32,000 bases of DNA from contig NBVN01000002.1 of the NCBI GenBank assembly GCA_003056265.1, positions 270,001-302,000 on the forward strand. Reading direction: 5' to 3'. The position numbers were made by a program, and so were the translations under genes. A model generated the notes under the pieces. The model ran no database searches, had not been told where the DNA came from, and saw nothing but the letters and a program-made list of their open reading frames with translations. Shown one piece after another: positions 1-32,000 of the stretch (within the stretch, counting starts at the first letter, position 1; every line of letters starts with the position of its first letter). The stretch is from Zestosphaera tikiterensis. GTDB taxonomy: Archaea > Thermoproteota > Thermoprotei_A > Sulfolobales > NBVN01.

Positions 1-924
1 ATCAAGAAACTTACCCACAGGAGGAACTCCAACCCCGTTAATCATGTTGCTCATTGCGTTATGAGCTATTTTAACGTCGTAATGTTTAAGAATCTTCATT
101 TCATCTTCGGTTATTTGAACTCCGTGAATTGCTAAAAACCTCGGTGAGAGGAACCCTATATCTCTCAATCGTTCAAACGGCCTTTTACCGTATCTCTCGA
201 TGTTATGGTAGACGTCTATTAAGCCTTCCTCTACATGCATCGCGTATATAGTATTGTATTTATCGGCTAACTCCTTACTTTTGATAAGTACGTCGTCAGT
301 TACGGTAAACGAAGCGTGCAGTGTGAAAATCCCTTTAACGTTGGTTTTAGCGTCGTTTAAAGTTTTTCTAACGAATCTCTCATTTTCTTGAATACCTATA
401 TAACCTTCTTCAATACTTCTTCGCTGCGTCACTGAAAAACCAGCTAACCCTCTAATACCTACTTCATTAACGGCTTTCTCAATATAATCTAGGGAACCTA
501 AAGTTACGTTAGGAGCGTCGAGCAAATCTTTAAAGAACGTCGTTCCCGTCCTAGCGAATAGGATAGAACCTAGTAAAGCACTTACGTATATGTCTTCGTA
601 AGTTAAAGACTCGTCTAAAGCCCACCAAATCCTTTGAAGGTTCTGCTGAAAATCCGATGGAGGTTCTATAAAGGCAAACCAAGGTGAACCTGTTAGAAGC
701 AATCCGTAGAAATGCGTATGAGCACAAACAAACCCAGGAACCACTACACTCCTCCTTAACTCTAAGTACTCCTCAGCACTATATTTACTCCTACCATCGC
801 CAAACCCTACATCCACTATCACGCCGTCCCTTACAGCTACGTAGCCGCGGGGTATAACATCCCTTTTAGAATTCATAGTCACAATCAAAGAATTGTTAAT
901 CAGTAAATCAACCTTCTCAAACAT
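1..924 (-). CDS. Amidohydrolase-superfamily protein, SsnA/chlorohydrolase-like (N-terminal part only; C-terminus lies beyond window start)
   Basis: Absent from the ORF track because there is no stop in the window. My reverse-strand translation from ATG (complement of 922-924) reads MFEKVDLLINNSLIVTMNSKRDVIPRGYVAVRDGVIVDVGFG...VVVPGFVCAHTHFYG...LQRIWWALDESLTYEDIY. I checked codons 661-924 explicitly and read the rest through quickly, seeing no stop. PGFVxAHTH is the HxH metal motif of amidohydrolases. Confidence 0.7.
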   Translation of the reverse strand, partial: MFEKVDLLINNSLIVTMNSKRDVIPRGYVAVRDGVIVDVGFGDGRSKYSAEEYLELRRSVVVPGFVCAHTHFYGLLLTGSPWFAFIEPPSDFQQNLQRIWWALDESLTYEDIYVSALLGSILFARTGTTFFKDLLDAPNVTLGSLDYIEKAVNEVGIRGLAGFSVTQRRSIEEGYIGIQENERFVRKTLNDAKTNVKGIFTLHASFTVTDDVLIKSKELADKYNTIYAMHVEEGLIDVYHNIERYGKRPFERLRDIGFLSPRFLAIHGVQITEDEMKILKHYDVKIAHNAMSNMINGVGVPPVGKFLD

Positions 925-1066
925 TAAACACACCTTAGAATTTAAGTCAGCATTAATTTTAAGTATGTGTTAATATGTTTTAGGTAAAAAGCTTTTGTAA
1001 AATTTATGGGTTTAACACCTGATGTTAATTTAAGCTAAAAAACTGCGTTTTTAAGTTTACTAAAGG

Positions 1067-2029
1067 TTATATAGGTAGTACTGTAGTGCCTGCGTTGCCT
1101 TTAACTACGTCATACCCTTGATATAGATGTCCTATAGCAGCTCTCTTACCTCCATGCTTTATAAATCTAATAGCTGCTAAAACCTTCGGGCCCATAGATC
1201 CTGGTGGGAAGTAACCCTCCCTATAGTACTTCTCAAGTTCTGAAACCATAACTACATCAAGTTTTTTCTGATCTGGCTTACCGAAGTTCAGGTAAACTCC
1301 ATCAACGTCTGTTAATATTACGAAGGTTCCAGCACCTATGGATGTAGCCAAAACCTCACCTGCTAAGTCTTTATCTATGACTGCCTCAACACCTTCTAAC
1401 TCGCCGTTTTCCTTCCTAACGACAGGTATTCCACCACCACCTGACGCAACAACGATCCAACCGTCATCTAGTAACTTCCTCACCGCCTGAACCTCTACGT
1501 TAGCGAAGGGATCTGGGGATGGTACGACTCTCCTATAACCTCCTCTAGGATCCGGCTTAAAGACCCATCCCTTCTCAGCAGCAAGTTTTTTAGCTTCTTC
1601 TTCAGTATACCAACTCCCTACGAATTTAGTTGGGTTTTTCCACGCGGGGTCGTCCCTACTTACCTCAACTTGATTAACTATAGCCACAACGCCTTTAACG
1701 TGGTCTTTAATTCCTTCTCTAATGAGTAAATTTGAAATCGCTTGAGTTAGTAGATACCCTAACCAACCCTGCGTCATAGCCCCCGCTATATCCATAGTTA
1801 AAGGCGGTATCTTATCTTTAGAACGTTCCATCCACTCCAACACTATACCCACTTGCGGTCCGTTGCCATGCGTAACCGCTACTTTATATCCTTCCTTAAC
1901 GATCTTAACTATGGTTTCAGCTGCTTTATACGCGTTGCGCCAGTAGTCTTCAGGAGTTCCTTTATCTCCTTTGGTTTGGAAGGCGTTACCGCCTAAAGCA
2001 ATTAACACGTATTTCTCATTCCTATCCAT
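1067..2029 (-). CDS. arcC: Carbamate kinase
   Basis: 320 aa. N-terminal VLIALGGNAF...THGNGPQVG motifs and overall length are typical of carbamate kinase; it sits next to carbamoyltransferases. Confidence 0.9.
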   Translation of the reverse strand: MDRNEKYVLIALGGNAFQTKGDKGTPEDYWRNAYKAAETIVKIVKEGYKVAVTHGNGPQVGIVLEWMERSKDKIPPLTMDIAGAMTQGWLGYLLTQAISNLLIREGIKDHVKGVVAIVNQVEVSRDDPAWKNPTKFVGSWYTEEEAKKLAAEKGWVFKPDPRGGYRRVVPSPDPFANVEVQAVRKLLDDGWIVVASGGGGIPVVRKENGELEGVEAVIDKDLAGEVLATSIGAGTFVILTDVDGVYLNFGKPDQKKLDVVMVSELEKYYREGYFPPGSMGPKVLAAIRFIKHGGKRAAIGHLYQGYDVVKGNAGTTVLPI

Positions 2030-2040
2030 CTTAACTCCCT

Positions 2041-3114
2041 CTACTCATCGTATTTACTCCCCATAACCATAGACATTACGGCTTTTTGAACGTGTAATCT
2101 ATTCTCAGCTTCTTCAAAATATAAAGACTTCTCGTAAGTGTCGAGCACTTCATCAGTTACTTCTTGACCTCTATCGGCAGGACCGCAATGCATGTAGTAG
2201 GGCTTCCCTGCTTCGTGTAGGAGATCCATAGTTACGATCCAATTCTTAAACTTGCTTTGATATTCCATTGCTTCCTCCTTATGTACTTTACCGTCGGCAC
2301 TGTATGGTGGAAAGAACCCTTTAGGACTCCAAGCCTTCGGATACACGAAAGTAGCTCCTTCGAAGGCTTCCTTCATATCATGCGTTATATGTAGCGAACC
2401 TCCATAACGGTCAGCGAATTCCTTAACCTTCTGTATGATCTCATCTTGAAGTTCAAACCCTGGTGGGTGAGCTATCCAAACCTCCGCCCCCATTATAGCT
2501 GCGGTTAACGCTACGTCTTGAGGTACTGCTAAAGGCTTTAAACCTCCGGAGTAGGCGTAAGACACTACGAATTTCTTACCTCGTAGGTTATGCACAACGT
2601 CTAACGCTGTCTTAATATCCGCTAAGGCTTGAAATGGATGATATATGTCATCCTCCATGTTAAGGACGGGTATTGTAGCCCATTTAGCGAATTCCTCTAT
2701 TACCCTATGTCCCCTACCGATTATCCACTTAGCCGCGTCCGCGTAAATCCTTATAGCTATAGCGTTTCCATACCTACTTAAAACTCTAGCCACGTCACTA
2801 ATAGCTTCTGTTTTGTAGGGTTCCATGTCCTCAGGTAATGTAGGGGTATATACGTCTTGAGGGCTTAGGAAGTGAGCATGACCACCTAATTGATGCATTC
2901 CAGCTTCGAAGCTGTTTCTCGTTCTTAAAGATCTGTTGTAGAACAGCATGAACAGCGTTTGACCTTTTAGATACGGTGTAGGAACTTTAGACTTGAACTT
3001 CCTCTCTAAGTCCCTAGCAGCTTCTATAATCATTTTAATCTCTTCTTGAGTTCTAGAAGCGTTTGTTAAGTAATCCTGACCCTCCCAAATCCCTACGTAC
3101 CAAGGTTTACCCAA
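2041..3114 (-). CDS. YgeW-family carbamoyltransferase paralog 1 (substrate unknown)
   Basis: 357 aa, TTG start. Carbamoyl-phosphate motif present as SLRTR (canonical STRTR), HPFQALAD (canonical HPTQ) and YMHCGPAD (canonical HCLP). AYSGGLKPLAVPQD and FVYPKAWSP resemble my recollection of E. coli YgeW rather than OTC/ATC, and there is no DxxxSMG ornithine motif. Confidence 0.8.
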   Translation of the reverse strand: MGKPWYVGIWEGQDYLTNASRTQEEIKMIIEAARDLERKFKSKVPTPYLKGQTLFMLFYNRSLRTRNSFEAGMHQLGGHAHFLSPQDVYTPTLPEDMEPYKTEAISDVARVLSRYGNAIAIRIYADAAKWIIGRGHRVIEEFAKWATIPVLNMEDDIYHPFQALADIKTALDVVHNLRGKKFVVSYAYSGGLKPLAVPQDVALTAAIMGAEVWIAHPPGFELQDEIIQKVKEFADRYGGSLHITHDMKEAFEGATFVYPKAWSPKGFFPPYSADGKVHKEEAMEYQSKFKNWIVTMDLLHEAGKPYYMHCGPADRGQEVTDEVLDTYEKSLYFEEAENRLHVQKAVMSMVMGSKYDE

Positions 3115-3237
3115 GGGTTACACCATGAGTTTATAGGTTTTTAATTTAAAAACACATGTGAATGAATTCCCATAAACTATCAAAGATTTTTACTTAAATT
3201 AAGCGATAATGAAGTTATCACGTTTAAGTTAAAAACG

Positions 3238-4281
3238 TTATTTAAGGCCGGCCATCACCAACGCAAGTACAGCCATCTTAGTCCATAAGCCATTCTCCGC
3301 CTGCTCATAAAGTACAGACCTAGGGCTGTCAACTACTTCATCATCAGCCTCCGCATTTCTAAAAACTGGCATTACATGCATTAACACGCCGGACTTATCC
3401 ATTAAATCCATTAAGTCTTTAGTGACTCTCCAGTCTTTAAACTTCTCGTAGTTCTTAAGTTCTTCCGCTCCATACTTACTATAACCAAGTTCCTGAAGCG
3501 TTTTTGAAGCCCAATTCCTCGGGAAGACTGCGTGAGCACCTCTCAACGCTTCCCTATAATCATTACTGAATTCTAACGTAGCTCCGGAGCTTCTAGCGTT
3601 TTCTTTAGCCCATTCAACGATGTCAGGATATAGATCATAACCTGGGGGATGCACTACAGTTACGTCAACTCCTAACCTAGTGAACAGCAGTAGGTCTTCG
3701 TTGATGCTGCACGGACCTCTAACAACTGGCGAGTAGGCCCACATAATAACGTACTTTTTACCTCTGGGGTTAGGGAACAACTCTTCGAAAGTCATGTAAT
3801 CCGCTAAAGCCTGAGTTGGATGGAATTGATCATCAGCCATGTTAATAACAGGTATTTTAACGTGTTTAGCAGCTTCCCTAATTAATTGATTACCTACTCC
3901 GTGCTTGTAATCTATAGCTTTATCAAGTATTCTTATACCTAAGCCATGGCCATACCTATCATACATAGCGACAACGTCCTTAACGGCTTCCCCCTCACCT
4001 ATCCTAGTTTCTTGAGAGCTTATGTATTGCGCGTGTCCTCCTAAGTACGTCATAGCCGCTTCGAAAGCTGCTCGGGTTCTCGTTGAACCCGCGAAGAACA
4101 GCATGAAGAACGTCTTTCTGTCCAATAATTTCGGCAAACCTTCAACACCGTAGTAATGGTGAATCCACTTAAACTCTTTAGCTAGGTTCAAAGCGATTTT
4201 AATTTCCTCAACACTCCATTCTTGAGTGGTTATTAAGTCCTTACCCATTAAGTCATACACAAAGTTCTTCAAATCGAACAC
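3238..4281 (-). CDS. YgeW/OTC-like carbamoyltransferase paralog 2 (substrate unknown)
   Basis: 347 aa, GTG start. Has STRTR and HPTQALAD, with HVMP in place of HCLP. WAYSP...HPPGYDL...VFPRNWAS are YgeW-like segments, and the OTC SMG motif is absent. Confidence 0.8.
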   Translation of the reverse strand: MFDLKNFVYDLMGKDLITTQEWSVEEIKIALNLAKEFKWIHHYYGVEGLPKLLDRKTFFMLFFAGSTRTRAAFEAAMTYLGGHAQYISSQETRIGEGEAVKDVVAMYDRYGHGLGIRILDKAIDYKHGVGNQLIREAAKHVKIPVINMADDQFHPTQALADYMTFEELFPNPRGKKYVIMWAYSPVVRGPCSINEDLLLFTRLGVDVTVVHPPGYDLYPDIVEWAKENARSSGATLEFSNDYREALRGAHAVFPRNWASKTLQELGYSKYGAEELKNYEKFKDWRVTKDLMDLMDKSGVLMHVMPVFRNAEADDEVVDSPRSVLYEQAENGLWTKMAVLALVMAGLK

Positions 4282-4362
4282 CTCAAAGTAGGGACTGAAG
4301 ATTAAATTAAATTAATTTATTTACGAATTTATGTGAAATCATTCATCAAAGCTTTAAGCACT

Positions 4363-4860
4363 TTAAATAGTGCGTGTCTTAATTAACCTACTTTTAAGTC
4401 TTTCGTATGTTCTCGCTAGATCCTCGGGGATTACTTTAACCCTACCTATGACTGGCATGAAGTTCGTGTCTCCAGACCACCTAGGCACTACGTGAATATG
4501 GAGATGATGCTCTACACCAGCACCAGCTACTCGACCTATGTTTAAACCTATATTATAGCCATGAGGGTTGTATTCCTCGTCTAAAGCCTTAATTATAGCG
4601 CTCAATACGTTATGCATATCTAAAACCTCCTCTTGAGTTAGTAGTTCAGGCCTTGATATGTGGCGTTTTGGAGCTATCATCACATGACCTGTATTGTAAG
4701 GGTATATGTTAAGCATCGCTATTGAGTGATGACTACGTAAAACTACGTAATTATCCTCATCGCTACCTAAAACAGCTCTACAGAAAATACACTCCTTTTG
4801 CTCGCCGCCTACAACATAACTCATCCTCCAAGGAGCCCACAGAACGTTTGAACACGGCAT
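4363..4860 (-). CDS. HIT-family (histidine triad) nucleotide hydrolase/transferase
   Basis: 165 aa with the HHLHIHVVPR histidine-triad motif near the C-terminus. Confidence 0.85.
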   Translation of the reverse strand: MPCSNVLWAPWRMSYVVGGEQKECIFCRAVLGSDEDNYVVLRSHHSIAMLNIYPYNTGHVMIAPKRHISRPELLTQEEVLDMHNVLSAIIKALDEEYNPHGYNIGLNIGRVAGAGVEHHLHIHVVPRWSGDTNFMPVIGRVKVIPEDLARTYERLKSRLIKTRTI

Positions 4861-4961
4861 ACGTCAGCACCAAATGCAGTATTTTAATAAAGAATTAAAA
4901 GAACGTACCTTACGATATAGAATTACAAATCTTCCAATCAACTTAGATATAACGTCCATTA

Positions 4962-5288
4962 TTAATGGCATAAGTTACTTAATATGTTAATTACCTTACT
5001 GTAAAGGTCTTCAGGACTTAAAGAACAGTTAACGTTTCTCGCCTGGAACGCTATAGTCTTAAGCTCGTCTCCCACATAAGCACCTTCAAACCTAACCTCT
5101 AAATCATCTACTAACATCCATGGAGACCAGCAAATCAACGACGAATTTACTTCCAAGCAGTCCTGCTTGCTGAAACAATACTTCAGCCCTGGAACATCAC
5201 CTATGACGTCGCCATGGCCCTCGGCTTTACAAACGTAAACGATTTTAACGTGCTCTTCTACGATATGTTCAAGTACGTAAGTGCTCAT
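4962..5288 (-). CDS. Hypothetical protein
   Basis: 108-aa ORF in the same orientation as its neighbours. No motif recognised. Confidence 0.4.
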   Translation of the reverse strand: MSTYVLEHIVEEHVKIVYVCKAEGHGDVIGDVPGLKYCFSKQDCLEVNSSLICWSPWMLVDDLEVRFEGAYVGDELKTIAFQARNVNCSLSPEDLYSKVINILSNLCH

Positions 5289-5351
5289 AGTTATAAACCC
5301 CCACTATTTTTAATTAATGGTTTTATAGGATAATTTACCTTTGTAGAAAAA

Positions 5352-5576
5352 TTACACAACCGGTGTTAAAGGCGTCCCACAGTACGGGCATTTGCCTTGA
5401 AGTGCTTTATAGTCGCCAGCACATACGTATATTTTCGTTCCTTTACCACATTTAGGACATACGTAAACAACGTCCTTACCTACAACCATTTTCCTATTAC
5501 ATACAACGCATCTCTTAGTCGCCCAACCTAAGTGACCGCCAGCTGTAACACCCTTCAATATCCCCATGTTGTTCAC
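5352..5576 (-). CDS. Small zinc-ribbon protein
   Basis: 74 aa with CVVC...CPKC...C...CPYC cysteine pairs. Confidence 0.5.
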   Translation of the reverse strand: MNNMGILKGVTAGGHLGWATKRCVVCNRKMVVGKDVVYVCPKCGKGTKIYVCAGDYKALQGKCPYCGTPLTPVV

Positions 5577-5710
5577 CTAACATCATTGAATTTTACTCCT
5601 TAAAAACGTTTGCTTACGATGAAATTCAATGCTAATCCTTAAATCATGGAAAGAGCTTAAGTTGAGTCCGTATATTTTGTTCTTAGTAGTAGTTAATTTT
5701 AGGTGAGGAA

Positions 5711-6466
5711 ATGAACACTTTAAAGATATGTGCTGTTGGAGACGTACATGGAAGTAGGTATTTCAACCTTTTTCAAGCTTCACTTAAGTCTATGATTTGG
5801 TTTAAACCAGACGTATGTATCTTTGCTGGAGACATGGTTGATGAGGGAAGAGTTGACGACTTAGATCCTATAGTGCATGAGGTGAGGGTGAAGTTCCCCA
5901 ACATACCTATAATTTCAGTCTTCGGCAATGAAGAATATCACGAATTAGAGGACATATTCATCAGGAGGTATCCGGAGATCGTGTGGCTTAATGACACACC
6001 AGCGATAATCGAGATAAACAACGTTAACGTAGGTTTCATAGGAACTAGAGGATCCTTAGATAAATTGACTTTCTGGCAGAAACGTAATAAACCAGAATTA
6101 GAACTTGTCTATAGGGAAAGACCCAAAAGGCTTAAGAACTTAATAAATGAAGTGCGTAAATACGCTGAAATAATAATATTTATATCACATTACGCACCAA
6201 CATTCCATACAGTTAAGGGGGAGCCTGAGAGAATATACCCCTACATGGGCTCTAGAGATATGGAGAAAATGATTAAAGAAACAAAACCTGATGTTGTGAT
6301 ACATGCCCACGCACATAACGCTAGAATCACAGAAACAGTTATAGAAAACATTAAAGTCTTTAACGTCTCCCTACCAGCACGTAAAAACATAACGCAGATC
6401 GAACTTAAACCTAAGAAGACTTTAACCACTTACACCAACCCAGCGAATCCATCAAATAAGACCTAA
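5711..6466 (+). CDS. Calcineurin-like metallophosphoesterase
   Basis: 251 aa with the GDVHG, GDMVDEG, GNEE and HAHAHN motif series of the metallophosphoesterase fold. Confidence 0.8.
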   Translation: MNTLKICAVGDVHGSRYFNLFQASLKSMIWFKPDVCIFAGDMVDEGRVDDLDPIVHEVRVKFPNIPIISVFGNEEYHELEDIFIRRYPEIVWLNDTPAIIEINNVNVGFIGTRGSLDKLTFWQKRNKPELELVYRERPKRLKNLINEVRKYAEIIIFISHYAPTFHTVKGEPERIYPYMGSRDMEKMIKETKPDVVIHAHAHNARITETVIENIKVFNVSLPARKNITQIELKPKKTLTTYTNPANPSNKT

Positions 6467-6536
6467 GCTAATCAGGGATAAAATAACGTGTAAAGGAATT
6501 TCAAACGACGTTACTGACTTGTTTAACGGATGAAAG

Positions 6537-6815
6537 CTAAACCTTCATCTCTGCTTGTTGATATTTCTCTAAATATATACCCGCAACAATAAGGTCCCCA
6601 CCGCATTTAGGGCACTTACCCACGTTCTTACCTACGTAGTCATCAGCTTTAAATGACGTCTTCTCTTCGAACCCGCAATTAACGCATTTAATTACCTCTA
6701 AGATTTTCTTCTGTTCTTCGTTAGGTTTATTGGAAGGTCTCCTAGTTAATGACATTAGAAGAAATGAAATTAGAAAAGCTGTTAAAGCTATAACTAATAT
6801 GTAGAGAGGCTCCAT
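6537..6815 (-). CDS. Membrane-anchored zinc-ribbon protein
   Basis: 92 aa with an N-terminal hydrophobic helix (LYILVIALTAFLISFLLMSL), then CVNC...CPKC. Confidence 0.5.
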   Translation of the reverse strand: MEPLYILVIALTAFLISFLLMSLTRRPSNKPNEEQKKILEVIKCVNCGFEEKTSFKADDYVGKNVGKCPKCGGDLIVAGIYLEKYQQAEMKV

Positions 6816-6831
6816 CGCATTACACCACCTA

Positions 6832-7926
6832 TCATTTTATACCTAACGTGTTACCTACCCCTATAACTACTACAGCATCCCCTTCTTTAGTCTTGCTCCT
6901 TATTATGTTTTTAACTACATCTACAGCTTTTAACACGCCGTCATATATCTCCTTAGTCATTGTAGTTATTGCTTCCTCATTTGACATCTTAACGACTACT
7001 GCGTCAAGAGGTATGGAGTATTTTGTAGCTATTCTCTCCATAGCTATCTTCTCAGGTCCTATATCACCTATAGCGGCACCAACGCCGAAAGCTACTTCAC
7101 CACTTCTCTCACTTTCAAGCTTTAACGCCGCATCAACTGTTATTATGCGTGCGATCTTCCCATCCAACTCATTTACTAACTTCTCAAGCGCTTCACCAGG
7201 CCTGCCAACTGTGGGTCCAGGGCCTTTAGCTTTAACTACGTAAATCCTTCTGTTTTCGAAGGAGCTTTCATAAACTACTGTTTCAGGCACGATCTCCCTT
7301 TCTTCAGAGGAATTCGCTAAAGTCCTAACTACTAAAGGACCTGCCCCATCACCTATAGGGGCTCCAACGCCGAAAGCTTCTATTGCGTTGTTATATGCCT
7401 TAGCTAACAGATATATTTGATTAACATCTAACGCCAACCTCATCATTAAAACCCAATCGTTGTATTTAACACCTAAATTGTAGTAATGCTTCACAACTTT
7501 ATTTATAAACGTAAGTATGGAGTTTAACTCAAGCATTACCTCTATTTTCTGCCTTACTTCATCGCTAATGTTCTTTAAATTCTCGATCACATACCTCTTA
7601 ACTGCTTCATCGCGTGTCCTAAGCAAATGCCTTAACCTACTTATTATGTCTGTAGGCTCTATATCTACGGGACTTATCATAAAGAAGTTATCGACGTAAT
7701 TCTCTATTAACTCTTTAGGGTTAGGCACATTTAAATCTTTTAGATACTTAATCGACTTACGCCTTCCATCATTTTCAAGCTCGTTTAACTCATAGATCCT
7801 CCTCCTAACTACTGATGAAAACCTCCAAAACTGCATTTTCTGAGGTATGTCCGTAAAGTTAAGTACAAATGACGAAAGTATTATGACCGCAAGCAATATT
7901 GAAGACCAATCTTGAGTTCCATCCAT
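6832..7926 (-). CDS. Conserved archaeal protein, DUF1512-like (N-terminal TM helix)
   Basis: 364 aa. The length and N-terminal TM segment match my recollection of the archaeal DUF1512 family. Internally duplicated GxGAxIGD segments (GVGAPIGDGAGP and GVGAAIGDIGP). Confidence 0.5.
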   Translation of the reverse strand: MDGTQDWSSILLAVIILSSFVLNFTDIPQKMQFWRFSSVVRRRIYELNELENDGRRKSIKYLKDLNVPNPKELIENYVDNFFMISPVDIEPTDIISRLRHLLRTRDEAVKRYVIENLKNISDEVRQKIEVMLELNSILTFINKVVKHYYNLGVKYNDWVLMMRLALDVNQIYLLAKAYNNAIEAFGVGAPIGDGAGPLVVRTLANSSEEREIVPETVVYESSFENRRIYVVKAKGPGPTVGRPGEALEKLVNELDGKIARIITVDAALKLESERSGEVAFGVGAAIGDIGPEKIAMERIATKYSIPLDAVVVKMSNEEAITTMTKEIYDGVLKAVDVVKNIIRSKTKEGDAVVVIGVGNTLGIK

Positions 7927-8052
7927 TTTTAACTATACACCACCTACCCACTTATCACCTTAAGCATAGATTCTACTAAGGTTTTATATTTTACGATTTG
8001 AGATATACGTTGCGTAGTAAGCAATAGCTTAACACATAACGTTAACGTATTG

Positions 8053-8976
8053 TCATTGAATTTCCGGGTTGGTAGTTATGTAGACTTTATCTTTAAGTAT
8101 TAAAACAGTTTCTTCGTATTGAGCCACATAACCCTTGCTGGACTCCACTAATACGGGGTATGCGGTAAGTACCTTTTTAGACGTAAGTTTTTTAAGAATG
8201 TCGCGTAACCTGAGGTAATCGTTGAATTTATCTACTAACCACCTCTCGCAGAATGGTAGGGTTTTAAACTTTGTGAATATATATTCAGCAAGTTCTCTTT
8301 CTTCATCATTTAAGTTTTTAAAATTAAATGATGAGAGAGCATATATCTGTATTGAGTTTCTATCCTCTTGAACGTATCCCCTGCCGTCGGTGGCGAAGGG
8401 CTCTACAGCATAAGCTTTACCAGCACTTACTTTACCTAAAGGAACGAAACTACTGTTGTTCGGAACTATCTCACCCGCATGTATTAAATACCGCCCTAAG
8501 GAATGCCCAGATAAATTCCTCACTACGTTATAGCCGTAGCTCTTAACAGTTCTTTCTATAACCCTACCTATAGCGTTTAATTGAATGTTATTCGAAATGA
8601 TTTTTAACGCGTTGTTTAAAGCTTCCTGAACAGCTTCAACAAGCCTTAAGTACTTATCGTTAAATGATATGGTTATGGCGGTATCTGCTATATAGCCGTT
8701 AACGTGAACTCCCACATCAATCTTAACCAAAGAGTTTTCAGGCACCACCGCAACATCATCTACGTATGGAGACCTATGAGCAGCTACTTCATTTATGGAT
8801 ATATTGGCTGGAAAAGCGGGTTCACCCCCTAAATCTTTAATTAATTTCTCCACATAGTTAGCTATTTCAAGAAGTTTAACGTTTGGCTTTACATATTTCG
8901 CAACTGATTTCTTAACTCTATACGCTATCTCGCCAGCCTTTAAATACTCTTCAAAGCCTTCAAAACCGCTACCCAT
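8053..8976 (-). CDS. map: Methionine aminopeptidase, type 2 (archaeal)
   Basis: 307 aa with AFPANISINEVAAH and IDVGVHVNGYIADTA metal-ligand segments typical of archaeal MetAP. Confidence 0.9.
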   Translation of the reverse strand: MGSGFEGFEEYLKAGEIAYRVKKSVAKYVKPNVKLLEIANYVEKLIKDLGGEPAFPANISINEVAAHRSPYVDDVAVVPENSLVKIDVGVHVNGYIADTAITISFNDKYLRLVEAVQEALNNALKIISNNIQLNAIGRVIERTVKSYGYNVVRNLSGHSLGRYLIHAGEIVPNNSSFVPLGKVSAGKAYAVEPFATDGRGYVQEDRNSIQIYALSSFNFKNLNDEERELAEYIFTKFKTLPFCERWLVDKFNDYLRLRDILKKLTSKKVLTAYPVLVESSKGYVAQYEETVLILKDKVYITTNPEIQ

Positions 8977-9088
8977 TTAAGACACATGTTAATTTTTCAT
9001 AAAAACTTAAAAAAAGACCAACATAAACGTTGCGACTTCCGTGTTAAGATATTTAACTGAAATGCAAATTAAGATTTGGTGGCTAAAC

Positions 9089-9775
9089 ATGATTAAAGTT
9101 AAGTGGTTTGGACACGCAGCTTTTCAAGTCTCTATAGACTCTAAAACGTTCTATGTGGATCCATGGATAAGTAACCCATTATCTCCTGTAAAGGGTTTAC
9201 CGGAAGCCGAGCCTGACTACATAATTGTAACACACGATCACGGAGACCACTTGGGAGAAGCTATAGAAATGCTTAAGAAGTTTAGTAAAGCTAAGTTAAT
9301 AGGGATTTACGAACTAGCGTCGTATGTAGCAGAAGTTCTTCAAGATCAAACTAGGGTTATAGGCGCTAATATCGGGGGCCCAATAGACTTAGGGGAAGGT
9401 TATAAAGCCATCCTTACGCCGGCTTTCCACTCAAGCGGGAGAGGAGCTCCAACAGGTGTTGTATTCGGTAAGCCGGGGAAGTTCGTTTACCACGCTGGAG
9501 ACACAGGACTCCACTATGAGATGAAGTTAATAGGTGATTTATACAAACCAACGGTGGCGTTATTACCTATAGGAGGCCATTTCACCATGGGTCCTGAAGA
9601 AGCGGCTTACGCAACATCCCTCATAAGACCTAAATACGTTATCCCAATGCATTACGGTACGTTCCCCGTCATTAAAGGAACTCCAGAGGAGTTTAAGGAA
9701 CACTTACGTAAGTTAAACGTTGAAGTAAACGTTATAGTTTTAAAAGCGGGGGAGGAGTACGTAATTACCGATTAG
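9089..9775 (+). CDS. UPF0173-type metal-dependent hydrolase (metallo-beta-lactamase fold)
   Basis: MIKVKWFGHAAFQV start and THDHGDH motif. I prefer the ATG at 9089 (preceded by GGTGG) over the track's GTG at 9041. Confidence 0.8.
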   Translation: MIKVKWFGHAAFQVSIDSKTFYVDPWISNPLSPVKGLPEAEPDYIIVTHDHGDHLGEAIEMLKKFSKAKLIGIYELASYVAEVLQDQTRVIGANIGGPIDLGEGYKAILTPAFHSSGRGAPTGVVFGKPGKFVYHAGDTGLHYEMKLIGDLYKPTVALLPIGGHFTMGPEEAAYATSLIRPKYVIPMHYGTFPVIKGTPEEFKEHLRKLNVEVNVIVLKAGEEYVITD

Positions 9776-9915
9776 TCAGACCTGCGCGGGGTAATCACTA
9801 AATCATCCCTTTCGAGCTTCATCATCTAAGAATATATCCGCACGTAGTTTTTAACTTTTAATTGCATTATTAACAACGTCTGTCGTAAAACAGTTAAAAA
9901 GGGGTTAAGCTACCT

Positions 9916-10527
9916 ATGGGTAGATATGTCGTAGGCATCACCGGAAGTAGTGGGTTAATCTACGGAGTTAGGCTTACGCAGGTTTTAAGCGAGTTAAAAC
10001 ATGAGGTATACGTTATAGTTAGTGACGAAGCTAAGTTAGTAGCTGATTATGAATGCTTAAATAGGGATAAATTAAATGAGGTACTCTCCAGATATGCTAA
10101 AAAGGTTTTTTCAGAACATGATTTCACATCACCATTAGCGTCGTCTTCGTTTTTAATCGATGGTGTGGTAGTAGCTCCATGCAGTCTTAAGTCTTTAGCT
10201 GAAATCGCTAATTCAATACAATCTACGTTGATTGTAAGATCGACGTTAAATGCTTTAAGGCTTAAACGTAAGGTTGTTCTACTAGTTAGAGATACGCCCC
10301 TATCAACTTTAGACTTGATTAACATGTTGAAGGCTTCAATCGCAGGTGCTGTGATTATGCCAGCGTCCCCAGGCTTTTACAGTGAACCCTCCTCTATGAA
10401 AGACTTAATTGATTTCATTGTTGGAAAAATACTGGATGTTTTAGAAATACCTAACGACCTATATAGGAGATGGAGTGATAGAAACGCAGCTCCTACTCGT
10501 AGTAATCTTTGCGACCAGTTCTTTTAG
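9916..10527 (+). CDS. ubiX: Flavin prenyltransferase UbiX/Pad1 family
   Basis: 203 aa with VVGITGSSGLIYGVRL, VVAPCSLKSLAEIA and RDTPLS..L.NML.....GAVIMPASPGFY, as in UbiX. Confidence 0.85.
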   Translation: MGRYVVGITGSSGLIYGVRLTQVLSELKHEVYVIVSDEAKLVADYECLNRDKLNEVLSRYAKKVFSEHDFTSPLASSSFLIDGVVVAPCSLKSLAEIANSIQSTLIVRSTLNALRLKRKVVLLVRDTPLSTLDLINMLKASIAGAVIMPASPGFYSEPSSMKDLIDFIVGKILDVLEIPNDLYRRWSDRNAAPTRSNLCDQFF

Positions 10528-10951
10528 CTAATATACTCTTAACTTTCGAATCTATATCGGATTTATCGAGTTCCTTAATATATTCCTCCTCGCTTTCTTT
10601 AAACTTAACTGAGAACGCGCACCTACCATCAGGTAGTAACGCCTTCCTATCGCAGAAAGCGAACTGGCATTTATACCCTAAGCATACGTCACCTATCCAT
10701 CTACACATAGCTACCTTCTGCACATGGCCTTTAACCACTCTATTAACAGCTACTAACGCGTTTTTAGAACATTTAAAGAATGGACATAATTGATTACACT
10801 TATCGCCTATAGGCATAGGCTTAAGCTCTTCCTTCCTCTCTTGATGCGCCTCCTCTTTGTAAAACCTATCGTGTTTAAACCTACTGAAGTCTTTACCCCT
10901 TTCAAATGGTTGATATTCATAACGTTTATCTTGAGGTTTCAAATCACTCAC
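10493..10951 (-). CDS. Cysteine-rich hypothetical protein
   Basis: 152 aa with about 11 Cys in the central 70 residues (CNQLCPFFKC...C...C...C...C...C). Possible metal cluster; no family recognised. Confidence 0.5.
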   Translation of the reverse strand: MSDLKPQDKRYEYQPFERGKDFSRFKHDRFYKEEAHQERKEELKPMPIGDKCNQLCPFFKCSKNALVAVNRVVKGHVQKVAMCRWIGDVCLGYKCQFAFCDRKALLPDGRCAFSVKFKESEEEYIKELDKSDIDSKVKSILAKRTGRKDYYE

Positions 10952-11074
10952 CAGCTACCCCACGTATTTACCAGATCTCGACCAGGTTTCAAACACGTAC
11001 ACAACCTGCTCAAGTCCTCAGTCAAATATCTTTTCTTTTCTATGCTTATAAGTCTTGCGGGTTATCAACACGCA

Positions 11075-11683
11075 CTACGGCTTAAACCATTTAAATAAAA
11101 CATAGTTCTTCAGACCTGACGGTAAGAGAATAGCTAGAAGTAAGTCTTTCCTAACACTGTGTGAAAGCCTTCCCCAACCTATTAAATCACCCGGATCTAT
11201 TACTTGATCGTATTTAAGCACTTTAACTAAGTAGGGAGCGTGTTCAAGCCCGGGCGCTTTTCTATATATGGCGAAATCAGACCCATACTTCAAAGCAGAC
11301 CTAACCACAAACCCTAAATCTCGAAGCTCCTTATAAACTTCATATAATTCCTTAAAATCAGGTATGAGTTTTTCGCATAAACCTTCAAATTCCAATTGAC
11401 TTAACTTAACCCCGTCTTTAACGATAGCTAAAACACCCTTCTGTTGAAGGTAGTAAGCCTCAACTAAAGATAGCTCTAGAGGCCTACCTAAATCGTATTT
11501 CTTAGGTTTTTTAACGCCTAAGGGCTTACCGAAGAAACCCACTTCGAAAAGACATTTAGCTACCTCAACGTCGAAAACCACGGCTTTAGATCCGATTAAA
11601 TGGGCTTCTCCTGAAGGACACTCACCTATGTAGCGCGATGTACCTGAGATTTGTCCCCACCCTCTTAAGAATGTCTGCCGCAT
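11075..11683 (-). CDS. endA: tRNA-splicing endonuclease, catalytic subunit
   Basis: GFVVRSALKYGSDFAIYRK...HAPYLVKV...SHSVRKDLLLA carries the catalytic Y/H/K context of archaeal EndA. The start is uncertain because the ATG at 11683 overlaps the upstream gene by 62 nt. Confidence 0.8.
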   Translation of the reverse strand: MRQTFLRGWGQISGTSRYIGECPSGEAHLIGSKAVVFDVEVAKCLFEVGFFGKPLGVKKPKKYDLGRPLELSLVEAYYLQQKGVLAIVKDGVKLSQLEFEGLCEKLIPDFKELYEVYKELRDLGFVVRSALKYGSDFAIYRKAPGLEHAPYLVKVLKYDQVIDPGDLIGWGRLSHSVRKDLLLAILLPSGLKNYVLFKWFKP

Positions 11684-12311
11684 CCTCCAACTTATCGGCG
11701 AGTTCCTTAACTAGTATTAAAGCCCCCACATCGTTTGAATAATGTTTTATCGTTTCTAAGCCTATCTCCCTATGAAGATCGTCAACGCTGTTCTCCAAGC
11801 TGATTATTTTTTGATAGAGTTCCCGTGCTTGCTTGCCGTTCCTCAACTTACTAATCATTTGACTTATGACGTCTAACATCTCAAGGATTTTCCTCACTAC
11901 AGCATCTAGATATGCGTAGATGTTATCCGGTAACTTCTCAAAGCCTTTAGTCACTAAAAGCAAACTTCTGTTGGCTGAAGCTTCAGCATGTTCAGCAAAT
12001 CTTATTAAGTCCTGCACTATCTCTACGTAGACATCTTTGAAAGTTAGGGCGGGCGAAACCCTAATTATGTATTCAGTTAAGTTTATTCCCGATTCTTCAA
12101 CCCCGTCTTTAAGCAGCTTAACTCTACCGTATCTCTTCTCAACACCTACTTTATTCATGTCGTCTAAATCCTTAAGCATTAAAGCCAGCTCCTTATAAAC
12201 GTCGGATGCTTTCCTAGCCATCAACGTTAACTGCTCGGCTATGTTTGATTCAGCTATGCTTTCTCTCTCGCCACCTGCCGTAGTTTCAAACCTAATGCTT
12301 TCTTCAGCCAC
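11622..12311 (-). CDS. DUF47 (PhoU-like, PhoU_div) family protein
   Basis: 229 aa, helical. The C-terminal pattern LENSVDDLHREI...ILVKELADKLEDAADILKRV matches the DUF47 signature as I recall it (for example B. subtilis YkaA). Confidence 0.55.
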   Translation of the reverse strand: MAEESIRFETTAGGERESIAESNIAEQLTLMARKASDVYKELALMLKDLDDMNKVGVEKRYGRVKLLKDGVEESGINLTEYIIRVSPALTFKDVYVEIVQDLIRFAEHAEASANRSLLLVTKGFEKLPDNIYAYLDAVVRKILEMLDVISQMISKLRNGKQARELYQKIISLENSVDDLHREIGLETIKHYSNDVGALILVKELADKLEDAADILKRVGTNLRYIALHR

Positions 12312-12359
12312 TATCTCATCCCATTTTAAATAGTGGAAGTCCGATATTTAACGTTTCCT

Positions 12360-12782
12360 TTAATGTTTACGCATCACGTTGATTTTATTAAGGATTTTCT
12401 CGGCTTCATCACTTAAACTTTTAACGTTGCTTAACTCATTATTAAAGTATTCTACATCCTCTGATAAACCCTTACTTAACGCGTAGTTTTTAATTTCAAT
12501 GAGTGCTTCCTCCTCAACGTTGACAGCGACCAACACTGTAAAGCTTAATAACGCAGTCACAGGCTCTATAAAAGCTTCCGTAAATTCAATCTCGTTGAGT
12601 TTCTTCAACCTTTTCATTAAAGTTTCTCGAGATTTACTAACTCTGCCTACGTAATCTTTAACTACTTCGTAATCTACTTCGTTATTGTTTAACCTACTCG
12701 CAAGCTCTTTAAGTTTCTTTAACTGCTTATCCCTCGCTAAAGTCTGCCTCTCCAATTCTTTAAAAAGTACGGCCTCATTCAT
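12360..12782 (-). CDS. Hypothetical coiled-coil protein
   Basis: 140-aa K/E-rich ORF. Its start codon shares one nucleotide with the stop codon of the upstream ORF. Confidence 0.4.
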   Translation of the reverse strand: MNEAVLFKELERQTLARDKQLKKLKELASRLNNNEVDYEVVKDYVGRVSKSRETLMKRLKKLNEIEFTEAFIEPVTALLSFTVLVAVNVEEEALIEIKNYALSKGLSEDVEYFNNELSNVKSLSDEAEKILNKINVMRKH

Positions 12783-13147
12783 TAAGCCGCCCTCACAGTA
12801 GCCATAGAGTTGTCAGCAACTCCTTTCTCCTTCATCAACTCTTCATTCGCCCAAACCTCACCTTCAGGAATCCCCTCTAAAATAGTTGCTTTAAAAACAA
12901 GTTTCTTACGACCCGCTATAGAAAGTTCAATACTTTCTTTAATGTTTAACTCCTTAGCTAGTCGAGGGTTAATCCTAAGCTCGTCTGGAGATACATCACT
13001 TTTAAGCCTTACTCTAATTCTTTTTTCCTTAACTTGCTTAACACCCTTACTTAAAACCTCACTAGCTGGAGGTATAACCATAACTAACTGTTTAACATCT
13101 CTCTTCTGCGACGGTGTTTTAGACTCCTCACTACTCAGGCTTAACAC
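12782..13147 (-). CDS. Hypothetical protein (possible small beta-barrel domain)
   Basis: 121-aa ORF upstream of and co-oriented with 12360-12782, and downstream of glyS. No motif recognised. Confidence 0.4.
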   Translation of the reverse strand: MLSLSSEESKTPSQKRDVKQLVMVIPPASEVLSKGVKQVKEKRIRVRLKSDVSPDELRINPRLAKELNIKESIELSIAGRKKLVFKATILEGIPEGEVWANEELMKEKGVADNSMATVRAA

Positions 13148-13216
13148 CCCTCAAGATAATAATGTGTTATTTAAAATAAACTTACAGCGTACCTACATAT
13201 CGTTAAGGTAAAGCCC

Positions 13217-14926
13217 TTAAAGTCGCTCTAACTGCTTTCTAACCCAACCAACGACTTCATCAGCTTTGATTCTGAATTGTTCTTTAGTGTCTCTTAGCCT
13301 TATAGTGACTGTGGAATCCTCTACTGATTGATAATCTACGGTTACTGCAAACGGCACTCCTATCTCGTCGGCCCTAGCGTATCTCCTACCTATACTTCCT
13401 GATTCATCGTAAATCACCGTTAACTTAGCTTCTACGCAGTCCCTATAGATCTTCCTAGCTAGGCTTACTAGAGGTTCACGCGTTACTAGAGGAAACACAG
13501 CAAGCTTATATGGAGCTATCTTCGGAGGTAGTTTTAAATACGTCCTATCAGCTTCCTCTACGTAAGCCTTATCTAAAGCAACTAGAACTAACCTTTCAGC
13601 ACCAAATGAAGGTTCAACTACATGAGGTATGAACTTACGGCCGCTAACCCTCTCCCTAACCTCAACTATTTTAATTGCTTCACTAGGTATTGAATAACCC
13701 CCAACGACAACCTCGTTGGATTTGTTCTTCAACGCCTCCTCAATCTTAAGGACATCAGCATATATCACAGCGTTAATAACCTCTGAAGCTTTTTCTTTAA
13801 ATAACTTACCGATAATCGCCTTATCCACAACAACCTTCTTAACAGTTACTTCCTTAGGTTCTGGAAACTCTTTAAATACGGTGAGGTCCTGACCTGAGTA
13901 AGTCATATGCCTCGATAGGTCGTAATCCGTCCTATACGCATGTCCTGAAACCTCAACCCATCCCCACCTACTTATCTTAACGAGTTGATCGAAGGTTTGC
14001 TTTGAGTAATGAGCTCTTTCCTCAGGTAACTTTTCTTCAAACACAACCTCATCTTCGTTAACCCCTAACTCCTTAACGAAAGCTTGAGCGACCAACATCC
14101 AATAAGCTAACCACGGATTAAGTACTATCCTTTCTTTGACGGCTTCCTCCGGATCGACCACTATCGGTTCTCTACAATCTTTCCTCCTACATTCGGCTGT
14201 CAGTATTTTAAGCTTGCCTTTAAACCTTGAGTAATTCGGTTCACCAGGTTCTTCAGGGTCGAAGAAGAACTCAACCTCCATTATAGTGAATTCCCTTAAT
14301 CTAATCATTCCCTGCCTAGGTGAAATCTCGTTTCTAGCTACCCTACCTGTTTGAGCTATCCCTAACGGCAGTGAAGCCCTCATGCAGGTATATGTTCTCT
14401 TGAAGGAGGTGAACATACCTTGAGCTGCTTCAGGCCTTAAGTAAGCTACGTTCTGCTTATACGGTCCTATGTTAGTCTGGAATAGTAGGTTAAACGCTCT
14501 TAAATCGCTTAACTCACCACCACATGCCGGGCATCTAACGTTTTTAGATTCTATCAACTCCTTCAGCTCATCTAAGCTTAAGCCCTCAGCTTTTACCTTC
14601 AGCACGTCCTCCACTAAGTGATCGGCTCTATATACCCTACCACATTTACTACACGTTACTATAGGGTCTGTAAAGCTTTCTAAATGTCCAGAAGCTTTGA
14701 AAACTATCTCAGGCGTTATCATCGGTGTTTCAATCATAACTACCATATCCTGATGTTTTAAGACGAAATACTCAATCCATAAGTTCCTTATGTATTCCTT
14801 CATTAAAGCCCCTAAAGGTCCTAAATCGTAAAGTCCTGAAACGCCACCGTAAATCTCGTATGAAGGCCAGAAAAACCCTCTACGGAGAGCTAAGTCAACT
14901 ATTTTCTCATACTTATCTACGCTCAT
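13217..14926 (-). CDS. glyS: Glycine--tRNA ligase (archaeal/eukaryotic dimeric type)
   Basis: RRGFFWPSYEIYGGVSGLYDLGPLG is the N-terminal signature of class II GlyRS. I prefer the ATG at 14926 (MSVDKYEK) over the track's 22-codon upstream extension. Confidence 0.9.
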   Translation of the reverse strand: MSVDKYEKIVDLALRRGFFWPSYEIYGGVSGLYDLGPLGALMKEYIRNLWIEYFVLKHQDMVVMIETPMITPEIVFKASGHLESFTDPIVTCSKCGRVYRADHLVEDVLKVKAEGLSLDELKELIESKNVRCPACGGELSDLRAFNLLFQTNIGPYKQNVAYLRPEAAQGMFTSFKRTYTCMRASLPLGIAQTGRVARNEISPRQGMIRLREFTIMEVEFFFDPEEPGEPNYSRFKGKLKILTAECRRKDCREPIVVDPEEAVKERIVLNPWLAYWMLVAQAFVKELGVNEDEVVFEEKLPEERAHYSKQTFDQLVKISRWGWVEVSGHAYRTDYDLSRHMTYSGQDLTVFKEFPEPKEVTVKKVVVDKAIIGKLFKEKASEVINAVIYADVLKIEEALKNKSNEVVVGGYSIPSEAIKIVEVRERVSGRKFIPHVVEPSFGAERLVLVALDKAYVEEADRTYLKLPPKIAPYKLAVFPLVTREPLVSLARKIYRDCVEAKLTVIYDESGSIGRRYARADEIGVPFAVTVDYQSVEDSTVTIRLRDTKEQFRIKADEVVGWVRKQLERL

Positions 14927-15009
14927 CTCCCACTCCACAAAATATGTTTGAGTGTATTGAGTATTAAATATTATAAGATGCGATCCGACCATTATTAGGT
15001 GGTGTGTAA

Positions 15010-15906
15010 GTGCTTGAACTCTACTTGATTAAAAACCCTTACGTCTTCCTAGGCGTTAACGGATCTAGAGAGAAGACGGACTTAAGCGTGGTTGGCGTTC
15101 CTTTCGACTCGACAAATAGCTTCAGACCCGGCTCTAGATTTGCGCCGGCGACTATAAGGCTTGTTTCTCAATCGTTAGAGACATATTCTTTCAGATCAGG
15201 TATTGCTTTAGAGGATAACCCACCGGTTGATGAAGGAGATATAGCTGTAGTTCACGGAAGTGCTGAGTTAAGTTTAAGAAATATAGCTGTTGTTTCTGAC
15301 GAATTATTCAGCAGTGGAAGGAGGGTAGGTTTCTTAGGTGGTGAGCATACGATAACATACGGTATCGTGGAAGGTTTAGTTAAGGCTTTAGGTAGGTCGC
15401 TTTGCGTCTTAGTTTTCGACGCACACCTAGACTATAGGAGTGAGTACTTAGGCTATAAGTTAAGCCATGCCTGCGTTACGAGAAGAGTAAGTGAAGTTGT
15501 AGGAACTAACAACGTACTCGTAGCGGGGTTTAGAGCGGTTGATAAGAAAGAATTTAAAGAAGCTAAGACTTCAGGACTTACGTTAATAAACTCCTACGAA
15601 GCTTTAAGATCAACAACTAGGGAATTAAGCTTAAAGATAAACGACTTCATAAAGAACTGTGAAAACCTCTACATATCAATCGATATGGACGTCATAGACC
15701 CAGCATACGCCCCTGGAGTTGCTACTCCAGAACCTGAAGGAATAACGCCAACAACCTTACTTGACGTATTAACTAGGATACCTAAAGATAAAGTAGTAGG
15801 CTTCGACATAGTGGAGGTAAACCCATTATCAGACTACGGAAACGTAACATCATTCACAGCCGCTAAGATAGCTATAGAACTCTTTACGCATCTAACACGA
15901 CAATGA
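15010..15906 (+). CDS. speB: Agmatinase (arginase/ureohydrolase family)
   Basis: 298 aa, GTG start, with GGEHTITYG, DAHLDYR and SIDMDVIDPAYAPGVATPEPEG Mn-binding motifs. Confidence 0.85.
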   Translation: MLELYLIKNPYVFLGVNGSREKTDLSVVGVPFDSTNSFRPGSRFAPATIRLVSQSLETYSFRSGIALEDNPPVDEGDIAVVHGSAELSLRNIAVVSDELFSSGRRVGFLGGEHTITYGIVEGLVKALGRSLCVLVFDAHLDYRSEYLGYKLSHACVTRRVSEVVGTNNVLVAGFRAVDKKEFKEAKTSGLTLINSYEALRSTTRELSLKINDFIKNCENLYISIDMDVIDPAYAPGVATPEPEGITPTTLLDVLTRIPKDKVVGFDIVEVNPLSDYGNVTSFTAAKIAIELFTHLTRQ

Positions 15907-16126
15907 AATAGGGACTAATCCGTTACGTTTATCGTCATTACTGTAGCTCCGCCTAAAAGATGCCCTGCTAATGAGCAGAAGTCCAAGCTTAGATCTTAAC
16001 TCTAAGTCAAAGCAGTACTATCGTCGTGTTTAAAGACCCCCTCTTTTCAACAAAATATAGTGGTGTCGACGACTAACATATAAAAATCCATATCACTAAG
16101 GGTGTTTTAACCGTTAAGTCCATCGA

Positions 16127-16137
16127 TAAAAATTATA
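16127..16137 (+). promoter_or_regulatory. Putative TATA box for the tRNA-Thr gene
   Basis: AAAAATTATAA lies about 30-40 nt upstream of the mature tRNA 5' end. Confidence 0.35.
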
Positions 16138-16165
16138 AGGTGTGGTGTTATGTTATTTTGATGGT

Positions 16166-16239
16166 GCCGCCGTAGCTCAGCCGGGTAGAGCACCGGCCTT
16201 GTAAGCCGGGGGTCGCGGGTTCGAATCCCGCCGGCGGCT
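16166..16239 (+). tRNA. tRNA-Thr (anticodon UGU)
   Basis: Hand-folded cloverleaf. Acceptor GCCGCCG/CGGCGGC, anticodon stem CCGGC/GCCGG with loop CTTGTAA (anticodon TGT), and T-arm GCGGG-TTCGAATC-CCGC. No encoded CCA. Very GC-rich stems. Confidence 0.9.
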
Positions 16240-16269
16240 TAACTCACGCGTAAAAGTTTATATACCTCT

Positions 16270-16307
16270 CATGAGTTCCCATTTAATGGAGGTTTCGGGA
16301 ACTCATG
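16270..16307. repeat. Perfect 11-bp inverted repeat spanning the integrase start codon
   Basis: CATGAGTTCCC (16270-16280) and GGGAACTCATG (16297-16307) are separated by 16 nt containing GGAGG. The right arm includes the integrase ATG (16305-16307). Confidence 0.8.
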
Positions 16308-17603
16308 GCGGAATTCAATTCGGAATTCGTGTCTGATGGTGATTGGTTTGTAAGTGTTAATGTTGATGCTGTTGATGATGAGGCTAGGCGTAGTATTTTA
16401 GAAGTTGTTAAGAATAAGTTGGGTTTTACTAAGGCGTGTGAGGTCTTAGGTATAGTTAAGTCGAGTTTACATAGGTATTTAAGTGGTGAGAGGAGGGTTC
16501 CTAATGAAGTTGTTAAGAATGCTTTGAAGTTTCTAACTAAGTCTGAGTTTGAGTCGATAGTTGGTGATTGGGGTAGGTTAAAAGCTTTAGGTGTTGTTAA
16601 GGAGGGGGGTTTAATAGATTATGGGTTAGCTCTTAAGATTTTAGCGTTAGCGTCTAAAGACGAGTATTTAAAAAATGCGATGCTTAAGTTTATAGTTCAA
16701 GAGTTTAGAGACGATTTAAGGAAGATGTTAGGGATAAGCTTAGCAGGCGTTAAGCTTGAATGGAGTGAAGACTTCGAACACTTCCTAATGGAGCGTAAGA
16801 AAAGAAGGAAAGTCAAGGATTTTGAAACGCTTAAGTACTACAAATCCATATTCACGAAATACCTGCAGGGTAAGGAGCTTAGTGAGCAGGTAATCGATTA
16901 CGTTGTTAACCATAAAAATAAATGGCTTAGAAACGTGTTCAGACACTACATACAATACCTATATTACAAACGTAGGATAAGCCCAGAAACGTTCGGGTGG
17001 GTAATGGAGGTAGTTCCTTCAAGAAGCTATAAACTTGACGTTAGACCATATCAAATAAGCTTGGAGGAAGTTAAGAAAACGCTGAAGTTCCTTAAAATCA
17101 ATCATCAAACGTATTACGTAGTCTATAGGGTAATGCTTGAGTCGGGTGCTAGGTTTGAACACGTGTTAAAAATGATTAAAGAATGGGACCCTGACGAAGT
17201 AATTGAAATACCTAACGTAGGTATTGAAAGCAGTAGGCTAGTATGCTTTGAAGATAGCGACTTCTGTCGATACTACATGGGATTAAAAGGCTCTGAAAAA
17301 CCCTGCGAGTGGATATACTTCAGCATAGAGACGCTAGATATGCTTGAAGAAATAGCTCCAACACATATAAACAGATCACCAATAACTAAATACGCTAAAA
17401 GGCACGAACTAATACTACCTAAATACATGAGAAAAATAGCTTGGAGGTTAATGATTAAAACAATACCTAGGGAAGTCGCTAGATTCATACAGTCTAGATT
17501 TGGAGAATTGAGAATATCTGAGGCTAGATATGAAGATCTGCTAAGTGAAGCAGACGAATCTTATCTAAAATACCTTGAACATCTTAAGCAGTTAACACTA
17601 TAG
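16305..17603 (+). CDS. Tyrosine-recombinase-type integrase (archaeal, intact pNOB8-type-like) with N-terminal HTH
   Basis: 432 aa. HTH-like TKACEVLGIVKSSLHRYLSG. The C-terminal half has candidate catalytic residues ESGAR(FEH), YMRKIAWR and IQSRFG...SEARY, an R..xxR..R..Y pattern as in archaeal integrases. It is adjacent to a tRNA gene. Confidence 0.7.
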   Translation: MAEFNSEFVSDGDWFVSVNVDAVDDEARRSILEVVKNKLGFTKACEVLGIVKSSLHRYLSGERRVPNEVVKNALKFLTKSEFESIVGDWGRLKALGVVKEGGLIDYGLALKILALASKDEYLKNAMLKFIVQEFRDDLRKMLGISLAGVKLEWSEDFEHFLMERKKRRKVKDFETLKYYKSIFTKYLQGKELSEQVIDYVVNHKNKWLRNVFRHYIQYLYYKRRISPETFGWVMEVVPSRSYKLDVRPYQISLEEVKKTLKFLKINHQTYYVVYRVMLESGARFEHVLKMIKEWDPDEVIEIPNVGIESSRLVCFEDSDFCRYYMGLKGSEKPCEWIYFSIETLDMLEEIAPTHINRSPITKYAKRHELILPKYMRKIAWRLMIKTIPREVARFIQSRFGELRISEARYEDLLSEADESYLKYLEHLKQLTL

Positions 17604-17688
17604 TTTAGACTATATAGTTATATTTAAACTTAAGAATACTATCATTAAAGTATTTATTTTTGAGATACTGAAATATCTAGGGTTCACA

Positions 17689-17994
17689 ATGAATGCATGG
17701 CTCTATGTTTTTGATGAGTTTAGACCTCTTGATATAGAGTCTTCTGTATTGCTTAGATTGGCTAGAGATGATCCCGTTAAGCTTTTTGATATTGTTAGAG
17801 ATGTTGTTGAGGATTATGTTGGTGTTGTTAGGGATGTGAGGATTCATGATATATACATTGATCCTTATACACATGAGGTATTAGTAGAGTTTATAGCTGT
17901 TTGCGACAGTGGCGAGATATCTGTTAAAATTATTTATTCTGATAACCCCATAGCAATGCTTAGAAAGTATTACAGATTTGAGAGTTTCAGGTAA
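17689..17994 (+). CDS. Hypothetical protein (island-encoded)
   Basis: 101-aa ATG-initiated acidic ORF in an AT-rich segment. No motif recognised. Confidence 0.4.
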   Translation: MNAWLYVFDEFRPLDIESSVLLRLARDDPVKLFDIVRDVVEDYVGVVRDVRIHDIYIDPYTHEVLVEFIAVCDSGEISVKIIYSDNPIAMLRKYYRFESFR

Positions 17995-18067
17995 CACTCT
18001 GATAATACTGTAGCAGAGCATTTTAACTACTTTTTCCAGAAACTCTATAGTAGGTGCTACAGAGCTT

Positions 18068-18223
18068 ATGCCAATACTAGCCACAACCAGGGTTGGAAGA
18101 TACTTTAGAACAACAATACCAAGAGAAGTTAGAAAAATTCTAGATATAAACGAGGATGAAGTTATTGAGCGGATATTTGAAGATGGTAAAATTGTTATTA
18201 GAAAGAGTGGGAGAAATGGTTAA
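18068..18223 (+). CDS. AbrB/SpoVT-domain protein (antitoxin-like), 51 aa
   Basis: Below the track cutoff; my translation is MPILATTRVGRYFRTTIPREVRKILDINEDEVIERIFEDGKIVIRKSGRNG. TTIPxEVRKxL is the AbrB-fold swapped-hairpin signature. Confidence 0.55.
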   Translation: MPILATTRVGRYFRTTIPREVRKILDINEDEVIERIFEDGKIVIRKSGRNG

Positions 18224-18418
18224 ATGCCCTTACTGCGGCTACGAATCAAACATAAACGAGTTTAAAACTCCTTAGAGATCCTTGGAGGTTTAGGTTCTAC
18301 AGAGTTAGGATGCTCCAATGCCCTAAATGTCATGGAGTATTTATTCAACCATTATTATGGGCTGTCTTCAAAGGATAAGGAGATTAAGTTCACAATTAAA
18401 GTAAAGCCTAGGAAATGA
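18216..18418 (+). pseudogene. Frameshifted zinc-ribbon gene remnant
   Basis: Frame 0 reads MVKCPYCGYESNINEFKTP-stop (stop at 18273). Frame +1 continues from the A-run at 18264-18267 as LLRDPWRFRFYRVRMLQCPKCHGVF. Frame +2 continues from about 18344 as FNHYYGLSSKDKEIKFTIKVKPRK-stop. The two CxxC halves of one ribbon lie in different frames, and the start overlaps the AbrB stop (ATGGTTAA). Confidence 0.45.
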
Positions 18419-18782
18419 ACGGAGATGGCTATGGCTGAAAAGCCTGCAGAGAGAACTTACGCTACCAATTATAATGCCTGAATACATGTAGAGTCTCATG
18501 CACCCAAAAAGAAGTTGAATACATCCTAAATGAATTGAAGAAAATAAAATCAGATATTATGTTTACTTAGCAGTCCATGTCTCTATCTCAACGGCGATCT
18601 TACCCTCAGGAAATACTTAGTCGCTAGAGAGGTGGATCTCTAGGAAAATTGTTGATAAAATTGTCATTTATAGTAACTCATGTTATAGGATTTGATGATC
18701 TGCTGACAGCTGTATTTTTCGATATAGCTTGAATCCTGTCGTCTCACCTAGGTACAGGTGAAATCGCAATAAAAGGAACTGA

Positions 18783-18850
18783 GAGTTACTTATGAGGTTT
18801 TAGAAGCCCCTGAAAAGCTAATTCCTTTGTAAGTGTAAATTTACACTAAG
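18783..18850 (+). repeat. Dispersed repeat family, copy A (contains perfect 14-nt palindrome GTGTAAATTTACAC at 18833-18846)
   Basis: TGAGGTTTTAGA (18793-18804), a 27-nt spacer, then AGTGTAAATTTACACTAAG. This aligns with the reverse complement of copy B at identical spacing. Confidence 0.7.
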
Positions 18851-19194
18851 AGGGGAAACCTCCAACCATTCTGGGACTAAGCTTTAATAAAGCTGAGGAC
18901 AAGGCAGCTATCGTTAAAAGCTACTTAGCATACGGAACGGTTTCACTTGTGACACTCTATTTGGCAACCCTGGCTGAAGCATATATTATATAGGGTAGCT
19001 GACGTCGGAATATAATATGCACTAAAGGGAACAAAATGACTTAGTGAATATTTTCGGGGGTTATAGCTACTGGAAGAAGCACATCATTAGCGAAAACTAC
19101 CTTATACAGGTCGCTCAGCAAAACCTAAGTCAAGCCCTCCAGCACTAGAGGAAAGCGGATCCATACCGTATCTCATCATCTCTCATCACTCATT

Positions 19195-19395
19195 TCATTC
19201 ATTTTTTATCTCTCTCCGTAATTCATCAGATATGAGGGATTTTTCAGCAAGCCAAGTAAGCACTATACTCCTCACCAGCTCAGCATCATCACTGCCCATA
19301 ATGCCTCTCAGCCTTTCTATAAGTTTCCATTGTTTATCGGTAAATGTCACTTGCACTCTTTTTGCTTTTTCTTTGGCTTCTTTGCTATGTTTCAA
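19195..19395 (-). CDS. Ribbon-helix-helix (CopG/MetJ-like) DNA-binding protein
   Basis: 66 aa, TTG start. KRVQVTFTDKQWKLIERL (beta-strand plus helix 1), then GSDDAELVRSIVLTWL (helix 2). Divergent from the helicase operon. Confidence 0.65.
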   Translation of the reverse strand: MKHSKEAKEKAKRVQVTFTDKQWKLIERLRGIMGSDDAELVRSIVLTWLAEKSLISDELRREIKNE

Positions 19396-19481
19396 TATGC
19401 TCTACCATGCTACATGTAAAACACATTAGTTTATAAACTTTTAAGCATTTTAATAATGGCTATTTAACATTTACAGGAGGT
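19396..19481. promoter_or_regulatory. Divergent promoter region between the RHH gene and the helicase operon
   Basis: 86-nt spacer with the 10-nt palindromic TATA-like GTTTATAAAC (19429-19438), a second A/T box TTTTAATAAT (19448-19457) and an AGGAGG SD-like element (19475-19480) before TTG 19482 / GTG 19488. Confidence 0.45.
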
Positions 19482-22400
19482 TTGATTGTGTCTTACGGTA
19501 ACCCGAAACTGTATGAGGAGCTAGCTCACCACGTCATAGAGTACTTGAAGAGCAGATATCATACTGAGGCGCCACACATATCTCTTTTATCGCCTGAATA
19601 CACCGTAGTGGCAAAAATTAAGTCATATACGCCTCGACCAACGCTAGGGGTGCGACCTGAAGAAGATGAGGATGAATTCATTCCTGAGGTTCTTGCAGAA
19701 CTTCTAGACCCCACAAGAACTACAGGTCATGCTACGCACGGCGTTGAAGCTACATTCAGAGACTTTACAACTAATTCAGAAGTAGCTATGGAGACAGTAT
19801 TCTACATTAGAAAAGCTCCCCCTGTAGAGTTTAAGAAAGTAACTATAAATGCTAAGCTAAACGGAGACAAGCTTGGAGTAAAGCTTACTGTTGAGGATGA
19901 TGATCAAGGGGCAAAAATCTATGAATCTGAATGGCGTTATATAGAGTTAAAGCAGGGTCAGTTGCAGGCGATTTTTGCTTTTGGATGGCCCGACATAGTT
20001 AAAGAAGCTACCGACATAATTTCAGGGGCGCTGTATCCAGGTGCTGAGACAGTAGAGTTTACAGACCTAAATACTATTGAAGCACTCTCTACTGCGGAGC
20101 TTACTAAAAACAACGAAAGATTCTTCTTTTTACCTCCACTTAGTAAAAAGAGGTATGCAGACTCCGTGAATTATTTCGCTGTCCAGAACTTTTTATACGA
20201 AGTTAAGGTCGCAAAGAAAGGCGACGAATTAAAGGTTACTCTAATCTTAAGGTATATAGCTCCTTCTTTAATTAGTAGAAATACCTCGAAATGCGTTCGA
20301 GTTGGTGAGGAGCTAGGCTTCCCTACGTATGTTTATATAGGAGATCATAGGGATAGGTGGAGCATCCACCACCTGATGGAAGTTGAAAGTAGGCTCTGCT
20401 GGAAGAACGCACAACCTGATTGGAGGTGGAAACGGACGTTAAATAATCGACAGTATTCTGGCCTTCACAACTTAATACCTATAGGTGCTTTAGCTGTAGA
20501 GGATAGCGACTATAATTCAACTAACAATTGCCTATTGCTCAGGGATTGGCATGTAGAGGCAGAGATGATATATCCGATAAAAAAGAGCAAGAACAGCGTC
20601 GAGGAGTCCTTTCAAAAAATAGAGAAAGCAATCATTCAGGATGCTAAGTCTAGAGGGGTAAAAATAGACGAAGAAGCTTTAAGGAAAGCTTTTAAAATTG
20701 TTTTAAAAGCTTTTAAAGAGTCGTATCCTAGAATAACACATCTCTATGAATTTCAGGAAAAGGCACTTTACGAAGGCTTGAAAGCTTTAATTGCTGGTGA
20801 TCATAAAGCCTTTGTCCTACAAGCTAGGACTGCTGGCGGAAAAACCCTAGCGTTTCTATTACCAATACTAACTTATGTAGTTTACGCGAAGCTTACCCGA
20901 GTAAGTAAAGAAGGAGTAAAAACCATATTCTTCTATCCAACTATAGCTCTTCAAAACGATCAGGCATCAACCATTTTCAGAATGCTTTGGCACATAAATC
21001 TAGATTTACACCCTGAGACCATATCTCTCGGGTTGTTACACCGTTATATACCTAAAAGATCCGAAACAGCTGAAGAGCGGGAGCTACGGCTAAGGTGCCC
21101 ACTCTGCGGACATAGGTTATTAATATCTTGGAAATCCATTCCAGACACAAACGTGAATAAAGAAGTAATTATGTGTAGCAATGACTCATGTCGGATAAAT
21201 AATCCAGACAGCTTTGAAGGGAAACTTCTACAAGCGACGATTAAGGCTTCTCGTGATGCTATATATTCAAGTCCTCCAGATTTACTCATCGCCAATCCAG
21301 ACATAATTAACGCTAGACTTACCTTAATGGGAAGCGAGGATCCAGCTTCTCTTGCTATACTAGGCAAACATGTCTTTGTTTGTGCCACATGTGGTGCACT
21401 TTATGATAGAGATCTAGGTTCCCGTCCATTAAAGTGCAACGTATGTAAATCAAAAAATATCCGTAGCGTACGTTTTACATATCCTGAAATAATCGTAATC
21501 GACGAAGCTCATCTACTTCGAGGTGCCTTTGGGGCTCAAGTTGCTCATGTTTTAACCAGGCTCGAACAAGTTATAAGAAGGTTAAACGGGCTTTCAGAGA
21601 GCTGGAGACCGACCTACTTTATCTCTAGTGCCACACTCAACAACCCTAAATCAAGGACTCGAGAACTTATAGCTACAGACTTAGATGGCATTATCGAGAT
21701 TTCTGCCGAACCCGAATTAGAGCAAGCCGAACCAACTCTAAGGATTCACACATTCCTTATGCCTAAGCTTTATTCTCCAGAAGCGACAGCATCGAGGATA
21801 GTTGAAGCTATATATTCAGAAGCGTCGGCTCTAGCTGATGTTTATAAAGTGAAATATGCCAAACAGCTAAAAGATCTTCGCGAAAAGATGTTTGGTGATA
21901 GGAACCCCGCTACATTAGTATTTGTTAACAAAATATCTGAAGCTAACGAGCTTTTAAGTCATATAAAGACTTTTGCTCGTGATACGAGAAGTGACGGACA
22001 CACTACAGACTACAGGGACGATAGAGTACGTGTAGAAGATGAATTTAGCAGAGGAAACTTAGACATTATAGTAGCTACGAGCGGACTCGAAGTAGGAGTT
22101 GATTTCGACAGGGTAGACATAGGAATAATCTACGGCATGCCATTCTATATTTCGGATTATACGCAAAGAATCGGCAGGATAGGTCGGCGTCAACATTGCG
22201 TAATATTTAACGTCTTTATGCCAGACAAACCTATAGATCATTTTTACTATAAAAACTGGAAGATTCTCTCCGACGGATCTTTAAGAGATATACACATGAG
22301 ATCTGAAGCTTATAGAATCGACAGGGAAAATCCAGAAGCCATTAGCAGGGCTGCACAGAGAGCTGTTCTTGACGTAATATCTACGATGAACAATACAGAC

Positions 22401-22844
22401 ACGTTCCTTTACAAGTCAATAATGGCACAAAATAAGAAATTTGAACAGGAAATAATGGATATATTGAACGTTGTAGAGTCAGAGCTAACAAAGCATCTTC
22501 CACTAGCATTGAGGATCAGCGACGTTGCGCGAGCCATATCTATAGCGAGGCAGTTCATAGACGAGATAAGAAACGCTGTTAAAATCCACGGAAATCTGAT
22601 TAAAGCTATAAATGAGGGTCTTGGGGCCTCACTAAGTCAGCTTTCTAGTTTAAGGACGCTAGAACCTGAGACAAAATACAAATTCGAGCCTGTCGGTGAA
22701 GAGAGAAGTAGGAACTTGCTGTATTCTTTTAGGCACTGCCTTCCAGGTCAGGTAATAAGTTATAGAGGCAACTTCTACGCTGTAGAAATGTTCTCAGGCG
22801 AGTCTTTGCGCCTGTTTCAGACACGAGGGGATCGAGATGAGTAG
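19482..22844 (+). CDS. Large SF2 DExH helicase (DrmA/MrfA-YprA-like) with unknown N-terminal domain and Zn-ribbon insertions
   Basis: 1120 aa. Motif I ARTAGGKTLAF (aa 448-458), Ia YPTIALQNDQ, PPDLLIANPDII (YprA-like), II VIDEAHLL (DEAH at 21501-21512), III SSAT, V IVATSGLEVGVDF and VI QRIGRIGRR. Two Cys4 ribbons lie at aa 539-570 and 634-655. Aa 1-420 have no recognisable motif. Confidence 0.85.
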   Translation: MIVSYGNPKLYEELAHHVIEYLKSRYHTEAPHISLLSPEYTVVAKIKSYTPRPTLGVRPEEDEDEFIPEVLAELLDPTRTTGHATHGVEATFRDFTTNSEVAMETVFYIRKAPPVEFKKVTINAKLNGDKLGVKLTVEDDDQGAKIYESEWRYIELKQGQLQAIFAFGWPDIVKEATDIISGALYPGAETVEFTDLNTIEALSTAELTKNNERFFFLPPLSKKRYADSVNYFAVQNFLYEVKVAKKGDELKVTLILRYIAPSLISRNTSKCVRVGEELGFPTYVYIGDHRDRWSIHHLMEVESRLCWKNAQPDWRWKRTLNNRQYSGLHNLIPIGALAVEDSDYNSTNNCLLLRDWHVEAEMIYPIKKSKNSVEESFQKIEKAIIQDAKSRGVKIDEEALRKAFKIVLKAFKESYPRITHLYEFQEKALYEGLKALIAGDHKAFVLQARTAGGKTLAFLLPILTYVVYAKLTRVSKEGVKTIFFYPTIALQNDQASTIFRMLWHINLDLHPETISLGLLHRYIPKRSETAEERELRLRCPLCGHRLLISWKSIPDTNVNKEVIMCSNDSCRINNPDSFEGKLLQATIKASRDAIYSSPPDLLIANPDIINARLTLMGSEDPASLAILGKHVFVCATCGALYDRDLGSRPLKCNVCKSKNIRSVRFTYPEIIVIDEAHLLRGAFGAQVAHVLTRLEQVIRRLNGLSESWRPTYFISSATLNNPKSRTRELIATDLDGIIEISAEPELEQAEPTLRIHTFLMPKLYSPEATASRIVEAIYSEASALADVYKVKYAKQLKDLREKMFGDRNPATLVFVNKISEANELLSHIKTFARDTRSDGHTTDYRDDRVRVEDEFSRGNLDIIVATSGLEVGVDFDRVDIGIIYGMPFYISDYTQRIGRIGRRQHCVIFNVFMPDKPIDHFYYKNWKILSDGSLRDIHMRSEAYRIDRENPEAISRAAQRAVLDVISTMNNTDTFLYKSIMAQNKKFEQEIMDILNVVESELTKHLPLALRISDVARAISIARQFIDEIRNAVKIHGNLIKAINEGLGASLSQLSSLRTLEPETKYKFEPVGEERSRNLLYSFRHCLPGQVISYRGNFYAVEMFSGESLRLFQTRGDRDE

Positions 22845-24081
22845 TTACGCACCTTCTCAGCGATTAATTGAAAGGTTGGCGGAGGAAATTAGAGTAGCAG
22901 GTCAACAACATTTGATGTTACCCAACGATGCTGAAATGATCGCAAGGGCCTTGCTGGGTCACGACAGGACTCTCAGAGCGGAGCTTCTTATTCCAACGCA
23001 AGTAGTAGCTAACGTTAAAACTCGGTTAGCAGATCTAGAATATGTACGATGTGTCCGTTGTGGGCAGGTATATAACGCTAAAACCCAACCAAGCCTACTG
23101 AAAAATTCTAAGTGCCCCAAATGTGGGGGTTCTTTAGTAGCAGTACCTCTTTGGGTAATAACCGCTAGGAGTGTCAAACCTGCTAATAGGAGGATTACAC
23201 CTAATCAGGGAATAGAACTAACAGTTTCTATAGAGACTTATACAAAAACACACATTCGTAATCGAAATGCGGTAGTGCCCAAGCAAATCCATATAGGTGA
23301 CAGATCCAGACCTATAGCTACTCTAGAGTTTATATATGGCTTTGAATCCCACAATCCTGCCCCTGTTCATAAACACAAGGTGTTCAAATATATGTTGGCA
23401 CTTATGCCAAGCGAATCTATAACAAAGCCCGTGACAATAACTGCATTTGCTTACAACGATTCCACGTGCGTGGAAGTAAATACAACAACAGGATTCTTCT
23501 CTGGAGTATCAAAAGTCCTTTACTGCAAAAATATGGAAATACTGCAAGCAACTCTACTTCACAAAGCAGGTCATCAGAGAAGTAGTAGCAGATCTCGAGT
23601 TGCTGTCCTTGATATGTCGCAGTCTCAGCTTGGTGGAGCCGTAGTTAGAATACCCGTAAGGTATATCCAGACTCAAGGTCTAGTTGTAAAGGTTGATGAG
23701 AATAGTGTGAAGAATGTCCTTAAGGAGCTTGATTATAGTGATGACGATGTATGGATTGCTCTCCATACAATAAGCCATGCGTTTCTCGTCAGTTTACCCC
23801 AGATAACAGGACTTGAAGGGGCAGATTTTGGAGAAGCCATAAGTACAAGTACGAAGGAGATTGCCGTTTATGATAACTCCTTTGGAGGGCTAGGCGGGAT
23901 AGAGGGTATTGTTGACACGTCTGGTGGTGTTTTAACGCCTAACTATGAATGGAGTGTGAGGGAGTCGTATAAATGTCCGCTCGCTTGTACTAAAGCGTGC
24001 AAGGCTTGTCTGTTTACGGACTCGTGTTTCATGTTGAATTGGCGCCTTGACAGAAGAATTTTGGAGAGGCTGGGGTGGTAG
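22837..24081 (+). CDS. DUF1998 (MrfA-type Zn-binding domain) protein, DrmB-like
   Basis: 414 aa. ATG overlaps the helicase stop by 8 nt (ATGAGTAG). The C-terminal LHTISHAF...VYDNSFGGLGGIEGI...CPLACTKACKACLFTDSC...NWRLDR matches the DUF1998 hallmark. An extra N-terminal ribbon reads CVRCG...CPKCGG. Confidence 0.8.
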   Translation: MSSYAPSQRLIERLAEEIRVAGQQHLMLPNDAEMIARALLGHDRTLRAELLIPTQVVANVKTRLADLEYVRCVRCGQVYNAKTQPSLLKNSKCPKCGGSLVAVPLWVITARSVKPANRRITPNQGIELTVSIETYTKTHIRNRNAVVPKQIHIGDRSRPIATLEFIYGFESHNPAPVHKHKVFKYMLALMPSESITKPVTITAFAYNDSTCVEVNTTTGFFSGVSKVLYCKNMEILQATLLHKAGHQRSSSRSRVAVLDMSQSQLGGAVVRIPVRYIQTQGLVVKVDENSVKNVLKELDYSDDDVWIALHTISHAFLVSLPQITGLEGADFGEAISTSTKEIAVYDNSFGGLGGIEGIVDTSGGVLTPNYEWSVRESYKCPLACTKACKACLFTDSCFMLNWRLDRRILERLGW

Positions 24082-24883
24082 GACGAGCGTAGAAGTCGAA
24101 AGCGTGAGCAGAAAGATAGTAGAGCTCTTAAGTGAAGAGAAGCGGCCTCTAACTACGGAGTACATCTGCCTTAAGTTAAACATCGCAAAATCTTTAGCGT
24201 CTTCAGCCTTATATAAACTTCTGAGAGAGGGAATCGTAGAAAGGGTTTACACCGAGACGTACGATCCTACACAGCCATTTGACACCGCAATGTGGGTGCT
24301 TAAGGAAGGGGTAAAACAAGCTGAAGGAGCTATAAAACCTGCTGAGGGAATCGAATCTAAACATACAAAGCTAGTCCTTTCCATGCCTCTCTCGATGCAC
24401 AGTTTAAGGGCAGACCTGCTAAACAGGTTTGAGGCCCTCGATCTTCACGACGCGTACACCCACGTAATTGAAATGGCTAGGCAGGAACTGAAGATAATGT
24501 GCCCTGTAATTGACGCATATGCTCTATATCCGTTAATAAGTAAAATATTAAGTTCAAAAGGGCTGAAAATCCGAGTTCTTACAGAGATAGGTAAGAGCAG
24601 AGACGTCATGCACCTCTTGGAGTCCTTAGGAAGTAAAAGCATTGAGGTGAAAAACGCTGAGAAAACAGTGAGATATGAAGGTTATGAAAGAAAAGCGTTC
24701 GGAATCCACGCTAAATTAGTCATAGCTGATAATGAGGTTGCTCTTATAGGTAGCTTCAACTTATCTAGGCACCACTACTTAGTTAATTTCGACATAGGCT
24801 TCTTAATATACGATCAAGCAGTTGTAAACAAGCTTTCTCTAATATTCGAAGAGATGTGGAACTATGTCTCTGCCACCGATTGA
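24047..24883 (+). CDS. wHTH-fused phospholipase-D-family (single HKD) nuclease, DrmC-like
   Basis: 278 aa. HAKLVIADNEVALIGSFNLS at aa 221-240 (24707-24766) is the HxK(x4)D(x6)GSxN motif. The N-terminal KIVELLSEEKRPLTTEYICLKLNIAKSLASSALYKLLREGIVERV looks like a winged helix. The start is uncertain: TTG at 24047 overlaps the upstream gene, and a GTG near 24104 is an alternative. Confidence 0.8.
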   Translation: MTEEFWRGWGGRTSVEVESVSRKIVELLSEEKRPLTTEYICLKLNIAKSLASSALYKLLREGIVERVYTETYDPTQPFDTAMWVLKEGVKQAEGAIKPAEGIESKHTKLVLSMPLSMHSLRADLLNRFEALDLHDAYTHVIEMARQELKIMCPVIDAYALYPLISKILSSKGLKIRVLTEIGKSRDVMHLLESLGSKSIEVKNAEKTVRYEGYERKAFGIHAKLVIADNEVALIGSFNLSRHHYLVNFDIGFLIYDQAVVNKLSLIFEEMWNYVSATD

Positions 24884-26033
24884 CCTGTCCTTATTCGATA
24901 AGAAGGTAAGGGGCAAGATAAGGCTCGCCGTTTCTATGGGCCAACTCCTGCATTTTATATACCTAGCCGTGAAAAACTTCCCCGATCGTGTGGCTAAATA
25001 CAGCTCATTTTTACAGCTGATAAACGATAAAGAATTCGCTGCTGAAGTGCTGAGAAAAGAAAGCAGATTCGGCGGACGCGGAGGAAGCCCCTTAAAATAC
25101 CTTGGACTTGTTAACGCCATTGCTCAGAGAGGCTACTCACGCCTCTTAGAGTTGGCGGATATTGTTTGGGATTTAACCGTATATCACAGCAGAATAGATC
25201 CTAAAACCTTGTTTAACAATATAGTTGGTCTAGCTTCAGAAAAGCACTACTCCTTATTAGATGAAATGCGGATTCACGGCAAAGCCACCTATAAGCGAAG
25301 CCCGTTTATAATGAACATCAGGCATTATAACTACATTACCGTGGAGGTGGAATACGGTGGCAGGAGCGAAGCTCTCGCAAAAACGTTAATATATATAGGT
25401 TCGTTGGCGGATACCAATGAATCTTTAGGTCTTTTTGCAAGGTTTTCAGTGCGAAGCATAGATGCTGAGCACGTAGTGAGGAAGCAGGAGGAGGGCTGTG
25501 CTCATAGGCTGATTAAAACGTTCAGACTCTATCCAACCGTTTTAAGGATGCAGAGACTCTCTTATAAAAGAGTGTACCCTGTGCAAAATCAGAGAAGCGA
25601 AGTTCTTAACATGCTGTCCGAGCTTTTCATAGATGATAAAAAGTTTGCCTCGCTGATTAACATGGACGTCCCTGCTAATATATTGGCCATGGCTCCTTCG
25701 ATATCGCTAGGCGGGGGATTATGTTTCGCTACTGCTTTTAGGGGAGAACTTCTTGACTTTTTAGGAATAGAGAAAGAAGCTAAAATTAAAGTAGCTGACA
25801 CAGTAATTAAAGCCATCCCATCATACTATTCCGTTCTTGATTGTCAAAAAAGCCCTGGGGACTACGTCTTTATGGTTTTCCACCCCTTTACAGCCCCTAA
25901 GGTTGGATTAGTGGTGGCGACCTACTCAACAAACGTTTTAGGTAGTCTTAAGCCTAAAAGAAGAAATGTTTCATCCCTAGATAATCTATTCCCTAAAGTT
26001 GAGGAAGTAGCAAAACTCCCCTCCGAAACGTAA
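24864..26033 (+). CDS. Orphan protein, fourth gene of the helicase/DUF1998/PLD operon
   Basis: 389 aa. ATG overlaps the PLD gene end by 20 nt. No catalytic or nucleotide-binding motif recognised by eye. Confidence 0.6.
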   Translation: MSLPPIDLSLFDKKVRGKIRLAVSMGQLLHFIYLAVKNFPDRVAKYSSFLQLINDKEFAAEVLRKESRFGGRGGSPLKYLGLVNAIAQRGYSRLLELADIVWDLTVYHSRIDPKTLFNNIVGLASEKHYSLLDEMRIHGKATYKRSPFIMNIRHYNYITVEVEYGGRSEALAKTLIYIGSLADTNESLGLFARFSVRSIDAEHVVRKQEEGCAHRLIKTFRLYPTVLRMQRLSYKRVYPVQNQRSEVLNMLSELFIDDKKFASLINMDVPANILAMAPSISLGGGLCFATAFRGELLDFLGIEKEAKIKVADTVIKAIPSYYSVLDCQKSPGDYVFMVFHPFTAPKVGLVVATYSTNVLGSLKPKRRNVSSLDNLFPKVEEVAKLPSET

Positions 26034-26294
26034 AAATAGACGTACCTAGCACCCGCTGAAGCTCCTAAAAGCCGTGGGCTCCAGCTATAGGGTTTAAGTA
26101 TGGATTTAACCTTTCTCGCACTCTTTACAAAGAAAGTGATTTAAAGCCTAATGAGGGAACTCAATATAACCCATACTAGAAACTAGAAAATCTACGCAGA
26201 GTTTGGACTAGTCTAAACTTTCTTTAAGGCTGTGTTGCTTAAGTAGGCGTTAGCTTCTAGCGTAGTTTCAAGCGTGAGTGTAAACCTAACTTCA

Positions 26295-26375
26295 CTTAAG
26301 TGCAAATTTACACTCATATAGGTTTCAACTCTTCAAGTATCTCTAAAACCTCAGGAAATCTAACCCCCTGCGTGT
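26295..26375 (-). repeat. Dispersed repeat family, copy B (inverted relative to copy A)
   Basis: The reverse complement reads CACGCAGGGGGTTAGATTTCCTGAGGTTTTAGAG, a 27-nt spacer, then AGTGTAAATTTGCACTTAAG. Confidence 0.7.
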
Positions 26376-26440
26376 ATTAGCTTTTTCAACTCGATACATA
26401 TTTTCAAGGTTGATGTTCATGCTCTCATTAGAGTTTGGAA

Positions 26441-26464
26441 TTAGATTTTCTGGGTTTGCGGGAG
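26441..26464 (+). repeat. Dispersed repeat family, partial copy E (left block only)
   Basis: TTAGATTTTCTGGGTTTGCGGGAG compared with the consensus GTTAGATTTCCTGAGGTTTTAGAG. Confidence 0.5.
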
Positions 26465-26549
26465 TTCTACCTGTGAAGAACATAATACAAATTTTCAGCA
26501 TCCATGCTAGTTATTATATATGTTAAAAATTGCGAGTTTTTGCTGCTTT

Positions 26550-27068
26550 TTAGGTTGGGTTGTTTGCTCCCTGCTTGTTTTGTGTTTCTTTTTCTGGTGT
26601 TTTAACCGTGTATGTTTTGCTGATTTCATACATCCATGCGTAGGCTGGTATCAACGCTATGTATGGGTCTTTCAGGAAGCATATGTAGAGTGTTTTCTTA
26701 TTTGGCCTCCTGTCTTCAGCTATGCGTACGCACCTGTCTTCAACTCCTTTAACGTCGAAAAGAATGAGTGTTGAAATCGCCAACTTATCCACCATTAGCT
26801 TGATAGCTTCAGGCTCTCCAACGCACAAGCCCGTGGTGAATTTACTGGAGTATATAATACATAACGCCGTGGGGAACAGCCTCTCCTTGTCGAAGCACAT
26901 GGCGGCCCCCGACCTTACGCCCCTCCTCATCCAGAGCTTTTCTTTCCTAGCAAGCTCAAACACGAGCGTGGCGAAATAATTTAGGGGGCGTCGGTGGTTT
27001 CTGTTGTAGGTCTCATACAGTATGATGTGCTTGCCGTCCTCATATATTATTTTTGTCTTGGAGTGCAT
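26550..27068 (-). CDS. Hypothetical protein (basic, island-encoded)
   Basis: 172-aa ATG ORF with no motif recognised. It is the longest ORF in this segment; the two plus-strand ORFs overlapping it have implausible compositions. Confidence 0.45.
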   Translation of the reverse strand: MHSKTKIIYEDGKHIILYETYNRNHRRPLNYFATLVFELARKEKLWMRRGVRSGAAMCFDKERLFPTALCIIYSSKFTTGLCVGEPEAIKLMVDKLAISTLILFDVKGVEDRCVRIAEDRRPNKKTLYICFLKDPYIALIPAYAWMYEISKTYTVKTPEKETQNKQGANNPT

Positions 27069-27220
27069 CCCAACACCCCACGCTCATCGTTACGTACAGG
27101 TCTGAAAGCTCCATAAAGCCTACGGCTATCCTTAGCTCTTGAACTATAAAGCTCACATACAATCACGCAATCCCCATCCTCACAAACCACACACATACCG
27201 CATCGACATGCGTACCTCAT
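27047..27220 (-). CDS. Possible small cysteine-rich protein (57 aa)
   Basis: Below the track cutoff; my translation is MRYACRCGMCVVCEDGDCVIVCELYSSRAKDSRRLYGAFRPVRNDERGVLGCTPRQK. It has 8 Cys, 7 of them in the first 22 residues, and its 3' end overlaps the start of the 172-aa ORF by 22 nt. Confidence 0.3.
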   Translation of the reverse strand: MRYACRCGMCVVCEDGDCVIVCELYSSRAKDSRRLYGAFRPVRNDERGVLGCTPRQK

Positions 27221-27327
27221 GAGAGTTTATATTCTCTTCGATCAAGCTCTAAAAATAGATCAACATTATCGAGAAATAGCCTTTCTGGATCTGGGGTTGA
27301 AAATCTAATTATAAGGGCTCAACCCCC

Positions 27328-27406
27328 CACGCGAGTTAAATTTCCTGAGAGGTTATCTAGGGAATCGAGCAAAGCATTTGAAAGTCTTGAAAAAGTGTAA
27401 ATTTGT
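27328..27406 (+). repeat. Dispersed repeat family, copy C (divergent)
   Basis: CACGCGAGTTAAATTTCCTGAGAGGTTATCTAG, a 33-nt spacer, then AGTGTAAATTTGTTC. Confidence 0.55.
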
Positions 27407-27595
27407 TCTTTTCAACTACTTCAAAGCTTTCGTGACTAGCTCAGTAACTAGTTTTGCTTACTTTGTTAAGCTTATCAAGGAAAGCTAAACGAGTAGATCC
27501 TCAGACCTCAATAACCCTTAGGGAAGCTAATCACTTAGAAAATCTAATTGCTTAGGGGATCTAACGCATTAGAAAATCTACCCCTCGATAAGTGA

Positions 27596-27664
27596 GTTAG
27601 ATTTTATGAGGTTTTAGACCTCATCCACAATGGATATCCCTCTCTTCATCCTTAATGTAAGCTT
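27596..27664 (+). repeat. Dispersed repeat family, copy D (divergent right block)
   Basis: GTTAGATTTTATGAGGTTTTAGA, a 36-nt spacer, then ATGTAAGCTT. In this copy ATGAGGT/ACCTCAT also forms a 7-bp hairpin (27606-27624). Confidence 0.55.
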
Positions 27665-27782
27665 AACAAACTCTTTATTACTGATTTAGAGTAGGAAAGA
27701 GATTGAGGTGTTCGAAGCTTTGTACATACATAGTTCAATAGTTAAATCTTTAAACTAAATTACTAAGAGTTATGTTGTAAGT

Positions 27783-28853
27783 ATGTACTCTTTCGGGTTG
27801 ATAGACTTGATTCGCAGGTTCGCTATATTCGCGTTCGCATTGATAATGATATTAGTACTATCGGCTTCGGTAACACAAGCTAGAGGTCCTGTTGCTGAAA
27901 GTTCCATTCAAGGTATTTATGTTGTTAGGATATATGGAAATACTGTTCTACTGCTTCTAAACAAATCTGCAATGAGGTTCATAAATGGGTTCTGGGTTGT
28001 GGAAGGGGTGAATATGGTTGACCTTACTCAGCAGATTCTCAACATTGTGGGTTCGTATACTGTTGAAGGAGCTAGAGCCGTCATCAGCGACGGTAAAGCA
28101 TGTGTAGTGGGTTACAATCGAAGCTGTATGGAGGTGGAGAGGCTCGGAGATGATTTTGCATATGTGGTTTCAGCTCTGATAAGGGCTGGTCTGCGGATCG
28201 GCTCCCTTGAGCTTTATAGACATAGCGATAATACCCTGAGGATCTTGATGGGTATGGGGATTGTTGAATCTGTAGGCATAGACAAGATCGTGAGTGCCCT
28301 CAGCACTCTGAATCGAAGAGTAGTAGTCGAAGAAGTTGTAGCGGTAGGAAGAATAATTTCATGCTTCGACGCGCCAGAGCTATGCAACGCTACAGCTTCA
28401 ACCCCATGCTTCACATCATTTGCTGAAACCGCGTACGGTCTTCAGATCACTTTGGGGTGCAACTGCGTTAAGAGGCTGGCTGAGGAGAGGAATACATCTA
28501 TAGATGAAGCTGTAGGCTTGATCTTAGAGAGATTAAAGCCTTTAGTAGACAAATACTTCGACCAGAGACCGCTAGTGGCTATAGAACCCGAAGTCAGAGG
28601 GGTACCACTACCACTAGTAGTACCAAGAACATCAACTACGAGCGGAAGCAAAGCCGAAGAACCTCAGCGATCAAATGCGGTTAACACTGTGACCTCCACA
28701 TCAACACCAATGAATACTCAGAACCTGGGAACTGTCAGTGTTGATAGGAACTCCATTTTGATGGCTACAGCATTTTCGTCAGTAGCAATAGCTTTAATCT
28801 TAATCATTGTATCTAAGCGTACTCTCATCAGGCATCGAACATTGAGCACTTAA
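27783..28853 (+). CDS. Secreted/membrane-anchored protein with Ser/Thr-rich stalk
   Basis: 356 aa. N-terminal hydrophobic signal/anchor (FAIFAFALIMILVLSASVTQARG), S/T/P-rich linker (PRTSTTSGSK...VTSTSTPMNTQ) and C-terminal TM helix (ILMATAFSSVAIALILIIV) followed by basic residues. Confidence 0.6.
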   Translation: MYSFGLIDLIRRFAIFAFALIMILVLSASVTQARGPVAESSIQGIYVVRIYGNTVLLLLNKSAMRFINGFWVVEGVNMVDLTQQILNIVGSYTVEGARAVISDGKACVVGYNRSCMEVERLGDDFAYVVSALIRAGLRIGSLELYRHSDNTLRILMGMGIVESVGIDKIVSALSTLNRRVVVEEVVAVGRIISCFDAPELCNATASTPCFTSFAETAYGLQITLGCNCVKRLAEERNTSIDEAVGLILERLKPLVDKYFDQRPLVAIEPEVRGVPLPLVVPRTSTTSGSKAEEPQRSNAVNTVTSTSTPMNTQNLGTVSVDRNSILMATAFSSVAIALILIIVSKRTLIRHRTLST

Positions 28854-29203
28854 TTCAAACATAAATCCTTTCTTTCCCGCATCCCTAGGGCTGAAAAGAA
28901 AAAGTGGTTTTCCATATTATATTATTATAGTACCTATAGGTGTAGGTGGGAAACCGCCTAGGGAGCCTAGGGAAAGTGAAGTTAAGCATTGATTAACTGT
29001 ACTTTAACAACCTCGTCGAAAATGTTATGGGCTAGTAGGGTAGGTCCCCAGCCATTTAAATGTTCTGCTACGAACACTCCGTGTCATTCCCGGTTGTTGC
29101 TTACATGTATTATAGTGTTTTACACACTAGTGTTGCAGGTTTGAGGAGGTCTTCTATTAATTCCGCACAGTATAGTTTATAGCTCTGAGAGCAGATTCTA
29201 TAG

Positions 29204-29533
29204 ATGATGGTGTCTATGCCTTCGACTGAGAAAAACACTCGAGTCGAGGTTAGGAAGGAGTTAGAGGTGCTTGAACAGGGTTTTGCTGAAAAGCACGGGA
29301 TGCAAGCGCGTATTGTTATATGTCCTGCAATACGCTTCGGGTCAGCGGATCCTCTAGACTACGCTCGGGGCACTACTAGTGCACCCACAGCTGTGGTACC
29401 CCAGGAGCAGAAGAAACAGGGGCTCGATGCAATAGCCGACATCATTAATGAAACAGACATAGTGGTCGAAAGGATTGAAAAGGCTCTTGGGTCTACATGG
29501 TCGTCTATGTCCGCTACTATAGCAATGTCCTGA
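29204..29533 (+). CDS. Hypothetical protein
   Basis: 109-aa ATG ORF with normal charged composition. TATA-like AGTTTATA lies 23-30 nt upstream (29174-29181). It competes with the antisense ORF 29354-29722. Confidence 0.35.
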   Translation: MMVSMPSTEKNTRVEVRKELEVLEQGFAEKHGMQARIVICPAIRFGSADPLDYARGTTSAPTAVVPQEQKKQGLDAIADIINETDIVVERIEKALGSTWSSMSATIAMS

Positions 29534-29723
29534 GGAGGTATATTGATGAACGCTGGAGACTAAACATAACTGATAAGCTGGTGAAGTTCGCCGAAGAACG
29601 GGATCTTTAAAGACATACACGGCGAGCACCGACTTGTGCGGATGTTCGTCGACATGGCTGGCCACGCCTAGGCGTTCCATCTTGTCAGCGTTTTCTAAAG
29701 GTGTCTTCAACATCGCCACCAAG

Positions 29724-31472
29724 TTACCTTATCTGTGGGAACAGGTAGTAGGCTAGGGTGGGCTCGCCTTGAGGGGTTCTTAGATTGAGGAGCACTGTTC
29801 CAGCGACAATCATGTAGAGAACTGTTGTGAACTCGTCACCATATTCTTTAGCCAGCTTGTCACCCTCTCCAGCAATCTTGTGTACAAGTGCGCTGTCGAT
29901 CCCGCTGAGGGCATCCACTGTTAAAACCAGCACGTCCACCCCGATTCTAGGTACCGGCACCACCCTAGATACGGCATTCGCGCTTCTCGCATTCGGGACT
30001 ATTACTACGAGGTACCTTGCTTCAGCAGCGCTTGGAACTTTGAGCTCTATCAGCTCTCTGAGCTTGTTTAGCGTGCTTGAGGATATGTAGCCTCTTCTAT
30101 CAGCTCTTAGTGCATGCACGACGAGGAATATTCTGTCGCTCCTAATATGTATGAAGTCTATCTGAGGCCCTCTTTTTCTCCTCCTTCCCTCCGATACGGC
30201 TCCCTGAGCCTCCTTGGAGTACGGCAGTTCCAGCCCGAGCGCCCTAATCGACTGATCCCTGTACACCTCGATCCCGCGATCCTGCCTGTAGACACCATGT
30301 TTTTGAAGTACTTGTTCAACTGCTTTGAGGATCGCATCCTTAACGATTTCTGGATCGGGTTGCGACATGCTTTGACTCCTGAGCTCTTCATAGAATTTCG
30401 AGAGCTTTTCTGCGAGCACCCTTATATTTCTGTCTCTTAGGAAGCCCAGCAGGAGCTCTGCTATGCCCAGTCCATTCAGTGATGCAACTGAATAGTTGGG
30501 GTAGGATAAGTAGCTACCGCCTTCGTGGACCTCAGCAATTATCCTCTCACTGAGGCTTGCTTTTGGAAGACTTGAAAGTGTGAGCACTGCAAGTCCGTGC
30601 TTATATTTTCTGACCTCTTCAAGCAGGCTGGAGCACTCGCCACCAGACGCGTTTGTAATGTAGAAATCAGCTATGCTTGCAATGACTTCGGCCAGCTCAT
30701 TGATGCGTTCAAGTCTGCGAAGCCTTGACCAGTATGCATCTAGGTTTACTATGCTTGCACCTCTGAACAGCTGGACGAATTTTCCCCTTGTGTAGCTGTT
30801 TCTAAACGCGCTCTCTATAGATTCCTCTGGGAACTCTCCGAAAAACATTTCAGCCCCAGGCGCCTCAGCAAGGCAGACCTTCAATATCTGAAGAGTTGTA
30901 GCTCTCTCAGCTGTAATCCGCTCACTCTGGAGGGCTAATATAAGCATGAACCTCCCAGCATACTTGTTTACCATAGGCACGAGCTTATCTCTTATATATT
31001 TGAGGGCTTCCTCTTCTGCTTCCGCAAGGTCGTCGAGTGCTAAGGCTATTCTGGCTGTCGGCGAGTTCTTGAGTGCGGTTTCAATCTTTTCGACAGTGCT
31101 CCTCAGAAAGTCTGCAGGTGCTCCCTCTTTTTTCATGCTGTTCTGACCTTCCCTGCCACCTTTTTCAGCGGTCTGCTCACCGAAGTTCACATATTCGAGC
31201 TTCCAAGAGCCTGAAAGATAGTGCTCTATGTACCTTATTACAAGAGTCTTTCCGCATCCTCTTCCGCCAAGGATCACAATAATGTTCTTGCCCAGCGCGC
31301 CCTCCCTAACCAGTGCCTGGAATATTGGGTTCTCGTCGAGTTTCTTCTTAAACATTTCCTTGATCTGCTGGAAGGATTGTCGCTTCGTCGCATCCTCCAG
31401 GAATTTGACTACCTTATCCAGCGTGCATACTCCACTGTCAGACACCACGGTTCCCACCCCCATATGTTTCAC
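29724..31472 (-). CDS. P-loop NTPase (AAA+/archaeal-ATPase-like) with long C-terminal region
   Basis: 582 aa. Walker A ILGGRGCGKTLV, candidate Walker B RIALALDDLAEAEEE, then LILALQSE. GTG start at 31472 or ATG at 31463. Overlaps the upstream ORF by about 26-35 nt. Confidence 0.75.
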   Translation of the reverse strand: MKHMGVGTVVSDSGVCTLDKVVKFLEDATKRQSFQQIKEMFKKKLDENPIFQALVREGALGKNIIVILGGRGCGKTLVIRYIEHYLSGSWKLEYVNFGEQTAEKGGREGQNSMKKEGAPADFLRSTVEKIETALKNSPTARIALALDDLAEAEEEALKYIRDKLVPMVNKYAGRFMLILALQSERITAERATTLQILKVCLAEAPGAEMFFGEFPEESIESAFRNSYTRGKFVQLFRGASIVNLDAYWSRLRRLERINELAEVIASIADFYITNASGGECSSLLEEVRKYKHGLAVLTLSSLPKASLSERIIAEVHEGGSYLSYPNYSVASLNGLGIAELLLGFLRDRNIRVLAEKLSKFYEELRSQSMSQPDPEIVKDAILKAVEQVLQKHGVYRQDRGIEVYRDQSIRALGLELPYSKEAQGAVSEGRRRKRGPQIDFIHIRSDRIFLVVHALRADRRGYISSSTLNKLRELIELKVPSAAEARYLVVIVPNARSANAVSRVVPVPRIGVDVLVLTVDALSGIDSALVHKIAGEGDKLAKEYGDEFTTVLYMIVAGTVLLNLRTPQGEPTLAYYLFPQIR

Positions 31473-32000
31473 CGCTGTTCTCCCAAATTTTCTTTACTAT
31501 AGAAAGGAACTGCTGGGGAAGAATGAAGAGTGAGTCGTATCCTTCTCCTCTAGGCAGGAGCCTTAGCAAGGGTTTCTCCATTACTGAAGTCTGCACTCCC
31601 CTAATCCGGGCTCTGATCATGAATGATAGTGAGGCGTTGAACATTGTGAGCTGGCTGGACGCGTAGGCTGAGACGAGGGGCTTTCCGCTGTACTTTTCAA
31701 GCCTTCTGAGGATGTCTGCCTCCTTCCAGAACTCCAAGATCTCTTCTGCGACTTCTCGAACACTCACAACAAAGTCGCCTCGCCTCTCCTGCTTGTTGAT
31801 GAGCCTCAGCACCGCTACAGCTATGTCTGCTGGTGTAACCGGCATGTCCTTGCTCGCCCTCCCGGTCTCTACGGCGTACTGCATGAAGATCGGAGATAGC
31901 AGGATGAAGGAGGCAAGTGCTGAGGCCTCGCCTGCAAGCGGGCCCTTCTTCGGTCTTATCATGTCTGAGATTCTAAGCCTTACTGGGATTCTGCCTCCCT
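31438..32000 (-). CDS. Hypothetical protein, upstream partner of the ATPase (probably 5'-truncated by the window end)
   Basis: The track gives 174 aa from the ATG at 31962, but the same frame stays open to position 32000 (GGRIPVRLRISD-M...), so the true start may lie outside the window. Confidence 0.5.
   Translation of the reverse strand, partial: GGRIPVRLRISDMIRPKKGPLAGEASALASFILLSPIFMQYAVETGRASKDMPVTPADIAVAVLRLINKQERRGDFVVSVREVAEEILEFWKEADILRRLEKYSGKPLVSAYASSQLTMFNASLSFMIRARIRGVQTSVMEKPLLRLLPRGEGYDSLFILPQQFLSIVKKIWENSGETYGGGNRGV

Follow-up and report, generated by a model that had tools for sequence, protein, structure and literature searches.

Short palindromic repeats between gene blocks of a tRNA-integrated archaeal element, and the DISARM-like cassette flanked by two of them

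Among archaeal elements that integrate into tRNA genes, those of the pNOB8 type keep an intact integrase gene, whereas in those of the SSV type the gene is split upon integration. Crenarchaeal viruses and plasmids have small regulators, such as RHH and AbrB-like repressors, whose operator sites consist of short palindromes or tandem repeats in promoter regions. In conjugative plasmids of Sulfolobus, recombination motifs have reportedly been described at the borders of variable regions (Greve et al., Archaea, in 2004). Modules of Acinetobacter plasmids bounded by pdif sites are shuffled in a Xer-dependent manner (PMC13141974, PMC6449649), the dif site being 28 bp long with two 11-bp arms and a 6-bp spacer (PMC2958812). 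The core of the DISARM defence system is formed by DrmA, the DUF1998 protein DrmB and the PLD protein DrmC (PMC9142583). Here we describe a family of short intergenic repeats in Zestosphaera tikiterensis, two copies of which (A and B) enclose a DISARM-like cassette in inverted orientation, within a window (the whole stretch of DNA analysed) of 32,000 nucleotides.

The true mobile unit at this locus is a plasmid-like integrative element of about 24.5 kb, inserted in a tRNA-Thr gene between 51-nt att repeats and taking in everything from 16193 onward. Its left end is made up as follows:

16166-16239, plus strand: tRNA-Thr (TGT), integration target of the element (ARAGORN; Rfam RF00005, 75 bits)
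16193-16243, plus strand: attL, a 51-nt direct repeat of the 3' part of the tRNA (blastn against JGI contig Ga0079640_1000192; 51 nt, 98%)
16305-17603, plus strand: intact archaeal tyrosine integrase adjoining the tRNA (Pfam PF16795, E 1.6e-25; 100% identity to the Zestosphaera tikiterensis integrase)

The corresponding attR lies past the window end, at composite coordinates 40674-40724, about 24.5 kb downstream of attL. With its tRNA-Thr target, PF16795 integrase in one piece and 51-nt repeats, the element has the features of the pNOB8 type. It also codes for a small DNA-binding protein of the AbrB family (18068-18223) and for a DUF5906 replicase; it contains no ParA/ParB-type gene and no dedicated recombinase other than the integrase, and the window holds no xer gene. 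Close relatives of the integrase (72-73% identity; L005-L009) are accompanied by unrelated cargo and lack the repeat, while the replicase has no homologue above 40% identity. Scans of IMG/VR with the integrase, the replicase and a 579-aa protein returned nothing, and no related element was found through the backbone proteins.

The segment between A and B contains the following genes:

19059-19179, minus strand: frameshifted remnant (codons 1-41) of a C5 DNA methyltransferase (tblastn with the methylases of related loci L015, L016 and L017)
19195-19395, minus strand: small RHH-like gene (60-73% amino acid identity to genes of 53-70 aa in L015-L017)
19482-22844, plus strand: DrmA-like DEAD/DEAH helicase (PADLOC DrmA, E 9e-126; Pfam DEAD and Helicase_C)
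22837-24081, plus strand: DrmB-like protein, MZB/DUF1998 (PADLOC DrmB, E 2e-39; weak Pfam MZB match)
24047-24883, plus strand: DrmC-like PLD nuclease with an N-terminal HTH (PADLOC DrmC, E 5e-20; Pfam PLDc_2, E 1.7e-16)
24864-26033, plus strand: 389-aa gene of a family without a name, the conserved fourth gene of the cassette (14 homologues)

By PADLOC scores the three core components of DISARM are present, in DISARM order (PMC9142583), and in all five loci read (5/5) the 389-aa gene follows DrmABC in the same order. The cassette is a DISARM-like DrmA-DrmB-DrmC set with a conserved 389-aa gene, from which the methylase has been lost: the relatives in L015-L019 carry an intact 470-aa PF00145 methylase gene, whereas here the C5 methyltransferase has been cut to 41 codons and frameshifted. 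It thus offers a natural case of a DISARM-type system without its methyltransferase. The cassette's relatives differ further from DISARM in adding an HhH-GPD glycosylase, the RHH-like gene, which is kept beside the methylase, and the 389-aa gene of no known family. An RHH fold was not confirmed for the product of 19195-19395, which has no Pfam match, a best PDB sequence match to CopG/Arc/MetJ at E 0.55, an AF2 model that is helical only and no clear RHH match in a Foldseek fold search.

The two repeat copies lie in convergent intergenic regions on either side of these genes:

18756-18851, plus strand: copy A (two-block part 18793-18851), in an intergenic region of 900 nt
26265-26437, minus strand: copy B (two-block part 26295-26353), in an intergenic region of 516 nt

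An earlier note on this DNA had described an inverted pair sharing two blocks at a constant spacing, and it is present as described, 345 nt from the end of the RHH-like gene and 262 nt from that of the 389-aa gene. Block 1, TGAGGTTTTAGA, occupies 18793-18804 (plus) in A and 26342-26353 (minus) in B; block 2, AGTGTAAATTT[A/G]CACT(T)AAG, occupies 18832-18851 (plus) and 26295-26314 (minus), and spacers of 27 nt separate them in both copies (18805-18831 and 26315-26341). The spacers are identical at 14 of 27 positions, one fewer than the 15 counted earlier (P about 0.003 at a 25% background). In A, the TATA-like motif m1 (GAAATCGCAATAAAAGG), block 1 and the spacer are followed by a perfect palindrome, AGTGTAAATTTACACT (18832-18847), which had been noticed before but measures 16 rather than 14 nt. 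Copy B has m1 and GTTAGATTT in its outer part, then block 1, the spacer and the palindrome AGTGTAAATTTGCACT (26299-26314), and m1 stands 20-23 nt upstream of TGAGG in both copies. Chance similarity is ruled out: when A and B are aligned locally with gaps, the score is 64, compared with 23.7 +/- 3.6 in shuffles (z=11), and the alignment spans about 100 nt, reaching some 40 nt further outward than the blocks (A 18756-18850, B 26391-26295). In a repeat search no inverted repeat of the window is longer than this pair (55 nt, 75% complementary), and matches exceed expectation for both block 2 (3 versus 0.01) and block 1 (4 versus 0.30).

A and B are members of a larger family: at least seven short repeats (A, B, C, D, E, G and H) lie in intergenic positions between gene blocks of the element, and a further site, F, lies in a variant contig. 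To the right of B the window contains:

27243-27410, plus strand: copy C, a degenerate full copy that ends in a half-palindrome, AGTGTAAATTT joined to GTTCT
27517-27580, plus strand: tandem array of four 17-nt m1 units (CTTAGAAAATCTAAT-like; repeat search)
27559-27618, plus strand: copy D, the 5' half only (GAGTTAGATTTTATGAGGTTTTAGA)

Copy C is supported by a gapped alignment with B (score 60, z=12) and by rank 5 in the PWM scan; copy D includes the third exact occurrence of TGAGGTTTTAGA (27607-27618). Sites matching TAGAAAATCTAA with at most one mismatch number five, all within 26184-27581, against 0.24 expected. The element contains further copies of the palindrome past the end of the window, among them E, 220 nt downstream of the replicase gene. 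Scanning by nhmmer, PWM and k-mers gave A, E, B, H, C and G as the six best palindrome sites; all are intergenic and inside the element, and none was found in the 16 kb of host flank scanned. Of all 11-mers in 44 kb, the palindrome and TAGAAAATCTAA are the two that most exceed expectation, and the 14-mer core of the palindrome, allowing one mismatch, recurs at four element sites (18833, 26300, 34611 and 35927) and at site F in a diverged relative, where we estimate that about 0.004 would be expected by chance. Orientation alternates from A (plus) through B (minus) to C (plus), and the half-sites C and G have GTTCT in common as an alternative right arm.

The bracketing of the cassette is not specific, because the same repeat family occupies other intergenic regions of the surrounding element. 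The nucleotide and protein homology of the cassette, compared across five related cassettes, stops at about 19059, where the methylase remnant marks its left limit (blastn 19077-19145 against L016), and at about 26015-26033 in the 389-aa gene, which places these limits 208 nt inside A and 262-280 nt inside B, so that the repeats are not the exact termini of the unit. Neither copies of the repeat nor other flanking inverted repeats were found at the five homologous cassettes (L015-L019, 46-65% amino acid identity in the 389-aa gene). Since homologous cassettes lack the repeats and cassette homology ends well inside them, the cassette did not bring them along. No transposase or recombinase gene lies between A and B, and target-site duplications outside the pair do not rise above chance, the best flanking direct repeats being 6-mers, of which 1.4 are expected over the boundary range scanned. 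Nor was any inversion, excision or deletion of the A-B segment seen: all four assemblies covering the area keep the same arrangement. An inverted pair around cargo, with intergenic copies mostly at gene 3' ends, is also known from composite transposons, MITEs and REP/BIME sequences; here, in contrast, there is neither target-site duplication nor transposase, the repeats do not stand at the cargo limits, and the copies are confined, as far as testable, to one integrated element.

Nor did these ends turn up around different cargo or at other insertions in genomes, metagenomes and viral contigs, where the two-block pattern gave chance-like matches only. The pattern TGAGGTTTTAGA-N20-35-GTGTAAATTT returned a single match in GTDB genomes, attributable to chance (a Muribaculaceae bacterium), none in IMG/VR, and five in JGI metagenomes that are also ascribed to chance (contigs of 25-41% GC, other spacings, palindrome incomplete); the source contigs appear to be absent from these collections or masked in them, so these negatives weigh little. 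The 16-mer palindrome occurred once each in 13 IMG/VR contigs, which is the chance level, and blastn of the B module against GenBank phages and viruses and PLSDB plasmids gave no match.

Evidence for exchange at one of the sites comes from the variant contig, L021. This contig is 99.98% identical to the element over 6.4 kb and about 90% identical in the 3' portion of the 122-aa gene that follows; the homology then breaks off exactly at the midpoint of a perfect palindrome, site F, with AGTGTAAATTT to the left of the centre and ACACT to the right. L021 may be in part a strain-chimeric assembly at position 6380, which leaves the end of homology unaffected. At the corresponding place the main element has half-site G, AGTGTAGATTT joined to GTTCT. 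Site F is a hybrid: on its left it carries the flank of G, whereas its right flank is homologous to the inner flank of B (26299-26265). The F and B flanks agree at 80% over 51 nt (E 6e-6), and outside the palindrome they score 36 against 15 +/- 2.9, a value reached by 0 of 1000 shuffles. No similarity was found between the right flank of F and the flanks of A, E or G. As judged from these alignments, F is what a crossover inside the palindrome would leave, in a single event in which A and B were not involved. The earlier proposal of a unit moved by recombination between the repeats thus gains a hybrid junction in L021, but this is one event and it did not take place at A or B.

The copies lie in intergenic joints across the element, and we therefore regard A and B as sites of its backbone rather than ends of a jumping defence cassette. 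Our tentative preference is for junction sites at which gene modules are exchanged, each with a 16-bp palindrome that is putatively bound by a dimer. A and B, which point in opposite directions, are members of an intergenic family with several copies, and a full copy consists of short motifs of a protein-binding kind, namely a TATA-like motif resembling TTAGA-N3/4-TCTAA (m1, m2 or block 1) with AGTGTAAATTTACACT at a fixed distance, placed at joints between transcription units or gene modules. A dimeric protein coded by the element or the host would bind the palindrome, the sites would serve as preferred crossover points for module swaps among related elements, and the methylase-less DISARM-like cassette would be the present cargo of a slot between two of them. 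If so, integrated plasmids of archaea could take up or replace defence cargo by module exchange at short backbone palindromes instead of by transposition, and the sites would provide a sequence signature by which cargo slots could be recognised in further archaeal elements. Against this stand the single hybrid junction, in which A and B themselves have no part, the lack of a dedicated recombinase except the integrase and of an inverted or excised A-B form, and site H, whose position between a TATA-like box and SD/ATG fits an operator at least as well. The motifs reported for the Sulfolobus conjugative plasmids offer a parallel in size (a 16-bp palindrome-like motif), in the several copies per crenarchaeal plasmid and in coinciding with borders of rearranged regions, but their sequence differs, and here the host belongs to the Desulfurococcales and the element is integrated.

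The main alternative, somewhat less likely in our judgement, is that the copies are promoter/operator modules in which m1 or block 1 acts as BRE/TATA and the downstream palindrome as operator of a dimeric repressor coded by the element, candidates being the AbrB-like protein of 18068-18223, the RHH-like protein or another small protein. In archaea the distance from TATA box to start site matches 27 nt, the exact spacing between block 1 and palindrome in A and B, and the placing of m1 relative to TGAGG in these copies points the same way. Site H (GAGTAAATTTACAC) has the TATA-like GGTTTATTAGC on one side and the SD/ATG of the 122-aa gene on the other; read on the opposite strand this box gives GAAAGCTAATAAACC, which lies about 32 nt upstream of a 332-aa gene running in the divergent direction and is similar to the m1 motifs of A, B and C. 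As with the crenarchaeal operators introduced above, moreover, the element itself codes for small dimeric DNA-binding proteins. TATA-like motifs occur in the sequence at suitable distances. Copies between convergent genes would, on this reading, give rise to antisense or counter-transcripts that run into the 3' ends of the RHH/cassette, 389-aa and replicase genes. Four of the five full copies, however, have no gene downstream, A, B, E and F being in convergent intergenic regions. In addition, TTTTAGA matches poorly the TATA boxes upstream of genes in the window, four tandem m1 units are unusual for a promoter, and the half-sites and hybrid junction F are left unexplained. If the sites are operators after all, they define the regulon of a putative element repressor.

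We consider it improbable that the 16-bp palindrome is the core of a site-specific recombination system, driven by the integrase, host XerA or another enzyme, that would make the A-B cassette invertible or exchangeable as an archaeal counterpart of the Acinetobacter dif modules. Gene modules, a complete DISARM-type defence cassette among them, would then be inverted, excised and traded among elements at the palindromes. The resemblance to pdif modules lies in the multiple short recombination-type sites at joints of plasmid gene modules and in cargo of defence, toxin-antitoxin or resistance genes between them. The alternation of A, B and C and the junction F, with its G-left and B-right halves, may correspond to the oppositely oriented sites around pdif modules and to their hybrid sites with halves from different parents, but F is a single event and the core is symmetric. 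Yet pdif sites are 28 bp long with 11-bp XerC/XerD arms, whereas here only the 16-bp AGTGT-AAATTT-ACACT is conserved: inspected by hand, 11-bp arms would be symmetric at just 5-7 of 11 positions and are not kept between copies, and the symmetric arms of 5-8 bp also fall short of typical tyrosine-recombinase core sites, which weighs against the junction sites that we prefer as well. The symmetry of the core means that site orientation comes from the flanks only. The host here is moreover an archaeon, with one hybrid junction.

That the copies are decaying duplicates of one intergenic segment without current function, an old inverted duplication happening to flank the cassette, seems quite improbable. 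Copies are 65-75% identical with indels, C, D and G are truncated, and no homologues were found elsewhere; but the two blocks are kept exactly while the spacer has diverged, and the palindrome core recurs far above expectation, which points to selection on the motifs. It is very improbable that the m1 arrays and palindromes are iteron- or centromere-like sites of a replication origin or partition system, bound by a Rep or partition protein. The tandem array and inverted m1/m2 copies cluster at 26184-27620 and E lies close to the replicase gene, but partition genes of the ParA/ParB type are missing and A stands alone at a distance of 7.5 kb from the cluster. Highly improbable are small non-coding RNA genes with the conserved blocks as RNA structure, a reading we dropped for its weak z-scores and lack of covariation: the fold of A is somewhat more stable than those of shuffles (z=-2.5) and the alifold consensus has two hairpins, but these show one-sided changes only and no compensatory ones, B reaches -1.5 and C and E about 0, and the palindrome is also found on its own and in the form of half-sites. 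Rfam 15 recovered the tRNA alone at gathering score and, at E up to 1, no family match to the repeats (two sub-threshold chance matches in 18200-19500, none in 26000-27800). Least tenable is the main reading of the earlier note, extremely improbable in view of the missing transposon hallmarks, the cassette limits, the repeat-free homologous cassettes and the further copies in the element, that the inverted pair bracketing the cassette forms the ends of a composite or non-autonomous transposon. Whether the sites prove to be crossover points or operators, the locus warns against calling a defence cassette between inverted repeats a transposon before the repeats have been looked for in the surrounding element.

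Block 1 can also be read as the end of a coding frame, ...LDF[L/M]RF* in B and D; this reading was rejected, since in A and D the frames do not stay open upstream, while the upstream similarity of B and C is full of non-codon indels.

The oppositely oriented repeat copies A and B bracket a cassette at 19195-26033, made up of an RHH-like gene, DrmA-, DrmB- and DrmC-like genes and a 389-aa gene. Coordinates and block matches bear out the earlier note's description of two shared blocks at a fixed distance of 27 nt:

Blocks shared by repeat copies A and B (sequence matches)
18793-18804 (+), block 1 of A, TGAGGTTTTAGA
26342-26353 (-), block 1 of B, TGAGGTTTTAGA
exactly 27 nt after block 1, in A and B alike, block 2, AGTGTAAATTT[A/G]CACT

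In a repeat search the pair ranked as the longest inverted repeat of the window (55 nt, 75%). Whether the similarity rises above background, a doubt raised earlier, is answered by the gapped alignment, in which it spans about 100 nt (18756-18850 in A, 26391-26295 in B; z=11), and by dinucleotide shuffles, under which block 2 has 0.01 and block 1 has 0.30 expected matches. A recount put the identical spacer positions at 14 of 27 instead of 15, and the palindrome in A is perfect, as had been claimed, but 16 nt long rather than 14 (palindrome sequence of the family, AGTGTAAATTTACACT). The A/B observation is real and non-random.

Both copies lie inside an integrated element of about 24.5 kb, which comprises everything from 16193 onward, as judged from a repeat of the tRNA 3' part and the adjoining integrase:

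Boundaries of the integrated element
16166-16239, tRNA-Thr, with an intact PF16795 integrase directly after it
16193-16243 and about 24.5 kb downstream, 51-nt att repeats, element boundaries

The second occurrence of these 51 nt was found near the far end of a 24,808-nt JGI contig that is 99.97% identical to window positions 16087-32000 and extends past the window end. That the host is an archaeon follows from genes in the window, among them a tRNA-intron endonuclease, DUF1512 and the archaeal integrase, which is 100% identical to a Zestosphaera tikiterensis protein on a 644-kb contig; elsewhere the element encodes a Cas4-like nuclease, a DUF5906 replicase-type protein (without close homologues) and many proteins without a known family. 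An AbrB-like gene, a Zn-ribbon gene and a 579-aa AAA/ORC-like protein also belong to its content. The element looks compositionally mosaic, with a G+C content of 0.45-0.51 at 28000-32000 versus 0.35-0.43 in its remainder and the host flank. It is this element, not the cassette, that is the demonstrable mobile unit.

The A/B pair belongs to a larger family, whose copies are situated between transcription units (L004 is a sequence record of the element that continues beyond the window):

Repeat copies and their positions
A, with the integrase/AbrB/Zn-ribbon genes on one side and the cassette on the other
B, between the cassette and a 172-aa gene
C, 27243-27410, degenerate full copy (z=12 against B) with a terminal half-palindrome, AGTGTAAATTT followed by GTTCT; between the 172-aa and 356-aa genes
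D, 27559-27618, 5' half with exact block 1; between the same genes as C
E, L004 4954-5017, beyond the window, perfect palindrome with TTTTTCTATAGAA 23 nt before it and a 64-nt alignment with B; between a 332-aa gene and the replicase
H, L004 6271-6284, beyond the window, palindrome with one mismatch; on one side of a 122-aa gene
G, L004 6686-6701, beyond the window, second half-site, GTTCT right arm as in C; on the other side of the 122-aa gene

With a PWM built from the sites, the six top positions in 40.9 kb were A, E, B, H, C and G, all of them intergenic (6/6) and within the element (6/6). No site fell in 16 kb of host flank. A second motif, m1 (TAGAAAATCTAA), has five near-exact copies against 0.24 expected, all inside 26184-27581; read in reverse complement, it forms the GTTAGATTT(C/T)... 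stretch that precedes block 1, and no 11-mers in the data are more over-represented than those of the palindrome and m1. At 27517-27580, four tandem 17-nt units bear m1 or diverged m1 (m1-type unit sequence, TTAGAAAATCTAA). These units, reading CTTAGGGAAGCTAATCA, CTTAGAAAATCTAATTG and so on, form an iteron-like array in a 560-nt divergent intergenic region, with the 57- and 172-aa genes on one side and the 356-aa gene on the other, and possibly serve as an origin or bind a regulator. The 172-aa gene (26550-27068, minus strand) is of no known family, and its start overlaps by 22 nt a 57-aa cysteine-rich ORF (CxC...CxxC...C; 27047-27220, minus strand); as both lie amid the repeat-rich B-C region, they are candidates for a repeat-binding protein. 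No relative was found by sequence in any library searched; the kind of feature is familiar, and this repeat family is, as far as those libraries show, undescribed.

Further evidence came from a related variant contig of a sister sample, L021 (Ga0079639_1001123, 9.5 kb), which is 99.98% identical to the element over 6,379 nt and thereafter, across the 3' part of the 122-aa gene, has about 90% identity. Similarity vanishes in the middle of F, a perfect palindrome, between ...TTTTTCTAGTGTAAATTT and ACACTTAAGT...; the counterpart of F in the main element is half-site G. The right flank of F significantly resembles B's inner flank (score 36, shuffles 15 +/- 2.9; 0/1000 shuffles) and is unlike those of A, E and G; 3' of it follow another palindrome that shares the arms (GAGTGTA-AGCC-TACACTC) and a pair of m1 motifs. 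Given that homology ends at the position of G and that the right flank is B-like, F is a hybrid of a G left side and a B-type right side. Were L021 chimeric at 6380, its right part, compared with the main element, would still place the end of homology in the palindrome. Near-identity runs to the middle of the 122-aa gene, and L021 6380-9488 holds the 90% identical stretch and then unrelated genes, including a WbsX-type glycosyltransferase; its sequence suggests either a second, related lineage of the element or a strain-chimeric assembly.

We tentatively propose, with less than even confidence, that the repeats are junction or recombination sites bound by a dimeric protein. They would be junction sites in the backbone of an integrated archaeal plasmid, with crossover inside the palindrome, and the hybrid junction at one site (F) is consistent with this. 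In the Acinetobacter dif-module system, hybrid sites are the sign of a recombinant junction (PMC13141974), and F is a site of that kind. The main rival, somewhat less likely, is that the repeats act as promoter or operator modules. H has a TATA-like GGTTTATTAGC on one side and the SD/ATG of the 122-aa gene on the other. Read in reverse complement (GAAAGCTAATAAACC), this box recurs some 32 nt upstream of the 332-aa gene, which is divergent, and is similar to the m1 parts of copies A, B and C. The m1 box of A and B precedes TGAGG by 20-23 nt, and their block 1 precedes the palindrome by 27 nt; both spacings fit the geometry of archaeal promoters. However, no gene lies downstream of A, B, E or F. 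Operator and recombination roles can coexist and are not mutually exclusive.

Origin or partition sites, neutral relics, ncRNA and a transposon share the remaining probability. The iteron-like m1 array and the place of E downstream of the replicase gene hint at an origin or partition function, although no partition genes are present. An ncRNA is disfavoured by weak fold z-scores (-2.5, -1.5 and about 0) and no covariation, and the repeats matched no Rfam family. A coding reading was rejected: B and D share ...LDF[L/M]RF* ends, but the upstream frames are closed and the upstream similarity is not codon-like.

The composite mobile cassette envisaged earlier did not withstand comparison with five loci elsewhere that carry homologous cassettes (L015-L019). 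Nucleotide homology to these relatives is confined to 19077-26015, so that the shared cassette ends 208 nt short of A and 280 nt short of B, and none of the five loci contains a repeat copy (nhmmer, E<1) or another inverted pair around the cassette. No target-site duplication was found just outside A and B, where the earlier note had suggested looking, and no transposase in the A-B unit. With each defining feature of a transposon missing, that reading was rejected, and there is no support for a cassette mobilised by inverted repeats of its own.

The cassette itself is DISARM-like (PADLOC E values: DrmA 9e-126, DrmB 2e-39, DrmC 5e-20), and comparison with its relatives added two features:

Features of the cassette and its margin
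24864-26033 (+), 389-aa gene, without a Pfam, PADLOC or NCBIfam match
19059-19179 (-), frameshifted remnant of a C5 DNA methyltransferase, codons 1-41 only, recognised by comparison with relatives

The 389-aa "orphan" has 14 homologues, and the order DrmABC then 389-aa gene is kept in 5/5 loci read; within an archaeal DISARM-like cassette it forms a conserved fourth gene, behind DrmABC. The five loci additionally encode a 470-aa C5 DNA methyltransferase, intact beside the cassette in every case, an HhH-GPD glycosylase, an unusual regular neighbour of DISARM, and a homologue, 53-70 aa long, of the RHH-like gene. Unlike them, the window cassette has no glycosylase; with its methylase reduced to a remnant, the system has been left without its modification module, and is perhaps inactive or else tolerated without self-methylation. 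An Rfam match to the C/D-box sRNA sR32 overlapping the remnant (19113-19183, minus strand; 17.8 bits against a gathering threshold of 40, E 0.045) is probably due to chance. In L017 (8205-10556) the glycosylase/RHH-like/methylase block shares its strand with the DrmABC-389aa block and is found downstream of it; in L015, L016 and L018 it is upstream and divergent, which indicates that the two halves of the system have been rearranged relative to each other.

Follow-up and report, generated by a model that had tools for sequence, protein, structure and literature searches.

A candidate DISARM accessory protein with predicted tandem OB-like barrels in an archaeal drmABC operon

Introduction

The window analysed here, a 32,000 nucleotide stretch of the Zestosphaera tikiterensis genome, contains genes for a DISARM-like helicase, a DUF1998 protein, and a phospholipase D (PLD) nuclease, followed by a fourth gene whose product is 'hypothetical' in public records. 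What does this gene, here called X, contribute to the operon? The recognition of foreign DNA by DISARM and the roles of the less-conserved accessory proteins DrmD and DrmE are open questions (PMC9142583). The DrmA, DrmB, and DrmC core is already known; judged from the sequence comparisons, what is new here is X, a candidate DISARM accessory protein of an archaeal clade.

Gene X and its overlap with drmC

The initial annotation described an open reading frame of 389 codons with its ATG inside the last 20 nt of the PLD gene, and this is exactly what is found. The start codon is at 24864 and the TAA stop at 26031-26033, while the TGA stop of drmC at 24881-24883 makes the overlap 20 nt. No earlier start codon is available after the upstream in-frame stop, and the assigned start is correct because the N-terminus M-S-x-P..DLS.F.K is common to all homologues.

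Among 1.84 billion representative proteins searched with a profile, 21 relatives were identified, the complete ones being approximately 375 to 410 aa. There are 15 full-length homologues at 46 to 66% identity and further ones down to 26%. The description of X as an orphan therefore holds with regard to family assignment, but X is not a singleton. Comparison with one related locus (L001) gave a dN of 0.22, far below the dS of 2.3. Since it has homologues at 46 to 66% identity and dN is so much lower than dS, X is a real gene rather than a chance reading frame, and the substitution pattern indicates that it is evolving under purifying selection.

The drmC/X overlap is 14 to 35 nt in the relatives, mostly 17 to 23 nt. 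That X is co-expressed with the PLD gene finds support in the overlapping start, which is kept throughout the clade, and X and DrmC are probably made from one transcript with translation coupled via the overlap.

The DISARM operon

DrmA, DrmB as a separate gene directly after drmA, and DrmC after drmB are all present, with PADLOC matches that bear out the DISARM context (Table 1). The drmA product also matches Pfam DEAD and Helicase_C, and scores far under the NCBIfam DrmA cut-offs (72 bits versus 950). In alignments of the relatives it keeps intact Walker A and DEAH motifs, and the Cys cluster of DrmB is invariant. The match of DrmB to Pfam MZB (2e-4) is slightly under the gathering score. 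The HKD residues of DrmC (H221, K223, D228) are intact and invariant. Neither of the class 1 features, DrmD (SNF2 helicase) and DrmMI (N6-adenine methylase), was found, either here or at any of the related loci, and no operon ORF matches a DrmE model in PADLOC.

The tRNA-Thr and integrase genes (16166..17603) mark the left end of an integrated element bearing the operon, with housekeeping genes to their left. Within the window, no second copy of the 3' end of tRNA-Thr that could represent attR was found.

Table 1. Features of the locus and predicted domains of the X protein
Feature	Position	Strand	Evidence or remark
tRNA-Thr	16166-16239	+	left end of integrated element carrying the operon
Archaeal integrase gene	16305-17603	+	Pfam Phage_integr_3 1.6e-25; follows tRNA-Thr
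C5 DNA methylase remnant, ~25 codons from the start of the gene, with motif I (SAGGLDLGF)	19102..19179	-	rest of the gene missing
Small conserved ORF	19195..19395	-	tblastn 59% identity, 5e-20 to the 53-aa ORF of L001
drmA, SF2 DEAH helicase, Cys-rich inserts	19482..22844	+	PADLOC DrmA PDLC02570 9.4e-126 over 283-1109
drmB, DUF1998/MZB zinc-binding protein	22837..24081	+	PADLOC DrmB 2e-39; Pfam MZB
drmC, N-terminal winged helix and single-HKD PLD nuclease domain	24047..24883	+	Pfam PLDc_2 1.7e-16; PADLOC DrmC 5e-20
drmC end/X start overlap, 20 nt	24864..24883	+	sequence; translational coupling
Gene X, fourth gene of drmA-drmB-drmC-X	24864..26033	+	ORF, 389 aa, no described family
X residues 1-140, all-helical basic N-domain	24864..25283	+	AlphaFold2; conservation; pI 9.7
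X residues 141-240, first OB-like barrel, basic	25284..25583	+	AlphaFold2, Foldseek, conservation
X residues 241-275, two-helix linker between barrels	25584..25688	+	AlphaFold2
X residues 276-356, second OB-like barrel	25689..25931	+	AlphaFold2, Foldseek, conservation
X residues 357-389, basic C-terminus of short helices	25932..26030	+	AlphaFold2, conservation, charge

Distribution and co-divergence of X

Contigs were collected by two independent routes, one starting from X and the other from DrmB, those of the second route being counted where they extend past drmC. In all 30 contigs, without exception, X is the gene next to the end of drmC and its start overlaps that gene. Homologues of X are thus always beside helicase-DUF1998-PLD genes, and the alternative that they occur mostly in unrelated contexts fails. 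X is always present in this DISARM clade and nowhere else. The named sources of the contigs are Thermoproteota MAGs, and the operon with X is found only in hot-spring and hyperthermophilic archaea of this phylum. Both X and this clade of DrmB are small and confined, the latter comprising 38 clusters among 5.8 billion proteins. Searches with X of the plasmid and phage collections by tblastn and of IMG/VR gave no match; on plasmids, tblastn with DrmB likewise found none and with DrmA only class 1 B. cereus loci. Two scans of a species-representative genome collection, one with X and one with DrmB, were also without a match although the source genome is public, this collection evidently lacking or masking these loci.

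The pairwise identities of X correlate with those of DrmA (r 0.95), DrmB (0.95), and DrmC (0.92), and only at 0.52 to 0.55 with those of the methylase and glycosylase of the related loci. By this measure X is shown to co-diverge with DrmA, DrmB, and DrmC. The mean identity of X is 43%, versus 54 to 57% for the three core proteins.

X matches no described family

Against the Pfam, NCBIfam, and PADLOC HMMs, which in PADLOC cover DrmE and DrmD, the X of the window had no matches, and all 23 family members produced nothing more than scattered sub-threshold noise. Nothing was found in NCBIfam at E<=1. PDB sequences compared with X and with its family profile gave noise (E >= 0.06), and a second profile search with a broader alignment returned no relatives beyond the family itself.

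The reported lack of Walker, HKD, PD-(D/E)xK, SAM-binding, and Zn motifs was confirmed by regular expressions and HMMs. The expressions found no Walker A, HxK(x)4D, CxxC, DEAD/H, PD-(D/E)xK, or N/DPPY. A lone 'FGGRG' falls in a non-conserved loop of low confidence, and the only conserved Cys is C287. Two candidate identities were rejected. As a DNA methyltransferase, X has no methylase match in Pfam, NCBIfam, or PADLOC and no conserved FxGxG or (D/N)PPY; as a duplicated piece of DrmA or DrmB, it was compared with both alignments by hhalign, with a probability of 0.1.

Pfam, NCBIfam, and PADLOC thus place X confidently neither among divergent methyltransferases nor with DrmE. On these searches X represents an undescribed protein family, distinct in sequence from DrmE, DrmD, and methylases, the HMM scans setting it apart from DrmE. 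The proposal that it is a candidate new DISARM component stands, with the same context in all 30 contigs and no known family.

Comparison with class 2 DISARM

The class 2 DISARM of Bacillus paralicheniformis reportedly consists of DrmE-DrmA-DrmB-DrmC-DrmMII, as said to have been described by Ofir et al. in 2018. In the Bacillus system DrmE is encoded upstream of drmA. X had been placed where DISARM would have drmE, and because DrmE lies upstream of drmA, and X after drmC, it is a positional or functional analogue of DrmE at most.

The archaeal locus resembles class 2 DISARM in its DrmA helicase, DrmB (DUF1998), and DrmC (PLD), in the same order and with overlapping genes, in the C5 cytosine methylase partner (PF00145) of its relatives, and in having a single extra protein of unknown function. 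It differs in that this protein lacks a DrmE HMM match and is encoded after drmC, not before drmA. The methylase of the relatives matches the PADLOC DrmMII models (6e-43), but is nearer to ordinary Type II C5 enzymes (MTase_II, 8e-217) and in every case accompanied by a MutY/Mig-like glycosylase. Ahead of the methylase lies a small divergent ORF, and the hosts are hyperthermophilic Thermoproteota. The N-terminal winged helix of DrmC in this clade contrasts with the Cas11-like four-helix bundle of most DrmC (PMC12458937). In class 2 DISARM, DrmE, an extra protein of unknown function, is essential together with DrmA and DrmB, and DrmC is dispensable, according to a preprint that cites Ofir 2018 (bioRxiv 10.1101/2021.12.28.474362).

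It is very improbable that X is an extremely diverged but true homologue of DrmE, relocated to the 3' end of the operon and shortened by approximately half. It shares the system context of DrmE (DrmABC and a C5 methylase), it is likewise an extra protein of unknown function, and DISARM-like clades are very diverse (PMC12458937). However, type II DISARM is defined in PADLOC by DrmE HMMs (PMC9252829), and against PADLOC at E<=10 the 23 members gave one spurious MTase_II match only. The NCBIfam result and the different operon position also stand against this origin. No DrmE structure was found in the PDB.

Predicted structure of X

With a first alignment of 15 sequences the AlphaFold2 model was unusable (pLDDT 48); adding 8 distant members gave a good model, built on a still shallow alignment of 23 sequences, with a pLDDT of 90.2, a pTM of 0.91, and agreement between the five models. 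X is predicted with high confidence to consist of a helical N-domain and a pair of OB-like barrels connected through a two-helix linker. The N-domain holds a conserved RGY..LLE...WDLT..H motif, in which W102 is invariant. In the first barrel, ordered b1-b2-b3-helix-b4-b5, the residues E161, D200, and Q208 are invariant. The predicted elements (155-163, 171-181, 187-197, helix 198-209, 213-216, and 220-223) have a strand-helix order over residues 155-223 that corresponds to the OB topology b1b2b3-a-b4b5. A YPT.LRMQR motif (R228, R231) follows. The second barrel contains GGLC..AFRGE and FHPFT.P motifs, and the C-terminus has a KP.RRN motif, with R367 invariant, and LFPK. No signal of internal duplication was obtained when the first barrel was compared with the second by hhalign.

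X has a pI of 9.5, and 22 of the 23 family members have values of 9.0 to 9.9. It is the most basic among 20 window ORFs tested, the positive charge being concentrated in the N-domain and the first barrel. Many proteins of hyperthermophiles are basic.

When the model was compared with the PDB using Foldseek, the top 18 matches were HIN-200 domains of p202, IFI16, MNDA, and p204, the best with an E value of 7e-4 and a probability of 0.97. Superposition of both barrels gave TM scores of 0.3 to 0.4 on target length, with an rmsd of about 8 Å. After these came SSB, RPA14/32, RMI1/2, Stn1/Ten1, and IF1, with TM scores of 0.4 to 0.64 for single-barrel matches (IF1, RPA14/32, RMI2, Ten1), of 0.44 to 0.64 for those to IF1, RPA, and RMI; matches in the range of 0.5 to 0.64 have an rmsd of 3.4 Å. 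A viral library returned SSB, LEF-3, and IF1.

HIN domains, found in the mammalian PYHIN sensors AIM2, IFI16, p202, and MNDA, have two OB-like barrels linked by two helices and bind the DNA backbone without sequence specificity. The predicted order of secondary structure elements in X fits this arrangement, so far as two barrels and a helical linker are concerned, and X is likewise a basic protein in an immune context. It has no sequence similarity to them, none of the 23 members matching Pfam HIN (PF02760) at E<=1, and in place of a pyrin domain has an unrelated helical N-domain of 140 residues. The likeness is one of predicted architecture, not of demonstrated homology, and the tandem-OB arrangement more likely arose by convergence.

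The single-barrel matches to SSB, RPA, RMI, and Stn1-Ten1 proteins would be in keeping with a genuine OB fold in X, serving to bind nucleic acid or in OB-OB contacts. X differs from these proteins in lacking a sequence match and the acidic C-terminal tail typical of SSBs, and is not a housekeeping gene but occurs strictly with a defence operon carried by mobile islands.

The role of X

The best explanation, in which about as much confidence as doubt is placed, is that X may be a DNA-binding accessory subunit of a Thermoproteota-specific, class 2-like DISARM, filling the role of DrmE without being DrmE. It is the predicted fold and the charge only that suggest DNA binding, and barrels of this kind serve in contacts with proteins and RNA as well. 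X would be a sequence-nonspecific binder serving the module of DrmA helicase, DrmB, and DrmC nuclease. Its tandem barrels and the invariant Arg-rich YPT.LRMQR segment would contact either single-stranded DNA, present at ends or opened up by the DrmAB motor, or, in the manner of HIN domains, the duplex backbone. The helical domain may dock onto DrmC, DrmAB, or both, so that X could recruit or license the helicase-nuclease on invading DNA unmarked by the partner C5 methylase. Such a role would parallel that presumed for the non-homologous, essential DrmE of bacterial class 2 DISARM.

The invariant E161, D200, and Q208 could instead mark a catalytic or metal site. As an enzyme, X would be the true effector, for example a nuclease of a new type or an activity that modifies or processes DNA, on an OB-like scaffold such as that on which staphylococcal nuclease is built. 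These three residues, R228, R231, and R367 are invariant in members sharing only 26% identity, and an effector X could explain why the PLD protein DrmC is dispensable in other DISARM systems. Even so, an enzyme is quite unlikely: X has no known catalytic motif or family match, neither Foldseek library returned a nuclease within its 50 best matches, and the intact HKD site of the archaeal DrmC means that an effector nuclease is already present.

Loss of the methylase from the window

The relatives carry a C5 methylase (PF00145) and a MutY/Mig-like glycosylase with drmABC-X. All related loci whose flanking DNA reaches far enough contain the methylase, except the fully decayed L025, the upstream side of which was not recovered. 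In the window the remainder of the methylase gene beyond its remnant is missing, as is the glycosylase gene, and drmABC-X is intact; no further methylase match occurs within the 32 kb. The suggestion that X sits in place of a methylase does not hold: because the related loci have both, X is no stand-in for it, and the window has lost the pair.

The glycosylase of the relatives (HhH-GPD/4Fe-4S) matches TIGR mutY (1.5e-45), without the C-terminal domain, and a PADLOC/REBASE-type 'Type II nicking endonuclease' model (2e-43). A methylase paired with a T:G mismatch glycosylase counteracts 5-methylcytosine deamination at high temperature. The pair beside drmABC-X is like that of the Mig.MthI/MthTI-type module, but its restriction partner is a DISARM-like helicase-nuclease set with X, not a Type II endonuclease, and in the window the pair is absent.

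The intact drmABC-X, with all catalytic motifs, bears on the possibility that X is a brake or immunity factor, keeping DrmC or DrmAB inactive on self DNA until released or displaced upon infection; a built-in brake could make loss of the methylase tolerable. X also has its translation closely tied to that of the nuclease gene, a common trait of toxin-antitoxin-like pairs, and evolves faster than DrmA, DrmB, and DrmC. Against this, no antitoxin or immunity family is matched, one isolated sub-threshold RnlB hit and one to Imm63 among the 23 members being noise, and a strongly positive protein of this length with a two-barrel fold of nucleic-acid-binding type is unlike the typical small acidic DNA mimic or inhibitor. 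Class 1 DISARM, moreover, tolerates methylase loss without such a brake (bioRxiv 10.1101/2021.12.28.474362). A brake is therefore considered unlikely. Among the options of sensor, inhibitor, and adaptor given in the initial annotation, the predicted tandem barrels and basic charge favour a DNA-binding sensor or adaptor, and nothing specific favours a brake.

A further-reaching version of the sensor option, put forward tentatively and with clearly more doubt than confidence, is that X senses invading DNA in a third class of DISARM, an archaeal one, its HIN-like tandem-OB module detecting DNA ends or unmethylated DNA and licensing DrmAB and DrmC. X would in that case be a prokaryotic counterpart of mammalian AIM2/IFI16-type sensors, by convergence or very remote homology, and the intact locus without a methylase would imply that self is not told from non-self by methylation alone. 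Whichever role X has, the window is a natural case of a restriction half surviving without its methylase, which bears on the autoimmunity of such systems.

An archaeal subtype of DISARM

The X clade represents a defined subtype confined to hyperthermophilic archaea, made up of an RHH-like ORF, a C5 methylase, a Mig-like glycosylase, and DrmABC-X, which current annotation tools would call only incomplete DISARM. It offers a compact alternative for studying DISARM recognition and accessory roles. X is small, well predicted, and probably DNA-binding, and thermophile expression and biochemical or structural study with DrmABC should be feasible.

The small ORF is 53 to 70 aa in the relatives, is present in 8 loci, and matches nothing in Pfam or NCBIfam. 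In the relatives it lies just 5' of the methylase gene, in divergent orientation to drmA, and its RHH-like product is a candidate for control of the divergent promoters.

The fourth gene of the operon and its family

Gene X lies in the window as the initial annotation had it, in position, strand, ATG start and length (see table), and its start falls within the end of the PLD gene drmC, with an overlap of 20 nt. The overlapping start is kept across the relatives, which bears out the proposed co-expression. Judged at the sequence level, DrmC and X share a transcript and would be translationally coupled. DrmA, DrmB, DrmC and X are all full length in the window, with catalytic motifs intact.

X had been described as motif-free, and indeed it contains no Walker A, HKD, CxxC, DEAD/H, PD-(D/E)xK or (D/N)PPY motif. 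Its family conserves a single cysteine. There were no matches to Pfam, NCBIfam or PADLOC, and comparison with PDB sequences gave only noise. By its sequence, X carries no enzymatic signature. Profile-profile comparison ruled out that X duplicates a piece of DrmA or DrmB.

The identical protein ('hypothetical protein B7O98_02635 [Zestosphaera tikiterensis]') and 14 unannotated homologues at 46-66% identity turned up among 5.8 billion protein clusters. The family is small: a full HMM scan of 1.84 billion representative proteins yielded only 21 representatives; complete members are 375-410 aa, with identity down to 26%. A further profile search with the family found nothing new outside it, and no homologues were found in plasmid, phage and IMG/VR collections. 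The few named members are from Thermoproteota MAGs (Zestosphaera and Ca. Methanomethylicota), to which Thermofilaceae and Thermoprotei were added through DrmB. X and DrmB patterns found 0 loci in a species-representative genome collection, although the public source genome matches the patterns exactly; the collection apparently lacks or masks the region, and its silence is therefore uninformative on the distribution of X and DrmB. The closest pair has a dN of 0.22 against a dS of 2.3, and the family is under purifying selection.

Association of X with DrmABC

Contigs were taken from close and distant X homologues and then mapped by HMM with all fetched loci. An independent DrmB-profile scan of metagenomes and the protein index could have revealed loci without X. 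In all 30 contigs with DNA past drmC, X is directly 3' of drmC and in the same orientation, and the two genes overlap by 14-35 nt (mostly by 17-23 nt). Three contigs are without X, each ending inside drmC. All loci were fetched via X or DrmB, and among them no homologue was seen outside the drmC-adjacent context. With 30 of 30 contigs alike, the homologues are clearly not found mainly in unrelated surroundings.

In a comparison of nine loci, the pairwise identities of X track those of DrmA (r 0.95), DrmB (0.95) and DrmC (0.92). X evolves fastest of the four, averaging 43% identity where the others average 54-57%. The association of X with DrmABC is obligate, exclusive and co-diverging.

The module seems to decay as one unit. 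All four genes are fragmented together in one metagenomic locus (L025), where no methylase is present within 2.9 kb downstream. In another (L021), a single in-frame stop breaks X.

Predicted structure and possible role of X

An AlphaFold2 model of X on a 15-sequence alignment reached a pLDDT of 48, and 23 sequences including distant members were used instead, giving a pLDDT of 90.2 and a pTM of 0.91, with all five models convergent. Foldseek against the PDB placed HIN-200 domains (p202, IFI16, MNDA, p204) at 18 of the 18 top matches (best E 7e-4, probability 0.97), followed by SSB, RPA14/32, RMI1/2, Stn1/Ten1, Cdc13, TEBP and IF1; the viral library gave SSB, baculovirus LEF-3 and IF1. The TM for the whole module is modest (0.3-0.4, rmsd about 8 A) and that for single barrels better (0.5-0.64, rmsd 3.4 A), so that the predicted OB-fold assignment is reasonably safe and the likeness to HIN-200 domains is architectural. 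No sequence similarity is detectable between the two barrels.

The pI of X is 9.48 in the window and 9.0-9.9 in 22 of 23 family members. Other window ORFs tested do not exceed 9.18; DrmA, DrmB and DrmC have values of 7.0, 9.0 and 6.3, and the median over 16 background ORFs is 7.68. The positive charge is concentrated in the N-domain and first barrel. The confident prediction for X is a basic protein in which two OB-like barrels stand in tandem. The residues W102, E161, D200, Q208, R228, R231, P341, P345 and R367 are invariant in the family alignment. The E, D and Q residues among these suggest that X could be a new enzyme built on an OB scaffold, which we consider quite unlikely.

The evidence supports the suggestion that X is a new DISARM component, and narrows it to a probable DNA-binding subunit. 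We put about an even chance on the following reading as a whole, in which X fills, in this system, the role that DrmE would have in class 2. X would bind DNA regardless of its sequence, either as ssDNA at ends or in the wake of the DrmAB motor, or along the duplex backbone in the manner of HIN domains. The helical domain would join X to DrmC and/or DrmAB, and X may help to bring the helicase-nuclease to incoming unmethylated DNA or license it there, as a counterpart of DrmE in bacterial class 2 DISARM, where DrmE is essential yet uncharacterised (10.1101/2021.12.28.474362; PMC9142583).

Modification genes in the relatives and their loss in the window

Related loci have two further genes, for a C5 cytosine methylase (PF00145; PADLOC MTase_II 8e-217, DrmMII 6e-43) and an HhH-GPD/4Fe-4S glycosylase of 220-235 aa (TIGR mutY 1.5e-45, without the MutY C-terminal domain), labelled 'Type II nicking endonuclease' by PADLOC (2e-43). 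The glycosylase always adjoins the methylase. In thermophiles, the Mig.MthI/M.MthTI arrangement joins a C5 methylase to a MutY/EndoIII-like T:G mismatch glycosylase and repairs deaminated 5-methylcytosine. The glycosylase of the relatives is probably such a Mig-type T:G repair enzyme for deaminated 5mC at high temperature.

The pair is placed divergently upstream or downstream in either orientation. Methylase and glycosylase co-diverge (r 0.79), against only 0.38-0.55 with DrmABC-X, and the methylase subtypes (about 345, 470 and 487 aa) differ between loci, as do their position and orientation relative to drmABC-X. This variation suggests exchange of what looks like a swappable modification module joined to a restriction module; presumably the methylated motif is exchanged with it.

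In the relatives there is usually a small ORF (53-70 aa) directly upstream of the methylase, separated from the oppositely oriented drmA by a divergent promoter region. It has no matches in Pfam or NCBIfam, is possibly ribbon-helix-helix-like, and could be a controller timing methylase against restriction expression.

The window retains this small ORF and about 25 codons of the methylase; the remainder of the methylase is absent throughout (1-32000), as is the glycosylase gene. With drmABC-X intact, the locus amounts to a restriction half that has been orphaned naturally. The idea that X stands in place of a methylase thus fails for the family, whose relatives have a C5 methylase, while this locus itself has lost its own. 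An otherwise intact locus without its methylase might point to X as a brake or immunity factor, but methylase loss is tolerated by class 1 DISARM too, and we consider this role unlikely.

Comparison with known DISARM systems

Class 2 DISARM is closest, sharing the DrmABC core and a C5 methylase, but as defined by PADLOC (PMC9252829) it does not accommodate the system, which has no DrmE. By the tests run, X is not DrmE, DrmD, a methylase or HIN (Pfam), and it is highly unlikely to be a true, very diverged DrmE. Class 1 also fails, there being no DrmD or DrmMI. The Thermoproteota system differs further in its Mig-like glycosylase and small divergent ORF, and in being restricted to Thermoproteota. 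The DrmC N-terminus has a winged-helix region here, with weak but recurrent matches (IclR, ArsR, MarR, TrmB, Lrs14/Sta1), whereas most DrmC are reported to have a Cas11-like four-helix bundle (PMC12458937).

Bell et al. 2025 noted 'many uncharacterized DISARM-like ... classes' in the YprA tree and did not describe a drmABC-X class; a literature search found no mention of X or the operon. X is an undescribed protein family within a DISARM-like system of known kind. Turnover of accessory genes is expected in such systems, and the function of X is one that we infer; the case has clear bounds, can be tested and is relevant to how DISARM senses DNA.

The integrated element

An integrated element begins at tRNA-Thr and the integrase gene, and the operon lies some 3 kb into it. 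Housekeeping genes, including those for a tRNA synthetase and an arginase-family protein, lie to the left, and G+C climbs from roughly 0.40 to roughly 0.50 around 28-29 kb. Together these features make the defence operon cargo of the element. No attR copy of the tRNA-Thr 3' end was found within the window. An integrase also adjoins the related locus L001. A 39-aa ORF that carries a CxxC motif overlaps the AbrB/MazE-type ORF, for which no obvious toxin partner was found nearby. A 17-nt unit (CTTAGGGAAGCTAATCA-like) is tandemly repeated downstream of the operon, and an ORF with a weak, sub-threshold ORC/Cdc6-like AAA ATPase signature sits in the higher-G+C region right of the island.

Features of the window, of related loci (L numbers) and of the proteins
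Feature	Location	Strand	Details
tRNA-Thr (TGT)	16166-16239		start of integrated element
Archaeal integrase gene	16305-17603		Phage_integr_3; immediately after tRNA-Thr
AbrB/MazE-type antitoxin-like ORF	18068-18275		51 aa; Pfam MazE_antitoxin 3e-8
C5 methylase remnant	19102-19179	-	first ~25 codons, including motif I (SAGGLDLGF)
Small ORF	19195-19395	-	59% identity, 5e-20 to ORF of a relative
drmA	19482..22844	+	PADLOC 9e-126; DEAD plus Helicase_C
drmB	22837..24081	+	PADLOC 2e-39; MZB/DUF1998
drmC	24047..24883	+	PLD/HKD protein; Pfam PLDc_2 1.7e-16; PADLOC DrmC 5e-20; stop TGA
Gene X	24864..26033	+	ATG start, TAA stop, 389 aa
17-nt repeat	27517-27580		three imperfect tandem copies, intergenic
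ORC/Cdc6-like ORF	29724-31472	-	582 aa
Small ORF, relatives	L001 4241-4402; L004 3686-3880; L005 8942-9154; L006 2634-2831; L008 3782-3964; L028 1594-1773
Glycosylase, relatives	L001 2075-2755; L010 8695-9378; L035 13265-14008		MutY/EndoIII-like HhH-GPD, 4Fe-4S motif
C5 methylase subtypes, relatives	L033 8926-9963, L019 7921-9012 versus L001 2824-4236, L010 9361-10824
Fragmented drmABC-X	L025 1-3445
Broken X	L021 6207-7394
DrmC winged-helix region	residues 22-70
X N-terminal domain	residues 1-140		seven helices (AlphaFold2 model)
X first barrel	residues about 155-223		OB order b1-b2-b3-helix-b4-b5 (AlphaFold2 model)
X linker	residues 243-265		two helices (AlphaFold2 model)
X second barrel	residues 276-354		AlphaFold2 model
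X C-terminus	after second barrel		short helices (AlphaFold2 model)
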